Shown piece by piece: positions 1 through 64,000 of a stretch of 64,000 bases of DNA (within the stretch, counting starts at the first letter, position 1; every line of letters starts with the position of its first letter). The notes under the pieces were generated by a model. That model was not told the DNA's origin, did no database searches, and worked only from the letters and a program-made list of their open reading frames with translations. The position numbers were made by a program, and so were the translations under genes. Origin of the DNA: Parcubacteria group bacterium (GTDB lineage Bacteria > Patescibacteriota > Minisyncoccia > UBA6257 > Colwellbacteraceae); assembly GCA_041649615.1 (NCBI GenBank), contig JBAZMT010000004.1, positions 691-64,690 on the forward strand, read 5' to 3'.

Positions 1-79
1 TCCCCCGTGAGGGGGATTTTTGGTAGTAGTCTTCTTTATCTCAAGAAAGAAAACTACACAGTCATCCGAATCGCGCTAT

Positions 80-2067
80 TTAGTGAGCGCCACCCGCGAT
101 GAAGTAAGGATCAGTCTCAAAGTTGCTGTTATCAGTACTGATGTTATAGGTGGTAACCGTGCCTGCGAGAGCGTTAGCTGCCGAATCAGCATAGTTCACA
201 CCAACAAGCTCAACTGAATAACTGCCACCGTTAGCCGTCTTCGGTTCAAGAGTCAACGTGAGCGTAAAGGTCGCGGACGAACCGGCATTAACCTTGTACG
301 TACCACCCGACATGCTAGCAGTTGAAGTTAAGACCGGATCAGCAGTAACGAAGTTGGCAGCGTAGTTAGCAGTAGCAAGCGCCGCACCAGCAGTAATCGC
401 GTTGTAGAGCGCACCATTGGCATCAGCACCTGCATTACCCGCGTCTATTGCAGACGGGGCGATGTATACTGCCTCGTCACCAGCTTCAACCCTAAACTTA
501 ATAGTGTAGGTTCCCGCTGGATCATCAGAGGTACCGCTACCCTTCACATCTGTGCTGGTAGCCGTTACATTGAAGCCTTCAGCAGAGAGCGTGAGAGTGC
601 CTCCTAGCGAAGAACCAGTCGGATTAACCGCATCACCGTTAGAGTCTTCTATGTCCCACTTGGCATCAAGAGGAGCAAGTACGTCCGTATCGGCGACAAT
701 CGTTTCTCCGTCGTTATACGTAGCTGCATCATTAGACTTCTTCAAAGTCGCAACAACGGAATAAGTTTCCGTGTCGCCCTTTGAGATGTCTTGGTTGATG
801 TTGTTAAAGACGACGAGAGCTATTTTATCGCCGGCAGCGCTTCCATTAGCGGTGTCAGAGACGCTCTGCGACTTCAAGGTCTTAGAGCCATTCATAAGCT
901 TCACGGTCTGGACAACTTTGCCCGGATCGACAACCGTTCCGGTAGTGATACGAATCGGGAAGTTGTTGATAGTGATGTCTTGATTCTTGGCTTTAACATT
1001 CACTTCGAGAATCGTTACATCCTCGGTAGTGGCGTTATCGTCAGTATCAACCGTGGCATCATCCGGATTGTCATCGCCTTCAGAGATGGTTACACCTCCT
1101 GCAGCCGCGACATCCACGCTGAAGGTTTCAAGGTAGCCGGCGCCGTAGGTTTCCGAGATGCCGTCAGCCGCGGTAGCGCGAATGCCGTCCGCAGGGATCT
1201 CTACGTCTACATCGTCGCCTGCTTCAGCTGCGCCGATAGAGTTAATCGGCGTAACTTTCACATATAACGTGCCGGTTGCACCGTTCTTGATGACAGGGGT
1301 CAAGTTCGCGAAGCGGTAACTCCACTCCTTGCCGGACTTGTCGCCGTCAGAAGCGTCCATAGTGGCAAGTCTTGTACTGCCAAGATAGAGCGCAACTGTG
1401 TCAATGTACTTCGTGATATTCGAAGATCCATTGCCTTGGATAGTGATAGTCACATCAACGCGTTGAAGTTGGACGTCGCCGCCCTCCGCGTCCATTGAGA
1501 CGCCGAGCACGGACGTTAAGCCGTCGCCTTCATCAAGCGAGCTTTCAACATCACCCGTAGAATCAATGTTTCTCAAGCGGCCCGATCCGGCTAAACCGGT
1601 TACCGTGCCACCACCAGTTGTGCCACCGGTTGTGCCGCCGCCAACAGACGCGATTTTAGCGCGCGTGATAGCGCCGAAGTATCCGGCAGCAGGGGAAATT
1701 CCGTTAGCCGCCTGGAATTTAGCCAAGCGGACTGAGTCAACGTACCGAAGTAAGTTGATTCGTTGCCGACGGAGCCAGCTCCGGAAGCGGCAACAGTAAA
1801 GCCCTTGGAGTTCAAGAACTGCTGGAGAGCCTTAACATCATCACCCGTGGAACCCAGGGTGAGGTCCCGGGTAAAGTTATAGGTGGTGCCTCCAGTAGTA
1901 GAACCGCCGAGCTGTGATTGGAGAGCCGAGATCTGGGCCAAAAGGGCAGTGATCTGGGCCTGCAACTCATCCGCAGTAGCGGCAGAAGCAGGAGTAATTC
2001 CAGAAACGCCCACGATGGTTACCAAAGCGATCGCGGCAACTCCGATTTTGCTTGCAATTTTACTCAT
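80..2067 (-). CDS. large secreted cell-surface protein (signal peptide, coiled coil, PG_binding_1-like domain, long Gly/Thr/Asp/Ala-rich beta-rich region); reading frame broken near 1724-1728
   Basis: ORFs 1600..2274 and 80..1726 (both minus strand) are two halves of one gene. The upstream ORF carries a signal peptide MSKIASKIGVAAIALVTIVGVSGITPASA starting at 2067, an AQITALLAQISALQSQL coiled coil and the first half of a PG-binding motif (LTLGSTGDDVKALQQFL...YFGTLTQSA). The downstream ORF begins (TTG) with the second half of the same motif (LAKFQAANGISPAAGYFGAITRAKIA). A 1-nt indel at the TT run around 1726 restores one frame. Whether this is an assembly error or a genuine frameshift cannot be decided from the sequence. 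Confidence 0.55.
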
Positions 2068-2448
2068 TTTGTACAAATTCAGAATAATTTTTGATTTGAT
2101 TTTTATTTTCAGATGACCTGTTTCCCCTATCCGCAACCGACCCGCCGACCATCTTCGTGAGGATGAGTGGACAAGCTTGCTGAAACAGGGAGGTCCTAAA
2201 AGCGTTTTTAAGCGGGGCCTAGAAACAAAAAACCCCACATTCATGTGAGGCATAGAAATACACGTATTAAACAATTAATAGCAGCGGCCCCGCCTCACAC
2301 AAAGCCTTTGCTTAAACCGCATTATAGCGATTCAGTAGGTATAACGCAACAACGAGGAAAAAGGTTACAGATGAGATGATCTAGAAAGGAATGTGCCTCC
2401 GGGCCGTTTAGTCAAGTCTTAGTCTCATATATGCATATTCCTTTCTTT

Positions 2449-3213
2449 CTAGAGAGCTATAACCGGAGGAAGAGAGGGGGAAGAATTAGGAGATTCGTCG
2501 TAATAAAGCTGAGGAATATCGTCTGGAGTGGGAATAGTGGAACCCGTCTCCACAGCCGTTGGCTGTGTCGCCGAGGTAAAAGCTTTTACTCTGTAAAAGC
2601 TTTTAGGGCCGGGGGTGCCGACGCGTTCAATTTTTCCTTGTTTTACGAGATTTTCAATCGTTCGGCGGATTGTCCGACCGCTCATTTCACTAAAGGCGAT
2701 TTCTAAATCCCTCAACTTGGCCATGTCGTGTTCCGCTACGTATTGAATTATTTTGGCCGGGTCAAAGATTGGTTTACGGCCGGATCCGTTTGACCGGATC
2801 TTTTTGGCCGGAACTGATGTATTGATGGCCGGATTGTTTTTATGACCGGCCTGAATTTCCGTCTGCGCGGGAATAACAGAAGGAGACGAAGATGTGGCCA
2901 TGTTTGGAATTTGGCGGACAAAACGAGTGGAAATATCCATGTCCTCAATAACAGGCACGGCCATAATTCCTTTCCTTAGCGATTCCAGCTCTCTAATTAG
3001 GATAACTGTATTAATTGGTTTTATTTCCCCTACCTCGCGGCCAAATGACAAAAGGTTCTCTGCGCGAAGGATATTGTCCGGGCAAGGGTCAACGGTAAAG
3101 GTGATGGCCAGATTCTCAAGCTCGGACTTTAATCCCGAGTGGTTTATGACGGAGGCCACTTTGAACATCGCGATCGCGATGTCCGAGACAAGCGACTGAA
3201 GTCCGGGATTCAT
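2449..3213 (-). CDS. hypothetical protein with C-terminal winged-helix (DeoR/HTH_11-like) DNA-binding domain
   Basis: 254 aa ORF. The motif MSGRTIRRTIENLVKQGKIERVG resembles the DeoR-type HTH (S..TIRRDL..L...G...R). AGGAG lies 3 nt upstream of the ATG. The N-terminal 100 aa are of unknown fold. Confidence 0.5.
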   Translation of the reverse strand: MNPGLQSLVSDIAIAMFKVASVINHSGLKSELENLAITFTVDPCPDNILRAENLLSFGREVGEIKPINTVILIRELESLRKGIMAVPVIEDMDISTRFVRQIPNMATSSSPSVIPAQTEIQAGHKNNPAINTSVPAKKIRSNGSGRKPIFDPAKIIQYVAEHDMAKLRDLEIAFSEMSGRTIRRTIENLVKQGKIERVGTPGPKSFYRVKAFTSATQPTAVETGSTIPTPDDIPQLYYDESPNSSPSLPPVIAL

Positions 3214-3329
3214 TAGCTCCTATATAACAAAGTGGCCAGATGGATGTCAAAGTTGACGAGAGCGAGACGATCTATTGTTTTTCAGAACCGTTTTTTCTTT
3301 CCCTAACGGGAAAGACCAACTTATAGGAA

Positions 3330-3779
3330 CTAGTGAGTTTTTCCTGGATGAGTGAGGTGAATTTTAAGAAATTTCTCTATAGCGTGAACTGTTTCGTCCT
3401 TAAAAAGAGGATCGCTTTCCGCCACCCATTTCGCGAGATTGTAAAGTCGTTGATTATCCGCCGAAAGCCAGCGCTTATTTTTATATAGAAAGGTAAGCAT
3501 GCTCGTGACCGCAATTCGTTTGTTACCGTTCTGAAAAGGATGATTCTTTATTATGGAGTAAAAAAGAACGGCCGCTTTAGGCATTAATCCCTGATACAAG
3601 AGACGTTTGTCCCAGGTCTGAAAAGGCAATGCTACACAAGCTTCTAGTTTATTCGGGAATCTAGTTTCAAACGCGGGTATCGGTTCGTCCCAAGACATTA
3701 ATTCTTTGGCGAGGCTGTGAGCCACATACTGTATGTCTTCCACTGATATGCTTTGGAGCTTCATATTATTCTTGTCCAA
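3330..3779 (-). CDS. doc: Doc (death-on-curing) / Fic-fold toxin
   Basis: 149 aa. The motif HPFQNGNKR matches the Doc-type Hx(F)x(D/N)GNKR variant of the Fic motif. It overlaps the upstream small HTH gene by 14 nt, the typical toxin-antitoxin arrangement. Confidence 0.8.
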   Translation of the reverse strand: MDKNNMKLQSISVEDIQYVAHSLAKELMSWDEPIPAFETRFPNKLEACVALPFQTWDKRLLYQGLMPKAAVLFYSIIKNHPFQNGNKRIAVTSMLTFLYKNKRWLSADNQRLYNLAKWVAESDPLFKDETVHAIEKFLKIHLTHPGKTH

Positions 3780-4017
3780 GCATTTTCAGGGCTACACCAT
3801 ACTCTTTAACAGTCTTCTTGACGGCCTCGTCAATCAATTTCTTTTCTTTATCAGAGAGTTCTTTTCGGCTTCCAATAATCTCGTTTTTTGGTATTGCAAA
3901 ATTCCGGCCGAATTTTTTGGCTTTAATTTCCCCGGATTTAATACGATTGAACACAGTTACTCTGCTGACGCCTAATTTTTTGGCTGCTTCAGCAGTTGTT
4001 AAGTATTCCTTTTCCAT
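3766..4017 (-). CDS. HTH DNA-binding antitoxin partner of Doc (excisionase/MerR-like HTH)
   Basis: 83 aa with LTTAEAAKKLGVSRVTVFNRIKSGEI helix-turn-helix. It sits immediately upstream of and overlaps doc. A 14 bp perfect palindrome lies in its promoter. Confidence 0.7.
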   Translation of the reverse strand: MEKEYLTTAEAAKKLGVSRVTVFNRIKSGEIKAKKFGRNFAIPKNEIIGSRKELSDKEKKLIDEAVKKTVKEYGVALKMLGQE

Positions 4018-4021
4018 AGCA

Positions 4022-4052
4022 ATATATTAACAGCTGTTAACCACTATTTCAA
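4022..4052 (-). promoter_or_regulatory. putative promoter (TTGAAA-17-TAATAT on minus strand) overlapping a 14 bp perfect palindrome TTAACAGCTGTTAA (4027-4040); likely autoregulated operator of the Doc toxin-antitoxin operon
   Basis: The reverse complement of 4018-4056 reads ttgaaa-tagtggttaacagctgt-taatat-attgct-ATG. The palindrome sits in the spacer and -10 region. The leader is only 6 nt, so the transcript would be leaderless-like. Confidence 0.5.
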
Positions 4053-4068
4053 TAGGTTAACAAGAGGA

Positions 4069-4800
4069 TTAGAACGCCGTAAACAATAGAATCACGAAAC
4101 TCGCGATCACCGCGAGGACGGCTATGAAAGGCGCGTTTGTTTGATAAAGTTTGCCGCGCAGGTATTCCACGATCATATAAAACGCGCCCGAGAAAGAAAT
4201 AAATACCGAAACGGTCGCCCAAATAACGGAGAGATTCAAATAAAATACCGCCCAGGCGAGTTCCGTAACGAGAAGAGAAGAAACAACGGCGAGAAGTCCC
4301 GTACGGCCAGTTTGCCAACCGTTCCGCCACTCGGTAGGTTCCGAGGCAGGCGTAAAAGAAGCGAGAGCGTCTCGGCAAAAGAAAAATACCACGAGAGCAA
4401 GAATGGGAAGATGGATGATTCCCGCGAAGAAACCGTAAAGCGAAGCGAAGATAATAACGCCGAGAAAGACGAAAAAGAACGGGGCGCGGCGGATGAAAAT
4501 CACGTTTTTGACGCCCAAGAGAAGCACAAACAGCGCGGCGACAATAACGGAAGCTATTACGCCCGGCCAACCGGAGAAAGGAGAAAAGTTCGCAATGAAA
4601 AACGAGCCGGCGGAAAGAAGAAAAGCGATAAAGCTCAGAACGAAGCTAAAAGAAAACGTGAGCGGCCAGAAATAAAGAAAAGCCGCCAAAATTCCCGCCG
4701 CCCAGACGGGCAGGAAATAAAGAGCGAGCGCCAAGGCAACGGCCTTAACTCCCAATCTTAATTTCGGAGTTTTCAATACCGATTTTAATTTTTCCGCCAT
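4069..4800 (-). CDS. polytopic integral membrane protein, unknown function
   Basis: 243 aa, almost entirely hydrophobic helices with about 7 TM segments. The start overlaps the clpB 3' end by 56 nt, so the true start may be a downstream alternative codon. Confidence 0.5.
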   Translation of the reverse strand: MAEKLKSVLKTPKLRLGVKAVALALALYFLPVWAAGILAAFLYFWPLTFSFSFVLSFIAFLLSAGSFFIANFSPFSGWPGVIASVIVAALFVLLLGVKNVIFIRRAPFFFVFLGVIIFASLYGFFAGIIHLPILALVVFFFCRDALASFTPASEPTEWRNGWQTGRTGLLAVVSSLLVTELAWAVFYLNLSVIWATVSVFISFSGAFYMIVEYLRGKLYQTNAPFIAVLAVIASFVILLFTAF

Positions 4801-7372
4801 CTTTCATTTCGCCGCGAATGAGTCTGTCCGCGAGTTTGTCCAAAACGACTTTCTGGATGAGCCTTTTTAACGGTCTCGCGCCGAATTCGGGATCAAAACC
4901 GTTTTCGGCCAGATATTTTTTGGCCGCCGCGTTGACGCTCATTTTAATCCCCTTTTCCTCAAGACGTTCGCGCACCGAATCAAGCTGAATATCCACGATC
5001 TTCATCAAATCGTTTTTGGTAAGGGATTTAAAGATAACGATGTCGTCCAAACGGTTCAAAAATTCGGGGCGGAATTGGTCTTTCAAGGCTTCCATAACGC
5101 GCGTCCGGTAATCTTCCTCGCGTTCTTCAAGTTCTTTGTCGGAAGAAGAAAAGCCGATGCGGGAAATTTCTTTGCCCAGTTCGGAGCCCGCATTTGAGGT
5201 CAAAATAATGATGCTGTTCTTGAAATTAACCACTTTTCCTTTGGAATCGGTCAATCGGCCGTTATCAAGTACTTGAAGGAGGATATTAAAGACTTCGGGA
5301 TGCGCTTTTTCTATCTCATCAAAGAGAATGAGGCTGTACGGCCGATGACGAATGATTTCGGTTAGTTGGCCTCCTTCTTCGTGCCCCACGTAACCCGGAG
5401 GCGAACCGATAAGACGCGAAACGGAGTGCCGTTCCATATATTCGGACATATCAACCCTGATGAGCGAGTCTTCTTTATTGAACATAAACTTGGCCAAAGC
5501 TTTGGCAAGTTCCGTCTTCCCGACTCCGGTCGGTCCCAAAAACATAAACGATCCCAAAGGACGATTCGGATCGGCGAGTCCCGCGCGGGCACGTCTCAAG
5601 GCGTTTGCGATCGCGGAAATCGCTTCTTCCTGACCAACGACTCGTTTATGAAGTTCGTCTTCAATGCGGATAAGTTTTTCCGATTCGGTTTCCAAAAGAT
5701 TCGTGATGGGAATACCCGTCCAGCGCGAAATTACTTCGGCAACGTCTTCTTTATCCACTTCTTCGCGGGTAAAACGCTTTTTACTGTTGGGAGCAAAATA
5801 TTTTTTTTCATAAGAAGACAATTCTCTTTCTGCCTGCGGGAGATCGCCGTAGCGGAGTTTCGCAACCGCTTCCAAATCCCCTTCGCGTTCGGCGATTTCC
5901 GCTTCGCGTTTGAGCGAGTCTATCCGGCGGCGAAGATTGCGTACGTTTTCGCCCGTCATTCGCTCCGCAGACCATTCGGCGCTGATTTCATCGTATTTTT
6001 CTTTCTCCGCGGCAAGCTCTTTATCAATTTCCGTAATTCGCGCGGCTCGCGTTTTGGAAGTCGGCTCGTTTTCCAGCGCTTTCTTTTCAATTTCCAAACT
6101 CGTGATCCTTTTTTTGAGTTTATCAATGTCTGTAGGAACGGAATCGGTTTCAAGTTTTCTCGCGGCTGCGGCTTCGTCAATCACGTCCACCGCTTTATCG
6201 GGAAGAAAACGGTCGGTTATGTAACGGCTTGAAAGCGAAACCGCCGCCTGAATGGCGTCGTCCGAAATGCGAAGTCCGTGATGAGTTTCATAGCGTTCTT
6301 TAAGACCGCGTAAAATATTCACGCTGTCTTCAATCGTCGGTTCTTCAACCATTATGGGTTGGAACCTGCGTTCCAATGCGGCGTCACGCTCTATGTAGCG
6401 CTGATATTCTTTGGTGGTTGTCGCGCCGATCGCGTGTAATTCTCCTCTCGCGAGAGCCGGTTTTAAGAGATTAGAGGCGTCAATCGCCCCTTCGGCCTGG
6501 CCGGCGCCAACAATCGTGTGGATTTCGTCAATGAATAAAATATATTTGCCGTTCGCAGATTTAATTTCCTTAATAAACGCCTTAAGCCTGTCTTCAAACT
6601 CGCCGCGGAATTTGGTGCCGGCAATGAGTGAGCCCAAATCGAGAGAAATGACTTCTTTTTCCTTTAAAGTTTCGGGAACGTCGTTTCCGACTATTTTTTT
6701 GGCGAGGCCTTCAACGATAGCCGTTTTTCCCACGCCCGGTTCTCCGATCAGCACCGGATTATTTTTCGTTCTTCTAGAAAGAACTTGAATGATGCGGCGA
6801 AGTTCTTCGTCCCGGCCTATAAGCGGGTCCAGTTTTCCGGCACGCGCTTTTTCGGTTAGATTTTCGGCGTATTTTTCCAAAACTCTGAATTTTGATTCGG
6901 GGGTTTCGTCCGTTACGCGAACGTTTCCGCGAAGTTCCGCAAGCGCGTGAAGGACGACATCACGTTTGACGCCGAATCGTTCCAAAAGGCCGCGCGCGGC
7001 CGAAGGAACTTCAACGAGTCCCATAAATAAATGTTCGCAAGAAATAAATTCGTCTTTTGAGGCGTGCGCGAATTTGGCGGCGACGTCAATTACTCGAACC
7101 GACTCTTCTGAAAGATAAAGCTGAGCCACCGAAGACGAAGAAACGGAACGGGGATAGCGGCGCATTTCCGCTTCCAGTTCGGCGTCAAATTCATCCAATT
7201 CCACGTTCGCTTTTTCTAGGATAGGCTGAATGAGAGATTCCGGATCGTGGAGTAAAACGGATAAAAGATGAAGGGCGCGGAATTCGCCGTGACCTTCGGA
7301 GGAGGCCAGATCTTGGGCGTTTTGAATGGCTTCTTGAGCCTTGATAGTAAAACGATTAAATGAGTTGTTCAT
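4745..7372 (-). CDS. clpB: ATP-dependent chaperone ClpB (two AAA+ modules with a coiled-coil middle domain)
   Basis: 875 aa. It has a Clp N domain, two Walker A motifs (GEPGVGKT and GPTGVGKT), a long coiled-coil M-domain between NBD1 and NBD2, and a C-terminal D2-small domain. Confidence 0.97.
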
Positions 7373-7420
7373 AAATTGCTATATATAAGTATAACGCAGG
7401 GGGTATGATGTCAAACAAGG

Positions 7421-7450
7421 CATAAAAAACCGCGTAGTTATTACGCGGTT
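7421..7450 (-). terminator. rho-independent terminator after the 7457..8164 gene, upstream of the clpB promoter
   Basis: 8 bp stem accgcgta/tacgcggt (7429-7449) with loop gttat. On the minus strand it is followed by TTTTTTATG. Confidence 0.6.
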
Positions 7451-7456
7451 TGTGTA

Positions 7457-8164
7457 TCAAGGACGTGTTTTCTCAATCCGTCTATCAAACCAGTCGGAAT
7501 GTTTCTTCAGTTCTCTTGAAAACAGCCAGAACCAAAGTCTGTGAAGCAAGTTCCCTTTCTTGCGGGGCGTGGTTTTGATGGGCGGGTCGTCATCTTCAAG
7601 AGACAGCGTGCCTGCCTCGAAATCGTTCGGAGCGGGTTCAAATCTCACATCCGATTTCATGACGTAAATCTGGCTCTTGATGCGGAGACAAAGATGGGCA
7701 AGTAATTTGTCCATACTTTCCCTAAAGCAAAGGGAATACCCCAGGTGTTTTTCTCCGTCCCAGAAAAAATTGAAGTACTTGTCAACGCTCACCAGCGTGA
7801 CGCCACCGGGTGAGAATTTGTGAAGATCGTCAAAAAGAGTAAGTTCCATTTCACCAAGCGGGTTTGTTTCCAATCCATCCAATCCGTAATAGTCAATCTG
7901 ATAACGAAGTTCGCACCGCGATTCTTGAAGTTTAGCGTTCATCCGAGTAATAAGATCGTCGCAGATGAGCCTAAGAGATTTTTTGACCGCTTCCTCAAGA
8001 ATTTTATTGATTTCCATTGTACGAGTGTATATAGCTTCGTAATCGGCGCGAAGCTGCTTTCTGGCGGAACGAAGTTGTACGATCACAAACGTCATAAAGA
8101 CGATGATCGCGCCGGCGATGAGATACACGATATCGGGAAGATTGAAAGACGAAATCAAAAACAT
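7457..8164 (-). CDS. hypothetical single-TM membrane-anchored protein
   Basis: I prefer the start at 8164 (MFLISSFNLPD...) because AGGAGGAA lies 6 nt upstream; the ORF-track start at 8209 lacks an SD. N-terminal TM helix IVYLIAGAIIVFMTFVIV, then a 200 aa soluble domain with no recognisable family. Confidence 0.6.
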   Translation of the reverse strand: MFLISSFNLPDIVYLIAGAIIVFMTFVIVQLRSARKQLRADYEAIYTRTMEINKILEEAVKKSLRLICDDLITRMNAKLQESRCELRYQIDYYGLDGLETNPLGEMELTLFDDLHKFSPGGVTLVSVDKYFNFFWDGEKHLGYSLCFRESMDKLLAHLCLRIKSQIYVMKSDVRFEPAPNDFEAGTLSLEDDDPPIKTTPRKKGNLLHRLWFWLFSRELKKHSDWFDRRIEKTRP

Positions 8165-8240
8165 AGAAAGTTCCTCCTGTATTTTATTGTTAAGGTTCGA
8201 GCGTAACATATTTATAGTATCTTGTCAATAGAAAACCGCG

Positions 8241-8678
8241 CTATTTGCGCGGTGGGTTGATAAGGCGATAAAGACGAAGAGCGGCTTCGCTTGCAAGCGT
8301 TATTCTATCTTCTTTTCTAGAGAGTTTATAGCGTATCTTCTCATCATCGGGGAAAACGAGGTGGTATCCGCTTAGAACTCGGATAACGACTTCCTTGTCG
8401 CAGGACTCGTCGTTTAAAAGAATAATGGCCACGATGATATATCCGATGATCTTTTGCCCGCGGTCCATGGCATAAACGTAATTGTAACAGGGGGAAACGA
8501 GCGTTCTCGATGGAAGCTTTTTTAACGCTTCCGTTCTGATGAGGTCAAGCAGGTGCTTGAGATTCTTAGCTCTGACTTTCTTCATCAGGTGCCAAACGAC
8601 GATGCCAACAAGGCAGAGGAAGGAGAGCGAAAGAAAGGCTACGAGAATTACCTGAAGCCAATCGGTAGAAATAGGCAT
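8241..8678 (-). CDS. hypothetical single-TM membrane-anchored protein
   Basis: 145 aa. GGAGGA SD 6 nt upstream of the ATG. N-terminal TM LQVILVAFLSLSFLCLVGIVVW. Confidence 0.6.
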   Translation of the reverse strand: MPISTDWLQVILVAFLSLSFLCLVGIVVWHLMKKVRAKNLKHLLDLIRTEALKKLPSRTLVSPCYNYVYAMDRGQKIIGYIIVAIILLNDESCDKEVVIRVLSGYHLVFPDDEKIRYKLSRKEDRITLASEAALRLYRLINPPRK

Positions 8679-8768
8679 AGCTAGTCCTCCTTTATTTTTA
8701 AAAAACTTTATTGCAGGGTGGCACTCCCGGAAAAATTTGTCAAAATCCCTCCGTTCGCGAGCGGAGAG

Positions 8769-8794
8769 ATAAAAAACCCGCGCCTAGCGCGGGG
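8769..8794 (-). terminator. rho-independent terminator of the 8784..9215 gene (its stop codon lies in the hairpin loop)
   Basis: Stem cccgcgc/gcgcggg with loop cta (8777-8793). On the minus strand it is followed by TTTTTTATCTC. Confidence 0.75.
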
Positions 8795-9215
8795 TGAAGA
8801 ATTTTTCATTTATGACATGCCGAATTTTCGCGAGCAAGGAATTTATGCCTTTAGGGAAGGCATAACTCTCGGGATAACCCTCTATAGAAACCAGAAGATC
8901 TTCGTTTAAGACGATTTTTACCGAGCCTAAGGGAACATCTGACCGCTCAAACTCTATCCGAATCGCCTTTTTCCTGAGAAAGTGGCCCGGGTTTTTGGGA
9001 TCTTCCGGCATTTCCCAACCTGATTCGCATACAACGGCAGACGGATATGAACTTTTGATTTCATCCATGACGCGATCTTCAACGTCCGTGAGAATACTTT
9101 CCATAAGCCGTTCCGACTTACCTTTTTCTTTTCTTATTCTGTAAAGCAGCCAGAGAATGATCAGGAGAGATACACCGAGAACGATAAACGTCTGAGCGTT
9201 AGGATCGTTAAGCAT
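8784..9215 (-). CDS. hypothetical single-TM membrane-anchored protein
   Basis: 143 aa. AAGGAGG SD 9 nt upstream. N-terminal TM FIVLGVSLLIILWLLY. A terminator sits immediately at the stop. Confidence 0.6.
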   Translation of the reverse strand: MLNDPNAQTFIVLGVSLLIILWLLYRIRKEKGKSERLMESILTDVEDRVMDEIKSSYPSAVVCESGWEMPEDPKNPGHFLRKKAIRIEFERSDVPLGSVKIVLNEDLLVSIEGYPESYAFPKGINSLLAKIRHVINEKFFTPR

Positions 9216-9306
9216 CTGAAATACCTCCTTGCCTCATATTTTATTTAAAAGGCGCTACTCCGAGGGTAACGCTTTTATATTTTTAAATCAATGAGAATTC
9301 GGGGAA

Positions 9307-10275
9307 CTATTGTTCAGTGTTTAATATGTTACGCGCTTTGTTAATAGGAATGGCAAAGCCGATGTTTTCGGCGTTATAAGCCACGGCCACGTTAATGCCG
9401 ATAACTTCGCCTTTGAGGTTGATCAGAGGGCCGCCGGAATTGCCCGGGTTGATGGCCGCATCCGTTTGTAAGACGTTTTCAATCGTTTCGGTATCCCCCG
9501 ATTGATCGGTCGCCGTAATCGTGCGGGCGAGACCGGAAATAACGCCTACCGAAACGGTATCTTTGTATTCACCCAGAGCGTTTCCGATAGCAATGGCCGT
9601 TTGACCGAGGCGAACGGAGTCGGAATTACCAAGATTTAAGACTGGAAAGCCGACTCCTTCAACTTTAAGAAGCGCTAAGTCTTCCGCGTCGTCAATTTTA
9701 ACCACTTTCGCGGCGTAGCTTGCGTCTTTCCCCGAAAAAACGGTATATTCGGCGTTTTTGTCCTGAATTACGTGCTTATTCGTGAGAATCAGGCCGTCCG
9801 AGGAAACGAAAAAACCCGTTCCGCCGCCGATTTCCTGTTTTTCCGTCCGACCAGAATCGCAAGGAACGTAAAATTTAAAATTCGGACCGAAATACGGATC
9901 GGTCACGGGACAGCGTTCAAGAATGGGGACGTCTTTCGTAACGACAACGGAGACGACTCCCAAGGATGCTTTATCTACCGCGCTGATAATCGCTTTTTCA
10001 AATTCTATTTTAGACTCGTAAGATTCGGCTCCTTCATCCTTCAGAAAACCGGTGCCGCCGTCGGTAGACGAAACCGTGGGCGTATTTCCGCTTGTTTTAG
10101 GTTCCCAAAACTTAAGATCGTTTAAAAAATTTCCAATGCCCGTAATTACGTCCGCCTCCGCCTTGGCGCGAGACAGACTGGCTAATTTTGGCGAAGTTTT
10201 AACGAAATCGGCAGCGGCAACGGCAATAACAAAAAAAGCGGCGATGACCGTGAGAAAGATTTTCTTTTTGTCCAT
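9307..10275 (-). CDS. trypsin-like serine protease, S1C (HtrA/DegP-like) family, membrane-anchored, no PDZ domain
   Basis: 322 aa. N-terminal TM, a catalytic His region (ILTNKHVI), an Asp region (DLALLKV) and the Ser motif GNSGGPL. The ORF ends after the protease domain. Confidence 0.85.
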   Translation of the reverse strand: MDKKKIFLTVIAAFFVIAVAAADFVKTSPKLASLSRAKAEADVITGIGNFLNDLKFWEPKTSGNTPTVSSTDGGTGFLKDEGAESYESKIEFEKAIISAVDKASLGVVSVVVTKDVPILERCPVTDPYFGPNFKFYVPCDSGRTEKQEIGGGTGFFVSSDGLILTNKHVIQDKNAEYTVFSGKDASYAAKVVKIDDAEDLALLKVEGVGFPVLNLGNSDSVRLGQTAIAIGNALGEYKDTVSVGVISGLARTITATDQSGDTETIENVLQTDAAINPGNSGGPLINLKGEVIGINVAVAYNAENIGFAIPINKARNILNTEQ

Positions 10276-10341
10276 GAAATTATGATACCAAACTCAAAAC
10301 GCAAAACTCAAAACGTAAAACTACAACTCAAAACTCAAAAT

Positions 10342-11529
10342 TTACTTTCGTTTTATTTTGATCCTGATAAACTTATGCTTTCCCGCTTTGAAAACGATGC
10401 CTTCTTCCGTGAAGTTAATTTCTTTCTGAGGATCGGTCAATTTATTTCCATCGGCTTCAACAGCTCCTTGTTCGATCAGACGGCGGGCTTCGCTTCTGGA
10501 AAGTCCAAAAACATCGGCTATCAGAGTCGTTGCGTCGGCGGGAGTATGGGTCGCTTCTTCAAGTTCCGTAGGCAGTTCTTTGTCGCGGTGAACTTTATCA
10601 AATTCTTCCGCCGCTTTTTCGGCAATAGATTCGCCGTAATAAATGGAAACGATTTCCTCCGCGAGTTTCGCTTTCGCGTCTCGGGGACTTTCGCTACCGA
10701 TCTTTTCTATTTCGTCTTCCGGAACATCGGTGCAAAGCAAAAAATATCGGCTGATGAGTTCGTCTTTCAAGGACATTACTTTCCCGAACATATCGTTCGG
10801 TTCATCGTCAATCGCGATGACATTTCCCCAGCTTGAGGACATTTTCCTTCCGTCCGTTCCTTCAAGCATTTCAAAAGTCATGATGTCTTGCGGTTCCTGG
10901 CCGTATCGGGGCTGGATGACGCGTCCGGCCAATAAATTAAAGAGTTGATCCGAACCGCCGATTTCAACGTCCGCTTTAGTTGCCACGCTGTCGTAACCCT
11001 GCATAAGCGGATACATGAATTCGCGGAGGCTGATTTCTTCGTGACGCTCAAACCTATCGCGGAAATTGCGGCGTTCAAGCATCTGACCCACGGAAAAATT
11101 TTCGGCGAGCTCCGAAATTTCCTGAAAGCCAAGCCGCGAAAGCCACTTACTGTTGAAATGGAACTCGGCGTGTTTTAAATCAACGATTTTCCCGAGCTGT
11201 TTCTTGTAATCTTTGAGATATTTTTTAATCTCCTCGCGCGCGAGCATGGGACGCTTTGCGAGTTTATCCGAAGGATCGCCGATTTGAGCGGTAAAATCAC
11301 CGATAATCAAAACCACTTTGTGTCCCAGTTCCTGAAAAGCGCGAAGTTTGCGCAAAGGAATCGCGCGACCCAGATGGATATGCGGGCTCGTGGGATCAAT
11401 GCCGAACTTAACGCGAAGCTCACGTCCCGATTCAAGGGCGTTTAAAAGATGATCTTTATCAATCACCTCTTCCACTCCGCGAGAGAAGAGAGAAGAAATA
11501 TTATTTGGATTTTTTGACGACTTCATCAA
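10342..11529 (-). CDS. tyrS: tyrosine--tRNA ligase
   Basis: 395 aa. HIGH-class motif [14 protein letters not shown] (KMSKS variant) and a C-terminal S4 RNA-binding domain. Confidence 0.92.
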
Positions 11530-12109
11530 TTAGCCCGTATTCCTTTGCTTCATCGGCCGAAAGCCAGTAATCCCTGTCGGAATCGTGTTCAATTTTCGCG
11601 AGCGGTTGGCCTGTCATTTTAGCAAGAAGCTGATTTATTTTGCCTTTGGTCTTTAAAATCTGTTTTGCGGCGATTTCAATGTCGCTCGCTTGGCCTTCCG
11701 CGCCACCCATTACCTGATGGATCAAAACTTCGGAGTTCGGTAAAGCGATGCGTCTTCCTTTTTCGCCGGCGGCTAAAAGAAAGGCGGCGATCGAAGCGGC
11801 CATACCGACACAAACCGTTTCAACCGGAGGCTTTACGAATTGCATGGTATCGTAAATCGCCATGCCGGCTGTAACAACACCGCCCGGAGAATTGACATAA
11901 AGCTTGATCGGCTTCTTTTGGTCTTCGCTCGCGAGGAAAAGCATTTGGGCAATGACGGTGTTCGCCACGCCGTCATCAACGAGGCCGCCCAAGAAGATTA
12001 TCCGGTCTTTAAGGAGACGAGAATAAATGTCAAAGGCTCTTTCGCCCGAAGAGGATTTTTCAATAACGGTAGGGATTAAGTAGTCGTTTTTTGAGGGATT
12101 CATATGCAT
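11501..12109 (-). CDS. clpP: ATP-dependent Clp protease proteolytic subunit
   Basis: 202 aa with [20 protein letters not shown]...[20 protein letters not shown]...[10 protein letters not shown]...IHQ, the canonical ClpP Ser-His-Asp context. Confidence 0.95.
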
Positions 12110-12112
12110 ATT

Positions 12113-13381
12113 TTACTCTTCTTCCGGCTTCGGGATAAGAGTTCCTTCATCCGGGGTTTCTGATATTTCTTCGGAGGCAACGAGTCCGCCGGTCTCTAAA
12201 TCGCTTTCCGCCACGCCTCCTTCCTGCACTTCGTTCGGGTTCATTTCGGAACGGACGTCTATTTTCCAGCCGGTAAGTTTTGCCGCCAGCCGTACGTTCT
12301 GGCCTCCTTTGCCGATCGCAAGACTCAACTGATCTTCGGGAACGATGACTCTCGCTTCGTGGCGTTCGTGTATTTCCACTTCTTTCACTTTCGCGGGAGA
12401 GAGAGCGGCCGAAATATATTCTTCAGGATTTTCGGACCATTCAACGATGTCTATTTTTTCGTTGCCTAGTTCGTTCGTTACCGCCATAACGCGAGTTCCG
12501 CGCTGACCTACGCAAGAGCCAATAGGATCAACTCCCGCGATGTCCGAGAACACCGCCATTTTGGTGCGGCTGCCTGCTTCGCGCGCGATGCCCTTGATTT
12601 GAACCGTGCCATCGGCGATTTCGGGAACTTCAAGTTCAAAAAGCTTGGCGATAAAGCGGGGATGAGAGCGCGACAAAACTATTTCCGGCTGACCGCGTCT
12701 GTTTTCCTGAATGGCGAGAACGTAAAAACGCATCCGCTGATTCACGCCGTAGCGTTCGCCAGGAATCGTTTCGTTCTGGAACATAATTCCCGATATGCGG
12801 CCGAGATCAACATGAACGTTTCCGCGATCAAACCGGTGGATCAGCCCTGAAATTATTTTTCCTTCTTTGTCTTTGAACTCGCCGAATACGGCTTCTTTTT
12901 CCGCCTCGCGGAATTTTTGCAAAATCACCTGCTTCGCCGATTGGGCGGCGATGCGGCCGAATTCCGTTTTCGGTTCAAGAGTAAATTCAAGTTTGTCGCC
13001 CAAAATCGCGTCCAGTTTTATTTCTTTCGCTTCGGCCAAAAATATGTGGCGTTCGGGATTGTAACGAGGAAGTTTTTCCTCGGTTTCATCGGTTTCTTGA
13101 ATTCCGGCGGAGGTTTGTTCGGACGTCCCGAATTCTTCTTCGGTTTCCCCTTCTTCCGGTATGCGGACGGTCGTATCGTCAACCACTTCTTTCTCTTGCC
13201 AGAACCTGACTTCGCCGGTATCGGGATTGATTTTCGCTTTTATCACTTCCCCTCTCTCGCCATATTCTTTGCGGTAAGCGGCCGCGAGAGAATCTTCCAC
13301 ACCTTCCAAAACGCGCGAGGCGTCAATGCCACGTTCTTTCGCGATTTGATTTATTATCGTAACGATTTGTTTTAAATCCAT
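12113..13381 (-). CDS. nusA: transcription termination/antitermination factor NusA
   Basis: 422 aa. NusA N-domain (MDLKQIV..INQIAKERGI), an S1 domain, two KH domains (GxxG motifs) and an acidic C-terminal tail. Confidence 0.93.
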   Translation of the reverse strand: MDLKQIVTIINQIAKERGIDASRVLEGVEDSLAAAYRKEYGERGEVIKAKINPDTGEVRFWQEKEVVDDTTVRIPEEGETEEEFGTSEQTSAGIQETDETEEKLPRYNPERHIFLAEAKEIKLDAILGDKLEFTLEPKTEFGRIAAQSAKQVILQKFREAEKEAVFGEFKDKEGKIISGLIHRFDRGNVHVDLGRISGIMFQNETIPGERYGVNQRMRFYVLAIQENRRGQPEIVLSRSHPRFIAKLFELEVPEIADGTVQIKGIAREAGSRTKMAVFSDIAGVDPIGSCVGQRGTRVMAVTNELGNEKIDIVEWSENPEEYISAALSPAKVKEVEIHERHEARVIVPEDQLSLAIGKGGQNVRLAAKLTGWKIDVRSEMNPNEVQEGGVAESDLETGGLVASEEISETPDEGTLIPKPEEE

Positions 13382-13395
13382 TTTATTTTTCTTTT

Positions 13396-13430
13396 GAAAG
13401 CCCCGCCTGAAACTGGCGGGGCTTTCTTCA
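13396..13430 (-). terminator. GC-rich hairpin between the Pro/Ala-rich gene and nusA; possible partial terminator or attenuator
   Basis: 8 bp stem gccccgcc/ggcggggc (13400-13423). The flanking U-tract is weak on both strands. Confidence 0.35.
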
Positions 13431-13467
13431 TCCTTTGATCATATCACCTTAACGCCCAAAAGTCAAA

Positions 13468-14811
13468 TTAGAAGCCCGCGCGCTTTGCCGCTTCGGTAAT
13501 GCCTTTATAAGAGGAAGCGGCGATAAGGTAAGTGTCGCCCGCGACGTTCTTAAACCAGCCGTAGTTAAAGGCGTAGCCGGCAGTCGTAAATGTAGCGTAT
13601 CGGATGGGATTTACGCCTACCGTTCCGGCTCTAAAAGCGGATATGGTTCCCGGATCGGTCAGATAAAAGTTCTTCAGATTGGGAGACGCTTCAAGCGCCG
13701 TGGAAACGGCGTCAAGCGTTGAGGCAGCGGCTTCGGGTTTTACTTTGGCGATAAATCCGGGCAAATCATTCACGCCGTCTTTGTAAACGAATAAGGTAAA
13801 ATCGTCTTCAAAGGCCGCTTCTATTCCGGGAGCGTTAATCTCCGATAACATGGCCGTAATGAACGACGGGAAAGTAAGAGGACCTTCCGCAGTATTGATA
13901 ACGAGTTCCCTTATCATGCCGTCTCCGATCGTTACGCCCGACGTTTCTCCGGCCGGGAAAAGGGCTTTAATGAATTCGGCAGTAACGGTTTCCAAAATAT
14001 TTTCTTCCGTGGAATCAGCAGGGGTTACGATGAATAGAGAAGAATGGGTTGTTACGGGAGTCGGTTCGGGTTCAGGTTCCGGCTCCGGAGGAGTTGGAGT
14101 AGGAAGAGGTTCCGGAGTGGAGACGGGGCTTACAATGAGAGGCCAGGCGAATTTATAGCCTAAGAATCCGAGCGCTCCTAAAATGATCAAGATAACGACG
14201 ACCAATATGATCTTATTTCCGCCTTTTTTCTTCGCGGATGGTTGGACGGTCGTCGGACTAAAGAACGCTTCTTCGCCCATCGGGGCGGGGGAAAACATTT
14301 TAGGCGCGGTTTCCATTCCGCCGGAAGCTTTAAGCGCCGAGGAATCGGTATTCATAGTTCTTACTTCATATTGAGAAGCCGTTGGAGGAGGAACGGAAGC
14401 GGCGGGTCCGCCAAATCCAGAGACGGGCGGAGGCGAAATAGGACGAGAAGCGGGCGCCATTGGTGGAACTGGTGCGGCAGACATTGAAGTCGGAGCGGGA
14501 GTTTGAGCAATTCCTGAAACGCCTGGAATGGATGAAATCGGTACCGAGCCGACAGAAGATGGAGTCGCGTTCATCGGGCCTGGAGTAGGAACAGCATTCG
14601 GAGACCAATCCGTACTTACGGGTTGGTTGAATCCGACACCGCTCCCGTTGAATGGAGCAGGGGCGGGCCCGTCTGAAGCCGAGGCGGGTGCGATTGGGGC
14701 GGGTGTGACTCCCATTGGGGCGGGACTCGCCGGGTTTGTTCCGTTGCCGGGTAAAGCGGAGTTGCTAAAATCCGGACGCACAGGTTGATTTTCGTTTGTT
14801 TGTCCGTTCAT
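13468..14811 (-). CDS. bitopic membrane protein with a low-complexity Pro/Ala/Ser-rich N-terminal region, one TM helix, a (PEPEPE)-type linker and a C-terminal extracytoplasmic domain; unknown function
   Basis: 447 aa. The TM helix is KIILVVVILIILGALGFLGY. The N-terminal 200 aa are strongly P/A/S/G-biased. Confidence 0.6.
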   Translation of the reverse strand: MNGQTNENQPVRPDFSNSALPGNGTNPASPAPMGVTPAPIAPASASDGPAPAPFNGSGVGFNQPVSTDWSPNAVPTPGPMNATPSSVGSVPISSIPGVSGIAQTPAPTSMSAAPVPPMAPASRPISPPPVSGFGGPAASVPPPTASQYEVRTMNTDSSALKASGGMETAPKMFSPAPMGEEAFFSPTTVQPSAKKKGGNKIILVVVILIILGALGFLGYKFAWPLIVSPVSTPEPLPTPTPPEPEPEPEPTPVTTHSSLFIVTPADSTEENILETVTAEFIKALFPAGETSGVTIGDGMIRELVINTAEGPLTFPSFITAMLSEINAPGIEAAFEDDFTLFVYKDGVNDLPGFIAKVKPEAAASTLDAVSTALEASPNLKNFYLTDPGTISAFRAGTVGVNPIRYATFTTAGYAFNYGWFKNVAGDTYLIAASSYKGITEAAKRAGF

Positions 14812-14897
14812 TACTTAATGATAGCAGTACTATCACGAAAAGAGATGTGAATAACCCTGACGCGAATAATTTTATCGCTATTTAAATGAAGAGAAAG

Positions 14898-16997
14898 CTA
14901 CTCTTTCAGTTGCTTAATAGACAAACCGATTTTGCCTTCTTCCACTTTAATCACTTTTGCGCGGACGAAGTCGCCGACGTTTACTACGTCAGTCACGTTT
15001 TTCACGAATCCTTCTTTAAGTTCCGAAACGTGTATCATTCCGTCTTTACCTCCGCTTAAGTCCACGATGGCACCGAAGTCTAAAATTCGAACAACGTTTC
15101 CTTCAACGATTTCGCCCACTTTAAATTCATGAAGAATTGATTCAACTTCTTTTACTCCCGCTTCCAAGGCGGACTTATCCCGCGCGGCCACAAAAACTTT
15201 TCCGGATTCGTCTATGTCAATCGTGACGCCCGTGCGGGCGATGATTCCATTAATCACTTTTCCGCCCGGACCGATGACTTCGCCGATGCGGTCGGGATCG
15301 ATCGCGATAACTTTTACGTGCGGAGCGAATTTCGAAATTTCCGCGCGGGGCGCAGAAATGGTTTTTTCCATAACGGAGAGAATTTCAAGACGCGCTTTTT
15401 TCGCCTGGACCAGTCCCTTAGACAAAACTTCAAGCGGTACGCCCGATATTTTTACGTCCATCTGAATGGCGTTTACCCCGTCTTTGGTGCCCGCAACTTT
15501 AAAATCCATGTCGCCGTGATGATCTTCGGGTCCTTGAATGTCGGTCAATATTTTGTATTCGCCTTCAGAAGACATTAATCCCATCGCAATACCCGCGACC
15601 GGTTTTTTGATGGGTACGCCCGCATCCATTAAAGCCATAATGGAAGAACATACGGAGGCCATTGAGGAAGATCCGTTTGAGGAAAGAATTTCCGAGACAA
15701 CGCGAATGGTGTAAGGAAATTCATCAACCGAAGGAATTACGCTCCTCACCGCTTTTTCCGCGAGCGCGCCGTGGCCGATGTCCCGCCTGCCGGGACCTCG
15801 GTATGATTTCGCTTCTCCCACCGAGTAGCCGGGAAAATTGTAATGAAGCATAAAGCGCTCTTTGCCGACGCGTTCAATGGTTTCAATCATTTTTTCCTGG
15901 CCCGGAGCGGCAAGCGTTACCGTCGCAAGAGATTGGGTATTGCCGCGAATGAAAACCGCGGAGCCGTGAGTGCGGGGCAAAAGCGCCACTTCGGCGTAAA
16001 GTTCGCGAAGCTCATCAAGCGCCCGGCCATCGGGTCTTCGGTTGTTCGCAATTATTTCTTTGTGAACGATGTCGTTAATCAAGATTTCGGTTATTCTTTC
16101 CACGGCCGGAAAATCGTCTTCCGTAAATCCTTTTTCCAAAATGTGCGCCGCAAGCTCTTTTTTTAAGAGTGCGGTCGCGTTTTCGCGTTCGATTTTGCCA
16201 CTCTTAAACAAAGCTTCGTCTATACGGCCGGATAAAAATTCGGAAACGGCCGATTTCAATTCTTCCGAAGGTTCCATAAGCGCCACGTCAACTTTGGTTT
16301 TTCCGACTTTAGAAATCACATCGCGCTCAAATGAAAGAATTTTTTCTATCTCTTTCATCGCTTCGGCGTAAGCGGCGATAATTTCGTTTTCGTCCGCTTC
16401 GTAACCTTCAAACTCAATCATGTTTACTTCTCCGTCTAATCCAGCAATAAAGCTTAAGAATTTTTTATCGTTTTCTTTTTCGCTAAGTTCGCTTTCTTTG
16501 GGATTAATCACAAGCCTGTCGCCTAATTTGGCGATGGAAACGCCCGCGATAGGACCTCCCCAAGGAATATCGGAAATACCAAGCGCCGTAGAAACGGCGG
16601 TAAGGGCCGCGAAATCCGGATCGTTTTCTTCGTCATAAGAAAGAACCGTGGCGGTTACTTGAATGGGACGGCGAATCCTCACGTCAAAAAGGGGTCGGAT
16701 GGCACGATCTATCAGCCGGCCTGAGAGAATGGCGTTCTCGGACGGTTTGCCTTCGCGGCGAACGTATTGACTGCCTAATATTTTTCCGGCGGCGTAAAAC
16801 TTTTCTTCGTAATCAACGATAAGAGGCATAAAGTCTCCTTCCCTGTCACTCTTATCCATTACGACCGTCGCCAAAACGGACGTTTCGCCGTAGGTTGCGA
16901 GTACGGCCGCGTTGGCCTGTTCGGCGAGACGAGAAACTTCCAATTTAAGGGGTCGCCCGGCAACTTCAGTTTCAAAAATTTTTCTGTTTAAATCCAT
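14898..16997 (-). CDS. pnp: polynucleotide phosphorylase (polyribonucleotide nucleotidyltransferase)
   Basis: 699 aa. Two RNase PH-like domains followed by KH and S1 domains (C-terminal GEIVEGNVVRILDFGAIVDL). Confidence 0.96.
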   Translation of the reverse strand: MDLNRKIFETEVAGRPLKLEVSRLAEQANAAVLATYGETSVLATVVMDKSDREGDFMPLIVDYEEKFYAAGKILGSQYVRREGKPSENAILSGRLIDRAIRPLFDVRIRRPIQVTATVLSYDEENDPDFAALTAVSTALGISDIPWGGPIAGVSIAKLGDRLVINPKESELSEKENDKKFLSFIAGLDGEVNMIEFEGYEADENEIIAAYAEAMKEIEKILSFERDVISKVGKTKVDVALMEPSEELKSAVSEFLSGRIDEALFKSGKIERENATALLKKELAAHILEKGFTEDDFPAVERITEILINDIVHKEIIANNRRPDGRALDELRELYAEVALLPRTHGSAVFIRGNTQSLATVTLAAPGQEKMIETIERVGKERFMLHYNFPGYSVGEAKSYRGPGRRDIGHGALAEKAVRSVIPSVDEFPYTIRVVSEILSSNGSSSMASVCSSIMALMDAGVPIKKPVAGIAMGLMSSEGEYKILTDIQGPEDHHGDMDFKVAGTKDGVNAIQMDVKISGVPLEVLSKGLVQAKKARLEILSVMEKTISAPRAEISKFAPHVKVIAIDPDRIGEVIGPGGKVINGIIARTGVTIDIDESGKVFVAARDKSALEAGVKEVESILHEFKVGEIVEGNVVRILDFGAIVDLSGGKDGMIHVSELKEGFVKNVTDVVNVGDFVRAKVIKVEEGKIGLSIKQLKE

Positions 16998-17062
16998 ATT
17001 TTATTTTGTTTAATTTTTACCCTCCTAGGTTTTACTTCGTAAAATTTTGGAGGGTGAATTTT

Positions 17063-17614
17063 TTATTTTTTGATTATTCTTCTGCGACTAGCCGCGCGGC
17101 TGCGTTCCGATTTAAACACGGCTTTCGGAATATCGTCCACGTCTATGAATTTGTCCACTTCTTCTTTCATTTTGCCGGAAGTGGTTCGGCCGAAAGCGAC
17201 AACTTCAACTATTTTCCCGAGACCGATCTGCAGATATTCCACGAGCGGAATGAAGTCGCCGTCACCCGTCGCGAGAATAATGACATCCAAGCTCGGCGCG
17301 AGACGAATGGCGTCAACCGCCATCCCCACATCCCAGTCGGCTTTTTTCGCGCCGGAGGAATAAATCTGGAGATCTTTCATCCGGAGTTCTATTCCTTCTT
17401 TTTCAAGAGCGCCGAAAAACGCTTCCTCTCCCGTTTGCGGATCGGAAGAAACGACATAGCCGATCGCTCGCGCGACTTTGCGTCCGGCGGCTACGTATTT
17501 GATAAGTTCTTTATAATTGACCCGGCTTCCATGCAGGTTCCTCGCTGAGTGATAAAGGTTCTGAATATCCAAAAATATTCCTACTCGTTGTTCCGTATTA
17601 ATTGAATTTGCCAT
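17063..17614 (-). CDS. NYN-domain (LabA-like, PIN-fold) protein, putative ribonuclease
   Basis: 183 aa. RVGIFLDIQNLY ... DVIILATGDGDFIPLVEYLQ..GKIVEVVAFG matches NYN/DUF88 (PF01936) acidic-residue motifs. The ATG abuts the rpsO stop, so the gene is inserted between rpsO and pnp. Confidence 0.75.
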   Translation of the reverse strand: MANSINTEQRVGIFLDIQNLYHSARNLHGSRVNYKELIKYVAAGRKVARAIGYVVSSDPQTGEEAFFGALEKEGIELRMKDLQIYSSGAKKADWDVGMAVDAIRLAPSLDVIILATGDGDFIPLVEYLQIGLGKIVEVVAFGRTTSGKMKEEVDKFIDVDDIPKAVFKSERSRAASRRRIIKK

Positions 17615-17908
17615 TTAGGCCGTTCTCTTTTTACCCGTTTTCTTTTCCGCCTTGGCTTCGCTCTTTGCCTTTCTGCCGGCTTTTTTCTCCGCTTCGGCAG
17701 ATAAATATCTTTCCAGTTTGCGGCGTTTGCTCACCATCTTCAAAAGACCTCTTCTTGAGTGAATGTCCTTAGGGTTTTTTTTCAGGTGATCGGCAAGTTC
17801 CGAAATGCGGCGATTCAGGACGCCAACCTGGACGTTCGCCGAGCCGGTATCCGTTTCGTGAATCTGGGCTTCTTTAATAATGTTCGCTTTAACTCTTTTA
17901 GTAAGCAT
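17615..17908 (-). CDS. rpsO: 30S ribosomal protein S15 with a Lys/Ala-rich C-terminal extension
   Basis: 97 aa. [48 protein letters not shown] matches the S15 consensus. Confidence 0.93.
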
Positions 17909-18091
17909 TTAGGTAATAATATGCTGAAAAATGGGATTTTTCAAGCTAACTCAAATGTCAAAGCTCAAAACTCAAAATTAAAACCTTTAACCTTTAATCT
18001 TTAGAGATTTGAGATAATTGGCTGTGGTTTCGACGTTTGAGTTTTGAGATTTGAGATAATGTTTTACGACATATCCATGATAAGATGAGAT

Positions 18092-18988
18092 TTGATGACC
18101 GCCATAGAGAAACTCCTAAAGGACTACTTTGATTACCTTCAGATAGAGAAAAACCGTTCGCCGAAGACGAAGGCGGTATATGAGAGGGCTTTAAGAAAGT
18201 TTGTGGAATTTGGAAAAATCCAAAATCCCAAAGACATTACGGACGAGCGCATCCGGAATTTCCGAGTGCATTTGGCCGAGAAGGGAGAACTTAAAAAGAA
18301 CACGCAAGGATATTATGCGATCGCCATCAGAAATTTTTTAAAATACCTGGTCAAACGCGACGTGCCGGCTTTAACACCTGAAAAAATAGAATTGCCGCAA
18401 ATGCAGAAGCGGCAGATAGAAGTAATTGAATACGGAGATTTGGAGAGGCTTCTTGAAACGCCAAAGGGAAATTCGGTGAAAGTTTTGCGCGATCGGGCGA
18501 TTTTGGAAACGCTTTTTTCGACGGGGCTTCGCGTTTCGGAACTTTGCGCTTTGGGAAGGTACATTAATACCGATCGCGGAGAAATATCGGTGAAAGGAAA
18601 AGGCGAAAAAATAAGGGTGGTCTTTTTATCGGAGAGAGCGAAAAAAGCGATAAAGGCGTATTTGGACAAACGCGATGACGCGGAAGAGGCGTTATTTATA
18701 ACGTTTACGCACGCGAAACAAGCAAAGCCGATCGGGAGAATGACGCCCCGAACGGTTGAACGGATCATAGATCACTACGCGCGCGAAGCGGGAATTCCGA
18801 AGAGTGTCCATCCGCATACTCTGCGGCATTTGTTTGCAACAGACTTGCTCATGAACGGGGCGGACTTGCGTTCGGTTCAAGAAATGCTGGGACACTCAAA
18901 CATTCAGACGACTCAAATTTACACGCACCTCACGAATAGAGAATTGAAAGACATTCACAAATCATTTCACGGAAGAAGAAGAGGATGA
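18092..18988 (+). CDS. tyrosine recombinase, XerC/XerD family
   Basis: 298 aa. N-terminal SAM-like core-binding domain and a catalytic domain with R...HPHTLRH...TQIYTHL (catalytic Tyr). Confidence 0.9.
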   Translation: MMTAIEKLLKDYFDYLQIEKNRSPKTKAVYERALRKFVEFGKIQNPKDITDERIRNFRVHLAEKGELKKNTQGYYAIAIRNFLKYLVKRDVPALTPEKIELPQMQKRQIEVIEYGDLERLLETPKGNSVKVLRDRAILETLFSTGLRVSELCALGRYINTDRGEISVKGKGEKIRVVFLSERAKKAIKAYLDKRDDAEEALFITFTHAKQAKPIGRMTPRTVERIIDHYAREAGIPKSVHPHTLRHLFATDLLMNGADLRSVQEMLGHSNIQTTQIYTHLTNRELKDIHKSFHGRRRG

Positions 18989-18994
18989 TGACTT

Positions 18995-19027
18995 CTGCCT
19001 GTACTGACACCTTGTCAGTACAGGCAG
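18995..19027. repeat. 14 bp perfect inverted repeat CTGCCTGTACTGAC-N5-GTCAGTACAGGCAG just after the recombinase stop
   Basis: Read directly from the sequence. On the plus strand it is followed by an A-run, so it is not a canonical terminator for the plus-strand gene. Confidence 0.6.
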
Positions 19028-19062
19028 AAAATAAAAAAGCGCCACGATTGAAGCGTGCGCGC
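19028..19062 (-). terminator. rho-independent terminator for the 19076..19408 minus-strand gene
   Basis: Minus strand reads GCGCACG-CTTCAAT-CGTGGCGC followed by TTTTTTATTTT. Confidence 0.55.
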
Positions 19063-19075
19063 TTGTGCAAAAAAA

Positions 19076-19408
19076 TTATTTTTCACTTGGAGTTATGAGT
19101 CCTTCGGCTTTTGATCCGTCATAGTATCCCCTAAGACGGTGCGTTCCGAAGACGGCGTTTGGATCATACAAACCGAATTGCCATTCCCAAGTATTGTGAG
19201 TCTCATGCAACAGAGTGTGGATCCACTCAACCGTGGCTCCTTGAAGAGACGTGCCCACTCCGAGTTTTGAAAGCAAAAAGATTTTTTGTTCTTCCTTCGG
19301 ACGGATGGCGAGAATAACACTACGTTGATATCGCAAGGAATCAAAAAATTGCAGGAGTGACATTCCGTAGAATGCATAGATCGGGGGTTTCGTTTCCGTG
19401 TTGCTCAT
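19076..19408 (-). CDS. hypothetical protein
   Basis: The ORF-track ORF is 19076..19471. I prefer the start at 19408 (MSNTETKPP...) because GGAGG lies 9 nt upstream. 110 aa, no recognisable family. It has its own terminator. Confidence 0.5.
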   Translation of the reverse strand: MSNTETKPPIYAFYGMSLLQFFDSLRYQRSVILAIRPKEEQKIFLLSKLGVGTSLQGATVEWIHTLLHETHNTWEWQFGLYDPNAVFGTHRLRGYYDGSKAEGLITPSEK

Positions 19409-19549
19409 AAGGCAATCCTCCTCTCCATTAGAAGTAAAAATTTTTATAGGAACTTGGTTTAGAAATAACAAGAAGATAGAGATTTTGTCAAGGGAATAAG
19501 CTCATTGATTTGCTAAAAAGGCGCGTTTATTCATAATAAATCGTATATC

Positions 19550-19630
19550 GCTCCCGTGGCGGAATGGCAGACGCGCATGGCTTAGGACCATGTTCCGAAA
19601 GGATTGGAGGTTCAAATCCTCCCGGGAGCA
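19550..19630 (+). tRNA. tRNA-Leu (anticodon TAG), type II with a long variable arm; CCA not encoded
   Basis: Acceptor stem GCTCCCG/CGGGAGC. Anticodon stem catgg/ccatg with loop cttagga. T-arm GGTTCAAATCC. Confidence 0.85.
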
Positions 19631-19671
19631 CAATTAGCCGCTTAAATGCTCGTAAAATCGGGCTTTTTACC

Positions 19672-19700
19672 TTGACAAACCGTTATTTTTATGCTATAGT
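19672..19700 (+). promoter_or_regulatory. sigma70-type promoter TTGACA-17-TATAGT upstream of the 19765 gene
   Basis: ttgaca (19672-19677), a 17 nt spacer, then tatagt (19695-19700). The AAGGAG SD and ATG follow about 50 nt downstream. Confidence 0.6.
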
Positions 19701-19764
19701 GGAGTTAGAAGATTAAAAATTTCATATAAATTTGAATTTGGAAAAAAGGAAAGGAGTCACAAAG

Positions 19765-20457
19765 ATGGGTAAGAAGAGGATTTTTGCAACCATTCTCACT
19801 GTACTGCTCGTTGTCTTCCTCGCGGTTCTCGCGGGGGTATTCACTCGGATATGGTGGACAGGATTGCTCGTAGGAGCAATCCTAACTTGGCACTTTCTCA
19901 TAAGAGGATTGAAGCAGGTGGATCTGGATCCCCCAACCCACGAATGGGAGGCCACTTTCTGTGGGAAAAGGACCGGCTATTACCTCGGCGAAGGATGGCA
20001 CTGGCTGCCGATTTTCTGTGGAGCTAAGCCGGTTGGCGGTGAAAAGAAGAAGCGCAGTTCTGACTTCATGAAAGCGAAGAAGAAAATCGGCGGATTCTTT
20101 TTAATTACAATTGCCGTCAGCCTCATTGCGAGTCTTCTTTCTGTCCCCTATCTCCTTAGCGTTGAAGCGGAAAGAGAAGCCGCCAAACCGATCATTTACG
20201 TATCGGCGGGCGAAACGAAGAACATTCGTATTCCGTCCGGCGAGTGGTCTGGAGTAATTGTAATTAGGGGAGAGCATTTCATCGCCGATCCTGACGGGAA
20301 AGTGACATACAAATTCCCGAACGATCGACAAGTCAATGATGGTCCCGGATTATATGTGAAGATGGATACGTATTATCCATACGAGAACGAAACATTCATC
20401 TTCAACACCTTTAACCGTGACCAAACCGATGTGGTTCTGACCGTATCGGTAGACTAA
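19765..20457 (+). CDS. hypothetical membrane protein (about 3 TM)
   Basis: I prefer the start at 19765 (MGKKRIF) because AAGGAG lies 7 nt upstream; the ORF-track start is 19732. Hydrophobic helices at residues 8-28, 32-50 and 105-125. The C-terminal soluble domain is of unknown family. Confidence 0.65.
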   Translation: MGKKRIFATILTVLLVVFLAVLAGVFTRIWWTGLLVGAILTWHFLIRGLKQVDLDPPTHEWEATFCGKRTGYYLGEGWHWLPIFCGAKPVGGEKKKRSSDFMKAKKKIGGFFLITIAVSLIASLLSVPYLLSVEAEREAAKPIIYVSAGETKNIRIPSGEWSGVIVIRGEHFIADPDGKVTYKFPNDRQVNDGPGLYVKMDTYYPYENETFIFNTFNRDQTDVVLTVSVD

Positions 20458-20460
20458 AAC

Positions 20461-20492
20461 AAAACCCGCAATCATATTGCGGGTTTTTTATT
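20461..20492. terminator. bidirectional rho-independent terminator between convergent genes
   Basis: aacccgcaat-catat-tgcgggtt followed by TTTTTATT. An A-run upstream serves the minus strand. Confidence 0.8.
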
Positions 20493-20503
20493 GCGTAATA
20501 TTT

Positions 20504-20776
20504 CTATACGTTGCTTCCGATGAAGTTTGATATGAGGATAGGCAAGCTCTTTGATACGATCGCGAGTGCAATACCTATGGCCGCATAAATAAGCTTGTCT
20601 TTTGCGGATTTGAGCTTGTCCGCACTGCCTGCGGCCGTTAAATAGCTGAAAGCCGCCCAAAGAAGAAAGAATACCGAAAGTGCAATAAAAACGCCGAATA
20701 CAAAATTGCCTATATTGTTTATCAGCGATTTTATTTGTTCGGGATCAGTGATATTTACTCGATCGACGTCATCCAT
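20504..20776 (-). CDS. VirB2/TrbC-like two-TM pilin-like protein (paralogue 1 of 3)
   Basis: 90 aa. TM1 (FVFGVFIALSVFFLLWAAFSYL), then TAAGSADKLKSAKDK, then TM2 (LIYAAIGIALAIVS). Same architecture as the two neighbouring genes and the N-termini of the 48465 and 49429 genes. Confidence 0.6.
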   Translation of the reverse strand: MDDVDRVNITDPEQIKSLINNIGNFVFGVFIALSVFFLLWAAFSYLTAAGSADKLKSAKDKLIYAAIGIALAIVSKSLPILISNFIGSNV

Positions 20777-20865
20777 AGTTTATTTATTGATATGTGAAAT
20801 GAATAAACGACCTTTTTGTTTTCATTATTCTGATTGTAGCAAATTCATTCGCTATTTAACAAAAA

Positions 20866-21252
20866 TTATACCGTTAAAAGATTTCTAATAACGACTTCCA
20901 CCGCTTTGGATAAAACTATGGCGGCGACTCCGACCGAGGTCCAAAGAACGGTTTTTCTTGCTTGCTTCACCTTTTCGTCATTTCCTCCGGAGGTAAGGAA
21001 AAGAAATCCGGCCCATAAATACATAAGGGCGGCAACGGGGATGACGATCCAAAGCAGACCGTTAATGATTCCGTCAATAAGAGTGGCCGGATCGCCGGCG
21101 GGAAGATTCAAAGGGTTTACGATCGTAAACGAGGGCAATCCGCTTCCGGAGTCCGAGCCTTCCCCCGCTGCGAGCGCGATACCGTGTCTAGACACCTCCA
21201 GAAATATTTTTTGGAATATTGTTTGCATACTCATATATTTTAGAATAACCAC
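20866..21252 (-). CDS. VirB2/TrbC-like two-TM pilin-like protein (paralogue 2 of 3)
   Basis: 128 aa (the start may be internal at 21234). It has an N-terminal AAGEGS leader motif, then LLWIVIPVAALMYLWAGFLFLTSGGNDEKVKQARKTVLWTSVGVAAIVLS. Confidence 0.6.
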   Translation of the reverse strand: MVILKYMSMQTIFQKIFLEVSRHGIALAAGEGSDSGSGLPSFTIVNPLNLPAGDPATLIDGIINGLLWIVIPVAALMYLWAGFLFLTSGGNDEKVKQARKTVLWTSVGVAAIVLSKAVEVVIRNLLTV

Positions 21253-21668
21253 GGCATTAAGGAAGTCGCTTCGCTCGTTAGCCCCAGTGACCTAATGACT
21301 ATGCCGATGATAACTCCCGCGCCGAGGGCGATCGCGACACCGATAACGGCGGATTTAATAAATCCCTTCCCCATACCTACGCGTTTTTCATTGCCTCCGG
21401 ACGTAAAGAGAATAAAAGCTCCCACGACGATCATTAAACCGGCTATGGGCAAAACGACCGAATAAAGAAGACCGATAACGTTGCTTACGATTTGCAAGGC
21501 GTCGCACCAGCCGACGGTACTTGCGATATTCGTGGCGCTTTGAAAACGGGAAGGGGTAATGCCTTGTCTGATATCAAACGGCGAAATCGTACATCCGGTA
21601 GTGGCAGACGATCCCTCTCCGGCCGCGTGGATGATAAACGGGGCGATTATTTTTCCGATAATGTTCAT
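21240..21668 (-). CDS. VirB2/TrbC-like two-TM pilin-like protein (paralogue 3 of 3)
   Basis: 142 aa with HAAGEGS leader motif, then LLYSVVLPIAGLMIVVGAFILFTSGGNEKRVGMGKGFIKSAVIGVAIALGAGVIIGIV. Confidence 0.6.
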   Translation of the reverse strand: MNIIGKIIAPFIIHAAGEGSSATTGCTISPFDIRQGITPSRFQSATNIASTVGWCDALQIVSNVIGLLYSVVLPIAGLMIVVGAFILFTSGGNEKRVGMGKGFIKSAVIGVAIALGAGVIIGIVIRSLGLTSEATSLMPWLF

Positions 21669-21690
21669 GTATACATTATATATGATGGGA

Positions 21691-22899
21691 TTAGCGGAGA
21701 AGACTGTTTATGTCGGTTCCGGCTTCGGAAAGAGCTCTTGAAATGGATACTTTGTCGTCTATAACCGACTTGATCATCTCGTTAAACACCGCAAATACAC
21801 CTTCCGAGGCCGGCATATTCCAGCTTCTCGCCGTCAAAGCTTGTGAGGCGAAAACGCCAAGCGCGGGATCGTTAATGTAGTTTTCTATGAGATTTCTCAA
21901 AGCGGGCGGGCGACCGGAAGATTTTAAATAACTTTCGGCGATTGAGGGATTCGTCGTGGCATAAACGATAAATTGCCAAGAGGTCTGCTGTTCCAAGGAT
22001 TTATTAGAAACCGCGAAGCCGTAATATCTTGCCGGAACGACCGGAGAATTGACGTTGAATTGCGGTAAAGGCGCGATCGCGAAATTGGGAGTCGGATTTA
22101 ATTTTTCAAGCGTGGGCTTTAGGGATTCGTAATCAAGGATCATTCCGATCGTTCCGTTCGCAAATCCCGTGTAGGTTTCAACGGTCGGCGGTTTGATGCT
22201 CGTATAAAGTTCCAAAGCGGACGCTCCTTCGGTACCGGAGATCCTTACGAATGATTTGTTTTGGAGACTCAAATCGGCGTTCGCCTGCATCAGAAGCGCG
22301 TTTATAATGTCTCCGGAACGGGCAACGAGCGGAGCGTATCCGCCAAAGGAAGCGGTTACGCCGCGAGCGACCGCATTTTTGAACGCATCCCAAGTGTTAG
22401 GAGGAAGAGGAACGTTTCTTCGGTCTAAAACGTCTTTGTTGTAGTAGAGCGCCAACGTATCAATAAAGAGAGGAGAGGCATAAATTTGGCTTCCCGAAAT
22501 GAAGTCTTGAACGGCCACTTGAGGGAACAAATCGGAAAATCTTCCCGTAGAGATAATGGTCGTCGGCGCGGGAACCGCTTTATTCATGTGCTTTCTGATC
22601 CAGTCCGATCGGAACATAAAAATGTCCGGTCCGTTGCCCGCCGCGAGGGCGTCAATTAATTTTTGTTCGTAGGTACTTTCGGGAAATTTCTCATATTTTA
22701 TCCGCACTTCGGGACGTTCGTCGCGAAACCCTTTTATCGCCGCTGCGAAATCTTCGTCATTGTCAATTCCCCAAATAACGAGATTTACTCTTTTTTGTTC
22801 GGGTCGGATGCCGATACCTGAAAAAATAACGGCGGCAAAACCGATGACTAAAACTACGCCGACGCAGATGATGATAATCTGACTTTTGGACAGTTTCAT
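21691..22899 (-). CDS. membrane-anchored extracellular solute-binding protein (ABC transporter SBP family 1-like)
   Basis: 402 aa. N-terminal TM anchor, then a periplasmic-binding-protein-like fold (VNLVIWGIDNDEDFAAAIKGF...). No permease or ATPase genes are adjacent. Confidence 0.6.
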   Translation of the reverse strand: MKLSKSQIIIICVGVVLVIGFAAVIFSGIGIRPEQKRVNLVIWGIDNDEDFAAAIKGFRDERPEVRIKYEKFPESTYEQKLIDALAAGNGPDIFMFRSDWIRKHMNKAVPAPTTIISTGRFSDLFPQVAVQDFISGSQIYASPLFIDTLALYYNKDVLDRRNVPLPPNTWDAFKNAVARGVTASFGGYAPLVARSGDIINALLMQANADLSLQNKSFVRISGTEGASALELYTSIKPPTVETYTGFANGTIGMILDYESLKPTLEKLNPTPNFAIAPLPQFNVNSPVVPARYYGFAVSNKSLEQQTSWQFIVYATTNPSIAESYLKSSGRPPALRNLIENYINDPALGVFASQALTARSWNMPASEGVFAVFNEMIKSVIDDKVSISRALSEAGTDINSLLR

Positions 22900-22963
22900 T
22901 CGTCCGTTAATTATAACAGTTAATTACAGACAAATAACGCCCGCTATTTTGTTTTCTATTTTT

Positions 22964-23482
22964 CTAAAACCGATAAAGAAACAATTTAGATGCTTTATCA
23001 AATGGTTTTATAGTCTTATCGGGTATGCGATTGGGAAGAGGAGAAGAGTAAAAGACAGCTCTAGACCCCGGTTTTAATTCTTTTTCAAATTTTGTTTCTA
23101 GTCTAGATAGAGATTTTGGAGTCAAAAAACAAAAAACAACATCGGCGATAGAGAGATTATATTTATGAAGATCTCTCCAAAGAGCAGATGAATTCTTTCC
23201 AAACAAAAAACAGTTTATCTTTGACATCAACAAATGATGAGGAGAAATCTCGAGTCCGATTGCATGTGCACTAAATTCACGATCGGCAATTATCAGGGTT
23301 CTACCGTTGCCGCAGCCGAGATCCAAAAAATTTTCTTCCTTTTGAAGATCAGCTAATTTAAAAGCTTCTCTTATTATTTCTTTAGAGGACGCGAGGTAGG
23401 GAGAAGTCGTTATGGCCGCATAAACGGTTATAGTTGTCGTAAATGACAATAAAATGGCTATTAATATCCATAAGAAAATCAT
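22964..23482 (-). CDS. class I SAM-dependent methyltransferase with an N-terminal TM anchor
   Basis: 172 aa. Motif I is LDLGCGNGRTLI. Confidence 0.7.
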   Translation of the reverse strand: MIFLWILIAILLSFTTTITVYAAITTSPYLASSKEIIREAFKLADLQKEENFLDLGCGNGRTLIIADREFSAHAIGLEISPHHLLMSKINCFLFGKNSSALWRDLHKYNLSIADVVFCFLTPKSLSRLETKFEKELKPGSRAVFYSSPLPNRIPDKTIKPFDKASKLFLYRF

Positions 23483-23587
23483 GTATTTACGTTAGCTTTT
23501 CGTGCCGTATTTGACAATATGATCAACCTATATCACTGTTATTATGGAAGTATTAATAAGCCAAATAGAGACTGAGGAGGTGATACT

Positions 23588-23773
23588 ATGCCCATATCTG
23601 ATAAGGAAAGAGAGGCCTATAGAAAAGGCGAAGATGAGGCAAACTTTATAAGAGATAATCCGATTTCGTATCTCCTTACCGGAGGAATACATAGTCGGCC
23701 GGATGAGCCAAATCTAGCCGCTGCCTTTGACAAAGGTTTCGCAAGAGAACAACTCGATAAGGACAAGAAGTAA
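23588..23773 (+). CDS. small hypothetical protein
   Basis: 61 aa. Strong GAGGAGG SD 9 nt upstream and a terminator downstream. Confidence 0.5.
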   Translation: MPISDKEREAYRKGEDEANFIRDNPISYLLTGGIHSRPDEPNLAAAFDKGFAREQLDKDKK

Positions 23774-23796
23774 TGGATATGTCTGCACTTTTTGGA

Positions 23797-23829
23797 AAAA
23801 CTCCGATGTTAAACATCGGAGTTTTTTAA
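23797..23829. terminator. bidirectional rho-independent terminator between convergent genes (serves gyrA on the minus strand)
   Basis: aactccgatg-ttaaa-catcggagtt flanked by AAAAA upstream and TTTTTTAATT downstream. Confidence 0.8.
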
Positions 23830-23849
23830 TTCATTGCGACAAATATTCA

Positions 23850-26288
23850 CTACAGACAAATAACGCCCGCTATTTTATCTCCTTGATTCAAGTCAATAAG
23901 GCGAACGCCTTGCGCCGCGCGGGAAGTTTTTCTTACGGAATCAATGGTGGTTTTCAAGATTTGTCCTTTGACCGATATGGCCACCAGTTCTTTTTCCTGC
24001 GCTAGAACCCTTGAAGCGGCAAGTTCCCCCGTTTTCGGGGTAACGACGGCCGTGATTATTCCTTTTCCGCCCCGGGTTTGCGTTTTGTATTCCTTAAGCG
24101 GAGTTTGTTTGGCAAATCCCTTTTCCAAAACGTTCAAGAACATGGCGTTTCCGGATTGTCCCCCCGAAATGACGTCGAAAGAAGAAACCGTGTCTCCCGA
24201 TCTAAGGGAAATTCCTTTTACGCCCGCGGTTGCGCGAGACATCGGGCGGACGCCCGATTCCTTGAATCGAATGGCAAGTCCTTTTCTCGTGCCAATAATG
24301 ACGTCGTCTTTTCCCGAAGAAAGCCGGACAGAAACAAGCCTATCCCCTTTCTTCAAATTAATGGCGATAATGCCGCTTTTTCTTACGGAACCGAATTCTT
24401 CAAGAGAAGTTTTTTTAACAATGCCTGATTCGGTCGCCATAATAAGGTATCCTCTACTCTCATTTTTTTTGAGGGAAGGATAAGAAACGATGGCCGAGAT
24501 GGTTTCTTCGGCGGGAATTTCAAGAAAATTGTGAATGGTTCGTCCTTTGGAAACGCGGGAAGCGGCGGGTATGTCGTAAACTTTCGTTTGAAAAACTTTT
24601 CCGCTGCCGGTAAAGAAAAGAATGTTGTCGTGCGTGTTCGCAGCGATGAAGTGCGTTAACACGTCTTCTTCGCCAACGTCCGATCCGATGACTCCTTTGC
24701 CTCCCCTGTGCTGGCTTTTAATACTCGTGGCAGGAAGACGCTTGATGTAACCGCCGAGGGAGAGCGTGATCATACATTCTTCCGCGGGAACCAAATCCTC
24801 TTCGCTGAATTCTTTTAGCCCGCCCGCAATCACGCGCGTTCGTCTCTCATCACCGAATTTTTCCCTAACCTCGGCAAATTCGCGTTTTATAAGCGCGAGC
24901 ATTTCGCGTTCGCTTTTAAGCAAGGCTTCCAGGTCTTTGATCAGTTTCTTTTTTTCGGAAAGTTCGTCCGTGATTTTTCCTTTTTCAAGAGTGGAAAGAG
25001 TGTAAAGCTTCATTTCGGCGATCGCTTCCGCCTGGGGTTCGGTGAAGCCGAAATTTTTCGTAAGGTTCGCTTTAACGTCCGCTTTGTCGTTTGATTTCTT
25101 GACGGTGGCGACAACCTTATCAATGATATCAATCGCTTTCGCGAGTCCTTCCAAGATGTGCGCTCTTTCGCGCGCTTTTGTGAGATCGTATTCCGCTCTT
25201 CTCCGGACGACTTCTCTACGATGTTCAATGTGAGCTGAAAGCACGTCCTTCACGGACATCAAGGACGGCTTCAATCCTTTGCCGAGCGCGATCATGTTCA
25301 AATGAAAATCTTTTTGGAGATCGGTTTGCTTGTATAACTGGTTTAAAATCTTTTGGGGAACGGCGTCGTTTTTCAAGTCAATCACGATGCGGATGTTTTT
25401 ATCCGATTCGTCTTTTATGTCTTTAATCCCTTCAATCTTTTTTTCCTGAACGAGTTCGGCGAATTTAATAATGAGCTCCGCCTTGTTTACCTGATAAGGA
25501 ATTTCGGTAATGACAATGCTCTTGTCTTCAATCTCCGCGACTCCGCGCATGGTTATTTTTCCTTTTCCCGAAGAATACGCTTCGGCAATTCCGCGCTTGT
25601 CATAAATCACGCCGCCAGTCGGAAAATCGGGGCCTTTGATGTAATCCATCAATTCGGTCGAAGAGGCGTCCGGATTGTCTATAAGATAAGTTGAAGCGGA
25701 AAGTATTTCATCCAAATTATGCGGCGGGATATTCGTGGCCATACCAACGGCGATACCCACCGTTCCGTTTAACAAAAGATTCGGGATTTTTGCCGGAAGA
25801 ACCATAGGCTCGTTGTGCGTGCCGTCAAAATTCGGCATAAAATCAACGGTTTTTCGGTCAATGTCCAAGAGAAGCTCTTCGGCCACTTTGGACATTTTGG
25901 CTTCCGTGTAGCGGTAAGCGGCGGCGCTGTCTCCGTCAATGGAACCGAAATTCCCCTGTCCGATGACAAGCGGATAGCGAACGGAAAAATCTTGAGCCAA
26001 ACGGACCATCGCTTCGTAAACCGAAGAATCGCCGTGAGGATGATATTTACCGAGTACTTCGCCGACTACGGTCGCCGATTTTCTGGTTTTGGCGCCGGAG
26101 GTAAGGCCGGACTCCCACATAGCCCATAAGATTCTCCGTTGAACCGGTTTTAATCCGTCGCGGACGTCCGGCAGAGCGCGATCAACGATGACGGACATCG
26201 CGTAATCAAGAAAAGATTCGCGGAGTTCTTCCGTTATTTCCCGAGGATTAATTTTGCCGCTTGGAACGGTTACGTTTTTTTCTTCCAT
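23850..26288 (-). CDS. gyrA: DNA gyrase subunit A
   Basis: 812 aa. The N-terminal region has the [11 protein letters not shown] region and an active-site Tyr context. A C-terminal beta-pinwheel repeat domain follows. Confidence 0.96.
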
Positions 26289-26293
26289 GTTGT

Positions 26294-26890
26294 TTATGAC
26301 TTTAATACCACGAGACGAAATCCTTCTTCCGCTTCAAGGTCTTTTTTCTTGATAGTCAGTTTTTCAGTGGACTCCGGTTTTTGGCCGGTTTCATTCATTA
26401 CCACTTTAGGGTCTCCCCATCCGGGGATGGCAACCGCGGGATCAATTGACTTGATGAGTTTTCCCGAGATGGGTTTACCCGGAACAAAAAGAATGTCTAT
26501 GTCTCCCAAATCATCAAGGGCGTCTTCGCTTAATTCTTCCGATACGTCTCCCAAGAGCGCGATAGAAAGACCATCGGCTTCTATTCTATAAGCCGTTTTG
26601 AGAACGTTTTCCCGTGAATCTTCAGTCGGGATCGCAACCCCTTTTATCTTTACGCCCGACGTTTCATACTCGCCGGGAACGGATATTTCGGTGTCGGATA
26701 AACCATTAATATCCAAAGGAAGTTCGGTTTTAGTCTTTATAATGAGGTCGCCTTTGAGCCGTCCGCCCGCGGGGCTCGTGGAAGGATCTACCACAATATC
26801 GGCGCCTGACGCTTGGATTTTATAACACCCGCCGCCGTACCAGTTGATTATCACGCCTCGTAATTTAGCAGAAAAAGCCTTGATTTTCAA
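26294..26890 (-). CDS. MBL-fold (beta-lactamase superfamily) metal-dependent hydrolase-like protein
   Basis: 198 aa. Lactamase_B_3-like pattern ([10 protein letters not shown]...DIVVDP...DIDILFVP). The canonical HxHxDH motif is not obvious. Confidence 0.5.
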
Positions 26891-26926
26891 TAAAGTATAG
26901 GGTTATCATCTGATGCATAAAACAAC

Positions 26927-27994
26927 ATGGATAGTTTAGCTCAACTCATAAAAACCCGTCCCGATTTGGCTCCCATATTAAAGAAGGGAGAGATAGTGGA
27001 AGCGAAGCTCGTTTTGAAAACTCCGAAGAAGGCCTTTTTTGAAATAGCGAGAATTGGCACCGCAGTCGTTTACGGGAGAGAATTCTTAAACGGCCGCGAA
27101 GTGATAAAGGGCTTAAACGCGGGCGAAGCGGTAAACGCCAAAGTGGTGGATCCGGAAAACAAGGAAGGCTTGATTGAACTTTCTCTTACCGAAGCGGATA
27201 AACAAAAAGCCTGGGGGCTCGTCAAGGAGATACAGGAAAAAGACGAGCCCGTGAAAGTAAAAGTGTTCGGCGCGAATTCCGGAGGGCTTTTAGTGGAACT
27301 TTTTGAACTAAAAGGATTTTTACCCGTTTCCCAGCTTTCCGTGGAACATTATCCGCGAGTAACCGAACAAACGAGAGAAAAAATAATTGAAGAGCTTAAT
27401 AAACTTGTGGGGCAGGAGCTAGAAGTAAAAATCATCGGATTAAATCCCCGAACGAACAAGCTCATTGTTTCCGAAAAAGAAGTATTGAGCCAGAACGTTA
27501 AAGACTTAATAAATCAGTACAAGTCCGGAGACGTGGTAACCGGCATCATTTCGGGACTCGCTAATTTCGGCGCATTTATCCGATTCGCGGATAATCCCGA
27601 AATTGAAGGATTGATCCACATATCCGAACTCGGACATAAGCTTATAGAATCGCCTAAGGAAATCGTAAGCGTGGGCGATATGATCAAAGCGCAAGTGATT
27701 GAGGTCAAAGACAACAAGATTTCGCTTTCGCTTAAAGCCTTGCAACCCGATCCGTGGAAAGACATTGAAAAGAAATATAAAGTCGGCGATACGGTTAAGG
27801 GCACCGTTTACAAGTTCAATCCGTTCGGAGCTTTTGTTAAACTTACGGAGGACATAGTCGGTCTCATACATATTTCTGAATTCGGAAGTCCCGAAGAAAT
27901 GAAAGCAAGACTCGTGTTGAATTCCCAGGAGGACTTCCGCATTGAAGCGATAAAGCCGGAAGAGAAAAGAATAATTCTGAAACTTCCGAGTTAA
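26927..27994 (+). CDS. S1 RNA-binding domain protein (short ribosomal protein S1-like, about 4 S1 repeats)
   Basis: 355 aa with repeated S1 OB-fold signatures (GEIVEAKLV..., GDVVTGIISGLANFGAFIRF, GDTVKGTVYKFNPFGAFVKL). Confidence 0.8.
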   Translation: MDSLAQLIKTRPDLAPILKKGEIVEAKLVLKTPKKAFFEIARIGTAVVYGREFLNGREVIKGLNAGEAVNAKVVDPENKEGLIELSLTEADKQKAWGLVKEIQEKDEPVKVKVFGANSGGLLVELFELKGFLPVSQLSVEHYPRVTEQTREKIIEELNKLVGQELEVKIIGLNPRTNKLIVSEKEVLSQNVKDLINQYKSGDVVTGIISGLANFGAFIRFADNPEIEGLIHISELGHKLIESPKEIVSVGDMIKAQVIEVKDNKISLSLKALQPDPWKDIEKKYKVGDTVKGTVYKFNPFGAFVKLTEDIVGLIHISEFGSPEEMKARLVLNSQEDFRIEAIKPEEKRIILKLPS

Positions 27995-28005
27995 AAGGAG
28001 GAGAA

Positions 28006-29838
28006 ATGTTAAAACTTTTTAAAAAATTCGCGTGGGTAGCGATCGCGCTTTTGGCGGTTGCCGTTCTTTTTGCGTCTCTCGTATCGGAGAAGCAGTCTCA
28101 AGTTTCCGGTTTAAACGACATTGCGGTGAAGATCACGGCGGGAGAAGTCAAGAGACTTGAGCTTACCGATAACGTTTTAACGGCCGAATTGCAGGACGGA
28201 ACGTGGATTTCCGCAACCAAAGAATCAACGGCCGGCGTTACGGAAATTTTGAAAGATTACGGCGTTTCGGCGGAAGAATTGAGAAACGTTCCTTTTGAAG
28301 TCAAAAACAGTTCGGCGAAAAGCGTATTCTGGGGAATCATCGTTCCGACCGCGTTACCGATAATCGCGCTCGCTTTGCTTTTCTTTTTGTTCCTTCGCAA
28401 AGCGACCGCCGGAGCAAATCAGGCTCTTTCTTTCGGCAAATCAAACATCAGGCTCTTTACTAATCTTAGAGAGAAGATTTCTTTTAAAGACGTAGCGGGA
28501 TTAAAGGAGGCGAAACAGGAATTGGAAGAAGTCGTGGATTTTTTGAAGAATCCGAAAAAATATCAGGAATTGGGCGCGAAAATCCCAAGAGGAGTACTTC
28601 TCATGGGACCTCCGGGAACGGGAAAAACCTTGCTCGCGCGGGCGGTCGCGGGCGAAGCGGGAGTGCCTTTTTTCCATATTTCCGCTTCAGAATTCGTGGA
28701 AATGTTCGTGGGAGTCGGCGCTTCGCGCACGAGAGACGCTTTTAAAACGGCTAAGGCGGCCGCTCCGGCGATTTTATTCATAGATGAAATAGACGCGGTG
28801 GGACGTGAACGCGGCGCGGGACTCGGCGGAGGACACGATGAGAGAGAACAAACCCTTAACCAAATCCTCGTTGAGATGGATGGTTTCGATCGAGACGAAA
28901 AAGTGATAGTGCTTGCCGCCACGAACAGACCGGACGTTTTGGATCCCGCGCTTTTGAGGCCGGGGAGATTCGACCGCCGCGTGATTCTTGATTTGCCGGA
29001 CATCGGAGAACGGGAAGAGATTTTAAAAATTCACTCCAAGAACAAACCGATGGCGAAAGATTCCGACTTGAGGAAAGTGGCCGTAAGGACTCCCGGATTT
29101 TCGGGAGCGGATTTGGAAAATCTCATAAACGAAGCGGCGATACTTTCCGCGCAAAAGAATTTGAAAGAGATTCCCCAAGAGACAATGTATGACTCCATAG
29201 AAAAAGTCTTGCTCGGGCCCGCAAGAAAGAGCCGAATAATTTCCGACAAAGAAAAAAAGATGACGGCCGTTCATGAAGCGGGACATGCCGTTGTGGCCGC
29301 GGCAATCCCCGATTCCGATCCGATACAAAAAGTTTCCATCGTAAGCCGAGGAAGAGCGGGCGGATATACGATGAAACTTCCGCTTGAAGAAATCCGACTG
29401 AAAACCAAACGTCAATTCATCGCGGACATTGCGATGCTTGTTGCGGGCCATGCTTCCGAAAAAGAATTCTTCAAAGACGTTTCAACTGGAGCTTCGGATG
29501 ATTTAAAGAGAGCTTCGGAAATTGCGCGCGCGCTTGTTACCCGTTACGGAATGAGCGATAAGTTGGGGCCTATGACATTCGGCGACACGGAAGAAACAAT
29601 TTTCTTGGGACGAGAAATCACGACCGAAAGAAATTATTCAAACAGCACGGCCGAAGAGATTGACAAGGAAGTCAGAAAATTTATTGATACGGCTTATGAC
29701 GCGGCTCTCGCGGCGATCAGAAAATACAAGCACGCTTTGGAAAAGGTGGCAGATGAGCTTGTTAAAAAAGAGGTTCTGGAGCAAGACGAATTTTATGCGA
29801 TCGTTAGTGAATACGGTTTGAAACAAGCCACGATTTAG
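28006..29838 (+). CDS. ftsH: ATP-dependent zinc metalloprotease FtsH
   Basis: 610 aa. N-terminal TM, an AAA module ([14 protein letters not shown]), the second-region-of-homology, the zinc motif HEAGHA and a C-terminal helical domain. Confidence 0.97.
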
Positions 29839-29897
29839 GGCATAATGCGGGGAACTCGCCTACGCTCAAAACGTTAAAAGCTTCGGCGAAGCGAAGC

Positions 29898-29975
29898 GCG
29901 CCTGTAGCTCAGTCTGGTTAGAGCATGGAGCTTATACCTCCAGGGTCCTTGGTTCGAATCCAAGCAGGCGCACCA
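29898..29975 (+). tRNA. tRNA with anticodon TAT (tRNA-Ile reading AUA); CCA encoded
   Basis: Acceptor stem GCGCCTG/CAGGCGC. D-arm gctc-agtctggtta-gagc. Anticodon stem tggag/ctcca with loop c-t-TAT-a-c. T-arm cttgg-ttcgaat-ccaag. Ends in ACCA. Confidence 0.75.
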
Positions 29976-30081
29976 AAAAAATTCAAAACGCAAGACTCAA
30001 AACTCAAAACTAAAGTTACTCCCTTCGGAAGATTTTATAGTTTGAATTTGTTTTTTGTTCTGTTTATGATTCCCTCAATCA

Positions 30082-30154
30082 GGACGGTTAGCTCAGTTGG
30101 TAGAGCGTCTCGTTTACACCGAGAAGGTCACAGGTCCGAGTCCTGTACCGTCCA
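30082..30154 (+). tRNA. tRNA-Val (anticodon TAC); CCA not encoded; unusual T-loop TCCGAGT
   Basis: Acceptor stem GGACGGT/ACCGTCC. D-arm gctc-agttggta-gagc. Anticodon stem tctcg/cgaga with loop tt-TAC-ac. T-stem acagg/cctgt. Confidence 0.65.
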
Positions 30155-30159
30155 CAATC

Positions 30160-30861
30160 TTATTTCGTCGTTTGCAGTATTTTCTTTCTCTCCCCTTCCG
30201 GAAATCTTTCAATCGCGTAACGAAGGGTCGTGCGAGGCATTTTTTCTCCGTTCTCTTTTATAAATTCCAAAAGACGCGTTTTATTTTTCTTACCGCATTC
30301 GCGTAAAACCCAGCCGACAGCTTTGTGCATTAAATCCTCTTTGTCTTTAAGTAGAATTTCCGCGATAGCGAAAGCATCGTTCAAATCGCCTTTACGTACA
30401 AAGGCGAAAGTAGAAATTATGGACATACGGCGTTCCCACAAAATCTTTGATTTTGCCAGTCGGTAAAGAGGCGTTCTCTTTTTATTAGAAAGCCAATCCC
30501 CCACTATTTTGTGCGCGGATAAGTCAACCAAATCCCAGTTATTGATTCGTGCCGTGTGGCGTAAATAAAAGCGGTATATTCCTTCTTTCTCTTTTTGCAC
30601 TCCTCGTTCGTATTTCGCAACGAGCATTCCAACGGCCACCGAACGAGCTTCGTGAAACGGGTCGGCTAAAAGTTTTTCAATGCCTCTAAGATCCGTTTCT
30701 TTAAAATGTTTTTTAACAACTTCTTTCAGTACCGGAGTTTTAATTCCCAAAAATTTATCTCCTTCTCCATATTCCCCTTTTCCCGTTTTAAAAAACCACG
30801 CCAGATTATTTGCGCGTTTTTTGTCGGCTAAAGAAAACAATTCTCTTTTTATTGTTTCCAA
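30160..30861 (-). CDS. DNA alkylation repair protein (AlkD/AlkC-like HEAT-repeat glycosylase family)
   Basis: 233 aa. The all-helical repeat protein matches the DNA alkylation repair enzyme family pattern (NNWDLVD..., KAVGWVLRE). Confidence 0.7.
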   Translation of the reverse strand: METIKRELFSLADKKRANNLAWFFKTGKGEYGEGDKFLGIKTPVLKEVVKKHFKETDLRGIEKLLADPFHEARSVAVGMLVAKYERGVQKEKEGIYRFYLRHTARINNWDLVDLSAHKIVGDWLSNKKRTPLYRLAKSKILWERRMSIISTFAFVRKGDLNDAFAIAEILLKDKEDLMHKAVGWVLRECGKKNKTRLLEFIKENGEKMPRTTLRYAIERFPEGERKKILQTTK

Positions 30862-31463
30862 GTCGTTTTATTCAGTTTCCAGAGATTACCCTCAAAAATC
30901 ATTTCCACGTCCGCTTTTTTTCCGTCATCAAGCGTAATTTCAATATCGGCTTTTTTATCGGACTCGGATAATAATTCCACGTTTTTTATTTCGCCTCTCG
31001 GCATAGTAGCCATGATTATAGCCACCATACTTTCTTCGGTTATGAATCCTCCCGTTCCTTTAATAACATCTCTCATCTGATTATATTTCTGAATTGAACT
31101 ATCGCGATTTTCTTCGCTTTGATAGAGCTCGGTAAAGAGAATCAAGTCGTCTATGTTTTTTATTTTTAAAATTTCTCCTCTGATAATTCGGTAAGTTTCA
31201 ACCGGGCCAAGTCCCGATATATTGACGTCTTGAACAGAAATTATTTTTGGCGTTTCCTCCGGAATACTATTTTCTTCTTCGTTCATCCCGGAATTATTTT
31301 CCTCTGGGAGGTTTGTTTCGCTATTATTTTCGGCGGTTAATTTACTAAGGTTCGGGATCCGGTTTAAAAGCAGTGAAGCAACCATAAAAATAAGAGCCGC
31401 GCCCAATATTGCGAGGTGCCAGATTTTTATCGGCTTCTTTTCTTTTTTAACTATGTCATCCAT
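30849..31463 (-). CDS. hypothetical membrane-anchored protein
   Basis: 204 aa. One N-terminal TM (IWHLAILGAALIFMVASLLL), an Asn/Glu-rich linker and a C-terminal domain of unknown function. Confidence 0.55.
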   Translation of the reverse strand: MDDIVKKEKKPIKIWHLAILGAALIFMVASLLLNRIPNLSKLTAENNSETNLPEENNSGMNEEENSIPEETPKIISVQDVNISGLGPVETYRIIRGEILKIKNIDDLILFTELYQSEENRDSSIQKYNQMRDVIKGTGGFITEESMVAIIMATMPRGEIKNVELLSESDKKADIEITLDDGKKADVEMIFEGNLWKLNKTTWKQ

Positions 31464-31944
31464 TTGATCTGAATGTGCTTATTCCTTTTCCGAAAAGCTT
31501 TATGAAAACTTCTTCCTTGTCTTTCTCGGTCAATATGTTTATTCCTTCCTTCAATAACTCTTCTCTCAAATCATATTTTAATTTCAAAGACTTATTAAAT
31601 AAAGAGATTAGCGTTACTTCGTCGTCATCCGCGGCCAATCGGTTTATGGAAATTTTTCCGCAAACGACGCACTTATGAATGATCATTAACTCCCCTTTCC
31701 TCTCCCTTTTATATTTATCGCTCCCTTCGTGTTTGAAAGTCAGGCCGATAGGTTCCATCTGTCCTTTGCAGTTTGAAGCGCGATCACCGGAAAATTCTTC
31801 ATCAAGATGAAGCGAAAAAAGGCAATATGGACAGTGGTTCCGGTGTGCGGTGCCTATACTCCCGGAAAAGGGAATTTGCTTGCCGCAATTAACACAGATA
31901 AATCCCTCTTCCTTATCTTCTTCTTTTATTTCATGTCCGGGCAT
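31456..31944 (-). CDS. RNHCP-domain zinc-binding protein
   Basis: 162 aa. CVNCG...RNHCPYC and a second CVVCG Cys cluster are typical of the RNHCP domain family. Confidence 0.6.
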   Translation of the reverse strand: MPGHEIKEEDKEEGFICVNCGKQIPFSGSIGTAHRNHCPYCLFSLHLDEEFSGDRASNCKGQMEPIGLTFKHEGSDKYKRERKGELMIIHKCVVCGKISINRLAADDDEVTLISLFNKSLKLKYDLREELLKEGINILTEKDKEEVFIKLFGKGISTFRSNG

Positions 31945-31979
31945 ATTAATAAGAGAAATTTAATATGTCCGGGTGTTTT

Positions 31980-32372
31980 TGGCTAGTATTAAAGATAAAA
32001 GGATGTGGCCACATATGTGGACAACTATGGGTATAACCCGGCCAAATTGTGGATAAATGGCCGGGTCAAAATGGCCGGGTTTATGTTTTTAAAATGACAC
32101 CCAAATAAGTGTTTTCACACTGTTTTCACATTAAAAACTGTTTTCACATTTGTTTTCACATCCTAGAGGCCGAATTTGTTTCAAAATGTTTGCCGACAAA
32201 CACTTTGTACAAAAGTGATTGGTGTTTTCACATTTGTTTTCACATTCTGGATGTCAGATTTGTTTTAAAATGTTTGCCGGCAAACATTTTGTGCAAAAAA
32301 ACGTGTTGCGAGTGTTTGCCGGTAAACATTTTATGCAAGATTTTTTGTTTAGAGTGTTTGTCGGCAAACACT
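31980..32372. repeat. complex repeat-rich divergent intergenic region with DnaA-box-like 9-mers, an 84 bp direct repeat carrying TGTTTTCACA doublets, and four phased copies of the 16 bp palindrome TGTTTGCCGGCAAACA
   Basis: DnaA-box-like 9-mers tgtggacaa (32017) and tgtggataa (32048). Palindrome ccacatatgtgg at 32009-32020. Two copies of aatggccgggt. Palindrome copies start at 32187, 32271, 32313 and 32355 (spacings 84, 42 and 42 bp). The motif ctgttttcacatttgttttcacat occurs at 32138 and 32222 (84 bp apart). Confidence 0.8.
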
Positions 32373-32396
32373 CTAAAACAGATTTATAATAAAAAA

Positions 32397-32786
32397 GTGA
32401 GAGAGATTCCTTCTTTTAATGGTCAACGTGGCCAAATTGGGACATATGGAGAACAATTGGCGGCCAAATATTTAAGGGAAAACGGATATAAAATAGTCCG
32501 AACAAATGTGTCTTTTCCTTATGGTGAAATAGATATTATTGCGAGAGATCGTGACAAGACTCTAGTTTTCGTTGAGGTTAAGGCCATGGCCAGATATGGT
32601 CATATTGGGGGATTGCGGCCAGAAGATAATTTGACCCGGGCAAAGTTAGTGAAATTAAAAAAATCTTCTCAATTCTTCGCCAATCAAAATCAAGCTCTTT
32701 CAAAGAATGGTTGGCGAATAGATTTAATTGCCTTGACAATATTAGAAAAAAGTTGTGACATTAGACACTTGAAAAATATTGGTTAA
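32397..32786 (+). CDS. yraN: YraN/UPF0102 family endonuclease-like protein (start uncertain, possibly GTG at 32397)
   Basis: The ORF-track ORF 32109..32786 has an N-terminal 96 codons that translate the repeat array (Cys/His/Phe-rich nonsense). The C-terminal 125 aa match YraN (GEQLAAKYLRENGYKIVRTNVSFPYGEIDIIARDRDKTLVFVEVKAM). Confidence 0.65.
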   Translation: MREIPSFNGQRGQIGTYGEQLAAKYLRENGYKIVRTNVSFPYGEIDIIARDRDKTLVFVEVKAMARYGHIGGLRPEDNLTRAKLVKLKKSSQFFANQNQALSKNGWRIDLIALTILEKSCDIRHLKNIG

Positions 32787-32807
32787 CACATTTATAATTC
32801 CGGGATT

Positions 32808-33044
32808 ATGCCAAGGATAAGATCAGCCAAAAAAGCTTTAAGACAATCCGTAAAAAGGGAACGGGAGAATTTGAAAAAAATGAAGTCTCTCAAGGCTTCC
32901 GTTAAGACGTATAAAAAGACCTTGTCCGCGAATTCGCTTTCGGAAGCATACAGAGCGTTAGATAAGGGGGCTAAAACGGGGCTAATTAAAAGGAATAAAG
33001 CGCGCAGGCTTAAATCAAGATTGGCTAAAAAACAAACCCGCTAA
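32808..33044 (+). CDS. rpsT: 30S ribosomal protein S20
   Basis: 78 aa. MPRIRSAKKALRQSVKRERENLKKM... matches the S20 consensus. Confidence 0.9.
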   Translation: MPRIRSAKKALRQSVKRERENLKKMKSLKASVKTYKKTLSANSLSEAYRALDKGAKTGLIKRNKARRLKSRLAKKQTR

Positions 33045-33060
33045 GTAAAGCGGGTTTTTG
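33034..33060 (+). terminator. rho-independent terminator of rpsT (the stop codon lies in the loop)
   Basis: cccgct-aagtaa-agcggg followed by TTTTTGATTT. Confidence 0.75.
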
Positions 33061-33062
33061 AT

Positions 33063-33869
33063 TTATCTAATAACGAAATCAAGAAGGGCCTCCTCGTAAT
33101 CCAGTTTTCCGGATTTGACGGCCACGTCGTAATCGGCCATGAGACTGAACCACTCTTCGGGAGAAGTTCCCTTGGGAGCAGAGTAGGCGAGACTGTTAAA
33201 AACTCTCGCCGGATCTTCTTTGAGCTTGTATAAAATGGCTTCAAGCGCGATTAATTTTCTTTCTTTGCTCCTGCCGAATTTAATGGCGGAGAGCAGTTCA
33301 AAATAACTCGGTTCGGGCGAAGAGACCGGAAATTCCTTGGACTTAGCCAGAGCCAATTTATCCAGCTCCGAAGAAATGGACCAGAGGTCGCCTCCGAAAG
33401 AAGCGATTAACGATCTGGCGTCCGATTCTGAGAAATTTATTCCTTTTTCAATAGCTTCTTTTAATACGAAGAAAACGAGTTTGTCTTTGGGCAGAAGATC
33501 AAATTCTTGAGTTCTCGTGGGCGGAGCAGCGAGAAAAGGCATACTATCCGGTAAGGAAGTTTCCGCGCTGCTCACAAGAATAATTATATCCTTGCTCACA
33601 GCGAGTCCCGTAAGAATTTCTTTAAAACGATTAAGAACGTCTTCCGAAAAAAGATTGAAATCAACATCCTTCAGGCCAATTAAAGTGCGCGGAGAGAATA
33701 TGGAGCGAGCTTTGGCCGCTTCTAAAAATTTTTCGGATTCATCGGAAGAAAATTCCGAAAAACCAAGGTTACCGTTTTTACCGATGAATTCTCCGACAAT
33801 CGCCGCATATTTTCTCTTCCGGCGAAAGGAATCTTCGCCATAAAGGAAGACAATCATGATTGCGACCAA
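33063..33869 (-). CDS. holA: DNA polymerase III delta subunit-like protein
   Basis: 268 aa. The N-terminus MIVFLYGEDSF matches the HolA start motif. The helical clamp-loader-like C-terminal domain is shorter than canonical HolA. Confidence 0.55.
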   Translation of the reverse strand: MVAIMIVFLYGEDSFRRKRKYAAIVGEFIGKNGNLGFSEFSSDESEKFLEAAKARSIFSPRTLIGLKDVDFNLFSEDVLNRFKEILTGLAVSKDIIILVSSAETSLPDSMPFLAAPPTRTQEFDLLPKDKLVFFVLKEAIEKGINFSESDARSLIASFGGDLWSISSELDKLALAKSKEFPVSSPEPSYFELLSAIKFGRSKERKLIALEAILYKLKEDPARVFNSLAYSAPKGTSPEEWFSLMADYDVAVKSGKLDYEEALLDFVIR

Positions 33870-33899
33870 TATACCACAAAAACCGAAAAATTCCTTCGG

Positions 33900-34778
33900 C
33901 TATAGTTTCTGACAACTGGGACAGAATCTAGCGGACCGGCTGCCGATTTTGATCCTTTTAATGGAAGTTCCGCATCGGGGGCACGGTTTCCCGTCTCTCC
34001 GGTAAACGAGCCTTTTTTCGGCATATCCTCCTTCTTTTCCTTCCAGCGTTCGAAAGTCGGATATGGAAGTTCCGCCAAGTTTTACCGCAAGAGCCAAAAT
34101 ATCTTTCATTGCATCGTAAAGTTTCGCTATTTCTTTTTCGGTCAGAGATGCCGCCGGACGAAGAGGATGAATTTTCGCTTTGAATAGAATGTCGTCCGAA
34201 TAAATATTTCCGATGCCGGCGATCTTCGTTTGATCCATAAGGAGGCTTTTAATATGCTTTCGCGATCCCGAAATAACGGAATGAAACTCGTTTGAATTCA
34301 TTTCCGTAGCTTCCGTGCCCGCATCATAAATTCCTTTTTCTTTGCGTATCTCTTCTTCTTTGCCGAAAATAAGTTTTGCGAATTTCCGTAAATCGGAAAG
34401 GGCCAATTCGCGGCCGTCATCAAGATAAAAAATAACGTGAATATAACCGTTCACTTTCTCGCTAAGGGCGCCCTTAAGCAAAGAAACAGCTATTTCTTTG
34501 CCTTCTTCTTTTTCAATATTCCATTTACCGATAAGAAGATGACCCGTCATTTTAAGATGGATGAGAAGAGCGTAGCCTCCACTGAGCGAAATGATGATGT
34601 TCTTCGCTCTTCTCTGAACATTCGTTATCTCCCTTCCTTTTACGCCTTCTTTCAGTTCTTCAAACGAGCCTTTCCGAATAAGTTTCGGCGTATTGGTCCA
34701 AACGTCTTTAATGCGGCGTCCGACAACCAGGCGTTTTAAACTTCGCGCCGTGTTTTCAACTTCCGGAAGTTCGGGCAT
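33900..34778 (-). CDS. mutM: formamidopyrimidine-DNA glycosylase (Fpg/MutM; Nei family)
   Basis: 292 aa. N-terminal MPELPEVE, an H2TH domain and a C-terminal zinc finger CPRCG...CPSC. Confidence 0.9.
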   Translation of the reverse strand: MPELPEVENTARSLKRLVVGRRIKDVWTNTPKLIRKGSFEELKEGVKGREITNVQRRAKNIIISLSGGYALLIHLKMTGHLLIGKWNIEKEEGKEIAVSLLKGALSEKVNGYIHVIFYLDDGRELALSDLRKFAKLIFGKEEEIRKEKGIYDAGTEATEMNSNEFHSVISGSRKHIKSLLMDQTKIAGIGNIYSDDILFKAKIHPLRPAASLTEKEIAKLYDAMKDILALAVKLGGTSISDFRTLEGKEGGYAEKRLVYRRDGKPCPRCGTSIKRIKIGSRSARFCPSCQKL

Positions 34779-34811
34779 GAGAAGATTATAACTCGCCTGG
34801 AGGAACGAAGC

Positions 34812-36128
34812 CTATTCAACCATTACCTCCTTCGGCGGAATCAAGGCGGGATCGGTTGGGAGAACGATATAAAAGGTGGATCCTCGGCCAAGAGCGGAAT
34901 CGGCCGAGATATTACCGCCGTGCCGCAGAATGATGTTCTTTGTAATATAGAGCCCAAGTCCCGATCCTTCGGTCTCCGACTTGGTGATGTTTTCTCCCCT
35001 GAAGAATTTGGTGAAAAGTTTGCTTAAAGCATCTTTTGACATTCCCACTCCCGTGTCTTTAATGGATATTTGAATGTAAGGACGGTTCGGGTAAGGCTCG
35101 ATTTTAACGATAACCTGCCCGTTCGTGACGTTATATTTAATGGCGTTGTCCAGGAGATTGGAGAAGGCGATGCCCAGTTTTTGGGGATCTCCGTGAATAA
35201 AAATGGGATTTTTGGGCCGGTCAAAGTAAAGGGAAACGTTGTATTTCTTGGCTAGAATGTTTGCGTTTTTCAACAAGTCGTCCAAAAACATTCCGATATC
35301 AATTTCCGTGAAAGTGTAGCCAAATTTACCTGATTCAATTTTAGAAACGTCCAACAAGTCGTTTACGATCTTTAAAAGTTTCGCCGAAGCGGCAAGGCCG
35401 TTTGAAATAAGTTCCTGGTCATCCGATGAAAGGGTTTCGCTTTTTACAACCGTTTCAAATATCCAATGAACGGCGGTTAGGGGAGTGCGCAATTGATGAG
35501 CGGCAACCGTGATGAATTCCGATTTTCCGCGCAAAAATTCCACTTCTCTCGTTCGGTCTCTTATTATTTTGATGAAACCGGTGGGACTCCCGTCTTCGCT
35601 TATCAGCCTGTCGGTTGAAACCGAGAGCTCAAGAATCGGATCGGAAAAAGATATGTCCATAAGTTGAGGATATTCTCCGGGAGCACTTTTCTTCATTACG
35701 GAAGGAGCGAGAGAGGGAAAAATCACCTGCACCAAAGTTTTAAAAGACGGGTCGGATATCTTCTCGGGTGAAATGACTTGCCCTAAAATGTTTTCCTTTT
35801 TGAGCTTGAATGTTTCCTCGGCCATCCGATTCCAGATAATGATTCTAAAATCCTTGTCATAAACGATGATGGCATCGCTTACGCAGGACACGAGCCTGTC
35901 TATCCGCATCTGTTCCAGCTCGCCTTTGCCTTTGAGCTCGTTGAACGCTTTGCCTAAAAAGAACGAGCCGCCGGTTATTGCGGCAAAAAAGATTACGGAG
36001 GCGACAAACCAGGACAGAGAAAAATGCGTGAAAGCAAGAATGGAAAATAAAATTCCGAAAACGAGAGTCGCTCCAAAAAGAGCGAATTCCGGTTTATACC
36101 AATTAATTTTTTTATTATTTTCCGGCAA
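34812..36128 (-). CDS. sensor histidine kinase (2 TM, PAS, HisKA, HATPase_c); no adjacent response regulator
   Basis: 438 aa. H-box AAHQLRTPLTAV. N, G1 and G2 boxes present (LLDNAIKYN, DTGVGM, GSGLGL). Confidence 0.88.
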   Translation of the reverse strand: MPENNKKINWYKPEFALFGATLVFGILFSILAFTHFSLSWFVASVIFFAAITGGSFFLGKAFNELKGKGELEQMRIDRLVSCVSDAIIVYDKDFRIIIWNRMAEETFKLKKENILGQVISPEKISDPSFKTLVQVIFPSLAPSVMKKSAPGEYPQLMDISFSDPILELSVSTDRLISEDGSPTGFIKIIRDRTREVEFLRGKSEFITVAAHQLRTPLTAVHWIFETVVKSETLSSDDQELISNGLAASAKLLKIVNDLLDVSKIESGKFGYTFTEIDIGMFLDDLLKNANILAKKYNVSLYFDRPKNPIFIHGDPQKLGIAFSNLLDNAIKYNVTNGQVIVKIEPYPNRPYIQISIKDTGVGMSKDALSKLFTKFFRGENITKSETEGSGLGLYITKNIILRHGGNISADSALGRGSTFYIVLPTDPALIPPKEVMVE

Positions 36129-36158
36129 CTTGTACAGTGTAATTGTACAACGAGAGGC

Positions 36159-37040
36159 TTATAAGTTAGAACGATTAACTCTTTCCGAGAGATTCCTGAA
36201 TCCTTTCGCGAGAAGAAAAGCGGACAGTTCATTCTGGGGCAGAGGATTAACTTTGAAATCGGAAACTGATGGAAAGGAAATCGGAACGTTTTTTGCGATA
36301 GTCGCGAGATTTTTAGAAAGCAAAGCGATCTCCTTATTATCAATCACGTTTTTTAAAGCGGCCGTTTTTGGTTCGGGAGATAAAGCATACAAGTCTTCAA
36401 GAGGCCCGTATTTCTTGATTAATTCCGCTGCCGTTTTCGGTCCGATGCCCGAAACTCCCGGAATATTATCGGACGTGTCGCCGACCAATCCTTTAAAATC
36501 GGGAATGTGTTCCGGCGGAACGCCAAAACGATTAATAACGGCCTCGCGATTGTATTCGGTAAAGGAACTAATGCCTTTTTGAGGAATCCAGGCTATTACG
36601 CGATCGTCTTCCACGAGCTGTAAAATGTCCAAATCGCCCGAAAGAATAACTATTTTATCGGCTATATTCTCGGAAGAAGCGCGATAAGCGACCGTCCCGA
36701 TGATGTCATCCGCTTCAAAACCCGGATAATCAAGGCTAATTAAACCAAAAGCTTTAAAGAATTCTTTTGAAGAAATAAGCTGGGAAACCAGATTTTCTTC
36801 CGCTTCCGGACGATGTTCCTTGTAAGCGGAATATTCTTTCTCCCTAAAAGTGGGTTCCGGCCGGTCAAAGGCGGCAACGGCGTATTCCGGTGAAATCTCT
36901 CTTAAAATTTTAAGCATGATGCTTGATAAGCCGTATAAGGCGCCCGCCGGTTTTCCTTCCGAGTCAGTTAAAGGCGGGAGAGCGTGATAGGCCCGATGAA
37001 TAAGGGAGTTCGCGTCTATTATAAGGAAGGTCTGTTTCAT
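36159..37040 (-). CDS. 5'-3' exonuclease (stand-alone Pol I N-terminal / FEN-like nuclease domain)
   Basis: 293 aa. LIIDANSLIHRAYHA..., acidic metal-binding clusters and an H3TH region GIPGVSGIGPKTA. Confidence 0.88.
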   Translation of the reverse strand: MKQTFLIIDANSLIHRAYHALPPLTDSEGKPAGALYGLSSIMLKILREISPEYAVAAFDRPEPTFREKEYSAYKEHRPEAEENLVSQLISSKEFFKAFGLISLDYPGFEADDIIGTVAYRASSENIADKIVILSGDLDILQLVEDDRVIAWIPQKGISSFTEYNREAVINRFGVPPEHIPDFKGLVGDTSDNIPGVSGIGPKTAAELIKKYGPLEDLYALSPEPKTAALKNVIDNKEIALLSKNLATIAKNVPISFPSVSDFKVNPLPQNELSAFLLAKGFRNLSERVNRSNL

Positions 37041-37047
37041 GATTCTC

Positions 37048-37524
37048 TTATGAATTGTAACGAATCGTCCGTTCGTTTTCTTTTTTCCCGTGGAAAAAAT
37101 AAATTTTGGTAATTCTGAATTCCCGCGTTAAGCGCGGGAATGACAAGGAAGAAATCAATTCAGGCCATTCTATGAGAGTTATCGTCTTATTATCATTTAG
37201 AATTTCGGGAAAACCGATATTTTTGAGTTCTTTTAAGTTTTTTACTCGGTACAGGTCGGCGTGCAAAAGATTGGTATAGCCGTTTCTCTTTATCTTATAT
37301 GATTTAACGATGGCAAAAGTGGGACTTAAAACTCTTTTAACGCCTAAAAATCCGGCGAATCCTTTAACGAATGCCGTCTTTCCCGAACCGAGATCGCCAA
37401 AAAGGAGGAATACTCGCGGTTTTGGATTTTTGCCGACATCTTTCGTAAGTTTATCCGCCAGTTTGGCGCCTAATTCTTTAGTTTGTTTTTCCGAAACGGA
37501 ACGCAAAACGTGCATACGCGTCAT
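37048..37524 (-). CDS. tsaE: tRNA threonylcarbamoyladenosine biosynthesis ATPase TsaE (YjeE)
   Basis: 158 aa. P-loop FGDLGSGKT and conserved VLSPTFAIV...HADLYR. Confidence 0.85.
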   Translation of the reverse strand: MTRMHVLRSVSEKQTKELGAKLADKLTKDVGKNPKPRVFLLFGDLGSGKTAFVKGFAGFLGVKRVLSPTFAIVKSYKIKRNGYTNLLHADLYRVKNLKELKNIGFPEILNDNKTITLIEWPELISSLSFPRLTREFRITKIYFFHGKKENERTIRYNS

Positions 37525-38510
37525 TTTCCTGAGTTTTCAAGATAATTCAGTCCTTTTTCGGTAAGCATACGGCCGGCAGGAGTTCTTTTTATAAGCCCGA
37601 TTTTTATAAGGTAGGGCTCATAGACGCCCTCTATAACGCTTTTTTCTTCTCCGAGAGAAGAGGAAATGGAGCCTACGCCGGCCGGACCTCCCCCAAATTG
37701 ATCGCGTAAAATCAGAAGAATTCGCCTGTCTTGGTATTCAAGGCCGAGATTGTCAATTTCGAGTATTTCAAAAAGTTCTTTCAGACATTTTCCGTCAATG
37801 AACTTGCTCTCGCGCACTTCGGCAACGTCTCGCGCTCTTTTTAGGATGCGATTTGCCGTACGCGGAGTAAAGCGGCTTACTTCGGAGAGTTTTTCCACGG
37901 CCTCCTCGGTTATTTCCACTCCCAAAATGATGGCCGATCTCTTTATGATTTCCTTAATATCGCTTTCTGAATAATAGTCCAGACGAAAAGTCGCTCCGAA
38001 ACGAGACCTTAGGGGACCGGAGAGCAAGTCAATTCTCGTTGTGGCCGCGACCAGCGTAAAGGGCATAAGGTCAATAGAGATAGTTCTCGCTGACGGCCCT
38101 TTGCCGAGGACTATGTTTAATGTCCGGCTCTCCATGGCCGAGTAGAGTACTTCCTCAATCATTTTGTTCAAGCGATGGACTTCGTCAATGAATAATATGT
38201 CCCCGTTTTCTAGGTTGGTTAGAATGGCGGCCAAATCGCCGGTCTTCTCTATGGCCGGGCCGGAAGTAATCTTTAAATTTCCTTTTGCCTCCCTGGCAAT
38301 AATATGAGCTAAAGTGGTTTTACCTAAGCCCGCCTGGCCATATAAAAGTATGTGATCAACCGGCTCATTTCTTTTATTGGCCGCCTCAAGAATAATTCTA
38401 AGACTCTTCTTGACCGGCTCTTGGCCAATATACCTTTCAAAGCTGTCCGGCCTTAATAGGTTTTCCCAGTTTTGTTCTTCTTTTTGGCCATATATACTTG
38501 CCTCGGTCAT
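37521..38510 (-). CDS. ruvB: Holliday junction branch migration ATPase RuvB
   Basis: 329 aa. LLYGQAGLGKTTLAHIIA, sensor motifs and a C-terminal winged-helix domain. Confidence 0.95.
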   Translation of the reverse strand: MTEASIYGQKEEQNWENLLRPDSFERYIGQEPVKKSLRIILEAANKRNEPVDHILLYGQAGLGKTTLAHIIAREAKGNLKITSGPAIEKTGDLAAILTNLENGDILFIDEVHRLNKMIEEVLYSAMESRTLNIVLGKGPSARTISIDLMPFTLVAATTRIDLLSGPLRSRFGATFRLDYYSESDIKEIIKRSAIILGVEITEEAVEKLSEVSRFTPRTANRILKRARDVAEVRESKFIDGKCLKELFEILEIDNLGLEYQDRRILLILRDQFGGGPAGVGSISSSLGEEKSVIEGVYEPYLIKIGLIKRTPAGRMLTEKGLNYLENSGK

Positions 38511-38514
38511 GGTC

Positions 38515-38543
38515 TTGACAATATTTATCCTATATGTTAGAAT
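38515..38543 (+). promoter_or_regulatory. near-consensus sigma70 promoter TTGACA-17-TAGAAT on the plus strand; it overlaps a weaker minus-strand TTGACC-17-ATAAAT element facing ruvB
   Basis: ttgaca 38515-38520, spacer atatttatcctatatgt, tagaat 38538-38543. No plus-strand CDS follows until 40041. Confidence 0.5.
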
Positions 38544-38712
38544 GCGGTCAAAATCCGTTAAGGATTTCTGACGGGATGTAACTTCAGTTAATAGCCACTT
38601 TGGGTTTCGGCTCGGGTGCGCCTCAAGTGCATCTTAACCTCTTTTATTTCTTAAATAAAAGAGTTTCCATAATATCAGAAATCTTTGGCGGATTTTTGTT
38701 TTTAAATTTCTC

Positions 38713-40017
38713 TTACCAAGTGATAGGACCGGTCGCTTTCTCCACTTCTTCTAAGCTCGTAATGCCTGAAAGAGCTTTAATTATCCCGTCTTGCTGCATA
38801 TTGGTAAATCCTTTGTCAAAGGCAAGTTTTTCAATTTCCGCCTCGCTCGATTCTCTGTGTATGAGCAATTCAAGGTCTTTATCCATTTCCAATATCTCAA
38901 AGATACCGATTCGGCCCCTATATCCGTCTACGCAAGACGGGCAGCCCACGGGCTCATAAAGGGTGATATCCGTGGGTAAAGACACATTTTTAGAAAGCTT
39001 GTTCGTAAATTCTTTTATTTTGGCGTTATTCTCCTCGTTTAGTTCCGCTTTTTTACGGCATTTTTCGCATAATTTGCGGACTAGACGCTGGGCAATGAAT
39101 ACGTTTACGGCCGGTCCGATAATTTGCGGTTTAACTTCAAGATCCAAGAGACGAGGGACGGCTCCGGCGGCAGTATTGGTGTGAAGGGTAGAGAAGACAA
39201 CGTGCCCCGTAAGAGCCGCTTGCATGGCGATATCGGCCGTTTCGGGATCTCTTATTTCTCCGACTAGAATTACGTCCGGATCTTGACGGAGAATGGACTT
39301 AAGTCCGCTTCCGAAATTGTATCCGGCGGACGGGTCTACCTGCGTCTGTTGAATGCCTGTCAGGTGATATTCTATCGGGTCTTCTATCGTGATTATCTTG
39401 ATTTCCGGAGAATTAATATGGTTTACAAAGGCGTAAAGAGTAGTGGTTTTTCCTGAACCCGTGGGGCCGGTTACGAGAATCATGCCGTTTGGTCTCTTAA
39501 GGCCGCGTTCAACTTTTATAAGATCGTCCTCGCGCAGACCGATGTCTTTAACCTCCAAAATAACCGCTTCAGGGTCTAAAATCCTCAAAACGATGGTTGC
39601 ACCGTATTCCGAAGGATTAATGGAAACACGGACTTCAATATCTCTCTTATTTTCGCGGCTTCGGATGGTAAAACGTCCGTCTTGGGCAGATTCCTGAATA
39701 TTAATCTTTACTCCTCCCAAGAGCTTTATCCTGCTTAAAATAAATCCGTATTCTTCAGTTGAAAGATTTCCCGATTCCCGCAAAACGCCGTCCAGTCGGA
39801 CTCTTATCTTTACACTGTCCCGCGCAGGCTCAAAATGAATGTCTGAAGCGCTAAGACCGAGCGCGCCGCCCAGTATTTCCTCAAGTAAAACGCTTGTTGA
39901 CGCTTTTCCCGCCGACGAAGAGGAAAGTTTGTCCATAAGCTCTTTCGGAGAAGAGATGGCGAGCTTGCTTACAGAGACTTCATTTAGCTTTTCATTCGTA
40001 TCTTTCGCGTCGTCCAT
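38713..40017 (-). CDS. GspE/PilB-family secretion ATPase (type IV pilus / type II secretion assembly ATPase)
   Basis: 434 aa. Walker A GPTGSGKTT, Asp box, Walker B DPDVILVGEIRD, His box TLHTN and a C-terminal tetracysteine motif CEKC...CPSC. Confidence 0.88.
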   Translation of the reverse strand: MDDAKDTNEKLNEVSVSKLAISSPKELMDKLSSSSAGKASTSVLLEEILGGALGLSASDIHFEPARDSVKIRVRLDGVLRESGNLSTEEYGFILSRIKLLGGVKINIQESAQDGRFTIRSRENKRDIEVRVSINPSEYGATIVLRILDPEAVILEVKDIGLREDDLIKVERGLKRPNGMILVTGPTGSGKTTTLYAFVNHINSPEIKIITIEDPIEYHLTGIQQTQVDPSAGYNFGSGLKSILRQDPDVILVGEIRDPETADIAMQAALTGHVVFSTLHTNTAAGAVPRLLDLEVKPQIIGPAVNVFIAQRLVRKLCEKCRKKAELNEENNAKIKEFTNKLSKNVSLPTDITLYEPVGCPSCVDGYRGRIGIFEILEMDKDLELLIHRESSEAEIEKLAFDKGFTNMQQDGIIKALSGITSLEEVEKATGPITW

Positions 40018-40040
40018 AACTAATATAATAATATAGGCAA

Positions 40041-40571
40041 ATGTCAGGACACAGTAAATGGTCTCAAATAAAACATAAGAAAGCTTTAACCGATGAAAAG
40101 CGCGGGAAACTTTTCACCAAGTTGCTTATGGCCGTGCAAACGGCGGCAAAGGATGATCCAAATCCGGATTTCAATCCGCGTCTTCGGACGGCAGTTTTGA
40201 AAGCGAAGGAAGGAAACGTGCCCCAAGAAAACATAGAAAGAGCCATTAGCCGGGCAAAAGATTCGGTATCCGAAGACCTTCTGATTGAAGCTTACGGTCC
40301 TTCGGGGGTCGCGCTCATAATAAAAGCCCTAACGGATAGCCGGAACAGAACGGTAGCGGAGATTAAAAAATTACTCGCGGATAACAACGCCAAATTCGCC
40401 GAACAGGGTTCCGTAAGATGGGCCTTTAATCAGGATGAAGAAGGGAATTTTGTTCCCCAATTCAGACAGTCCGTTTCGGAGACGGATAAAGAAAAGGTCG
40501 GAGCGTTAGTGGATGAACTTCAAGAAAGAGACGACGTGATGGAAATATACACCAATGCCGAAACCGAATAA
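40041..40571 (+). CDS. yebC: YebC/PmpR-family probable transcriptional regulator (short form)
   Basis: 176 aa. MSGHSKWSQIKHKKA...KLF typical N-terminus. It sits immediately upstream of ruvC, the conserved arrangement. Confidence 0.85.
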   Translation: MSGHSKWSQIKHKKALTDEKRGKLFTKLLMAVQTAAKDDPNPDFNPRLRTAVLKAKEGNVPQENIERAISRAKDSVSEDLLIEAYGPSGVALIIKALTDSRNRTVAEIKKLLADNNAKFAEQGSVRWAFNQDEEGNFVPQFRQSVSETDKEKVGALVDELQERDDVMEIYTNAETE

Positions 40572-41049
40572 TCCCCGAGTGTATCTTGGTATTGATCCGG
40601 GAACTCATCGCGTGGGATACGGAGCGATAAGGGCTGAAAACGGAAAGTTTTCCCTGATAGAGCAGGGAATTATTGAAAAAAAAGAAAAAGGATACGCCGC
40701 GGGCCAGTTGTCTTTCATTTACAGGGAAATTTTATCGCTTATAAAGAAATTACGCCCTGATGAAGTGGCGGTTGAGAAATTGTTCTTTTCAAAAAACCAA
40801 ACGACCGCCATGGCGGTCGCGGAAGCGAGAGGAGTGATTCTTCTCGCCGCGGCGGAGAATTCGCTTCCGATTAGGGAGTTCACGCCAAACACGGTTAAGC
40901 AATCGGTCTCCGGTTACGGATCGGCCGATAAAAAAGCGGTGCTAAAAATGATTACGCTGATCTTGGGACTCAAAGATTTCCGTCCGATTGACGACGCTTC
41001 GGACGCCTTGGCGATCGCCATTACGGCGGCTCTAATCACTGATAGATAA
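40555..41049 (+). CDS. ruvC: crossover junction endodeoxyribonuclease RuvC
   Basis: 164 aa. LGIDPGTHRVGYG and catalytic acidic residues (DEVAVEKLFF, DASDALAIAI). Confidence 0.93.
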   Translation: MPKPNNPRVYLGIDPGTHRVGYGAIRAENGKFSLIEQGIIEKKEKGYAAGQLSFIYREILSLIKKLRPDEVAVEKLFFSKNQTTAMAVAEARGVILLAAAENSLPIREFTPNTVKQSVSGYGSADKKAVLKMITLILGLKDFRPIDDASDALAIAITAALITDR

Positions 41050-41128
41050 AACTCTTGACCTGAAATTTTTTTATGATACTCTTTCCCCAGTAGATAATTA
41101 AAAGGTCGGCAAAAAACGCTAATTAATA

Positions 41129-41317
41129 ATGAACTCCGAAGAAAATTGGGACGAAGAATCGGGCGACAGCGATTACAATGAGCTCGGTTCGCTTGATGAT
41201 GGTTTTTCCGTAAAAGAACACGAAGACGAGGATGAACTTGGCGATGAAGGGGACGGGGAGAAAGAAGGGGATGACGATCTCCTAAAAAATCAAGACGAGG
41301 AAGAAGAGAATTTTTAA
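41129..41317 (+). CDS. very acidic small hypothetical protein; may be non-coding
   Basis: 62 aa, about 50% Asp/Glu. No SD. Located between ruvC and the PBP gene. Confidence 0.3.
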   Translation: MNSEENWDEESGDSDYNELGSLDDGFSVKEHEDEDELGDEGDGEKEGDDDLLKNQDEEEENF

Positions 41318-41384
41318 TTAAAGCGCGAGAGCCAAATATTTTCGCCCCGTACCGGACAGTGCGGGGCGATGTATAATTATATTC

Positions 41385-43820
41385 GTGAAAAGAAAAATAC
41401 CGATAAAGAAAATTTTAATCTGGATCGCAGGAGCGATCGGAACCGCAGCCGTAATCGGAGTTTTGGGTTATGTTTATTTAAGCAGAAACTTGCCGACCGT
41501 GGGGGAAATAGTCACTCACGAGCTTACGGAATCAACCAAAATTTTTGATCGAACGGGAGAAACCTTGCTTTATGAAATACACGGGGAAGAAAGGAGAACT
41601 TATCTTCCGCCCGAAGAGATTCCGGACGTGTTGAGGCAAGCGACCGTTGCCGTTGAAGACAGCGGATTTTACGAGCACGCCGCTTTTGATTTTCGGGGCA
41701 CTTTAAGAGCGCTTTGGGTAGACATCGTCAAGGGTTACCGAGCGCAGGGAGGATCAACCATAACCCAGCAAGTGGCCAAAAACTCATTTCTGACGCCCGA
41801 AAAATCGTTAGTACGTAAGATTAAAGAACTTATTTTAGCCTTTAGGCTGGAAAAAGTGTACACGAAAGACGAAATACTTAATCTTTATTTGAATCAGGTT
41901 CCTTACGGGCAAAACGCTTACGGCGTAGAAGCCGCTTCGCAGACGTATTTCGGGAAATCGGCAAAAGAATTGAATCTCGCCGAGGCGGCGATGCTCGCCG
42001 CTATTCCGCAAGCTCCCAGTTATTATTCTCCCTGGGGATCGCACACCATAGAACTCGAAGAAAGAAGAAAGTACGTTCTCTCCCAAATGAGAAACTTGGG
42101 GATGATTGATGAGCAGCAATACGATTTCGCCATTCAAAACAAACCCGTGGTGATGGAACAGCCCAAAACCGCTTCTTTCGCTCTCGCTCCCCATTTCGTG
42201 ATGGAGGTACAGGAATATTTAAACAACAAGTACGGAGAGGATTTCGTTTCCAAGGCGGGGCTTAAAGTAATCACCACTCTTGACGCGGATCTCCAAAAAC
42301 TGGCGAATACCGCCGTGGAGGAAGGAGGGGACAGAAATACCGAGCTCTACTCCGGACATAATGCCGCTTTGATAGCGATGGACCCCAAGACCGGCCAGGT
42401 ATTGGCACTCGTGGGTTCAAAAAATTATTTTGATCCGCCGGAGCCCGAAGGGTGCACCGAAGGCTCGACTTGCCGATTTGAAGGAAATTTTGACGTAATA
42501 ACCCAAGGGTTGCGACAACCGGGATCTTCGTTCAAGCCGTTCGCTTACATGGAAGCTTTCATAAAAGGATTTACGCCGGACACTATTTTATTTGACGTTC
42601 CTACCGAGTTCTCTACCAATCCGGTTTGCCCTTCAACGCCGGATTACAACGACGAAAGAACTCAGTGTTATCACCCGCAAAACTTTGATCACATATTCCG
42701 CGGACCGATAACCATGAAAGAAAGTTTAGCGCAATCAATAAACTTAACCGCGGTTAAAACTTTATATCTTGCGGGTTTCAATGACACGATAAATCTCGCG
42801 GAAAAGTTCGGAATAACAAGCTTCTCGGACAGGAGCCGGCTCGGTTTATCTCTCGTCTTGGGAGGAGGGGAGGTACATCCGATAGAACTCGCGCAGGCGT
42901 ATTCGGTTATTGCAAACGACGGCGTAGGAAATCCCTACACTTTTATTCTTGAAGTGAAAGATAACAACGGGAAAACGCTTGAGGAATATAAGGACCATTC
43001 CGAGAGGTTAGTGGAAGCCAATTACACGCGTCTTATAAGCGACGTTCTCTCCGACAGGGATTTAAGAGCACCTCTTTATCAATCAAGCCTTAATTTAACG
43101 GGGGTTCCGGGTTATCAGATAGCGATGAAAACCGGAACGACCAATAACTACGTTGACGCTTGGACGTTCGGATACACTCCAAATCTCGTGGTGGGCGTAT
43201 GGGCGGGAAACAATAACCGTTATCCATTGCAACAGCGGGGATCAAGTATTCTTGCCGCCGTACCCATGTGGCATGATTTCATCTCGGGGGCCGTAAAATT
43301 AAGACCGAACGAACCTTTTCCAAAGCCGGAGCCGCAAGGAACGACTATTCCCGTTTTAAGAGGAGAATTAGACAGAGAAAATCCGCACAACATTCTTTTT
43401 TACCTGAATAGACTGACCGATCCGCAGTATTTAAATTGGGAAACAGGGGTTCAAAATTGGCTCCGAAATAACGTTTTGCCGGACGTATCAACGCCCACGT
43501 ATTCATACGCGGAAGGAGAAGAACCGTCCGTAACGAGTGGAAACGGTCCCAAAATAGAGTTCTTGGGCGTTAAGAACGGAGACTTTATAACGAATGATTT
43601 AGATCTAGAGCTAAAATTGACTTCCAATGTTAATGTCGCCCAGATTGAGGTTTACATAAACGACCAACTTCGTGACATAATCGTCGGCGGTATGGGAAAC
43701 ACGGTTAATTACCAAAAAGTTTTTTCCGAAGACGAGCTTAAAAGCCAAAATAAAATCACTTTAAAAGCCACTGATTCCGTCGGGGTGGTGAGTGAGGCGG
43801 GGATAATCGTTTATAAGTAA
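41385..43820 (+). CDS. class A penicillin-binding protein (bifunctional GT51 transglycosylase / transpeptidase, PBP1A-like) with a C-terminal extension
   Basis: 811 aa. N-terminal TM, GT51 motifs (EDSGFYEH, GGSTITQQ), transpeptidase SxxK (SSFKP), SxN and KTG (KTGTT). Confidence 0.93.
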   Translation: MKRKIPIKKILIWIAGAIGTAAVIGVLGYVYLSRNLPTVGEIVTHELTESTKIFDRTGETLLYEIHGEERRTYLPPEEIPDVLRQATVAVEDSGFYEHAAFDFRGTLRALWVDIVKGYRAQGGSTITQQVAKNSFLTPEKSLVRKIKELILAFRLEKVYTKDEILNLYLNQVPYGQNAYGVEAASQTYFGKSAKELNLAEAAMLAAIPQAPSYYSPWGSHTIELEERRKYVLSQMRNLGMIDEQQYDFAIQNKPVVMEQPKTASFALAPHFVMEVQEYLNNKYGEDFVSKAGLKVITTLDADLQKLANTAVEEGGDRNTELYSGHNAALIAMDPKTGQVLALVGSKNYFDPPEPEGCTEGSTCRFEGNFDVITQGLRQPGSSFKPFAYMEAFIKGFTPDTILFDVPTEFSTNPVCPSTPDYNDERTQCYHPQNFDHIFRGPITMKESLAQSINLTAVKTLYLAGFNDTINLAEKFGITSFSDRSRLGLSLVLGGGEVHPIELAQAYSVIANDGVGNPYTFILEVKDNNGKTLEEYKDHSERLVEANYTRLISDVLSDRDLRAPLYQSSLNLTGVPGYQIAMKTGTTNNYVDAWTFGYTPNLVVGVWAGNNNRYPLQQRGSSILAAVPMWHDFISGAVKLRPNEPFPKPEPQGTTIPVLRGELDRENPHNILFYLNRLTDPQYLNWETGVQNWLRNNVLPDVSTPTYSYAEGEEPSVTSGNGPKIEFLGVKNGDFITNDLDLELKLTSNVNVAQIEVYINDQLRDIIVGGMGNTVNYQKVFSEDELKSQNKITLKATDSVGVVSEAGIIVYK

Positions 43821-43822
43821 AA

Positions 43823-43853
43823 TCGCCCTTTTAAGGGGGCGATTTGTTCGGTT
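43823..43853. terminator. hairpin between the convergent PBP and dnaN genes
   Basis: aatcgccc-ttttaa-gggggcgatt. The U-tract is weak. Confidence 0.45.
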
Positions 43854-43864
43854 AAAAGGTATTC

Positions 43865-44974
43865 CTAATCTTTAATAGGCATCACGATATAGATATAGGA
43901 ATTATCTTGAGGCCATTTGATGATTGACGGTTTAACGTCTCCCTGAAAACCCATATTTACCGTTTCGGAACTTATATTCTTCAGTCCGTCAAGCATAAAG
44001 CGCCAATTAAAAGACACGTTTAGCGGTTCACCTGTGATTTTGGCGGGAATCAAGTATTTATTTTCTCCAAGAAGACTGTCGGCGGAGTATACTTCGGTCA
44101 GTTTTTGATCGGATATTATTCTTAAAACCACTTCGTTATTTTTGGGACTAAACGAACTGACTAGTTTCAGAGCTCCAGTCAGTTCCGATCGGCTCACTTC
44201 AATATTTGTGCTCACGTTTTTAGGAATAATAGGAGCGTATTCCGGGAATTTACCGTCTATAATCCTTGTAATAAGCGTAATGTCCTCGTTTTTAACCATC
44301 AGCTGATTTTCATCGGAATAAATTTTAATCGTTTCTTTGTCGTTTATCACTCTAACCATTTCTTGAGCCGGTTTAAGAGGGATTATCATCTTAAACCCTC
44401 TTTCAAAATTATTGGTGAAGTCGGAACCATAGAGCGTTTTTTCAGCCAATCGGAAACTGTCCGTGGCTACAAATTTAATGGTTTCACCGTCAATATCCCA
44501 CATTATTCCGCTTATCTCCGGTCTTAATTCCGAAATTTGAGCCGCGCTCATAACGGAAAGAAGACTTTCTTTTAAAATATCTCCTTTTATTTCAATAAAT
44601 TCGTCTTTTACGCCAACTTTCGGAATTATCGGAAATTCCTCGTAATTCATTCCTTGTATTTTGGCTTCGTAACTATCCGTTTTAATAAGGATATTTATGT
44701 CCTTGTTTTCAATATCAATCCGCTCGCTTTGAATGTTATTTATAACATTGTTAAAAACGGTAAAAGGAATTGTTATTTGGCCTTCTTCGGTTATTTTACC
44801 GGCCACGGTTTTAATTATGGCCGTTTCCAGGTCGGTTGAAATTATATTTATTTTTCCATTTTCGGTTTTAATAAGGATGTTTTTAAGAATGGGCAGAGTA
44901 GTATTCTCTCCCACTATTCTTGAAACGGCGTCTAAGGAATTTTTCAGATTGTTTTTTAATACAGTTATCTTCAT
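43865..44974 (-). CDS. dnaN: DNA polymerase III beta sliding clamp
   Basis: 369 aa with a three-domain clamp pattern. It is immediately downstream of dnaA. Confidence 0.93.
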   Translation of the reverse strand: MKITVLKNNLKNSLDAVSRIVGENTTLPILKNILIKTENGKINIISTDLETAIIKTVAGKITEEGQITIPFTVFNNVINNIQSERIDIENKDINILIKTDSYEAKIQGMNYEEFPIIPKVGVKDEFIEIKGDILKESLLSVMSAAQISELRPEISGIMWDIDGETIKFVATDSFRLAEKTLYGSDFTNNFERGFKMIIPLKPAQEMVRVINDKETIKIYSDENQLMVKNEDITLITRIIDGKFPEYAPIIPKNVSTNIEVSRSELTGALKLVSSFSPKNNEVVLRIISDQKLTEVYSADSLLGENKYLIPAKITGEPLNVSFNWRFMLDGLKNISSETVNMGFQGDVKPSIIKWPQDNSYIYIVMPIKD

Positions 44975-45176
44975 TGAATTAATTAATAAATAAATATAAT
45001 TTGTTGTAATAGTAGTATCTGTAAGAAAGTGGAAAAGTTAATTTTTACATTACGCAATCTATTTAATGGTTGATGGGAATTAATTTTAAGATGTGATTAA
45101 TTTTGTGGAAATGTAACGGAATTTAGCAGGGGAAGCATTAGGCGCGTAATTTATACAGAATTAATTCACATGGTTT

Positions 45177-46523
45177 TCAGGATTTATTAACCAATTCTTT
45201 TATCATAATCAGTTTTTGATTAAAGGCAGGATTTTCGTTTAAAGAGTGGGTTATTTTATCAAAAGCGTATATGGCCGTGGTGTGATCTCTTTTACCCATT
45301 TTCTCGGCAATAAACGGGTAGGACATATTTAACATCTCGCGAAGAAGATACATGGCCACTTGTCTCGGTTCAACGATTTCTTTTTTACGGCCGCGGCCAA
45401 TTAAGTCGGTCGTGGAAATTTCATAGAACTCGGCCACGGCCTTAATAATCTGGGAGTGGGTGATATTCACGGCCGATTGTTCCAATATCTCATTCATTAT
45501 TTTTTCGGCGATCATCAGATCAAAAGAACTGCCGTGATTTTTATGGAAAACGAGCTTATTAATTATCCCTTCAAGTTCTCTTATATTTCGCTGAACTTTA
45601 TCGGCCACGAAATTAACCACTTCATCGTCTAAATGTTCTTTTTTATCCTGAAGTTTAACTTTTATTATCGCCACTCTCGTTTCAAAATCGGGAAAACCGA
45701 TATCAACCGTCATTCCGCCTTCAAAACGGGACTTTAATCGTTCTTCAAGAATAGGTATCGCGCGCGGAGGACGATCGGAAGAAATGATTATCTGTTTGTT
45801 GTTTTCATGAAGAGCGTTAAAAGTGTGGAAGAACTCTTCTTCCGTCTTTTCTTTGCCGCCGATAAACTGAATGTCATCAATGATAAGGACGTCAATGTTC
45901 CGATAAGTGTTTTTAATGTCTTCAACTCTCTTGTTTCTGATAGCCCAAATGACATCATTGGTGAATTTTTCGGAGGAAACGTACTTAACTTTGAATTTTC
46001 CTTTATATTTTTTGTGTATTTCGTTGCCTATAGCCTGGATAAAATGGGTTTTTCCGAGTCCCGTACCGCCATATATGAATAAAGGATTATATTTATTACC
46101 GATTTCCTCAATTATTGACGTTCCGGCCGCATAAGCGAGCTCGTTTGAGGAACCCACGACGAAAGTTTTGAGGTTATATTTTGGGTTTAACCCGGACTCT
46201 GGATCGGCTTTGAATTCATTGAAGGCAAGCTGCTTCGTTTCTTCGGCGGGTCTTACGGATTCGCTCTTCTTTAAGACGGCGCCATCCACAATGTAAGTTA
46301 TTTTTCTAATGGAACTGTCTTCAGTTCTCAAAATACCGAGGATTACTTTCCCGTATTTGGCTTCAACCCATTCTTTGGCGAAGTGATTCGGTAACGCCAC
46401 GATCGCATCGCCATCTTTATTGTTGACGAGTCGGCTGTTCTTAAGCCAGGTCAGAAAATTAGGTCTTGATATCTGTAATTCCAGCTCGCCTAATGATCTA
46501 TCCCAAAGCTCATCAACGTTCAT
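45177..46523 (-). CDS. dnaA: chromosomal replication initiator protein DnaA
   Basis: 448 aa. Domain I, an AAA+ module (GGTGLGKTHF, Walker B LIIDDIQF) and a C-terminal DnaA-box-binding HTH (HTTAIYA). Confidence 0.96.
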   Translation of the reverse strand: MNVDELWDRSLGELELQISRPNFLTWLKNSRLVNNKDGDAIVALPNHFAKEWVEAKYGKVILGILRTEDSSIRKITYIVDGAVLKKSESVRPAEETKQLAFNEFKADPESGLNPKYNLKTFVVGSSNELAYAAGTSIIEEIGNKYNPLFIYGGTGLGKTHFIQAIGNEIHKKYKGKFKVKYVSSEKFTNDVIWAIRNKRVEDIKNTYRNIDVLIIDDIQFIGGKEKTEEEFFHTFNALHENNKQIIISSDRPPRAIPILEERLKSRFEGGMTVDIGFPDFETRVAIIKVKLQDKKEHLDDEVVNFVADKVQRNIRELEGIINKLVFHKNHGSSFDLMIAEKIMNEILEQSAVNITHSQIIKAVAEFYEISTTDLIGRGRKKEIVEPRQVAMYLLREMLNMSYPFIAEKMGKRDHTTAIYAFDKITHSLNENPAFNQKLIMIKELVNKS

Positions 46524-46687
46524 AGATGTAATTTTATTTAAGCGTTACCGAAGCGTCAAAATACCGGAATGCGCCATTGAAAAAATTTTAAATTTGTAAT
46601 CAAGACGTTTATAAACAAAGTTTGTCCGGAAACGGAGCAAAGAGAGGATTATCTGATAAAAACCGGATTGGCTGAAATTCCAGCCAC

Positions 46688-46708
46688 TGTGGATAACTTG
46701 TGGATTAA
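46688..46708. promoter_or_regulatory. two adjacent DnaA boxes: TGTGGATAA (perfect, 46688-46696) and TGTGGATTA (46700-46708) in the dnaA-rpmH intergenic region; candidate oriC / dnaA autoregulation site
   Basis: Matches the TTATCCACA consensus (reverse complement) at 9/9 and 8/9 positions. Confidence 0.65.
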
Positions 46709-46789
46709 GGGTAATTTCTGTTGACAAAAAGACTCAAATGTACCGAAAAATCATTGACTAAACCTTGAAAATTACTTATTTTAAGCCTC

Positions 46790-46924
46790 ATGAAACCGAC
46801 TTATAACCCTAAAAAGAAGAAAAGAGCGAGAACGCACGGTTTTCTAAAGAGGCAGTCAACTAGGGGAGGGAAAAGAACGATCGCGAGAAGAAGAGCTAAA
46901 GGCAGAAAAAGACTCTCCGTCTAG
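46790..46924 (+). CDS. rpmH: 50S ribosomal protein L34
   Basis: 44 aa, [44 protein letters not shown]. This ORF is not in the supplied track (shorter than 60 aa). It matches the L34 consensus. Confidence 0.9.
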
Positions 46925-46930
46925 ACAGAA

Positions 46931-47263
46931 ATGATCAGTGCCAGGTACAAATTGAACATTTCCCTGGCTTTAAGAGATTTTAAAGCCTTTTATAAGGGCA
47001 AATTCTTCTCGGTTAAGCGAAAAGAGAATGGTCTAAAGGTATCGCGCGTAGGAGTGGTTATTTCCAAGAAATTTTCGCGATCCGCCGTTAAGAGAAACAA
47101 AATCAGAAGATCAATATTTCGGTTTTTTCAGGAGAACAAAACGTTTCTTCTACGTTTTAACCCGCCATCCGATTTTTTAGTGATTGTTTTGACTACTACT
47201 TCCGAGATAGAAGATAATAAGGAGATTCTCACAAAAGAATTAAAAAATGTCATATCTATTTAA
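46931..47263 (+). CDS. rnpA: ribonuclease P protein component
   Basis: 110 aa, basic, following rpmH. RNase P protein pattern (KRNKIRRSIF). Confidence 0.8.
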   Translation: MISARYKLNISLALRDFKAFYKGKFFSVKRKENGLKVSRVGVVISKKFSRSAVKRNKIRRSIFRFFQENKTFLLRFNPPSDFLVIVLTTTSEIEDNKEILTKELKNVISI

Positions 47264-47984
47264 TACTTTCTTGTATCAGCCGATAATCAACGTACTCGTG
47301 TTTCTTTACAATACCGTGGCTTTTCATGATCTAGGGGTCGCAATATTAATGCTTACGGTTTTAGTTCGTCTGATACTCGCGCCGTTATATCACAAGATGC
47401 TTCACCAGCAGGCGATGACCCAGAAAATGAGGCCGGAAATGATGAAGATACAGGAGGAATATAAAGGAGACAAAGAAAAGCAGACGCAGCTTTTGATGGA
47501 GCTTTATAAGAAGCACAAAGTAAATCCGTTCTTTTCTTTTATCGTTTTAATCATCCAATTACCCATTTTATGGGCGCTATTCAGAGCTTTTACGAACGGA
47601 CTGAACGGAGGGATTTCGGGTCTTTTGTATCCTTTTATAAGCGATCCGGGGACGTTTAATTCAGTGGCGTTCGGATTCATAAACTTAAACGAGAGAAACA
47701 TAGTACTGATAGTTTTGACGGCGATTGTTCAATTCGTTCAATCGTGGCTTTCGTCTCCGACAGTCAAAAAAGAAGCAGTTGATCCAAAGGCGCCGAAAGC
47801 AATGCCGATGCCTTCCGGGAAAGTAATGGGCGTGTTTTTGGCTCTTTTCACGGCGTTTGTCTTATGGAAATTGCCGGCGGCAGTTGCTATTTATTGGTTT
47901 ACGAGTACGCTATTTGCCATAGGACAGCAGTCTTTTTGCCTCCGACTAATCAAAAATGCAGAATCTAAAGGAAATAACAACTAA
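47247..47984 (+). CDS. yidC: membrane protein insertase YidC (short Oxa1-type)
   Basis: 245 aa. Conserved polar loop and KKHKVNP region. 5 TM. Follows rnpA. Confidence 0.88.
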   Translation: MSYLFNTFLYQPIINVLVFLYNTVAFHDLGVAILMLTVLVRLILAPLYHKMLHQQAMTQKMRPEMMKIQEEYKGDKEKQTQLLMELYKKHKVNPFFSFIVLIIQLPILWALFRAFTNGLNGGISGLLYPFISDPGTFNSVAFGFINLNERNIVLIVLTAIVQFVQSWLSSPTVKKEAVDPKAPKAMPMPSGKVMGVFLALFTAFVLWKLPAAVAIYWFTSTLFAIGQQSFCLRLIKNAESKGNNN

Positions 47985-48387
47985 ATTACTTTCTTTTTTT
48001 GGATTTAAAGAAGCAAGCGTAGAAATAGACGAAGAAAGAAAAAGGGTTTCCCTAAAAATTGACGATGAGGCGGTGAATGCCAAGAACATGCCGGCTCTTA
48101 TAGGATCGTTCAATAAGGTGCTTAAACTTATCGCCAAGAAATACGATGAAGGACCGATAACGGTTGACGTAAACAACCATCATCGGGAGAGAGAAAAACT
48201 CGTGGTGGAACTCGCGAAAGCGGGAGCAAAAAAAGCGGCAACCACTAAAAACGACGTCGTTCTACCGCCGATGAACGCATTTGAGAGACATTTAGTTCAC
48301 GAGGAACTTTCGGTAAGACCGGATCTCAAAACGGAAAGCGTGGGAGAAGGACAATCAAGAAGAGTAGTGATTAAATTTATTGGGTAA
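47956..48387 (+). CDS. Jag/KhpB-like R3H-domain RNA-binding protein
   Basis: 143 aa. C-terminal R3H pattern (FERHLVHEEL...GEGQSRRVVIK). Completes the classic rpmH-rnpA-yidC-jag arrangement. Confidence 0.8.
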   Translation: MQNLKEITTKLLSFFGFKEASVEIDEERKRVSLKIDDEAVNAKNMPALIGSFNKVLKLIAKKYDEGPITVDVNNHHREREKLVVELAKAGAKKAATTKNDVVLPPMNAFERHLVHEELSVRPDLKTESVGEGQSRRVVIKFIG

Positions 48388-48464
48388 GTTCTAAATAATA
48401 GTTATCAGTTGTCACCGTCTCCACTAGAGCCTGACTTTTTTGATTGGAGAGAAAAAGAAGAAAC

Positions 48465-49412
48465 CTAAAGAGAAGAGGGATCAAATGAGGGAGGAAAAGT
48501 AACAGCTTCAAAGACAGTGTTTGTGAAATTAGCATTCGTAAAGTTAGCGCCTGCAAAAACAGCACCTTCAAAAACTAAGCTTTCGAAGCTAGCACCTGTA
48601 AGATTGGTATTTGTAAAGTAGGTCCCTTTAAAAGTATTTCTTCCAAATTTAGCGCCAGTAAAGTCAATACCTCTAAGATCGGTTCCTCTGAGCAATACAG
48701 CACACTCTTCAGGTATAGATGAAGAACCACTTCCTCCTCCATTTTCTGGTACTTGAGCAGCGGACGCAGAGATAATTCGCGGGAATATATCAAATATTGA
48801 TGAGATGATCATATCTCCACTAACACCCGTAAGAGTAGCAGTTGAGAGATCGACTCCTTTAAAAACAACACTTGTAAATTTAGTGTTTGATAAATTGGCG
48901 TTTGTAAAGTTAGCACCTGATAAGTCCGCTTCCGTAAAACTGGTATTTGTAAATTTAGTACCTGAGAAAATGGCCCCATCAAACTCGTAACCAGTTAAAT
49001 CAGCTCCAGCTAGACTAGTACACTGTGCTGGGGGAGGAGGAAGGTTTGGAAGAATAACGTCTGGAATGGTTCCGGGTCTATCGGTAGTAGGATTGAGATT
49101 TGTACCTTCAAGGCTAGTTTCTTGTACCTTTAATACATTCGGATTGATTACGTTCAATAAAATGGCTCCGAGGGCGATTATTCCTAATCCTTTTGCGGCC
49201 GCCCAAATCCACGCGCGAGCTTCTTTTTCTCTCGTATCATTCCCACCGGCAGTGGAGTGCATAATACCTGCGAAAATTATAGTGCCTAACGCAAGAATTG
49301 CTGCAAGGCCGAGACCGACGTTAAAAATATTTACGATACCACCGGGTATAAAGCTACTTATAGCGCCGACTATGCCCGTTGGTGCTTCTTCTGCTAACGC
49401 AAGAGGAATCAT
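48465..49412 (-). CDS. fusion protein: N-terminal VirB2/TrbC-like two-TM pilin module + Pro-rich linker + C-terminal pentapeptide-repeat (beta-helix) domain
   Basis: 315 aa. N-terminal 100 aa are nearly identical in pattern to the 49429 gene (shared AWIWAAAKGL). The C-terminal half is A(D/N)LxG pentapeptide repeats. Confidence 0.7.
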   Translation of the reverse strand: MIPLALAEEAPTGIVGAISSFIPGGIVNIFNVGLGLAAILALGTIIFAGIMHSTAGGNDTREKEARAWIWAAAKGLGIIALGAILLNVINPNVLKVQETSLEGTNLNPTTDRPGTIPDVILPNLPPPPAQCTSLAGADLTGYEFDGAIFSGTKFTNTSFTEADLSGANFTNANLSNTKFTSVVFKGVDLSTATLTGVSGDMIISSIFDIFPRIISASAAQVPENGGGSGSSSIPEECAVLLRGTDLRGIDFTGAKFGRNTFKGTYFTNTNLTGASFESLVFEGAVFAGANFTNANFTNTVFEAVTFPPSFDPSSL

Positions 49413-49428
49413 ATGCTTAATTATACTT

Positions 49429-50568
49429 TTACTTGTTGTTAATACACCAGGTCATTCTTCGGTACTTCATAAAGTGACCTATTTCCGAAGACCTGACGCC
49501 TCTTCCCGCCGGGTCATTGATATACACTCTGTTCTTACTCTCGTCTATACCTTTGACTACAATGTAATGTCCTCCCAATGTAAAAATCGGAGTGCGATCA
49601 CGGGGGGTATTTTTCAACAGTTCCACTTCTTCGGCGGTTGGCGCTTTCATAAGAGCGATTACAATTCCGCCGTTTCTTAAACAGCTAGCAAGACTTCTCT
49701 GGGTGTTTGATATACCGGCGGATTTAAGTCCGTATAGCTTAGGTATGCCGATCATAGCGGCCCAAGCGGTTCCGTGATTGCAGGGTCTCCATTTATTCGC
49801 GACAATCGCATTACCCACGGTTTCTACGGCTGTTGTAGGAGTCATATACCTGTTACCGGTGAAATAGAGCATTACCATGGCGAGAGACGTCGCTCCACAA
49901 CCAGAGCTACCATAAGTTCCCGAGCAATTCGCACCGTATTTTTTACCTCCCCACGGACTGCTACCTTGCTTCAAAAGAGGAACTTCGGAATATGCGGGAG
50001 CTCCCGTGACTAAAGGCGCGCCTCCACCCCCCAAACCTGCGGAAGATAACACTTGCCACTTTGAGGTATCAGTGGGGAGAACACCAGTATTTGCTTCAAG
50101 AGCTATGTAAGAAACATTTTTATAAGCGACTTCGTCTCCTGGTAGATATGCGGTGGAAGAAGAGTATGTTCCTCTCCAACGAGCACCGGAAGGAAAAGCG
50201 GTCGGCGGAATATACCCAACGACTGGTTGAACGTTTGTCTCGGGAACGGCAAGCTCTACGAATTCCAAGTCAACGTCTTCAATAGTCGTGGCTTTTGGGT
50301 TAACTACCGAAACTATTATGAATCCGAAAGCGATAACGGCGAGTCCTTTTGCGGCCGCCCAAATCCACGCGCGAGCTTCTTTTTGCCGAGATTCATTATC
50401 TCCGGCGGTGGAATACAAAATTCCCGCAAATATTATGGTGCCCAATGCCAAAATGGCACCTATACCCAAACCGATAAAGAAAATATTGGCAATGCCGCCC
50501 GGTAAAATATCGTTAATAACGGAAACAAGACCGGGATCTTCAGCCAATGCAACCTGAATAAAACTCAT
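49429..50568 (-). CDS. fusion protein: N-terminal VirB2/TrbC-like two-TM pilin module + C-terminal Peptidase_C39-like (YvpB/BtrH-type) cysteine peptidase domain
   Basis: 379 aa. N-terminal module as in the 48465 gene. The C-terminal domain has the catalytic Cys context SSGCGATSLAMVMLYF and His context GGHYIVVKG. Confidence 0.7.
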   Translation of the reverse strand: MSFIQVALAEDPGLVSVINDILPGGIANIFFIGLGIGAILALGTIIFAGILYSTAGDNESRQKEARAWIWAAAKGLAVIAFGFIIVSVVNPKATTIEDVDLEFVELAVPETNVQPVVGYIPPTAFPSGARWRGTYSSSTAYLPGDEVAYKNVSYIALEANTGVLPTDTSKWQVLSSAGLGGGGAPLVTGAPAYSEVPLLKQGSSPWGGKKYGANCSGTYGSSGCGATSLAMVMLYFTGNRYMTPTTAVETVGNAIVANKWRPCNHGTAWAAMIGIPKLYGLKSAGISNTQRSLASCLRNGGIVIALMKAPTAEEVELLKNTPRDRTPIFTLGGHYIVVKGIDESKNRVYINDPAGRGVRSSEIGHFMKYRRMTWCINNK

Positions 50569-50576
50569 GTACTGAA

Positions 50577-52949
50577 TTATAACACTCCTCCCGAATTTTC
50601 TTCAGTCCCAGAATCCGCTTCGGCAATAATTCTCTGCGATAAAAGTTCTTCCGGGTTTGTGGTTATGATCTGATTTTCAAAAGCGGACGGAACGATCTGG
50701 ATGGCAATGTGTTTCTGTCCGACAAGGATGAGTCCTTGTCCTATATCTACGTCCACAAGATAATTCTTTTCAACTTCGGTTAAGCTAAACGCTCGCGCCA
50801 CAACGTCAATCGTGGCCGGAGATTGCTTGAGCAGAAGCTGGAGCGAAGAGTTCGTAATAACGGGACGGCCGTAAGGAGAACTCAAGAAGTCTTCCACGTC
50901 TTGGGTAATGGTCGTAATGCCAAGATAATATTTTCTGGCTCTTCTTACGAGGTTAAACAAGAAAGAGGCCGAGTCGGGATATTTCATCAAGAGCCAGGCT
51001 TCGTCTACGACCATGATTCGGCGTTTGAGTTTTGAACGGACGATATTCCAGACGTGGTTCAAGACGATATACATGGCAATTGGTCTCAACTCTTCTTCCA
51101 AATCGCGGATGGAAAAAACAATGACTCTGCTTCGGATATTTATATTCGTGGGGCGGTTGGTAAAACCGGCATAGCTGCCCTTGGTAAAGCGGTAAAGTCT
51201 TTCCGCCAACTCTTTTCCTCCTTCCATGTTTCGGAGAATGTTTTCCAAATCTTCCAATAAAGGGGGGGTCGCTTTGCCAAAATCTCTTCCTGGAGAAATA
51301 TCGTGAGAGGCATACGTTTCGTTTATGGCGCGGTCTAGGATCCCTTCTTCGGCGGGCGTAACGATTCCCACCATAAGTTTTACGAGGCCGGTAAGGCTCG
51401 CGATGTGGGATTGAAGCACCTCGGATTCGTTTTCGCCTTCGGGAACGATGGGAATTTCAAAGGGATTAATACTATCTTTAGACGTGAGAGATATCTTAAA
51501 CGTTGTTCCGCCAACCGCGTCGGCGAGCGACTGATATTCGTTCTCCGGATCAAGAATGAGAACGTCCGTTCCAAGCATGATCGATCTCAACAATTCCAGT
51601 TTTGCCGCATAAGATTTACCGGAACCGGATTTGGCGAAGATAACGGAATTGTTATTTTCAAGATCAAAGCGGTCAAATATAACAAGCGTATTGTTGTGAA
51701 GATTTAATCCGTACATTATTCCTTCATCGGTCGTTAGATCGGGCGAAATGAAAGGAAAGAAAGCCGAAGCGGGACTGGAATTCATGGCGGAAGAAATATC
51801 CATTATGTTTCGGCCGAGAGGACAAACCGAACGCCAAAGCCTGACTTGCTCAAACATAGGGGTTTTCACCGTAACGAGCGATCGCTCCAAAGTAGAGGTA
51901 ATTCTGTATTCAAGTTTCTTTAATTCTTCCAGAGAATCGGTGTAAATTGAACAATAAAAACTCACGGAGAAAAGTTTTTCTCTGGTTTGCTGGAGAGTAT
52001 CGCGAAGATTTTCCGCGTCTGCAAGAGCGGTTTCAAGAGCGGGATCTCTTATTAATCCTTTTTCTTGCCGTTCTATCATAGAGGCGGAAATGGAGGCGAC
52101 TTTTCTCGTAAGGTTTTTAAGGGCGATGCTCGTGTCGACGGGGGAAATGTGAATGGATATATCCATTAATTCCGGAAGATTGATAATCGGTTCGAGCCAA
52201 CCGGAAGAAAGATAACGCGGGTAATTCAAAACAAATAAACTTTTGACGAATTTGTCGTTGATCTTCAGATAATCGGGTTTTATCTCAATAAGTTTGGAGG
52301 AAACCGGATCCCCTTCGGGGATGGGTTCTTTTTCCGTGGTTTTTGGGTTGTAAAAATTGGCGCAGAGTTCTCTCAGTTCCGCATCATTCAGGGTCACGGC
52401 GCGGAGCCCGATGTGGCGCAATCCTTGAAGAACTTGTTCCGTCCGGAAATTGAGTTTTTCCATATGCTGCATAAGCTCTTCAACGGACATATTGGCAATT
52501 CTTTCCTCTTCTTCCCGGTGTTTTTTGCCGATGCCCGGCAGGACGGTCGGTTCAAAAGGGACGGTAACGAAAAAGCTCTTTTCAACGACGGCGTTTTCGG
52601 AAATAAAATTTTCAATGAATTTGACGTATTCGGAGAGCTGATTTTTGATAAGAGGATTTTCCTCCGTTTCCATCCGACTCTTTATGTTCTCTATGTATTC
52701 TTTGATAGCCAGGCGGCGCGAGTGAACGCTTAACTGAATGGCAAAATCAAGGGAATTAAGGAGATTCTGGAAAGCGGTAATTATGGAGTTCTGTTCTTCC
52801 TCGGATTTTAAATCCATATTAATTCCGGCGACCATAATCACTTTTCTCATGCCTCCCCTTTTAAGAAAGACGGCATCGTTTCTGATTTCCCTTACGTCCG
52901 ACAAGCTTTCGGTTGAACCAAAGGAAGTTTTAGATGGAGATTTTGGCAT
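50577..52949 (-). CDS. VirB4/TrbE/CagE-family type IV secretion ATPase
   Basis: 790 aa. N-terminal VirB4-like domain (SEEE...ITAFQNLLNSL). Walker A FAKSGSGKSYAAK, Walker B RIMVVDEAWLL. Confidence 0.85.
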   Translation of the reverse strand: MPKSPSKTSFGSTESLSDVREIRNDAVFLKRGGMRKVIMVAGINMDLKSEEEQNSIITAFQNLLNSLDFAIQLSVHSRRLAIKEYIENIKSRMETEENPLIKNQLSEYVKFIENFISENAVVEKSFFVTVPFEPTVLPGIGKKHREEEERIANMSVEELMQHMEKLNFRTEQVLQGLRHIGLRAVTLNDAELRELCANFYNPKTTEKEPIPEGDPVSSKLIEIKPDYLKINDKFVKSLFVLNYPRYLSSGWLEPIINLPELMDISIHISPVDTSIALKNLTRKVASISASMIERQEKGLIRDPALETALADAENLRDTLQQTREKLFSVSFYCSIYTDSLEELKKLEYRITSTLERSLVTVKTPMFEQVRLWRSVCPLGRNIMDISSAMNSSPASAFFPFISPDLTTDEGIMYGLNLHNNTLVIFDRFDLENNNSVIFAKSGSGKSYAAKLELLRSIMLGTDVLILDPENEYQSLADAVGGTTFKISLTSKDSINPFEIPIVPEGENESEVLQSHIASLTGLVKLMVGIVTPAEEGILDRAINETYASHDISPGRDFGKATPPLLEDLENILRNMEGGKELAERLYRFTKGSYAGFTNRPTNINIRSRVIVFSIRDLEEELRPIAMYIVLNHVWNIVRSKLKRRIMVVDEAWLLMKYPDSASFLFNLVRRARKYYLGITTITQDVEDFLSSPYGRPVITNSSLQLLLKQSPATIDVVARAFSLTEVEKNYLVDVDIGQGLILVGQKHIAIQIVPSAFENQIITTNPEELLSQRIIAEADSGTEENSGGVL

Positions 52950-52957
52950 AATATGTG

Positions 52958-53644
52958 TTATCTGTAATCAACCCTTCTTGCAGCTATCGTTTCACCGGTC
53001 GGCTTTTCTATGAGTTCATATCCTTTTGGTAATCTGGCAGAAGTCTGCTGCAAAGTCTCTTCCCTAAAAGGAATGGGCAAGGAAGTGGTAGTCATCTTAT
53101 TGAATAAGTTCTGGAGCCGAGACTTCTTTTTTTCCGGAGCCAACTCGCCGATTGGCGGGGGAGCGGGTTCAACCAAGGGGCTTACAAATACAGCGGGAGA
53201 AGGAGGTTCCATTATAGGAGGAGAGACGGGCTCAACCGGGATCATAACCGGAGGAATTTCGGTTGGGGCTTCCGGCGAGACGGGCGGCATAGCGGGAAAA
53301 CTTCCAGCTGATGGGATAGTAGCGATAGGTACTTCAGGGGAAATTGTTTCTCGAACTCTTTCTCCAATAACTTTCAATTTTAGGGCGAGAGTCTTGGGCT
53401 CCCAGAGATAACTGAAAGCTGCCGATATAAAGATAGGCATGGGGCGGCCGTTAACTTTGACGAGAGCAATAATAAGAGAACTTCCGACAAGGATGGCGGA
53501 GACGATAAGCCAAAACCAGGTTGTGAGAACGGTGAATAAAAGGAAAGATATGACAATGGCCGCTCCGACATATACAAACTGAATAAGAGTAAAAGGACCG
53601 ACAAGCTTACTCTCCGTTTCAAACTGCGGAACCTGAAACTGCAT
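52958..53644 (-). CDS. VirB3/PrgI-like small membrane protein with a Pro-rich C-terminal tail
   Basis: 228 aa. Two-TM hairpin (LIQFVYVGAAIVISFLLFTV..FWLIVSAILVGSSLIIALV). It sits directly upstream of the VirB4 homologue, as in Gram-positive T4SS loci. Confidence 0.55.
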   Translation of the reverse strand: MQFQVPQFETESKLVGPFTLIQFVYVGAAIVISFLLFTVLTTWFWLIVSAILVGSSLIIALVKVNGRPMPIFISAAFSYLWEPKTLALKLKVIGERVRETISPEVPIATIPSAGSFPAMPPVSPEAPTEIPPVMIPVEPVSPPIMEPPSPAVFVSPLVEPAPPPIGELAPEKKKSRLQNLFNKMTTTSLPIPFREETLQQTSARLPKGYELIEKPTGETIAARRVDYR

Positions 53645-53674
53645 ATATTTGATTTTAAGTAAGCCGAGAGTGGC

Positions 53675-54370
53675 TTACAAGGGCAAGTCTTTTAAATTTA
53701 GAACGTTTTCGGGGTTAACTTTTTTCGCTTTTTCTTCCGGATTAAATTCAAGACTGGCAAATGACGTCTTTTGTTGCGTTTCCGGGCTTCCTGAATAAAA
53801 CATCGGTCGCAAGGGAATTTCTCCTTGAACATTGCTTGCGGATACTTGTTCGGGAAGTTTCTCTTCGTGAATGACAAAAGGAGTGGGAGTGGCGGGTTCA
53901 CCGAGATTAGGGACAACGGGATTCATTTCGATAGGAACAGCGGGTGAAGCTTGCGCCTCCGCTAAGGCTCCTGGTGAAGTAATATTTTCAGGCACTTCTT
54001 CAGAAGAAACGGTCAAAGCAGGGTTGAAAGGAGCAATATTCTCGTCTATTGGAGCGATAACTGAAATATCAATACCGGATTCGGCGAGAGGCGCTCTTAT
54101 TGGAGTAAGGGTGGCGTTCACAAGTCTACCGACAACGGCTTCGTTTTGTTTATCCTGCGGGAGAGAAGAAAGTAATTTATTTCTGAATTCTTCGGACGGG
54201 ATATTTTTGAGAATCAGGTCAAAAATAGTATTGATTAAGGGAGCAGAGCTTTGAATATTAAATTCCTCCTGAACGGATACGATTGAGTCAATAAAACCGT
54301 CCGAATCCATCCATTGCTGAATTGTAGGATTTAATTCTTTAAAATTCATTTTTTCATGAATGTTTACCAA
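53675..54370 (-). CDS. hypothetical soluble protein within the T4SS-like cluster
   Basis: 231 aa. No TM or signal peptide. Acidic with a Pro-rich C-terminal half. Confidence 0.5.
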   Translation of the reverse strand: MVNIHEKMNFKELNPTIQQWMDSDGFIDSIVSVQEEFNIQSSAPLINTIFDLILKNIPSEEFRNKLLSSLPQDKQNEAVVGRLVNATLTPIRAPLAESGIDISVIAPIDENIAPFNPALTVSSEEVPENITSPGALAEAQASPAVPIEMNPVVPNLGEPATPTPFVIHEEKLPEQVSASNVQGEIPLRPMFYSGSPETQQKTSFASLEFNPEEKAKKVNPENVLNLKDLPL

Positions 54371-56553
54371 TCACCTTTGCCTATGTGGTAATTGACTTTA
54401 GCGTCAACACGACGATACTCACGTGTTTCATCAGCCGTTAAATGTGTTCCACCAACACCAAGTGTTCTAAGGCTAAGAGCGGCAAGTGCATTATTAATAT
54501 CTGTTTTTTCAGTGGCTGATCCTTCTTCTTTTATTTTATTGATGTCAGTGACCGAGAGAAGAAGAGCACTATCGGTCTTAGGCGTTACTCCGGAAAGATC
54601 ATCTAAAATTCTCTCTCTAACTTTATCTGCGTGTGTATGAAGTAGTTTGTTAACTTTTGTTAAGTCAGAAGCGTTAAGGGCAGACGTACCACTTAAATGA
54701 TCTAGTTTTACTTGTTTCATTGCATCTAAAACATTATTAACCACTGCCTCCGTACCATTCTCCATTATTTTAGCAACATTCTTTAGTCCGAGTTTCATTA
54801 CCATTGCCGGATCTTTAGCTATTTCGGCTCCGATATGCTGTGCATATACCTTAAATGTTTCGGAGTCCATATTTTCTGCATCTTTGTCAGAGATACCAAG
54901 AACACCAGAGGATTCTCCAAGAAGGGTGCTTGATAAGACCGTTCCTTTAACGACTCCTTTTCTAATTTCTTCGTCAGTTTTGGTTTTAATTGTCGGTTTA
55001 ACACCTACCTGGCTTAACAATGATCTAGCTCCTTTGCCTACTCCGCTTTCTGCGGGATTAAACCTAAGTCCTCTTGAAAGTCCGCTAAAAGCCGCAGCTG
55101 CGCCTTTATTTCCTTTTGCTGCAGCTGTCTTAGAAGCCATTTCGGCCATCATTTGACCTCTTTTGGCTAGGTTCTGGGCTTTACCGACTAAGAATCCGAC
55201 TCCGCCGGAAACTCCGGCCATTACCAGATTTCCGGCAACACCGCTGAATTTAGCCGTGAGAAATAACCCCATGGCGCTTATGATGATGGTAGCAATAAGC
55301 TGACCGATTGTGACAAGCCAACCGGCTTGAGTGGTGGAAACTGCGCCGGCAGAGCTAAGGTATTGTGAAGTAAAGGCAAGGAACAGAACTATAACGGGGC
55401 CAAAAAACACCCACTTGAGGAATTCTTTCCACCATCTCTCCCAGGCTAATTTCTTTAGAGGAGGAAATACGAATCCGAGCCAAATGAGAGGTGAAAAGGT
55501 GAGGAGGAGCATAAGAATAACGAATCTGATGATAAGGAAAATAGCCATAGCAAAGAAAGTAAGGGCGGCAACTACACTAATGGCAATACTTGCGTAATAG
55601 AAAAGAACGTTAGAGAGCAAGAAATTAATAAGATTGATAAAAGGCTGAATAAACAAGAGAGCTACTGCTAAAAGAGGACTTGCGATGTTTCTGGCTGCTT
55701 CTGCAGCGGTTCCACCACCAGGTATTCCGGTAATCTGGTTCGAAGCACCACCTATCTGATTCTGTATTTCACCACTGTCAACAATAGTGTTTATATCCGG
55801 GGATGAACCACTAATCACATTGCTTTGCATGAATATATTGTGTAAATGCCAGACGGTAAAATAGGTACTCATAGCGCCTGGGCAGGGAGCGGAAGCGTTA
55901 AACATTCTTTCGGTTAATGTTGTTCCTAGGCCCACAATTCCACTTGTGGCAGGAATGGTTAAATTCACCAAAGCAACGGCAACTACAAGTTTAAGAAGGA
56001 GCTTATTAACGGAAAACTCTTCTCGGCGAAGAATGGTAGCGATACCTATAACGATAATAGCCAATATGAGTCCAAGGTTTGTAATCTGAAGGATAACTTT
56101 ACCTCCATAGGTTACTAAAGGATTATTAACATTGAGGGAAAAATTTAGCGCTAGAGCCGCATTAATTAGTCCTCCGGCTAAAAGATTGAAGGCGGAAGCG
56201 ACAAGCGCTCCAATCATCGTGGTTAAGAGAAAATTTCTTATAGCTTCTATGGCTTGATCAATGGGCTCAAATATTCCACCCGGAGCGAGACTTATGCCAA
56301 AAGTAGCGGCCTCAATGCCAAATTCAAAATTCTCAAGAAAGCTTACGATAAAATCAAGACCGATAATTCCACCAAGAACAGCACTATTTGCCTGCCAAAT
56401 AGGCGATTGAAAGAAATTTATAGCGTCTGAAAATTGGGTAGTAAATATATTAGCGCATTCAGTGTTTATTGCCGGATCATCCGCTTTAGCGGTCGGCACA
56501 ATAGCCCAAATAAACATCAGGAGCAAAACAACGCTTACAACTTTGCGGAACAT
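54364..56553 (-). CDS. VirB6/TrbL-like polytopic type IV secretion membrane protein
   Basis: 729 aa. Signal peptide (…VPTAKA), at least 8 TM helices in the central region and a hydrophilic C-terminal domain of about 250 aa. Confidence 0.6.
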   Translation of the reverse strand: MFRKVVSVVLLLMFIWAIVPTAKADDPAINTECANIFTTQFSDAINFFQSPIWQANSAVLGGIIGLDFIVSFLENFEFGIEAATFGISLAPGGIFEPIDQAIEAIRNFLLTTMIGALVASAFNLLAGGLINAALALNFSLNVNNPLVTYGGKVILQITNLGLILAIIVIGIATILRREEFSVNKLLLKLVVAVALVNLTIPATSGIVGLGTTLTERMFNASAPCPGAMSTYFTVWHLHNIFMQSNVISGSSPDINTIVDSGEIQNQIGGASNQITGIPGGGTAAEAARNIASPLLAVALLFIQPFINLINFLLSNVLFYYASIAISVVAALTFFAMAIFLIIRFVILMLLLTFSPLIWLGFVFPPLKKLAWERWWKEFLKWVFFGPVIVLFLAFTSQYLSSAGAVSTTQAGWLVTIGQLIATIIISAMGLFLTAKFSGVAGNLVMAGVSGGVGFLVGKAQNLAKRGQMMAEMASKTAAAKGNKGAAAAFSGLSRGLRFNPAESGVGKGARSLLSQVGVKPTIKTKTDEEIRKGVVKGTVLSSTLLGESSGVLGISDKDAENMDSETFKVYAQHIGAEIAKDPAMVMKLGLKNVAKIMENGTEAVVNNVLDAMKQVKLDHLSGTSALNASDLTKVNKLLHTHADKVRERILDDLSGVTPKTDSALLLSVTDINKIKEEGSATEKTDINNALAALSLRTLGVGGTHLTADETREYRRVDAKVNYHIGKGDW

Positions 56554-56581
56554 GAGTATACCTAAATAATAGCAGATTCTC

Positions 56582-57334
56582 TTACAGTTTTTTAGAAATA
56601 CAAAAAATATCTCCGGATGAAAGATTCTGAGGACGAATACTTGAAGGTAAATTACAGGAATTAAAAATTTTTTCTGCTTCGGACTTTGGAATATTAAAGA
56701 AATCAGAGAAATTATTTATGGCCTTTTTTCGGGGATGGAGGAATAAGGCATGAACGACGGTAGAATACGCCTTTTCGGCCATATATTCGTTTCGATCAAG
56801 CGAGACAACAGCGGAGTCAACTTTAGGTTTGGGATAAAAATCATTTTTTGGGACGGTAAATAGGTAATTGGGGGTTGCCCATCCGCGAATTACGGAAGAT
56901 AAAAGGTTGGCTTTTCCAAGGGTCGCACAGATGCGCTCGGCTACTTCACGCTGAACAAGAAAAACGGTTTTAGCGGGAGGAATTGACAGTTCGGAGGTGA
57001 TTCTTAACAGTTGCCCCGTGATGTAGTAAGGGATATTTCCTATGAGTTTCCAATTCTTAGGCAGCTTAATTTCTGGCAATATTTTAAGAGCGTCACCCGC
57101 AATGACTTGAACATTGCGGAATTCTTGTCGTAAAAGACCGGCTAAATTCTCATCTTTTTCTATAGTAATGAGTTTTTGAGGGTTTTTGGCGACTAAAAAG
57201 CTAGTCAGCTCGCCATGACCCGGGCCGATTTCAACTACGGTATCACCTTCTTTGATATCTAGGGCGTCAGCGATTCTTTGCAAAGCGGTATCATTTTGCA
57301 AAAAGTTCTGTCCGAGTGATTTTTTCGGCTTCAT
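56582..57334 (-). CDS. rsmA: 16S rRNA (adenine1518/1519-N6)-dimethyltransferase RsmA/KsgA
   Basis: 250 aa. SLGQNFL, VVEIGPGHGELT and NIPYYIT motifs. Confidence 0.93.
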   Translation of the reverse strand: MKPKKSLGQNFLQNDTALQRIADALDIKEGDTVVEIGPGHGELTSFLVAKNPQKLITIEKDENLAGLLRQEFRNVQVIAGDALKILPEIKLPKNWKLIGNIPYYITGQLLRITSELSIPPAKTVFLVQREVAERICATLGKANLLSSVIRGWATPNYLFTVPKNDFYPKPKVDSAVVSLDRNEYMAEKAYSTVVHALFLHPRKKAINNFSDFFNIPKSEAEKIFNSCNLPSSIRPQNLSSGDIFCISKKL

Positions 57335-57403
57335 ATTTATAGATTTACGTCAACTTGAAAACCATTTTGGCCGCATGATAACATCCCGGCCATTAGTACA
57401 GTA

Positions 57404-57970
57404 TTGCCAAAAATCGCATATTTTGCCATTTTAGGCGCTTTAACACTTATATCGGTGGCCGTGTTGCTGTTTATTCCGTCTCTCGGCGATTTAGTCTTGG
57501 GAGGCGAATCGGGGATTCAGGAGAATAAAATACAATTAGCAGGGATTATTTTTTCTTCGGAGAAACCGCTCGTATTAAATGAAGGTTCAATGCTTTTGGA
57601 CGCCCAGCCGATAGTGAATGAAGTAACTCAAGAAAATAAGCCAGATTTACTTGATGGAGAGAATACGCAATTTGCGGGAGAATATGGAGACGAAGACATA
57701 TTTTTCGCCGTTTGCGGAATGGAAATAAACGCCAGCTTTCCCGGTCTTATAACCGATACGGGCGAACCCGAAAAATGGAATGAAGGCAAGGGAGGGTACG
57801 TGACGATACAGAACGCTTATTCTCTTAGAAACGTCGTTTTTTCGCATTTCTCCGAAGTTAGCGTTACTCCGGGAGATTTCGTGGAATTGGGAGAATCTTT
57901 GGGAACGGCGGGTTCTTCCGGAAATGTTTTTTCCGGGAGAGCGTGCCAGGTGGGTATAGCTAACAAATAA
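57404..57970 (+). CDS. membrane-anchored peptidase M23 (LytM)-like domain protein, probably catalytically degenerate
   Basis: 188 aa. N-terminal TM. The C-terminal GGYVTIQNAYSLRNVVFSHFSEVSVTPGDFVELGESLGTAGSSG resembles the M23 beta-fold but lacks the HxxxD and HxH metal ligands. Confidence 0.5.
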   Translation: MPKIAYFAILGALTLISVAVLLFIPSLGDLVLGGESGIQENKIQLAGIIFSSEKPLVLNEGSMLLDAQPIVNEVTQENKPDLLDGENTQFAGEYGDEDIFFAVCGMEINASFPGLITDTGEPEKWNEGKGGYVTIQNAYSLRNVVFSHFSEVSVTPGDFVELGESLGTAGSSGNVFSGRACQVGIANK

Positions 57971-57984
57971 TTTTTTTGGATTCC

Positions 57985-59526
57985 CTAACGGGGTAAACCG
58001 GAGCGCAATCTGTATTGAAAAGCTTCGGCTACGTGTTCGGGCCTAACGATTTCCGAGAGATCAAGGTCGGCGATGGTTCGGGAGACTTTAAGGAGCCGAT
58101 AATAGCCTCTAGAAGACAATCGCGCGGATTCAAACATTTTTTTGATGAATTCCTCCGCTTCTTTGGAAAGGGTTATGGTCTCATCGCACTGTTTTGAAGA
58201 AAGGAAAGCGTTCCCGTCCGCTTTTACGCCGAATTTTTTTAGTCTTTCTTCTCTGAAGTTGCCGGATGCGGAAACTTTTTCCCGATAATCTTTGGCGGAC
58301 GAAATCGATTTGCCTTTCAATTCTTCGTATTTAATCCGGGGAACGTTTATCTGGATGTCTATTCTATCAAGCAAGGGTCCCGAAACTTTTTTCTGATAGC
58401 GAATAATATCGTAAACGCCGCAACGACATTCAACGTCTTCATCGCCGTAATAACCGCAAGGACAGGGATTCATGGCGGAGATGAATTGGAATCTTGCGGG
58501 GAAATAAGCGCTTGCTTTGGCGCGAGAAACCGATACTTCGCCGGACTCCATCGGTTGCCGCAAAGCTTCAAGAACGTCGCGGTGAAATTCGGGCAGTTCG
58601 TCAAAGAAGAGGACTCCGTTGTGAGCGAGACTTATTTCTCCCGGACGGGGATTTGAACCGCCTCCGATAATGGAAGAAGCGGACGAAGAATGATGCGGAT
58701 TTCTGAAAGGCCGCGAAATGATGAAAGGCGTTTCGGCGGATAAGAGACCGGCGGCGCTCCAATTTTTGGAAGTTTCTATGGCGTATTCCAAATTCAGCGG
58801 AGGCAGAATGGAGTTAATGGCTCTCGCAAGCATCGTTTTTCCCGAGCCGGGAGGTCCCACCATCAACATGTTGTGTCGTCCGGCGGCGGCAACGAGAAGA
58901 GCGCGCTTTGCCAACTCATGGCCTTTGATGTCCGATATGGAAACGAAATCGGATGAAGACTCGGGGAAACTGCTTTTCTCGGCTGGAGCAATAATAATAG
59001 AACCTTCAACGTGTCTTACGGCTTCAAGCAAATCTCTTACAGGAATGACGTTGATTTCCGGGACAAGCGCCGCTTCTTTAGCGTTTTCTTTCGGCAGAAT
59101 TATTTCTTTGAATCCCAACTCTTTCGCGAGACAAGCGATATTCAAGGCTCCTCTTATTCCGCGAAGACTTCCGTCAAGAGAAAGTTCGCCGACTATGATT
59201 CGGTTGCTGAAATCGGCTTCTTTGATTTCACCGGTAGCGGCGGCATAACCCAAAGCGATACCCAAGGCGTATTGCGAGCCGGTTTTATGAATAGCCGCCG
59301 GAGCGAGATTTACCGTGATGCGGCGGTTTTCACGATTCGGCGGTTTAAAACCCGAATTTTTCAAGGCGGCATTTACCCGCTCTTTGGCTTCGGAAAGAGC
59401 CTTATCGGCCAATCCGACAATCGTAAAATCGTGCAGACCGACATTCAAGTCCACTTCAATAGTGATAAGTTTGGCCGTAATTCCTAAAAGCTCGGCGGAA
59501 AAGAGCCTTGAGATACTACGGGGCAT
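57985..59526 (-). CDS. YifB/ComM-family Mg-chelatase-like AAA+ ATPase
   Basis: 513 aa. N-terminal Lon-protease-like (ChlI) domain, Walker A GPPGSGKT, Walker B VLFFDE. Confidence 0.9.
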   Translation of the reverse strand: MPRSISRLFSAELLGITAKLITIEVDLNVGLHDFTIVGLADKALSEAKERVNAALKNSGFKPPNRENRRITVNLAPAAIHKTGSQYALGIALGYAAATGEIKEADFSNRIIVGELSLDGSLRGIRGALNIACLAKELGFKEIILPKENAKEAALVPEINVIPVRDLLEAVRHVEGSIIIAPAEKSSFPESSSDFVSISDIKGHELAKRALLVAAAGRHNMLMVGPPGSGKTMLARAINSILPPLNLEYAIETSKNWSAAGLLSAETPFIISRPFRNPHHSSSASSIIGGGSNPRPGEISLAHNGVLFFDELPEFHRDVLEALRQPMESGEVSVSRAKASAYFPARFQFISAMNPCPCGYYGDEDVECRCGVYDIIRYQKKVSGPLLDRIDIQINVPRIKYEELKGKSISSAKDYREKVSASGNFREERLKKFGVKADGNAFLSSKQCDETITLSKEAEEFIKKMFESARLSSRGYYRLLKVSRTIADLDLSEIVRPEHVAEAFQYRLRSGLPR

Positions 59527-59530
59527 TACG

Positions 59531-59863
59531 TCACGACTTAATCTTATGAACCTTGCAAAGGGAAGATTCGGGAACGATGTCTAAAATTTCTTTTTCAATC
59601 TCTTTGCCGCAAACCTCGCATAAGCCGTACGTGCCCGATTGGATTTTGTTTAAAGCCCGGCGGACGTCTTCAAGGCGAGACCTAATTTCGTCTCTGATTC
59701 CCGTCTGTTCATCTGCGGCAACCGATTCGTCTGCTTCATCTTCTTCCTGATCAACTTGATCGCCAAAGTCCAGTCTTTCGGGTATCTCTTTTAAATCGTT
59801 TTCAAGCCTCTTTTCCAGGGATTCCAGTGAATCCTTATATTTTTCCAGTTCTTCGCTCGTCAT
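59531..59863 (-). CDS. DksA/TraR-family C4 zinc-finger protein
   Basis: 110 aa. A coiled-coil N-terminus with acidic tip, then C-terminal CEVCGKEI...C..H. Confidence 0.7.
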   Translation of the reverse strand: MTSEELEKYKDSLESLEKRLENDLKEIPERLDFGDQVDQEEDEADESVAADEQTGIRDEIRSRLEDVRRALNKIQSGTYGLCEVCGKEIEKEILDIVPESSLCKVHKIKS

Positions 59864-59890
59864 TGTACAATTCTAACATAACCTTAGAGT

Positions 59891-60448
59891 ATGATATACG
59901 CGCTTCATGGCATAACGGAAGAAATACACGTGAACTTTGCGGTTTTGGCGGTTTCCGGGGGAGAATCGTATAAGGTTTTCATGCCTCAAGGAGATTTGGG
60001 AGCGCTCCAGAAGGGCAAAGAGATAAAATTATTTACTTGTCTTTATTCAAGGGAAGACGGGATGGATTTATACGGTTTTTTATCGGAGGAAGAAAGGGAT
60101 TTATTTGAAACGTTAAACACCGTTTCGGGAGTGGGCCCAAAAGCCGCGATCGGTATTTTAGGTTTAGGACCGACGGACCAAATAAAAGCGGCGATAAGAG
60201 AAGGCAAAACGGAGACGCTCACGAAGTCGTTTGGCATCGGAAAGAAAACGGCGGAGAGAATTGTCGTAGAATTGAGAGATAAAATAAAAGGAGGAGGGGA
60301 CGCTCCCGAATGGGACGAGGACGTTTACGACGCGCTCATTAAACTCGGTTACAGACGGGATGCCGCGAAGGAAGCGGTAAGGAAGGTAAATAAGGAGACG
60401 AAGGATATAAACGAAAGACTAAAAGAAGCGTTGAAATACATTAAATGA
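59891..60448 (+). CDS. ruvA: Holliday junction DNA helicase subunit RuvA
   Basis: 185 aa. OB domain, two HhH motifs (VSGVGPKAA, GIGKKTAERI) and a C-terminal domain III. Confidence 0.9.
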   Translation: MIYALHGITEEIHVNFAVLAVSGGESYKVFMPQGDLGALQKGKEIKLFTCLYSREDGMDLYGFLSEEERDLFETLNTVSGVGPKAAIGILGLGPTDQIKAAIREGKTETLTKSFGIGKKTAERIVVELRDKIKGGGDAPEWDEDVYDALIKLGYRRDAAKEAVRKVNKETKDINERLKEALKYIK

Positions 60449-60452
60449 GTCT

Positions 60453-60540
60453 AAAACAAATAAAATACGCATACGGGATACCGCTCCGAGGCCGCTTGGG
60501 CCGGTCTTTAATATCCCTTAATGCGTATTTTATTTGTTTT
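60453..60540. repeat. 20 bp perfect inverted repeat AAAACAAATAAAATACGCAT / ATGCGTATTTTATTTGTTTT enclosing a 48 nt GC-rich core (itself containing GGGATA...TATCCC); compound stem-loop after ruvA
   Basis: Left arm 60453-60472, right arm 60521-60540, read directly. The right arm contains the spurious ATG used by the ORF-track start at 60521. Confidence 0.8.
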
Positions 60541-60550
60541 TAAACATAAA

Positions 60551-61717
60551 ATGATTAAGAAACTTAAGAATATATACCATTATATCCTCGCTTGGGCGGG
60601 GAAGGTTGTGTTTAGGAATCCGTCTCGGAAACTTGTGGTGATAGGCGTAACCGGGACGAAAGGAAAAACCGTAACGGTAGAACTTATCGCGACCGCATTA
60701 AACGCGTGCGGACAAAAGGCGGCCATAATTTCTTCGGCGCACATTGTCGTGGGAGACAAAGAAAGACCGAACACGACCGAGAATACCATGATCGGCCGAG
60801 GCAGAGTTCAGAGAATACTCGCGGAGGCCGTAAAAAAAGGATGCGGATTCGCGGTCATTGAAGTTACTTCCCAGGGCGTCATCCAGCACAGGCATAAATT
60901 CATTGAATGGGACGCGGCAGTTCTCACCAATCTATATCCCGAACACATTGAATCTCACGGGGGCTTTGAGAAATACAGGGAAGCGAAGCTTGATTTTTTC
61001 CGGTACGTTGCCAATTCGCCGAAGAACGGAAGAATATTCTTTATCAATAAAGAAGACGAGAACGCGGAATATTTCGTGAAGGCCGCGGGCGACAATAAAA
61101 TAATATTTTTCGGCGGAACTTTTCTTAAAGCCGATTATGAAGCGGCGGTGGAGGTCGCAGATCATTTTGGATGTGACAGAAAAATGGTGGAAAAAGAACT
61201 CGCCGATTTTAGAGGCGTGCCCGGAAGGATGGAAACGGTCGTTAAAGAACCTTCCAGGGTAATCGTGGACTATGCGCATACGCCCGACTCGCTTGAACAA
61301 GTTTATAAATGGGCGGCGTTGCCTCAGAAAATCGGCCAAGACGGGCGCAAATTAATTTGCGTTTTGGGTTCGGCCGGAGGAGGAAGAGATAAATGGAAGA
61401 GACCGAAGATGGGGGAAATAGCGGCAAAATATTGCGACGAAATAATCCTTACAAACGAAGATCCTTATAACGAAAATCCGATGGGTATATTGGAAGAGAT
61501 TAATAGAGGCGTTCTAGGCGCGGGGAAAGAGGCGATTAAAATATTGGATCGGCAAGAAGCGATAGATAAGGCGGTTTCCGAAGCGAAAGAAGGAGACACG
61601 GTAATCCTTACCGGAAAAGGGAGCGAAAGGTACATCCATCTTGCGAGAGGAAAAAAATTGCTCTGGTCTGAAAAAGAAGCGGTTATGCGGGCGATCAAAG
61701 ATAAAAACAAAATGTAG
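60551..61717 (+). CDS. Mur ligase family protein (MurE-like central and C-terminal domains; no N-terminal domain)
   Basis: 388 aa from MIKKLK (60551); the ORF-track start at 60521 lies inside the inverted repeat. P-loop GVTGTKGKTVT and DYAHTPDSL motif. Confidence 0.75.
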   Translation: MIKKLKNIYHYILAWAGKVVFRNPSRKLVVIGVTGTKGKTVTVELIATALNACGQKAAIISSAHIVVGDKERPNTTENTMIGRGRVQRILAEAVKKGCGFAVIEVTSQGVIQHRHKFIEWDAAVLTNLYPEHIESHGGFEKYREAKLDFFRYVANSPKNGRIFFINKEDENAEYFVKAAGDNKIIFFGGTFLKADYEAAVEVADHFGCDRKMVEKELADFRGVPGRMETVVKEPSRVIVDYAHTPDSLEQVYKWAALPQKIGQDGRKLICVLGSAGGGRDKWKRPKMGEIAAKYCDEIILTNEDPYNENPMGILEEINRGVLGAGKEAIKILDRQEAIDKAVSEAKEGDTVILTGKGSERYIHLARGKKLLWSEKEAVMRAIKDKNKM

Positions 61718-61725
61718 AAATAAAA

Positions 61726-61748
61726 ACCCCTTTCATCAAGAAAGGGGT
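61726..61748 (-). terminator. rho-independent terminator (minus-strand reading), overlapping the 3' end of the 61736..62071 gene
   Basis: acccctttc-atcaa-gaaaggggt. On the minus strand it is followed by TTTTTATTT. Confidence 0.6.
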
Positions 61749-62071
61749 ATATCGGAAAGTCGGTGAATTTTAATGACAGTCGGTTTCTTGATGTCCGGGT
61801 AATTCTTCCCGGTATCAATGATCACCGCATCGTTTCTTATCGGACTGAGCTCGCATCCTTTTGGCAGGCCAAGGAATTCGCTTGCCGTTATCGTCATCAG
61901 TTTTTTCGCTTGCTTTTTGGTATAAGCGGCAATCTTTGCCACTATGGTTTCGGTTCCGGTGGCGAATTCACAACTAAATATATAGAGCGGCTTTTTCCTT
62001 TGCTTTGCTTTGCCGGGGACCTTATTGAAAAAGTCCAGTTGTTCTTCCTGCGCAGCTCGACCAGTCATCAA
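61736..62071 (-). CDS. hypothetical protein
   Basis: 111 aa. No recognisable family. Confidence 0.45.
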   Translation of the reverse strand: MMTGRAAQEEQLDFFNKVPGKAKQRKKPLYIFSCEFATGTETIVAKIAAYTKKQAKKLMTITASEFLGLPKGCELSPIRNDAVIIDTGKNYPDIKKPTVIKIHRLSDIPLS

Positions 62072-62146
62072 AACTACCTCCTTTTTAAACTTCAGTCTTC
62101 ATTCTGTCACAAAAAATACTTTTTGTCAATAAATATTTTCTTTTCT

Positions 62147-62155
62147 TGCTATAAT
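62147..62155 (+). promoter_or_regulatory. extended -10 promoter element TGcTATAAT upstream of the 62167 small gene
   Basis: tgctataat at 62147-62155. TTGTCA lies 21 nt upstream. Confidence 0.45.
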
Positions 62156-62166
62156 GAATAAAAACC

Positions 62167-62373
62167 ATGTTAAAAGATCACAATCACGATTTGGTGCAGC
62201 AGTTGTCCGAAATATCGGACAGTTTGTGGAGGATGAAGCAATATAAAGAAAACGCCGGAGGGTGCGAGTCGTGCAAGCTCATGTGGGAGAAAATGCAGGG
62301 AGACTACGAAAATCACGTGGATATGCTTAAAGGGGAAATTGCGAGACACGTGGGAGAGAATAGGTTTGATTAG
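62167..62373 (+). CDS. small hypothetical protein with a CxxC motif
   Basis: 68 aa. Bracketed by an extended -10 promoter and a clean terminator. Confidence 0.5.
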   Translation: MLKDHNHDLVQQLSEISDSLWRMKQYKENAGGCESCKLMWEKMQGDYENHVDMLKGEIARHVGENRFD

Positions 62374-62385
62374 TAACTGGCAAAA

Positions 62386-62424
62386 GACCCTTCGTGAAGA
62401 TTACGGGGTCTTTTTGTTATCATT
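62386..62424 (+). terminator. rho-independent terminator
   Basis: aagaccc...ggggtctt stem followed by TTTTGTT. Confidence 0.65.
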
Positions 62425-62430
62425 GGGGTA

Positions 62431-63858
62431 ATGAAACTGTATTTCTACGGAGGAGCGAAAGCGGTAACGGGCGCGAATTATTTATTGCTGGGTGAGCCGA
62501 ACGCGAAGGGGGAGACGACTAAAATTTTAATTGACTGCGGATTGACGCAAGGGACCAGAAAAGAAGAGGAAAAAAACTATGATCCGTTTCCTTACGATCC
62601 AAAAGAGATTGACGCGCTTTTCATCACTCACGCGCACGTAGACCATACGGGCAGAATTCCTTATCTATACAAACTCGGATTCAGAGGGGCTATTTATTCA
62701 ACGGCGCCGACAAAAGACTTTGCGGAAGAACTTTTAATAGATTCGCAGGGACTCATTGAAAAGGAAGCGAAGGAAGACAAACACGAACCGCTTTACACGT
62801 TAAAGGACGTAACGGATTCGTTGAACATCTGGAAGAGAGTTCGATATCACGAGCCCGTTAGGGTTAAAGAATTTGACGCGGAGTTTTACGATGCCGGGCA
62901 TATTTTGGGATCGTCTTTCATTCGGGTTACGGAGAACCCGCCCGTTTATAAAACGGGCGAGGCGGGTCCCGCTGACAAAAAAGTCAGTAAGAAAACAATT
63001 GTTTTTTCGGGAGACATAGGGAACGTCAAAACGCCGCTCGTGAAAGATACGGAACCGTTGCCCGAAGGGACCGATTACGTCGTAATGGAAGCTCTTTACG
63101 GGGATAAGATTCATGAGCATACGGAAGACAGAAAGAACGTTTTGGAAGACACGATCGAGGAAGCGGTGACGGCGGGAGGAACGCTCATGATACCGGCTTT
63201 CGCGATGGAGAGGACGCAGGAACTCTTGTACGAAATAAACGAACTTCGTGAGAACATGCGAATTCCCAAAACGCCGGTATTTATAGACAGTCCTTTGGCC
63301 ATAAAACTTCTCGCCATATATAAAAAATACTCGGACGATCCGGAATATTTTGACAGCGAGGCCATAGATCTTTTTAAACGGGGAGACGAGATATTCAATT
63401 TTCCCGGACTGAAATTTACGCTGACAACCGAGCAGTCAAAAGAGATAAACGACGTTTCTCCGCCGAAAATAATAATCGCCGGTTCGGGAATGAGCGAAGG
63501 AGGGAGAATGATACATCACGAATATCGGTATTTGGGCGATCAAAAGAGCACAATATTATTTATAAGTTATCAGGCGCCTGGTTCGCTCGGACGAAAAGTT
63601 CTTGAAGGAGAAAAGCTGGTTAAGATATTCGGGGAAGAAATAGTGGTGCGTTGCAGAATACGGCAGATTGGCGGATATTCCGCTCACGGGGATCAAAAAA
63701 AGTTGCTCGGCTGGTTGAAGCCGGTCAAAGCATCGGTTAGGAAACTGTGTCTCGTACAGAGCGAGGACAATGCCGCAACCGTATTTTCGGGGAAAGTGAG
63801 GGACGAACTTGCCATAGATACTATCATTCCCGAGCCGGGAACGGCCATAGATTTTTAG
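62431..63858 (+). CDS. MBL-fold beta-CASP family hydrolase (RNase J / CPSF-like RNA-metabolising metallo-beta-lactamase)
   Basis: 475 aa. HAHVDH motif, beta-CASP motifs downstream, and a C-terminal RNA-metabolising MBL domain. Confidence 0.8.
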   Translation: MKLYFYGGAKAVTGANYLLLGEPNAKGETTKILIDCGLTQGTRKEEEKNYDPFPYDPKEIDALFITHAHVDHTGRIPYLYKLGFRGAIYSTAPTKDFAEELLIDSQGLIEKEAKEDKHEPLYTLKDVTDSLNIWKRVRYHEPVRVKEFDAEFYDAGHILGSSFIRVTENPPVYKTGEAGPADKKVSKKTIVFSGDIGNVKTPLVKDTEPLPEGTDYVVMEALYGDKIHEHTEDRKNVLEDTIEEAVTAGGTLMIPAFAMERTQELLYEINELRENMRIPKTPVFIDSPLAIKLLAIYKKYSDDPEYFDSEAIDLFKRGDEIFNFPGLKFTLTTEQSKEINDVSPPKIIIAGSGMSEGGRMIHHEYRYLGDQKSTILFISYQAPGSLGRKVLEGEKLVKIFGEEIVVRCRIRQIGGYSAHGDQKKLLGWLKPVKASVRKLCLVQSEDNAATVFSGKVRDELAIDTIIPEPGTAIDF

Positions 63859-63888
63859 TGGTATAATTTGGTGAACAAGAAAATTCAC

Positions 63889-64000
63889 ATGCAAGATTTT
63901 TATTTAAAATACAAAATATGCGTTTCGGGGGCGGCCGAGACCAGCCATTGCGGGGACGAGGCATTTGCAGTCGCCGAAGAGTTGGGGAAAGAAATAATCA
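63889..64000 (+). CDS. partial CDS (5' end only), unknown function; runs off the window
   Basis: ATG at 63889. MQDFYLKYKICVSGAAETSHCGDEAFAVAEELGKEII... Not in the ORF track because there is no stop within the window. Confidence 0.4.
   Translation, partial: MQDFYLKYKICVSGAAETSHCGDEAFAVAEELGKEII

Follow-up and report, generated by a model that had tools for sequence, protein, structure and literature searches.

What are three short membrane proteins, encoded one behind the other, made for in a Parcubacteria group bacterium, and what does the gene of a sugar-binding-type protein do in front of them? In our opinion, it is quite probable that this MalE-like solute-binding protein (SBP) and three VirB2/TrbC-type pilins of the Pfam family PF18895 come from one operon and serve the pilus or conduit of a type IV secretion system (T4SS). 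Two rather different machines had been proposed for the three proteins, a T4SS-like one and a PilB-type one.

The locus

The window is the whole stretch of DNA that was analysed, 64,000 nucleotides long. It is chromosomal DNA in a MAG of an ultrasmall, Paceibacteria-type member of the Parcubacteria (Patescibacteria/CPR). A sequence-only reading of it had placed three minus-strand open reading frames of 90, 128 and 142 aa next to a strong bidirectional terminator, followed by the gene of a membrane-anchored SBP. All three frames are indeed present, and so is the terminator; the SBP is membrane-anchored as proposed, but its gene precedes the pilin genes in the order of transcription. The features are as follows (an arrow within a sequence marks the presumed cut):

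21691..22899, minus strand: MalE-like membrane-anchored SBP, 402 aa, SBP_bac_8/1; first gene of the operon
21240..21668, minus strand: position-1 pilin p142, 142 aa; leader, Cys-bearing outer segment, helical hairpin, C-terminal LMPWLF
20866..21252, minus strand: position-2 pilin p128, 128 aa from a GTG start; leader end ALA↓AGEGS, NPL motif, helical hairpin
20833..20862, minus strand: promoter-like site TTGTTA-18-TACAAT, with TG, in the 89-nt gap before the 90-aa gene; from a consensus scan only
20504..20776, minus strand: position-3 pilin p90, 90 aa; the simplest hairpin, leaderless in this genome
20461..20487, either strand: bidirectional intrinsic terminator; 12-bp stem, 3-nt loop, A-run upstream, T-run downstream
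19732-20457: convergent gene, at whose end stands the same terminator as at the end of p90

The four genes, SBP, p142, p128 and p90, form an operon. The SBP gene and p142 are 22 nt apart, p142 and p128 are separated by 5 nt, 89 nt lie 5' of p90, and a single terminator closes the array after p90. The promoter-like site in the last gap is weak evidence, because the region has no more such sites than chance would give. The GTG start of p128 at 21252 is probably too long: public gene calls use ATG starts (120 aa according to NCBI, 122 aa according to other callers) and the orthologues align to M9. A start at the ATG at 21234 or 21228, giving 122 or 120 aa, is thus more likely.

Hairpins, loops and leaders

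The layout of one transmembrane segment, a basic loop and a second transmembrane segment, which had been read from the letters, is borne out by hydropathy, by the charge of the loop and by the helical hairpins of AF2 models. In p90, p128 and p142 alike, two hydrophobic segments flank a loop of net charge +2, while the N-terminal tails are net negative by charge count. The loops read TAAGSADKLK, TSGGNDEKVK and TSGGNEKRVG, and sequence alignments give them the basic consensus T(S/A)(G/A)G(N/S)..K/R. The models place helices at 12-47 and 52-88 in p90 (pLDDT 82) and at 47-78 and 84-119 in p128 (pLDDT 80.7). p142 carries in addition an outer segment of about 43 aa with two cysteines, C26 and C55; its orthologues P0174, L003 and L006 share both cysteines as well as an LMPW(L)F tail.

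The motif AAGEGS had been suggested as a processing site. It does occur in p128 and p142, right behind ALA and IHA respectively, that is at a cleavage site of the AxA type, and the leader of p142, ending in IHA↓AGEGS, is 15 aa long. However, the motif itself is not conserved, as orthologues bear other residues past an AxA-like site (IIWA↓SGQS, TVSA↓SHER, VLA↓DVTG, AIA↓DTTG); a conserved processing motif is thereby ruled out. At the DNA level the two copies of AAGEGS agree in 13 of 18 bases, which rules out a recent gene conversion. Whether these leaders are cleaved is uncertain, because they are short and weakly hydrophobic and do not resemble the classical Sec signal peptides that most PF18895 relatives bear. 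p90 has no leader, though its orthologues do. A signal peptidase gene was not found within the window.

Family of the three small proteins

The genes of p90, p128 and p142 are real and encode VirB2-like proteins of the conjugative pilin type. The Pfam model T4SS_pilin (PF18895), whose gathering score is 26.6 bits, is exceeded by all three: 41.5 bits for p90 (E = 1.4e-10), 36.9 bits for p128 (E = 3.8e-9) and 29.8 bits for p142 (E = 6.6e-7). Public precomputed annotation also assigns this family to them, and the model matches 38/38 aligned relatives. The related TrbC/VirB2 model PF04956 matches 19/38 of these relatives at E <= 0.01, with a best value of 3.4e-8; here it gives p90 24.3 bits, below its cutoff of 27.9, and does not match p128 or p142. 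NCBIfam NF045849, built for a pilin-like protein of Mycoplasma integrative elements (ICE), scores p90 at 27.7 bits and p128 at 22.1 bits, short of its 40-bit cutoff, with E-values of 1.6e-6 to 4e-4 across p90, p128 and a 379-aa fusion protein described below; p142 is not matched. By exhaustive profile search the PF18895-type family counts 51,480 representatives at 50% identity. It is visible only by such a search, a word-indexed search with p128 alone returning 3 proteins.

Could this likeness simply be one of hydrophobic composition among generic two-helix membrane proteins? The pairwise identity of the three is low, 18-31%, and there are weak Pfam matches to unrelated small membrane families. 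However, we give this explanation next to no credence. Apart from the curated models, which independently score all three above threshold, leave-one-out HMMs pick each omitted module as the best non-training match among 734 six-frame open reading frames, whereas the other membrane proteins encoded in the window, YidC and VirB6 among them, receive no score, and position-specific orthologues are known in 21 genomes. The modules thus share more than hydrophobicity, the point for which an alignment had been proposed as a check. The possibility that the three belong to a PilB-dependent type IV pilus, which the sequence-only reading had left as an option, is practically negligible. The window does hold a gene for a PilB-like T2SSE ATPase at 38713-40017. 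But the class III signal peptide G↓F(T/S)L(I/L)E is absent from all three proteins, the back-translated prepilin motif is no commoner in the window than expected by chance, two helices with a basic loop are not the single N-terminal hydrophobic helix with a globular head of type IV pilins, and Pfam assigns T4SS_pilin to every one of them. The sequences thus contradict a type IV pilin identity. Neither a prepilin peptidase (Peptidase_A24), which had been named as something to look for, nor PilC or PilM is among the annotated open reading frames of the window. The PilB-like gene stands alone between ruvB and yebC/ruvC.

A profile of 38 relatives has only chance-level matches in the PDB and no solved relative at E <= 10, and Foldseek returns nothing significant, with VirB2 of the T-pilus (8exh_A) at rank 18 and E = 3.6. 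A helical hairpin is a fold of low information.

The secretion machine in the same window

The module of the small pilins had also been seen at the N-termini of two fusion proteins near a T4SS-like cluster. An HMM made from the three small pilins recovers both of these N-termini (E = 1.7e-5 and 2.7e-4), and no further pilin module in the window besides these five. The genes concerned are:

48465..49412, minus strand: pilin module with pentapeptide repeats, 315 aa (Pentapeptide E = 1.6e-29); module recovered by the HMM
49429..50568, minus strand: pilin module with papain-like Peptidase_C39_2, 379 aa (C39_2 E = 2e-15); 21.5 bits with T4SS_pilin, below cutoff, module recovered by the HMM
50577..52949, minus strand: VirB4 ATPase, 790 aa; 404.9 bits with NF045971 conju_CD1110 against a cutoff of 325, Pfam P-loop_TraG
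52958..53644, minus strand: PrgI/VirB3-like protein, 228 aa (Pfam PrgI E = 3e-4, below cutoff)
54364..56553, minus strand: VirB6/TrbL-like polytopic membrane protein, 729 aa (Pfam TrbL E = 1.5e-4, below cutoff)

The genes for VirB4 and for the VirB6-like and PrgI-like proteins adjoin dnaA, dnaN, rnpA, yidC and ksgA, and such a T4SS core beside dnaA has been described as typical of Paceibacteria (PMC12102498). They are 27-35 kb from the pilin locus; measured from there, the nearer fusion gene lies 26.8 kb away and VirB4 28.9 kb. The pilin paralogues have their module in common with the two fusion proteins and belong with this cluster. No relaxase or coupling protein was seen within the window. 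The same order, with PrgI, an uncharacterised gene and VirB4, recurs at locus L062.

The same operon in other genomes

A same-strand pilin array lies downstream of the SBP gene in 70/76 species-level loci and upstream of it in 1/63 (Fisher p = 3e-31 for downstream against upstream), an order far commoner than any other neighbour of the SBP in the loci compared. The SBP gene is therefore no bystander but a conserved one that opens the operon. At L062, the genes for SBP, a pilin, a di-pilin, PrgI, one uncharacterised protein and VirB4 are contiguous on a single strand, a physical link between such an operon and the T4SS. Best matches between pilins of different loci fall on the same position of the array in 60/63 cases; each pilin of the triad represents an ancient orthologous type, specific to its position and conserved across many species, and this contradicts the earlier idea of a pool of alternative subunits. 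Relatives of other build exist as well: fusions of a pilin to a VirB1-like SLT domain within the arrays of L044, L050, L071 and L073, an M23-like protein (P0137) bearing the pilin module, and polypeptides of 2-17 pilin modules.

The SBP matches SBP_bac_8 (E = 8e-23) and SBP_bac_1 (E = 9e-21) above cutoff, it has a hydrophobic N-terminal anchor at residues 1-34, and among solved structures trehalose/maltose-binding proteins come closest to it. In 80 loci, no gene for an ABC permease or ATPase is a recurrent neighbour at distances of up to 6 kb from the SBP gene. A methyltransferase gene lies upstream of it in 34 loci and in the window; the methyltransferases of those loci have no detectable orthology to the one here, and we leave this neighbour as coincidence or unexplained.

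Known systems and their differences

Tandem arrays of VirB2-like genes in Patescibacteria are published, so the triad is an array of an already known sort. A VirB2 array has been defined as 2-11 pilin genes of low identity, in tandem or one non-pilin gene apart, in a genome with VirB4, and 441 of them have been listed, with about 25% identity (PMC12102498). The locus described here has three adjacent genes of 18-31% identity and a VirB4 gene in the genome. As in the published arrays (Quinonero-Coronel et al. 2025, PMC12102498; Wang et al. 2023, PMC10633639), we find divergent tandem PF18895 genes and a chromosomal MPF-FATA-like T4SS (VirB4, VirB6, PrgI) beside dnaA. However, the array here is about 27 kb outside the neighbourhood of virB4, whereas that of Saccharibacteria is part of the cluster; at the head of the present array stands the gene of a MalE-like SBP, of which neither article makes mention; and the triad is position-specific and conserved, whereas the published arrays are called 'highly variable'.

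With the TrbC/VirB2 pilins of diderm T4SSs, such as those of the A. tumefaciens T-pilus (PDB 8exh), the proteins have in common their small size, in p142 and p128 a short putative leader, two hydrophobic helices with a short basic loop, and a partner machine with VirB4 and VirB6. They differ in that the host is a monoderm without the VirB7-10 outer-membrane complex, that there is no sign here of head-to-tail cyclisation or of a TraF-like peptidase, and that they are below the PF04956 cutoff or unmatched, without a significant match to solved pilins. The Mycoplasma ICE proteins Mbov_0395 and MMCAP2_0565 (NF045849) are likewise hairpin proteins, of about 80 aa, beside a VirB4 of the MPF-FATA type; they belong to a wall-less monoderm and are single copies in a mobile element, in contrast to a chromosomal triad, and the scores with their model are 20-28 bits here, under the 40-bit cutoff. 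Finally, the bindosome of Sulfolobus (BasABC, PMC3047682) links a sugar-binding-type surface protein with three small pilin-like proteins. This is an analogy only: the Bas proteins resemble type IV pilins, carry class III signal peptides and use a PilB/PilC-type machine, whereas in our case VirB2-like proteins go with a T4SS.

Filament, channel or capture structure

If the three proteins are VirB2-like, they may nevertheless form no filament and stay in the membrane or envelope as channel parts, anchors or carriers of the T4SS. We regard this as unlikely, though it deserves to be taken seriously. The pilin module does act as the N-terminal anchor of enzymes and other proteins (Peptidase_C39_2, pentapeptide, SLT, M23-like P0137), polypeptides of 2-17 modules would not easily find a place in a regular helical pilus, and pili are generally absent from monoderm MPF-FATA systems (PMC12102498, PMC12857230). 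On the other hand, ordered triads of small single-module proteins recall subunit sets with major and minor members, there is homology between the family and TrbC/VirB2, and reviews regard the T4SSs of Patescibacteria as potentially piliated (PMC12857230). It is still less probable, in our opinion, that SBP and hairpin proteins make up a structure for capture or uptake of host glycans, which would resemble the bindosome in function and have but a loose connection with T4SS secretion. The steady order of SBP and pilins in 70/76 loci, the lack of a recurrent ABC permease or ATPase beside the SBP, and the fact that sugar-binding proteins of Sulfolobus need small pilin-like proteins in order to be assembled on the cell surface (PMC3047682) would agree with it. 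However, the bindosome is not built with VirB2-like proteins, the array of L062 continues straight into PrgI and VirB4, most PF18895 arrays elsewhere in Patescibacteria are without an SBP and those of Saccharibacteria are inside T4SS clusters (PMC10633639), and conserved gene order by itself is no proof of physical interaction.

We thus keep to an SBP-led operon of VirB2-like pilins serving a T4SS pilus or conduit, which might work as follows. The pilins would insert in the membrane with N-terminus out, loop in and C-terminus out, as the net +2 loops and the acidic N-tails suggest. p142 and p128 may shed their short leaders at the AxA site (IHA↓A, ALA↓A) through type I signal peptidase, and the leaderless p90 may enter the membrane through YidC/Sec. 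The VirB4-VirB6-PrgI machine beside dnaA would then pull the hairpins out of the membrane, and the extracted hairpins would polymerise into a conjugative-type pilus or an envelope-spanning conduit for contact with the host cell. Polymerisation into a pilus we infer from homology; the literature found contains no report of a pilus built from these proteins in any Parcubacteria. The three types would hold different fixed roles, with p90 as candidate bulk subunit and p142, with its extra Cys-containing outer segment, as candidate minor or specialised subunit, and the SBP would act together with the pilus or conduit.

Implications

The pilins themselves add nothing new, for PF18895 arrays are catalogued across Patescibacteria. 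In S. epibionticum, the only species open to genetic work, the cells cannot do without their pilin array (PMC10633639), and in Patescibacteria enrichment cultures T4SS pilins rank among the highest-expressed genes that have no known function (PMC10936435). What had not been reported is that the array belongs to an operon of wide conservation, whose leading gene encodes a surface protein of the sugar-binding type; our literature search found no link between SBP and pilins in CPR bacteria. Hitherto, the multiplicity of pilins has been put down to variation that serves host range or immune evasion. The position-specific triad could matter here: for this lineage at least, it points instead to a heteromeric structure in which each type has its fixed role.

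A sugar-binding-type lead gene in about 70 species, together with contiguity to PrgI and VirB4 in at least one genome, could matter as well. No adhesin has so far been found for the Patescibacterial T4SS (PMC12102498), and the SBP is a concrete candidate for its missing host-recognition or nutrient-capture component. More speculatively, and we hold this to be possible but rather doubtful, the SBP and the ordered triad of Paceibacteria-type Patescibacteria may be one ancient functional T4SS module, with the SBP on or near the pilus as a glycan adhesin or a device for capturing host sugars, and with the pilin module anchoring hydrolases (C39-like, SLT, M23) to the same machine. If true, the bindosome of archaea would have a counterpart in bacteria, built on a T4SS.

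The three genes and their family

The three minus-strand genes described in the sequence-only reading do exist, as do the terminator and the anchored solute-binding protein (SBP) on either side of them:

20461-20487, terminator, a palindrome
20504-20776 (-), p90, ORF of 90 aa
20866-21252 (-), p128, ORF of 128 aa when a GTG is taken as start
21240-21668 (-), p142, ORF of 142 aa
21691-22899 (-), SBP, anchored, MalE-like

The start of the middle gene is most likely the ATG at 21234 or 21228; its orthologues align to this methionine, and the lengths in public annotations are 122 and 120 aa. Proteins identical to all three are on record in a 'Parcubacteria group bacterium' MAG (WC565_02255, WC565_02260, WC565_02265) and in two other assemblies. 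Each has two hydrophobic segments separated by a short loop (TAAGSADKLK, TSGGNDEKVK, TSGGNEKRVG). Net charge is +2 in the loops and negative in the N-terminal tails; AlphaFold2 predicts two-helix hairpins for the 120-aa protein (mean pLDDT 80.7) and the 90-aa protein (82.3). Hydropathy, charge and models bear out the order TM1, basic loop, TM2 that had been noted.

By profile score, all three belong to Pfam PF18895, T4SS_pilin (p90 41.5, p128 36.9 and p142 29.8 bits; curated threshold 26.6). An HMM built from five modules, these three and the N-termini of the two fusion proteins at 48465-50568, retrieved nothing but these five when run against the window's 734 six-frame ORFs. With each module left out in turn, the omitted one was always the top non-training match, and no score was obtained for other membrane proteins of the window, YidC and the VirB6-like protein among them. 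Training on the small proteins picks up both fusion N-termini (E = 1.7e-5 and 2.7e-4), and training on the fusions picks up the small proteins, so the claim of one shared module holds. Given the Pfam scores and these HMM results, the modules align beyond mere hydrophobicity and are not generic two-TM proteins. The family is large: an exhaustive profile search gave 51,480 cluster representatives (E <= 0.001).

The array as first described is ordinary, since such arrays are already known. When PF18895 and PF04956 were run against 3,035 Patescibacteria genomes, VirB2-like pilins turned up in 1,948 VirB4-containing assemblies, close to virB4 in only 1,135 of these; 441 arrays were recorded, each of 2-11 pilin genes, at a mean identity of ~25% (PMC12102498). 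Southlakia epibionticum cannot grow epibiotically without its pilin array (Wang et al., PMC10633639). In enrichment cultures of Patescibacteria, T4SS pilins rank with the most strongly expressed of the genes whose function is unknown (PMC10936435), and these systems feature prominently in a review from 2025 (PMC12857230).

Which kind of pilin

PF18895 is matched by 38 of 38 aligned relatives, and PF04956 (TrbC) by 19 of the 38 (best E = 3.4e-8). In the window p90 alone comes near PF04956, with 24.3 bits against a cutoff of 27.9; on these scores the window proteins are not strict members. In NCBIfam, matches to the 'Mbov_0395 pilin-like conjugal transfer protein' of Mycoplasma ICEs stay below threshold. 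A sequence search against solved structures returned no relative, and Foldseek no significant match for the p128 or p90 model; among its non-significant ranks are T-pilus VirB2 (8exh_A, rank 18, E = 3.6) and the Aeropyrum conjugation pilus (8dfu, rank 26 for p128 and 40 for p90). The modelled hairpin is compatible with VirB2, yet too simple to be diagnostic.

Type IV pilin identity was considered and rejected, a class III signal peptide being absent from all three proteins. A back-translated GFTLIE pattern occurs in the window at chance frequency, and no prepilin peptidase was found among its annotated ORFs. A PilB-like T2SSE ATPase (38713-40017, minus strand, E = 3e-115) lies between ruvB and yebC/ruvC, and the window holds no other type IV pilus gene. 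We therefore give up the assignment to a PilB system; what stands of the sequence-only reading is that these are paralogues of a T4SS-type pilin module, and an interchangeable pool is not favoured either, as the next section explains.

Three probably fixed roles, and the leaders

In 21 loci the array consists of three single-module pilins and no more; there the best cross-locus match falls at the equal array position in 60 of 63 cases. Orthologues from one array position share 48-58% identity, against 18-29% between paralogues. Each position also has its own features: position 1 (p142 type) has conserved cysteines ahead of helix 1 and a C-terminus that contains PW, in many cases with a Cys after it, position 2 (p128 type) an NPL motif, and position 3 (p90 type) the shortest protein. 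Because orthology and features are position-specific, the sequences point to three fixed roles rather than to subunits that are interchangeable or vary antigenically.

Many position-1 pilins (L012, L014, L017, L020, L025, L036, L046) have an N-terminal GLVPCG..C..C and a C-terminal PW..C, a pattern that suggests disulfides linking both outer ends, possibly a non-covalent-backbone counterpart of VirB2/TrbC cyclisation. In p142 of the window, just two N-terminal Cys are retained.

Most relatives have classical signal peptides. The leaders of p142 (MNIIGKIIAPFIIHA|AGEGS) and p128 (MQTIFQKIFLEVSRHGIALA|AGEGS) are short and weakly hydrophobic, with an AxA-type site at the end. The suggestion that AAGEGS may be a processing site is plausible as to place: it plausibly marks a type I signal-peptidase site, where cleavage would occur. 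It is no recognition motif, since the hexapeptide is not conserved in orthologues (IIWA|SGQS, TVSA|SHER, VLA|DVTG, AIA|DTTG); its two DNA copies share 13 of 18 bases. p90 is leaderless, though its orthologues do carry leaders, and its acidic N-tail (24 residues, net -3) would suit YidC-type insertion. The 89-nt gap 5' of p90 (20777-20865), identical in three independent assemblies, holds two tiny out-of-frame ORFs, MNLLQSE* and MKTKRSFIHFTYQ*, which may be relics of a lost p90 leader.

A conserved operon led by the SBP

In minus-strand order the operon runs SBP, 22-nt gap, p142, 5-nt gap, p128, 89-nt gap with a promoter-like site, p90, terminator. The anchored binding protein, rightly recognised before, is thus the lead gene and not a trailing one. 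Its closest solved relatives are trehalose/maltose-binding proteins, and the order gyrA, SBP, three pilins recurs in two related contigs.

A pilin-independent search with an SBP alignment, one genome per species, gave 80 loci (SBP identity 29-61%) from Wolfe-, Colwell-, Lipton-, Jorgensen-, Harrison-, Moran-, Magasanikbacteria and other Patescibacteria. Where at least 600 bp of downstream sequence was available, 70 of 76 loci have a same-strand array of 1-10 T4SS_pilin modules 3' of the SBP (first module within 300 bp in 49 and within 1 kb in 65), against 1 of 63 with modules upstream (Fisher exact test, p = 3e-31). Other window neighbours are kept less often (of 80: GyrA 37, LactB3 27, S1 26, PNPase 25, XerC 17), and no ABC permease or ATPase recurs near the SBP. 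We found no mention of this linkage in PMC12102498 or the other literature searched.

Several observations concern the surroundings. A class I SAM methyltransferase lies directly 5' of the SBP in the window (22964-23482, minus strand) and at 34 of the 80 loci; no orthology was detected between the membrane-anchored window protein and those. In one Wolfebacteria locus (L013:7159-9571) one same-strand pilin comes after the SBP, and then five pilin genes that run convergently from the other strand, so that the array is present in an inverted form. For some SBP-pilin loci (L008, L010-L012, L021, L037, L042, L043 and others) the MAG bears the label Saccharibacteria, Bdellovibrionales, Pseudobdellovibrionaceae or Spirochaetia; as their gene content resembles Paceibacteria-type Patescibacteria, these contigs are probably misbinned or mislabelled. 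Between the pilin operon and rpsO/PNPase (18092-20457) lie:

18092-18988, XerC-like integrase
19550-19631 (+), tRNA-Leu
two ORFs of 131 and 241 aa, without family match

The two ORFs are missing from relatives L003 and L004, which makes this a small variable segment, possibly integrated.

The secretion machine and the competing explanations

The T4SS core and the fusions adjoin ksgA, yidC, jag, rnpA, dnaA and dnaN, the same neighbourhood as reported for Paceibacteria T4SSs (Quinonero-Coronel et al., PMC12102498):

54364-56553 (-), VirB6/TrbL-like protein
(-), unknown protein of 231 aa
52958-53644 (-), PrgI/VirB3-like protein
50577-52949 (-), VirB4 (NCBIfam conju_CD1110, 404.9 bits, cutoff 325)
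48465-50568 (-), two pilin-module fusions (Peptidase_C39_2; pentapeptide repeats)

Judged by sequence, the module recurs as an N-terminal carrier of cell-wall enzymes (C39_2, SLT, M23-like). An SLT lytic transglycosylase follows it in L044:6676-7842, L050:6968-8155, L071:2260-3363 and L073:9813-10886, and an M23-like peptidase in P0137; pentapeptide repeats and Cys-rich domains are further partners. Fusions of this kind may provide what PMC12102498 notes as the 'missing VirB1' function. There are also predicted 'polypilins', single polypeptides in which 2 to 17 T4SS_pilin modules stand in tandem, joined by repeated linkers, SF(G/D)IP for example (P0004, 606 aa; P0126, 1775 aa; L052:7216-8388; L063:2383-3504; many profile-search matches); they might be cut into units or be gene-call read-throughs.

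In our opinion it is probable that the three proteins are pilin-like subunits of the VirB2 type whose genes are expressed together with that of a surface binding protein; the subunits would enter the membrane as hairpins and be handled by the dnaA-proximal VirB4/VirB6/PrgI machine to give a pilus or conduit for host contact. The main competitor, which we regard as unlikely, is that the same proteins are membrane or envelope components or anchors that never form filaments; it draws some weight from the many proteins in which the module is an N-terminal anchor for a hydrolase, from the multi-module polypeptides and from the lack of an observed pilus. In a Moranbacteria UBA1362 locus (L062:5240-12815), methyltransferase, SBP, pilin, di-pilin, PrgI, an unknown gene and VirB4 follow one another on one strand. 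By this contiguity the SBP-led array is physically joined to the T4SS core, and the two loci that lie apart in the window make up one operon there. A bindosome-like arrangement centred on the SBP seems to us quite improbable, gene order being the one argument in its favour.

The conserved operon of SBP and pilin triad is a modestly new by-product of this analysis, and it deserves attention.

Follow-up and report, generated by a model that had tools for sequence, protein, structure and literature searches.

Between two divergent genes of a Parcubacteria/CPR contig, a few hundred base pairs of dense repeats raise the question of which protein reads them and why they have gathered immediately upstream of yraN. 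An initial annotation of the stretch of DNA analysed here (64 kb in full length, referred to as the window) had described phased palindromes, suggestive of a dimeric regulator or an iteron-like element, accompanied by DnaA-box-like sites. Re-searching the window recovered every repeat element that it had listed, each in its place. The palindromes, 10-mers and DnaA boxes of the window all fall within 32009-32370, and are arranged with their flanking genes as follows:

31456..31944, minus strand: RNHCP-domain gene (Pfam), the divergent neighbour
32016..32024, minus strand: DnaA box TTGTCCACA, overlapping the palindrome CCACATATGTGG (32009-32020)
32035..32080, no strand: GC-rich motif AAATGGCCGGGT in two copies (32055, 32069) plus an inverted copy (32035-32049), flanking the perfect DnaA box
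32048..32056, minus strand: perfect DnaA box TTATCCACA
32110..32160, plus strand: four copies of the 10-mer TGTTTTCACA, forming two doublets with an 11-12 bp period (starts 32110, 32121, 32139, 32151)
32187..32202, no strand: parS-like palindrome 1, TGTTTGCCGACAAACA, within the 84-bp repeat unit
32223..32244, plus strand: third TGTTTTCACA doublet (32223, 32235), in the duplicated portion of the 84-bp unit
32271..32286, no strand: parS-like palindrome 2, a perfect copy of TGTTTGCCGGCAAACA
32313..32328, no strand: parS-like palindrome 3, TGTTTGCCGGTAAACA, within the 42-bp tandem unit
32355..32370, no strand: parS-like palindrome 4, TGTTTGTCGGCAAACA, nearest the promoter
32361..32390, plus strand: putative yraN promoter (TCGGCA, 18-nt spacer, TATAAT), identified by consensus match only (10/12 positions)
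32397..32786, plus strand: yraN (UPF0102, PD-(D/E)xK endonuclease; Pfam PF02021, NCBIfam YraN family)

The four palindromes deviate from TGTTTGCCGGCAAACA by at most one mismatch, and no further match occurs elsewhere in the 64 kb even when three mismatches are allowed, with 0.28 expected by chance. The looser pattern TGTTTN6AAACA was likewise found four times in the window against an expectation of 0.10. The palindromes are thus non-random and unique to this locus, as had been proposed, and their form suggests sites for a dimeric DNA-binding protein. Tandem-repeat analysis with TRF returned an 84-bp unit repeated 1.9 times at 32139-32298 and a 42-bp unit repeated 2.4 times at 32271-32370, such that the DNA between the palindromes is itself repeated. 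The open reading frame that runs over the repeats proved to be the artefact it had been taken for: this 225-aa frame begins at 32109 and prolongs yraN upstream in the same frame. The true yraN start (GVG) at 32397 yields a protein of 129 aa, consistent with both the ENA gene call and the alignment of the family. The spacings of 84, 42 and 42 bp are correct in the window, but their reading as multiples of four helical turns, and hence as selected phasing on one DNA face, did not survive comparison with relatives, because the repeat period differs by lineage: the window and Colwellbacteria share a 42-bp period (locus L005 has 11 units of 41-43 bp), and elsewhere periods of about 49, 59 and 74 bp occur. 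The 42/84-bp period fits tandem duplication of a unit rather than selected helical phasing.

The identity of the palindromes, overlooked in the initial annotation, is suggested by their general form, TGTTT-NN-CG-NN-AAACA, which has exactly the outer TGTTT/AAACA arms and the CG centre of parS. Compared with the consensus parS site TGTTNCACGTGAAACA, the local sites match at 12/16 positions and differ at the remaining 4/16, the differences falling on bases 5-6 of the half-site. Arrays of relatives contain both TGTTTGCC half-sites and the canonical parS half TGTTTCAC, and among their sites are perfect TGTTTCACGTGAAACA copies and hybrids between the two. Up to seven perfect canonical 16-mers lie within the array at locus L117 and five at L182, and hybrid half-site pairs account for 61/139 sites. 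Since variant, canonical and hybrid sites share the same arrays, they are linked as one site family. Moreover, the centre of the sites, although unconstrained in the search, was CG in 92% of cases (130 sites, 23 loci). Relative to random pairing of half-sites, symmetric sites turned out to be slightly over-represented (78 vs 66.6 expected, p ~0.006); because this excess is only mild, the test does not separate the models for the array. At one locus (L184), the same half-sites are set apart by a 7-bp spacer, a spacing that a rigid ParB dimer should reject. Judging from these sequence comparisons, the four palindromes are probably a lineage variant of the parS family.

We then considered how the sites are distributed. 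The 18-mer WTGTTTGCCGGCAAACAW, identical to that at palindrome 2, was found in clusters in CPR genomes and as singletons elsewhere among the 185,579 species genomes scanned. The sole multi-site locus outside the CPR (L093, Microbacteriaceae) consists of one GCC copy and three spread canonical parS sites near dnaA. Arrays of 2-13 sites occur directly 5' of yraN in Parcubacteria, Colwellbacteria, Wolfebacteria, Harrisonbacteria and Saccharibacteria, and a yraN homolog adjoins the array in 16/18 CPR cluster loci. In a sample anchored on yraN itself, about 11 of the 26 CPR-like loci had at least two upstream sites and about eight had one, with sites almost never located inside or 3' of the gene. 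Arrays are missing from several CPR-like yraN loci (L096, L099, L101) and from all of the ~54 more distant ones. The array's position is syntenic across genera, and the gene on its far side varies among lineages. In Colwellbacteria, for instance, two genes separate the RNHCP gene from yraN; RNHCP was accordingly dismissed as a functional partner, as its synteny breaks there and the array remains next to yraN. It is yraN, and not RNHCP, that accompanies the array as a conserved partner, a point likewise missing from the initial annotation. The association appears to be undescribed so far in the CPR, and a literature search on parS/ParB in these bacteria, or on the motif, returned nothing relevant.

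Both ParA and ParB are encoded in CPR bacteria. ParB is abundant in Paceibacterota and Wolfebacteria, and in Southlakia ParAB is essential (PMC10633639 supplement). Neither parA nor parB was detected by motif regexes, Pfam or NCBIfam in the 64-kb window or the 10 kb to its right. No parAB was found within 10 kb of the array, and when arrays were searched for neighbouring ParB by tblastn with approximate Spo0J and Soj queries, the sole match was at an actinobacterial locus. Reciprocally, three CPR parAB loci had no parS-like site within 10 kb. At locus L183, ParA and ParB are encoded 7 kb from yraN. Aligning CPR ParB sequences uncovered a distinctive specificity residue: R173 is combined with S201 in 120/120 close CPR ParBs and in 77/150 representatives at 50% identity. 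Residue 201 has been described as an absolutely conserved glycine that reads base 6 of the half-site, which is A in parS and C in NBS (Jalal 2020). Ser, Thr or Cys at this position is tolerated by parS and NBS binders alike (Jalal 2020). The S201 change of the CPR ParB clade matches the base that varies in the sites. The Noc-type QKKR residue signature was not found in CPR ParB, and KorB is among its PDB relatives.

Known centromere and parS systems help to place the array. Like the chromosomal parS sites read by ParB (Spo0J), the local sites are 16-bp dyads with TGTTT/AAACA arms and a central CG, and they are origin-proximal, with dnaA-dnaN at 43865-46523, about 11.5-14 kb away; at the related locus L043, the array lies ~5.7 kb from dnaA. 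They differ in carrying GC instead of CA at bases 5-6 of the half-site, in forming tight tandem arrays, whereas parS sites of well-studied bacteria are scattered and often inside genes, and in being tied to the 5' end of yraN. The NBS sites of Bacillota (TATTTCCCGGGAAATA), a parS derivative read by the ParB paralog Noc, share with the CPR variant the C at base 6. However, base 1 of NBS is an A that Q173 reads, whereas the CPR sites keep G1 and CPR ParB keeps R173; in addition, Noc sites are distributed chromosome-wide for nucleoid occlusion. The F-plasmid centromere sopC, bound by SopB, consists of 12 tandem 43-bp repeats, each containing one 16-bp inverted repeat. By analogy, the present array has nearly the same layout, its tandem units of ~42 bp (42 bp x2.4 and 84 bp x1.9) each holding one 16-bp dyad. 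Unlike sopC, it differs in sequence, has no plasmid similarity, and is not beside a parAB operon on a plasmid or prophage but among chromosomal housekeeping genes.

Taken together, we regard 32187-32370 as a likely tandem parS-family array of the ParB-loading or centromere type, positioned ~13 kb from dnaA. From its sequence we infer ParB binding, a centromere role and repression of yraN, which could work as follows. The ParB of this lineage would be a CTP-dependent clamp with Ser, not Gly, at specificity residue 201; its dimers would nucleate on the array sites, making the array an origin-proximal ParB-loading or centromere region; and the resulting complex would probably also repress or time YraN expression through the last site, which overlaps the yraN promoter or 5' end. 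In most lineages, the proximal site ends 0-35 nt 5' of the yraN start. The only sigma-70-like match of the region is the promoter at 32361..32390, the -35 element of which is overlapped by palindrome 4 and the -10 motif of which, AATTTATAATA, is kept in L003 and L005. Because the last site overlaps the yraN promoter, the array probably gates yraN as well. A pure centromere role leaves the strict adjacency and orientation towards yraN unexplained. ParB-family proteins can act as transcriptional regulators, as does KorB at the OB sites of RK2, and a ParB-parS system reportedly lies next to comCDE in Streptococcus pneumoniae. In these ParB-type regulators the dyad overlaps or neighbours a promoter, as it does here, and just as the pneumococcal targets are competence genes, yraN is a transformation gene; the multi-copy array and its phylum-wide conservation have no described counterpart among them.

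Recent work characterizes YraN as a nuclease that resolves transformation D-loops, and in vitro it nicks supercoiled DNA with relaxed site specificity. Given this relaxed specificity, YraN itself is unlikely to be the sequence-specific reader of the array. A bolder and rather doubtful idea is that many Patescibacteria couple the ParB-parS complex, physically as well as functionally, to the transformation machinery. An array read by the G201S ParB clade would sit on the yraN promoter or start such that ParB loading gates the D-loop nuclease, or, alternatively, YraN would act at the centromere. If so, segregation or cell-cycle state would be linked to how imported DNA recombines in organisms reliant on DNA uptake, the yraN association suggesting that the segregation machinery exerts this control. 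The cultivable, naturally competent Saccharibacteria offer a setting in which the idea is testable. Where and how CPR/Patescibacteria segregate their chromosomes is essentially unstudied, and a parS-family array beside yraN is a cis element findable from sequence that could locate ParB loading in thousands of uncultured genomes. Furthermore, the clade carries Ser at a residue reported as invariant Gly and shown by deep mutational scanning to set parS-vs-NBS specificity. Together with the mixture of A6 and C6 half-sites, the S201 clade would provide a natural test of the model for ParB/Noc specificity evolution.

The adjacency to yraN could also have a simpler origin, namely a dedicated operator at which some dimeric repressor outside the ParB family silences the transformation nuclease gene, the likeness to parS being convergent. 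Such an operator agrees with the strict placement and orientation of the sites 5' of yraN in many lineages, with the overlap of the proximal site and the promoter, and with the lack of ParB in the window and the 10 kb to its right; a central CG with AT-rich arms also resembles LacI-type operators. Nevertheless, we find it rather unlikely. The arrays also include 16-mers that are perfect canonical parS, 4-13 tandem copies are atypical of a simple operator, and the change at ParB residue 201 fits the varying base. Moreover, no regulator gene is conserved nearby, the cognate HTH regulator anticipated by the initial annotation is not encoded in the vicinity, and other competence genes of the window, such as comM and pilB, have no sites 5' of them. 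A different proposal attributes function to structure, the dyads extruding cruciforms or folding into hairpins in the leader RNA of yraN and possibly serving the YraN nickase as a substrate or sensor. Some lineages have the last dyad directly against the start codon, which must place it in or at the 5' end of the transcript; moreover, the arms at L184 are kept around a 7-nt spacer, symmetric sites are in slight surplus, and YraN nicks supercoiled DNA. The arms, however, are fixed over phylum-level divergence with no compensatory changes, and the inner bases vary asymmetrically, which is the signature of sequence readout. YraN's relaxed cleavage specificity also speaks against this proposal, and no bacterial Rfam family matched the region. 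A structure-forming element is thus very improbable. The Rfam search produced only sub-threshold matches to eukaryotic miRNA hairpins, caused by the dyads, and a known RNA family was discarded.

The tandem and inverted repeats are of a kind common at mobile-element ends, and an integrase is encoded 13 kb away; still, we consider the chance that the array is a remnant of a MITE, an IS end, a CRISPR-like locus or a plasmid iteron array to be negligible. The repeats occupy just one locus in the window and in each related contig, which disagrees with a degraded element end present in many copies, and their syntenic position is kept across genera. No rep or transposase gene is adjacent, viral contigs gave only six singleton matches, and plasmid and phage collections showed no similarity. 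A mobile origin was therefore rejected, as was a dispersed REP, MITE or CRISPR family, since no other copies exist in the 64 kb and the inter-site DNA is not made of unique spacers. The iteron-like reading of the initial annotation fell with the lack of a rep-like gene, and the main repeats are dyads, not direct iterons.

A role for DnaA deserves separate weighing, as it concerns mainly the left half of the region. The DnaA boxes and KTTTNCACA repeats could constitute an origin, or a titrating site like datA/DARS, with the palindromes as accessory elements. Relaxed DnaA-box matches are indeed concentrated here, 9/12 of those in the 64-kb window lying within 32016-32298 (two canonical, seven relaxed). 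The 11-12 bp period of the doublets is typical of DnaA arrays, and the variable base of the 10-mers (T, A or C by lineage) falls on the N of TTATNCACA. The two DnaA boxes picked out by the initial annotation are real, and the pair is conserved at L003, L005/L040, L046, L061 and L094 within the Parcubacteria/Colwellbacteria clade. Whether the locus is the skew minimum had been posed there as a check; an alternative oriC found no support, as cumulative GC skew has no minimum at 32 kb. With gene strand controlled, the GC3-skew break that fits best is at dnaA (45-47 kb), where the residual sum of squares drops by 10.8% compared to 2.8% at 32 kb, the skew signal being weak overall. Nor is there a marked AT-rich unwinding element: the richest 30-mer, which falls on the -10 region, is 83% AT, vs 93% in the dnaA-dnaN spacer. 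Clusters of DnaA boxes outside oriC are known from E. coli (datA/DARS) and B. subtilis (DBCs), and the cluster here resembles them in mixing canonical and degenerate boxes in an intergenic stretch close to dnaA without being at it. Here, however, only two boxes are canonical, the others being ambiguous between half-parS and DnaA box, and the corresponding part is absent from most CPR arrays. The arrays of Saccharibacteria, Harrisonbacteria and Wolfebacteria have no DnaA boxes nearby, and their flanking repeat is TGTTTCACA, an exact half-parS. As the identity of the whole locus, a DnaA element is accordingly improbable. On the parS-family reading, the left half of the region (32009-32244) is a clade-specific accessory part. 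Its reader may be DnaA, for titration or regulation, or ParB, to which the repeats would be half-sites. The six exact TGTTTTCACA 10-mers, all on the plus strand and the only exact copies in the window, fit two patterns, KTTTNCACA as a relaxed DnaA box or a half-parS lengthened by one base. The GC-rich AAATGGCCGGGT motif of this half is kept in part in L003.

Every element that the initial annotation had listed for the region between the divergent RNHCP-domain gene and yraN was found in the window, and its view of the repeat-spanning ORF as an artefact holds as well, the 225-aa frame being an upstream extension of yraN. The features concerned are the following.

31456-31944, minus strand: RNHCP-domain gene
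31945-32396: intergenic region between the RNHCP-domain gene and yraN
32048 and 32016, minus strand: DnaA boxes TTATCCACA and TTGTCCACA, respectively
32110-32244, plus strand: six exact copies of TGTTTTCACA, in three doublets of 11-12 bp period
32187, 32271, 32313 and 32355 (starts): 16-bp palindromes
32361-32390: putative yraN promoter, TCGGCA-18-TATAAT
32397-32786, plus strand: yraN/UPF0102
43865-46523, minus strand: dnaN-dnaA
near 46.8 kb (start): rpmH-rnpA-yidC-jag

Within the 64 kb, TGTTTGCCGGCAAACA matched the four palindromes alone, even when three mismatches were allowed (0.28 expected), and the looser pattern TGTTTN6AAACA returned the same four and nothing else (0.10 expected). Tandem Repeats Finder (TRF) resolved the region into an 84-bp unit (1.9 copies) and a 42-bp unit (2.4 copies). 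On its downstream side, yraN is followed by rpsT, holA, fpg and a histidine kinase gene. A 157-kb metagenome contig (ENA ERZ27247363 k141_1795992) contains a stretch nearly identical to the window; of the overlaps checked, that with locus L001 is identical and that with L174 differs at 2 of 11,570 bases. Homologs of the window RNHCP protein carry the labels Parcubacteria, Paceibacterota or Colwellbacteria.

The feature is real, and its interest is greater than had been proposed, on different grounds. Compared to the consensus parS TGTTTCACGTGAAACA, the palindrome TGTTTGCCGGCAAACA has identical outer TGTTT/AAACA arms and an identical central CG, and departs from it at two inner bases per half-site and nowhere else. 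The closest genome (loci L003/L055, RNHCP 68% identical) keeps the entire layout. Colwellbacteria loci (L005-7, L040, L094) carry 11 sites with a 41-43 bp period immediately 5' of yraN, built from the half-sites TGTTTGCC, TGTTTACC and TGTTTGTC plus the canonical parS half TGTTTCAC, with unlike halves often joined inside one site. On account of these arrays, the link to parS exceeds mere resemblance. Scanning one genome per GTDB species with WTGTTTGCCGGCAAACAW yielded 86 loci, 18 of which, all from Patescibacteria (CPR), were clusters of 2-13 TGTTTN6AAACA sites; they include loci from Saccharibacteria, Harrison-, Wolfe-, Lipton- and Colwellbacteria, Parcubacteria and other MAGs. Non-CPR matches were single sites, near chance expectation, and the sole non-CPR multi-site locus (L093, Microbacteriaceae) combined one copy of the GCC variant, the parS-like form seen in the window, with three spread canonical parS near dnaA. 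Several CPR arrays mix perfect canonical parS, the GCC variant and hybrids of two unlike half-sites such as TGTTTGCCGTGAAACA. We consider it moderately probable that the palindrome array is a lineage variant of a ParB-loading array. Full-text literature searches brought up no account of parS arrays in CPR, of the motif, or of a link between parS and yraN.

The variation among sites bears on whether the dyads are read as DNA or fold as hairpins. Across 130 sites from 23 loci, the centre, left unconstrained by the pattern, was CG in 92%, the inner triplets of the half-sites were GCC (104), CAC (72), AAC (19), GTC (17) and others, and 58 sites were asymmetric hybrids. In a separate test of half-site pairing, symmetric sites were mildly over-represented (78 observed vs 66.6 expected). 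The arm sequence is constant even at phylum-level distances and shows no compensatory changes; the inner bases vary. This combination speaks for a dimeric protein that reads the sequence and against a conserved hairpin. The 7 bp that set apart the TGTTTGCC/GGCAAACA arms in comparison locus L184 suit a hairpin more than a rigid dimer. At this locus (L184:3890-4240, 5' of yraN), the half-site pairs TGTTTGCC/GGCAAACA and TGTTTATC/GATAAACA, both with 7-bp spacers, are bordered by two blocks of TAATTCGGCAA repeats, and a LAGLIDADG gene and a tRNA adjoin yraN. A known RNA was rejected: there was no gathering-level Rfam match, and sub-threshold miRNA-hairpin matches were caused by the dyads.

As judged by comparing gene neighbourhoods, the conserved partner of the array is yraN. 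Of the 18 CPR cluster loci, 16 had a yraN homolog directly adjoining the array (tblastn with window proteins), with the array invariably on its 5' side, and the gene on the far side differed (ComEC, ComM, OMP decarboxylase, UppS, MetK, a nucleotidyltransferase or a VTT-domain protein). For a motif-independent check, an alignment of 15 CPR YraN proteins was used to collect 80 yraN loci from JGI metagenomes. Among the ~26 encoding proteins at least 43% identical to that of the window, ~11 had at least two parS-like sites in the 900 bp upstream, among them L117 with seven perfect canonical parS and L105 with ten sites, and ~8 more had one. None of the ~54 more distant loci from these metagenomes had an array, and sites within or downstream of yraN, or elsewhere in the flanks, were rare singletons across the 80 loci. 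Between the end of the proximal site and the yraN start codon, most lineages leave 0-35 nt; L182 has 9-10 sites with a ~49 bp period, the last lying 9 nt before the ATG. In the window, the proximal palindrome overlaps the -35 hexamer of the sole promoter-like match, whose TATAAT motif is kept in L003 and L005.

Neither ParA nor ParB was found in the window or in the 10 kb to its right. CPR bacteria do have a ParAB system. ParA and ParB are annotated in the Saccharibacterium Southlakia epibionticum (SEML1_0183/0184) and are essential by Tn-seq (PMC10633639 supplement), and the Patescibacteria contig L183 encodes both 7 kb from yraN (ParB, L183:2113-3090). Searching with this ParB retrieved thousands of relatives, the named top matches being Paceibacterota, Wolfebacteria and Patescibacteria (ParB and relatives, proteins P0241-P0508). 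When aligned to Spo0J, 120 of 120 among the matches listed had Arg at the equivalent of Caulobacter R173, and in 120 of 120 Ser (NESQAR) replaced G201 of ParB (xGHAR), a residue reported as invariant (Jalal et al. 2020, PMC7383237). HMMER alignments to Noc and to the Thermus, Myxococcus and Bacillus ParB structures confirmed the register. Among the best 150 representatives at 50% identity, position 201 was Ser in 77 and Gly in 65, Ser prevailing in the half ranked closer. These proteins mark out a large clade of CPR ParB with Ser at this position. Base 1, which is G in parS but A in the Noc binding site (NBS), is read by residue 173, and base 6, A in parS but C in NBS, by residue 201, where the small polar residues S, T and C are found in parS-binding and NBS-binding variants alike (Jalal et al. 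2020, PMC7383237). CPR sites keep G1, as fits R173, and vary at bases 5-6 (CA or GC), as fits S201; we infer this match of protein to DNA, which is a specific one. No parS-like site lay within 10 kb of parAB at three CPR loci, so that the yraN arrays are the sole parS clusters in the CPR DNA that we read.

The main alternative is a dedicated non-ParB repressor of yraN that reads the palindromes; it accounts for the adjacency of array and yraN but leaves both the perfect canonical parS copies and the change in ParB unexplained. YraN was recently reported to be a PD-(D/E)xK nuclease that nicks supercoiled DNA, cuts single-stranded DNA and, together with the ComM helicase, resolves the D-loop of natural transformation (10.1101/2024.02.06.579203). 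Because its cleavage has relaxed site specificity (10.1101/2024.02.06.579203), YraN itself is unlikely to be a sequence-specific reader of the dyads. A mobile element was rejected, there being no dispersed copies in the 64 kb, no plasmid or phage similarity and six singleton matches only in IMG/VR. The reading that we favour is a ParB-loading array, which many Patescibacteria retain immediately 5' of yraN and which would act as a centromere and may also control yraN. Chromosomal parS is its closest counterpart in working, and the F-plasmid centromere sopC, made of tandem 43-bp units with one 16-bp dyad each, in architecture; a possible regulatory role would have parallels in KorB-OB and in the pneumococcal parS, which adjoins comCDE.

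Same-face phasing of the palindromes, which the initial annotation had suggested, and a GC-skew minimum at this locus, which it had listed as a point to check, were not supported. The period is 42 bp in the window and Colwellbacteria, ~49 bp in L036, L051 and L182, 59 bp in L009 and L021, and ~74 bp in L043, L058 and L108; as it depends on lineage, same-face phasing is not a conserved feature, and unit duplication accounts for the periodicity. Cumulative GC skew climbs across the entire window, with no minimum at 32 kb. When third-codon-position (GC3) skew per gene was fitted with gene strand and a break point as terms, the best break fell at 45-47 kb, at dnaA (shift +0.08, residual sum of squares reduced by 10.8%), as compared to a 2.8% reduction at 32 kb. 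This weak signal favours the usual origin at dnaA and would place the array ~13 kb from it, in an origin-proximal location of the sort typical for parS. The dnaA-rpmH spacer (46524-46790) contains two tandem DnaA boxes (46688-46707), and the dnaA-dnaN spacer (44975-45176) is 74% AT; together with the GC3-skew break, this makes these spacers the probable origin.

The left half of the region follows its own pattern. The Parcubacteria/Colwellbacteria clade retains the DnaA-box pair and its intervening sequence; where two genes part yraN from RNHCP, as in Colwellbacteria, the pair remains with the yraN-side array. A nearby DnaA box is lacking from most other CPR arrays. The 10-mer is TGTTTTCACA in the window, TGTTTACACA in Colwellbacteria and TGTTTCCACA or TGTTTACACA in L037; its variable base coincides with the N of the DnaA-box consensus TTATNCACA, and of the 12 relaxed DnaA-box matches that the window contains, 9 fall within 32016-32298. 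In Saccharibacteria and other lineages, the distal array edge carries TGTTTCACA, an exact half-parS plus A, often paired 19 bp apart (L009:3366-3410, L051:6056-6083, L065:4039-4066, L182:9440-9560). The reader of these 10-mer and half-parS repeats may be DnaA or ParB. The TGTTTCACA pairs hold the same position in distant CPR lineages as the TGTTTTCACA doublets in the window. Upstream of RNHCP in the Colwellbacteria locus L005 (9830-10000), two parS-like sites (TGTTTCACGGTAAACA) occur together with a TGTTTACACA doublet. The array of L037 (1180-1860) consists of 124-bp units, each with GTTTACACA, TGTTTTTGTGGAAACA, which holds the DnaA-like box GTTTCCACA, and TGTGTAGACGGCAAACA, which recurs 5' of yraN in L183.

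In one Harrisonbacteria MAG, the ends of two contigs carry the array, in identical 59-bp units (L021:6593-6785, L083:21-95); short-read assemblies seem to fragment at arrays of this kind, and counts of them in MAGs may be too low. ComM lies 25 kb from yraN in the window (57985-59526); several other CPR loci (L065:4134-5690, L182:5410-6963, L183:11374-12915) have it a few kb or less from the yraN array, and in L065 it directly adjoins the far side. Elsewhere in the window, a tyrosine integrase gene (18092-18988) adjoins tRNA-Leu (19550-19631) and is followed by small T4SS-pilin genes (20866-21668), and 18092-21668 may be an integrated element. The gene cluster at 49429-56553 resembles a type IV secretion system, with a C39-like peptidase bearing a pilin domain, a TraC-like ATPase (50577-52949), a PrgI-family protein (52958-53644) and a large unannotated protein. 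ARAGORN predicted a tRNA-Ile with anticodon TAT (UAU) at 29898-29975, a route of AUA decoding that is uncommon in bacteria. Intergenic runs of 3-7 copies of the heptamer AAACTCA/AAAACTC occur at 10290-10340, 17948-18057 and 29978-30011, one of them directly 3' of this tRNA-Ile.

What the first reader, a model, noticed from the sequence alone, without database searches (positions are those of the whole stretch)
48465..56553. Compact type IV secretion-like gene cluster (VirB6-like, VirB3-like, VirB4-like) with no coupling protein or relaxase
Eight kb of co-directional minus-strand genes directly downstream of ksgA, with only a 28 nt gap before the first gene. The genes are a 729 aa polytopic VirB6/TrbL-like protein, a soluble unknown protein, a two-TM VirB3/PrgI-like protein, a VirB4/TrbE ATPase with Walker A and B, and then two pilin-module fusion proteins. 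No VirD4, relaxase or oriT-like sequence is visible. This suggests a non-conjugative T4SS-like apparatus, possibly for cell-cell contact or DNA/protein transfer. Such reduced VirB4/VirB6 loci have been noted in small-genome episymbiotic bacteria, but the downstream pilin-cargo fusions here look unusual.
Basis: partly seen in the sequence, partly recalled or inferred. Interest (0 to 1): 0.8.

Follow-up and report, generated by a model that had tools for sequence, protein, structure and literature searches.

The report
Patescibacterial T4SS with cargo-carrying pilins
This is the origin-proximal type IV secretion-like gene cluster already described for ultrasmall Patescibacteria (CPR) bacteria, here in a trimmed-down form in which the pilin-like subunits are fused to a cell-wall-type cysteine peptidase and to a pentapeptide-repeat domain, a feature I did not find discussed in the searchable literature.

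Summary
Six tightly packed minus-strand genes (48465-56553) follow ksgA: a VirB6-like protein, a conserved accessory protein, PrgI/VirB3, a full-length VirB4 and two paralogous pilin-module fusions. VirB4 is solid (NCBIfam CD1110 family, 405 bits). PrgI is solid through its orthologues. VirB6 stays weak. No coupling protein or relaxase lies within about 74 kb.

The kind is already published. The Patescibacteria T4SS is described as MPF-FATA-derived, relaxase-less, next to dnaA/ksgA/rnpA, carrying VirB2-like pilins and essential in Southlakia (Wang 2023; Quiñonero-Coronel 2025). The same gene order recurs in most of 80 related genomes.

Three things are particular here:
- VirB4 is unsplit, whereas most relatives have a TrsD-like ORF plus VirB4.
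- Three accessory families conserved in relatives are absent.
- Both operon pilins carry predicted extracytoplasmic cargo: a CBM5/12-like domain plus a C39-like papain-fold peptidase with an intact Cys-His-Asp triad, and two pentapeptide-repeat blocks.

A profile search shows the module is often fused to peptidoglycan hydrolases (M23, SLT, amidase, CHAP, VanY). Close sister genomes swap the cargo. The pentapeptide version looks rare.

Verdict: a reduced variant of a known system. The function is inferred, not shown. Interest is moderate.

The parts
54364..56553 (-). VirB6/TrbL-like polytopic membrane protein (729 aa). It has an N-terminal hydrophobic leader, at least 7 hydrophobic segments between residues ~55 and ~437, and a C-terminal helical-repeat domain at ~530-729.
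   Evidence: Pfam TrbL E=1.5e-4, 22 bits, below the 25.9 cut-off. Four of 30 orthologues hit TrbL, best 1.9e-7. The position after ksgA is conserved in 38 of 80 loci. The AF2 model has mean pLDDT 63, with only the C-terminal helical repeat confident, and gives no significant fold match. The VirB6 of Southlakia likewise carries an ARM-repeat domain.
53675..54349 (-). Conserved accessory protein (224 aa; 231 aa if the TTG at 54370 is used). It has a ~110 aa N-terminal helical domain, a Pro/Glu-rich disordered tail and a C-terminal NLKDLPL motif, with no TM segment.
   Evidence: No Pfam, NCBIfam, PADLOC or PDB-profile hit. An iterative profile search links it to the gene in the same virB6-virB3 slot in 40 ORFs of about 39 related loci (alignment A9).
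52958..53644 (-). PrgI/VirB3-like membrane protein (228 aa) with a long Pro-rich C-terminal tail ending in RVDYR.
   Evidence: Pfam PrgI E=3e-4 and TcpE E=0.024 for the window protein. PrgI is hit in 28 of 29 orthologues, best 6.5e-11. It lies directly upstream of virB4 in 74 of 80 loci.
50577..52949 (-). Full-length VirB4 ATPase (790 aa) whose TrsD-like N-terminal domain and C-terminal P-loop domain sit in one ORF.
   Evidence: NCBIfam conju_CD1110 E=7e-121, above cut-off. TrsD model on residues 15-201, E=1.9e-6. PDB 4AG5 E=5e-42. Walker B. Most relatives carry two ORFs of ~220 and ~600 aa instead.
49429..50568 (-). Pilin-module fusion 1 (379 aa). It comprises a two-helix VirB2-like module (residues ~25-90), a linker, a CBM5/12-like beta domain (~130-176) and a papain-fold C39_2-like cysteine peptidase (~190-379).
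48465..49412 (-). Pilin-module fusion 2 (315 aa). It comprises a paralogous two-helix module (60% identical to that of fusion 1) followed by two blocks of about 13 pentapeptide repeats, each preceded by a Cys.
   Evidence: Pfam Pentapeptide E=1.6e-29. Module alignment. A 214-nt direct repeat at 71% identity links the two genes.
20504..21668 (-). Array of three free-standing VirB2-like pilin genes (20504-20776, 90 aa; 20866-21234, 122 aa; 21240-21668, 142 aa), 27 kb from the operon. These are probably the major pilins of the same system.
   Evidence: Precomputed PF18895 hits on all three. They match the fusion-protein module by phmmer, from 2e-5 to 0.05.
56582..57334 (-). ksgA/rsmA. It is the upstream gene of the same transcription direction and a conserved neighbour of the T4SS locus.
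   Evidence: TIGR00755 E=6e-61. ksgA precedes the virB6-like gene in most related loci. The association is also reported in PMC12102498.

Best explanation
The cluster is the chromosomal, replication-origin-proximal type IV secretion system typical of Patescibacteria (class Paceibacteria/Parcubacteria), in a lineage-specific reduced form.

Shown:
- It encodes a full-length VirB4 ATPase, a PrgI/VirB3-like protein, a probable VirB6-like channel protein with a helical-repeat extension, and a conserved disordered accessory protein.
- It encodes two VirB2-like pilin-module proteins, and three ordinary pilin genes lie elsewhere in the window.
- It sits between ksgA and jag-yidC-rnpA-rpmH-dnaA in a gene order shared by dozens of species.
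- No coupling protein or relaxase is nearby.

Inferred:
- The system does not conjugate DNA. VirB4 powers assembly of pilin-module proteins, recruited at the VirB6/VirB3 platform, into a short pilus or contact conduit to the host cell, as proposed for Southlakia, where the homologous system is essential.
- The pilin module inserts with its basic loop inside and both ends outside, so the C-terminal cargo is extracellular.
- The CBM-plus-cysteine-peptidase cargo supplies the wall-cutting (VirB1/CwlT-like) activity, acting on the symbiont's own wall or on the host's. In relatives the same module carries M23, SLT, amidase, CHAP or VanY domains.
- The pentapeptide-repeat cargo, a rigid beta-helix, is a variable surface, adhesin or spike element. 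Sister genomes replace it with Cys-rich domains.
For: - Component identities.
- Taxon and public annotation ('Parcubacteria group bacterium', WC565_024xx).
- Synteny ksgA-VirB6-x-VirB3-VirB4-...-pilin-jag-yidC-dnaA-dnaN-PBP1 in most of 80 genome loci, all from Patescibacteria MAGs.
- Published description of this system as MPF-FATA-derived, near dnaA/ksgA/rnpA, with PF18895 pilins and rarely any relaxase: PMC12102498.
- Essentiality, lack of coupling protein and relaxase, and wall hydrolases directly downstream of virB4 in S. epibionticum: PMC10633639.
- Topology: K/R residues are concentrated in the inter-helix loop and acidic residues in the flanks. Three further Cys positions (263, 296, 375) are invariant in the cargo. 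Partner domains of the module all act on peptidoglycan outside the membrane: M23 in 21 proteins, SLT 5, Amidase_3 3, C39_2 3, CHAP 2, VanY 2, plus PG_binding domains, among 124 long relatives. Nearest relatives have the architecture module-linker-hydrolase.
- Cargo swapping at a fixed position in genomes whose VirB4 is 81-83% identical.
- Peptidase fold and catalytic triad.
- T4SS pilin-domain proteins are among the most highly expressed genes of unknown function in host-attached Paceibacteria (PMC10936435). Tubular structures that may be T4SS pili are seen at a parasite-host interface (bioRxiv 10.64898/2026.06.21.733656).
Against: - No experiment exists for this organism, and the function of the Patescibacteria T4SS is called 'completely unknown' (PMC11665869).
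- The VirB6 assignment is below Pfam's threshold and was not confirmed by structure.
- No PF18895 protein has been shown to polymerise. A 200-300 aa C-terminal domain would sterically hinder a homopolymer, so the fusions may never enter a pilus.
- The peptidase fold is equally close to leader-peptide C39 proteases and to secreted proteases such as staphopain. Substrate is therefore not established.
- A coupling protein could be encoded elsewhere in the genome.
- No VirB8-like component was found.
Confidence: 0.72

Rival explanations
1. The pilin-module proteins are not pilus subunits. The two-helix module is simply a membrane anchor, evolutionarily derived from a pilin, that tethers wall hydrolases next to the T4SS. 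They would then act as the VirB1/CwlT/PrgK-equivalent autolysins that open the symbiont's own wall for machine assembly. The pentapeptide protein would be another membrane-anchored surface protein.
For: Gram-positive conjugative T4SS encode a membrane-anchored hydrolase next to virB4 (established knowledge of ICEBs1 CwlT and pCF10 PrgK). Southlakia has hydrolases directly downstream of virB4. Bulky cargo would hinder polymerisation. The genome has three separate short pilins that could form the filament. [quoted passage not shown]
Against: The module is conserved at 51-71% identity across paralogues and species, far more than a generic anchor needs. Many relatives carry 2-8 tandem modules in one protein, which suggests module-module interactions. 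Non-enzymatic Cys-rich, beta-helix and Ig-like cargo is also common.
Confidence: 0.35
2. The machine is an import device, like ComB of Helicobacter or Ced of archaea. It would take up DNA, RNA or other macromolecules from the host rather than export anything.
For: Import T4SSs lack a relaxase and coupling protein, as seen here. The idea is raised in PMC11665869 and PMC12857230. A cultivated relative feeds on host RNA and shows possible T4SS tubes. PNPase, ComM and RNase J are in the same window.
Against: There is no direct evidence. In Southlakia the T4SS is essential whereas competence (comEC) is not. Nothing in the locus binds nucleic acid. The weak CedB/CedD hits are generic P-loop similarity. 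This rival concerns the direction of transport and is compatible with the anatomy proposed above.
Confidence: 0.2
3. The locus is a working conjugation system, or a decayed integrative conjugative element, whose coupling protein and relaxase lie elsewhere or were lost.
For: VirB4 belongs to a conjugative family model (CD1110). VirD4-like genes are common elsewhere in Patescibacteria genomes. A tyrosine recombinase lies at 18092-18988.
Against: All genes are intact. The locus is embedded in housekeeping genes in the same order in dozens of species, so it is vertically inherited and not mobile. GC content is unremarkable. No oriT-like repeat is present. Relaxases occur in only 103 of 3,035 genomes surveyed. 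The recombinase is 30 kb away.
Confidence: 0.06
4. The C39-like domain is a pilin-maturation protease, analogous to TraF or leader peptidases. It would be co-localised with its substrates through its own pilin module and would cut the short N-terminal 'A-x-A-E/G' leaders of the pilins.
Against: Paralogous fusions carry M23, SLT, amidase, CHAP and VanY domains, which are wall hydrolases and not proteases of proteins. Relatives combine C39_2 with PG_binding_1. A CBM5/12-like glycan-binding domain precedes the peptidase. PeiR, the joint top structural match, cuts wall cross-links.
Confidence: 0.1

Closest known systems
T4SS of Candidatus Southlakia epibionticum ML1 (SEML1_0006-0019; Wang et al. 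2023, PMC10633639)
   Same: It is a chromosomal locus beside dnaA/dnaN with VirB4, a PrgI family protein, a VirB6-like protein with an ARM/helical-repeat extension and PF18895 pilins. Wall hydrolases lie directly downstream of virB4. No recognisable relaxase or coupling protein is in the cluster.
   Different: Southlakia has six short unfused pilins in an array, large separate hydrolases (lysozyme-like plus Cys proteinase; DD-peptidase), an NTF2-like (VirB8-like) protein and a split VirB4 region. In the window the hydrolase is fused to a pilin module, VirB4 is one ORF, no VirB8-like gene was found, and a pentapeptide-repeat pilin fusion is present.
Typical Paceibacteria T4SS locus (Quiñonero-Coronel et al. 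2025, PMC12102498; loci L009-L083 here)
   Same: It has the same order ksgA-VirB6-accessory-VirB3-VirB4...pilin...jag-yidC-dnaA-dnaN-PBP1, the same accessory family and the same pilin module.
   Different: Most relatives have a TrsD-like ORF of ~220 aa plus a VirB4 of ~600 aa, and three further conserved families downstream of virB4 (27, 47 and 49 members). Their pilin has a signal peptide and a Cys-rich tail. The window lacks those three families and has leaderless pilin modules with enzyme or repeat cargo.
Gram-positive conjugative MPF-FATA systems (C. difficile CTn2/CD1110 family, ICEBs1, pCF10, Tn916)
   Same: It shares the VirB4 family (best NCBIfam model), PrgI/TcpE-type VirB3, a VirB6-like protein, a membrane-anchored wall hydrolase next to virB4, and the absence of outer-membrane core proteins.
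   Different: Those systems have a coupling protein, relaxase, oriT, a VirB8-like protein and adhesins, lie on mobile elements and lack VirB2-type pilins. None of these conjugation features is present here.
Helicobacter pylori ComB DNA-uptake T4SS
   Same: It is a T4SS that works without a coupling protein or relaxase and includes VirB2-, VirB3-, VirB4- and VirB6-like parts (established knowledge; cited).
   Different: ComB is a diderm MPF-T system with VirB7-10. No import function has been shown for Patescibacteria, and ComB has no pilin-cargo fusions.
Carrier-plus-variable-cargo architectures (evolved VgrG/PAAR of T6SS, CdiA-CT, minor type IV pilins with extra tip domains)
   Same: These have a conserved N-terminal assembly or carrier module with interchangeable C-terminal enzymatic or binding domains that differ between close relatives. 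This is a functional analogy, from my own knowledge.
   Different: There is no sequence or structural relation. Here the carrier is a T4SS VirB2-like two-helix module, no immunity genes are evident, and delivery has not been shown.

Membership tests
Patescibacteria-clade T4SS (MPF-FATA-derived) | VirB4 ATPase with MPF-FATA affinity that clusters with Patescibacteria VirB4s | tested here: met
   The conju_CD1110 model scores 404.9 bits against a cut-off of 325. PDB 4AG5 matches at E=5e-42. The best 80 genome matches are all Patescibacteria-type MAGs at 41-62% identity. A formal phylogeny was not run.
Patescibacteria-clade T4SS (MPF-FATA-derived) | PrgI/VirB3 homologue next to virB4 | tested here: met
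   The window protein scores PrgI E=3e-4, below GA. Twenty-eight of 29 orthologues hit PrgI, best 6.5e-11. The gene is 8 nt upstream of virB4.
Patescibacteria-clade T4SS (MPF-FATA-derived) | VirB6-like polytopic membrane protein | tested here: inconclusive
   TrbL scores 22 bits against a cut-off of 25.9. Four of 30 orthologues hit TrbL. Multiple TM segments are present. The AF2 model is of low confidence and gives no fold match, and the PDB profile search is negative.
Patescibacteria-clade T4SS (MPF-FATA-derived) | VirB2-like PF18895 pilins associated with virB4 | tested here: met
   Two module-bearing genes lie directly downstream of virB4. PF18895 is hit in 41 of 48 and 116 of 124 relatives of the module. 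Three further PF18895 genes lie at 20.5-21.7 kb.
Patescibacteria-clade T4SS (MPF-FATA-derived) | No relaxase or coupling protein near virB4; chromosomal position near dnaA, rnpA and ksgA | tested here: met
   No such family appears among the annotated or scanned ORFs of the window plus 10 kb. ksgA is adjacent, and jag-yidC-rnpA-rpmH-dnaA-dnaN lie within 5 kb.
Patescibacteria-clade T4SS (MPF-FATA-derived) | Required for epibiotic growth | not testable with these tools
   This is known only for S. epibionticum by Tn-seq.
Conjugative MPF-FATA T4SS / ICE | Type IV coupling protein (VirD4/TcpA family) | tested here: not met
   All ORFs of at least 400 aa in the window are assigned to other families or give no Pfam hit. 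The rest of the genome was not available.
Conjugative MPF-FATA T4SS / ICE | Relaxase and oriT | tested here: not met
   No relaxase family hit was found and no notable inverted repeat lies in or beside the locus.
Conjugative MPF-FATA T4SS / ICE | Mobile-element context (integrase, variable insertion site) | tested here: not met
   The locus has the same housekeeping neighbours in most of 80 species and GC content is not deviant.
VirB2/TrbC-type T4SS pilin | Two hydrophobic helices joined by a short basic loop | tested here: met
   Helices span residues ~28-50 and ~69-90, and the loop holds 3 K/R. The AF2 model shows a helical hairpin at 25-89.
VirB2/TrbC-type T4SS pilin | Small protein (about 70-140 aa) with an N-terminal leader | tested here: not met
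   The fusions are 379 and 315 aa. Only 7-9 residues precede an ALA-E motif, and the upstream frame is closed by a stop 11-13 codons before the ATG. The three genes at 20.5-21.7 kb do fit.
VirB2/TrbC-type T4SS pilin | Polymerises into a pilus | not testable with these tools
   No structure or experiment exists for any PF18895 protein in the sources searched.
Peptidase C39 (bacteriocin-processing domain of ABC exporters) | Papain-like fold with catalytic Cys and His | tested here: met
Peptidase C39 (bacteriocin-processing domain of ABC exporters) | Cytoplasmic N-terminal domain of an ABC transporter | tested here: not met
   The domain is C-terminal to a pilin module and a CBM-like domain, is predicted to be extracytoplasmic, and has no ABC transporter domains. 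It is therefore filed only under the broader PF13529 C39_2-like group.
Pentapeptide repeat proteins | Tandem A(D/N)LXX-type pentapeptides forming a beta-helix | tested here: met
   PF00805 scores E=1.6e-29 over 4 stretches. Two blocks of about 13 in-register repeats are visible. The structure was not predicted.

The most novel reading that the evidence does not exclude
The VirB2-like module is a carrier domain. Patescibacteria would use their T4SS to assemble, or extract from the membrane, a set of pilin-module proteins whose interchangeable C-terminal cargo is displayed on or at the tip of a host-directed pilus. The cargo includes wall hydrolases, beta-helix repeats and Cys-rich binders. This would be a built-in, polymorphic toolkit for breaching and gripping the host envelope, and a delivery mode not described for any T4SS. 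The fold-level match of the peptidase to a pseudomurein endoisopeptidase would then hint that some lineages target archaeal walls.
Probability: 0.25. Interest if true: 0.8.

Novelty: new variant of a known kind. Interest (0 to 1): 0.5.

Why it matters
The Patescibacteria T4SS is essential in the one species tested, is nearly universal in a phylum that makes up a large share of bacterial diversity, and its role is openly described as unknown.

This locus adds no new machine. It does show, together with its relatives, that the system's pilin module is routinely fused to peptidoglycan-cutting enzymes and to rapidly exchanged surface domains. That has three consequences:
- It offers a concrete explanation for the reported lack of VirB1 homologues in most of these genomes.
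- It points to the host or symbiont cell wall as a target of the apparatus.
- It supplies testable reagents: soluble cargo domains for activity assays, and tags for localisation by cryo-ET.

The compact form (five core genes plus two fusions) is also a candidate minimal version of the system for reconstitution.

Tried and rejected
- A word-indexed homologue search with the 100-aa module alone returned nothing. It was replaced by the exhaustive profile search.
- PDB sequence-profile searches with the VirB6-like, VirB3-like and accessory families gave only chance-level hits.
- The AF2 model of the VirB6-like protein was of low confidence in the membrane part (pLDDT 63). Foldseek gave no match at E<=0.001, only generic helical-repeat proteins. 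The VirB6 fold could be neither confirmed nor refuted.
- A metagenome scan for relatives of the pilin-pentapeptide fusion found one unrelated pentapeptide protein. No C39 or pentapeptide cargo occurs in the 80 genome loci.
- PADLOC defence models gave no hits. The weak NCBIfam hit to the Hailong HalA effector is therefore generic pentapeptide similarity.
- Promoter and terminator scans were not above shuffled expectation.
- Repeat search found only the duplicated module and the pentapeptide periodicity, with no oriT-like structure.
- Gene conversion between modules was rejected. Identities within and between genomes are similar, at 51-71%.
- The decayed-ICE reading was rejected on conserved housekeeping synteny.

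Full report
1. What is in the sequence

ksgA (56582-57334; TIGR00755 E=6e-61) ends 28 nt before the 729-aa gene. The following gaps are 14, 30, 8, 8 and 16 nt. Consensus promoter and terminator matches inside the cluster are not above shuffled expectation. A single ksgA-linked operon is therefore the simplest reading.

Downstream, on the opposite strand, lie jag, yidC, rnpA and rpmH (46790-46924). They are followed by a 266-nt gap and then dnaA and dnaN. The operon thus ends about 1.7 kb from the probable replication origin.

The same proteins occur on a 157-kb ENA contig and in an NCBI MAG named 'Parcubacteria group bacterium' (tags WC565_02430-02440). There VirB4 is annotated only as a 'DUF87 domain-containing protein' and its neighbours as hypothetical.

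2. The components

VirB4 (790 aa) is secure. It scores 404.9 bits on NCBIfam conju_CD1110 (cut-off 325) and also matches Mbov_0397, TraC and the VirB4_CagE models. It hits Pfam P-loop_TraG, AAA_10 and DUF87. It matches PDB 4AG5, the VirB4 C-terminal domain, at E=5e-42. Walker B is IMVVDE at residue 645 and a Walker A-like AKSGSGKS is visible in the translation. Its first ~200 residues match the TrsD model.

The 228-aa protein is below Pfam's PrgI threshold on its own (E=3e-4). However, 28 of 29 orthologues from related loci hit PrgI, with a best E of 6.5e-11.

The 729-aa protein is polytopic and gives a sub-threshold TrbL match. Only 4 of 30 orthologues reach E<=0.01. Its AF2 model is poor in the membrane part and has no significant structural neighbour. 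'VirB6-like' therefore rests on weak sequence signal, position and the published annotation of the Southlakia counterpart. That counterpart likewise has an ARM-repeat extension, which resembles the confident helical-repeat C-terminal domain of my model.

The 'soluble unknown protein' (224 aa from the ATG used by gene callers) has no hit in Pfam, NCBIfam, PADLOC or PDB profiles. An iterative profile search nevertheless joins it to the gene occupying the same virB6-virB3 slot in 40 ORFs of about 39 related loci. The family shares a ~110-aa helical N-domain, a long Pro-rich disordered region and short C-terminal motifs: NLKDLP in this lineage and DPYRE in others.

3. The two fusion proteins

Both proteins begin with a 60%-identical module of about 95 aa. 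The duplication is visible in DNA as a 214-nt direct repeat at 71% identity. The module consists of two hydrophobic helices joined by a loop that holds the positive charges, with acidic flanks.

The window copies match PF18895 (T4SS_pilin) and the Mycoplasma ICE pilin-like model only weakly. Relatives of the module hit PF18895 in 41 of 48 and 116 of 124 cases, and some also hit TrbC/VirB2. The module also matches three short PF18895 genes at 20504-21668 in the same window.

Neither fusion has a normal signal peptide. Only 7-9 residues precede an ALA-E motif, and a stop closes the frame 11-13 codons upstream of the ATG.

Fusion 2 (315 aa) carries two blocks of about 13 pentapeptide repeats (PF00805 E=1.6e-29). 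Each block is preceded by a Cys.

4. Relatives and literature

A scan of one genome per species found 586 VirB4 relatives. The best 80 are all Patescibacteria-type MAGs, including Paceibacterota, Harrison-, Jorgensen-, Kaiser-, Yanofsky- and Nomurabacteria.

The order ksgA-VirB6-slot gene-VirB3-VirB4-...-pilin-...-jag-yidC-dnaA-dnaN-PBP1 recurs in most of them. This is the arrangement published by Quiñonero-Coronel et al. 2025 (PMC12102498). They describe a VirB4 clade nested in MPF-FATA, with PrgI, VirB6 and PF18895 pilins nearby. They find relaxases in only 103 of 3,035 genomes, coupling-protein genes rarely near virB4, and enrichment of dnaA, dnaN, rnpA, ksgA and rpmH next to virB4.

Wang et al. 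2023 (PMC10633639) showed the homologous cluster to be essential for epibiotic growth of S. epibionticum. They noted the lack of a coupling protein and relaxase and the unusual presence of pilins. [quoted passage not shown] The kind of system is therefore already known.

5. What is particular here

(a) In about 70 of the 80 loci VirB4 is two ORFs of ~220 and ~600 aa, the 'TrsD' plus VirB4 of the literature. The window and a few close relatives have one ORF of ~790 aa.

(b) Relatives carry three further conserved families between virB4 and jag (27, 47 and 49 members). None of them has a homologue anywhere in the window, and Pfam says little about them. The window locus is thus a reduced form.

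(c) The pilin genes in the operon carry cargo. In the wider set of loci, about 50 have a pilin-module ORF downstream of virB4 with a tail of 100-1,400 aa. The tails are mostly Cys-rich, with single cases of M23, NlpC/P60 and Ig-like repeats.

An exhaustive profile search with the module found 2,515 cluster representatives at E<=1e-3. Most of the best 150 are far longer than a pilin, and many hold 2-8 tandem modules. Among 124 long ones the partner domains are:
- Peptidase_M23 (21)
- SLT (5)
- Amidase_3 (3)
- C39_2 (3)
- CHAP (2)
- VanY (2)
- polysaccharide deacetylase, Amidase_2 and M74
- PG_binding_1 and PG_binding_3
- beta-lactamase-fold and beta-helix domains

No pentapeptide domain appears among them. 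The ten nearest leaderless relatives are module-linker-M23 (5), module-linker-C39_2 (2), tandem modules (2) or unknown (1).

Two sister contigs whose VirB4 is 81-83% identical keep the whole locus but differ in cargo:
- pilin-C39 plus pilin-Cys-rich (420 aa) in one
- pilin-M23, pilin-C39 and a short pilin (136 aa) in the other
- pilin-C39 plus pilin-pentapeptide in the window

Module identities are 51-71% both within and between genomes, so this is an old paralogous family and not recent gene conversion.

I found no discussion of pilin-cargo fusions in the papers searched. The Southlakia pilins are short and unfused.

6. Most likely mechanism

Shown:
- the gene content;
- the conserved chromosomal context;
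- the absence of conjugation-specific genes nearby;
- the intact catalytic triad;
- the association of the module with wall-hydrolase domains.

Inferred:
- Because the same module carries enzymes that can only act outside the membrane, and the basic residues sit in the loop, the module probably inserts loop-in with both ends out, as VirB2 and TraA do. This places the peptidase and the pentapeptide beta-helix outside the cell.
- VirB4, docked through VirB3 and VirB6, would extract or assemble pilin-module proteins into a short pilus or contact conduit. The three short pilins are the likely bulk subunits.
- The CBM-plus-peptidase cargo would provide the wall-cutting function. In Gram-positive conjugation systems and in Southlakia that function is encoded by separate hydrolases next to virB4.
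- Whether the cut wall is the symbiont's own or the host's cannot be decided.
- The variable last gene looks like a host-facing, fast-changing element.

Supporting context comes from two reports. T4SS pilin-domain proteins are among the most highly expressed unknown genes in host-attached Paceibacteria (PMC10936435). Possible T4SS tubes have been seen at a parasite-host interface. The direction of transport and the substrate remain unknown (PMC11665869).

7. Rivals

- The module may be only a membrane anchor for autolysins (0.35 for that sub-question).
- The machine may import host macromolecules, as ComB does (0.2; compatible with the anatomy).
- The locus may be a conjugation system with parts elsewhere, or a decayed ICE (0.06). 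The conserved housekeeping synteny argues against this.
- The peptidase may mature pilins (0.1). The hydrolase partners of paralogous modules and the CBM domain argue against this.

8. Verdict

The system belongs to a known kind. The locus is a reduced variant, and its cargo-bearing pilins are a feature that is widespread in databases but, as far as I could find, undescribed. I rate interest as moderate (0.5). It is not a new machine, but it gives a concrete, testable lead on how an essential and unexplained machine might work.

Noticed in passing
window 20504-21668 (minus); neighbours 18092-18988 (+), 19732-20457 (+), 21691-22899 (-): An array of three short PF18895 pilin genes (90, 122 and 142 aa) lies 27 kb from the T4SS operon. 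It sits between a 241-aa membrane protein of unknown function and a solute-binding protein, near a XerC/D-like tyrosine recombinase. Two of the pilins have an 'AAGEGS' motif after a short hydrophobic N-terminus.
   Followed up: partly
L009-L083 versus window 50577-52949: In most related genomes VirB4 is split into a ~220-aa TrsD-like ORF and a ~600-aa ATPase ORF. The window and a few close relatives (L005-L008, L011, L037, L084, L086, L088) have a single ORF of ~790 aa. Whether this is ancestral or a secondary fusion was not resolved.
   Followed up: partly
related loci, e.g. L027:12422-15685, L039:12383-15281, L014:12434-15747: Three conserved protein families of unknown function (27, 47 and 49 members among 80 loci; one member has a cadherin-like domain) lie between virB4 and jag in typical Paceibacteria loci. 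They are absent from the whole window.
   Followed up: partly
window 49386-49412 and 50542-50568 (N-termini of the two fusions); sister sequences in A8, L086, L088: A conserved very short N-terminal segment ending in A-L/F-A-E/Q precedes the pilin module, with no basic n-region or full hydrophobic core. This may be a non-canonical leader or processing site, and it remains unexplained.
   Followed up: no
window 52958-53000 and 53675-53700 (C-termini); alignments A6, A9: The VirB3-like protein and the accessory protein both have long Pro-rich disordered tails ending in conserved short motifs: TGE..A.RVDYR, and NLKDLP or DPYRE respectively. These may be docking motifs for another component.
   Followed up: no
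window 38713-40017 (minus): A T2SSE/PilB-type ATPase (type IV pilus assembly) is encoded 9 kb from the T4SS operon, next to RuvB.
   Followed up: no
window 57404-57970 (+): A membrane-anchored Peptidase_M23 protein is transcribed divergently from ksgA. An M23 gene occupies the same position in several related loci (L009, L018, L033, L061), so it may be a further wall hydrolase linked to the locus.
   Followed up: partly
window 3330-4017 (minus): A Fic-domain protein (3330-3779) and a small HTH_17 protein (3766-4017) form an overlapping pair that looks like a toxin-antitoxin or regulatory module.
   Followed up: no
window 46524-46789: The 266-nt gap between the divergent dnaA and rpmH is the likely oriC. 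rpmH (46790-46924) is not among the called genes on the ENA contig, but it is intact.
   Followed up: partly
P0022, P0023, P0026, P0051, P0056, P0059: Some database proteins contain 3-8 tandem copies of the pilin module in one polypeptide, sometimes ending in an SLT domain (P0022). These are 'poly-pilins' of unknown significance.
   Followed up: partly
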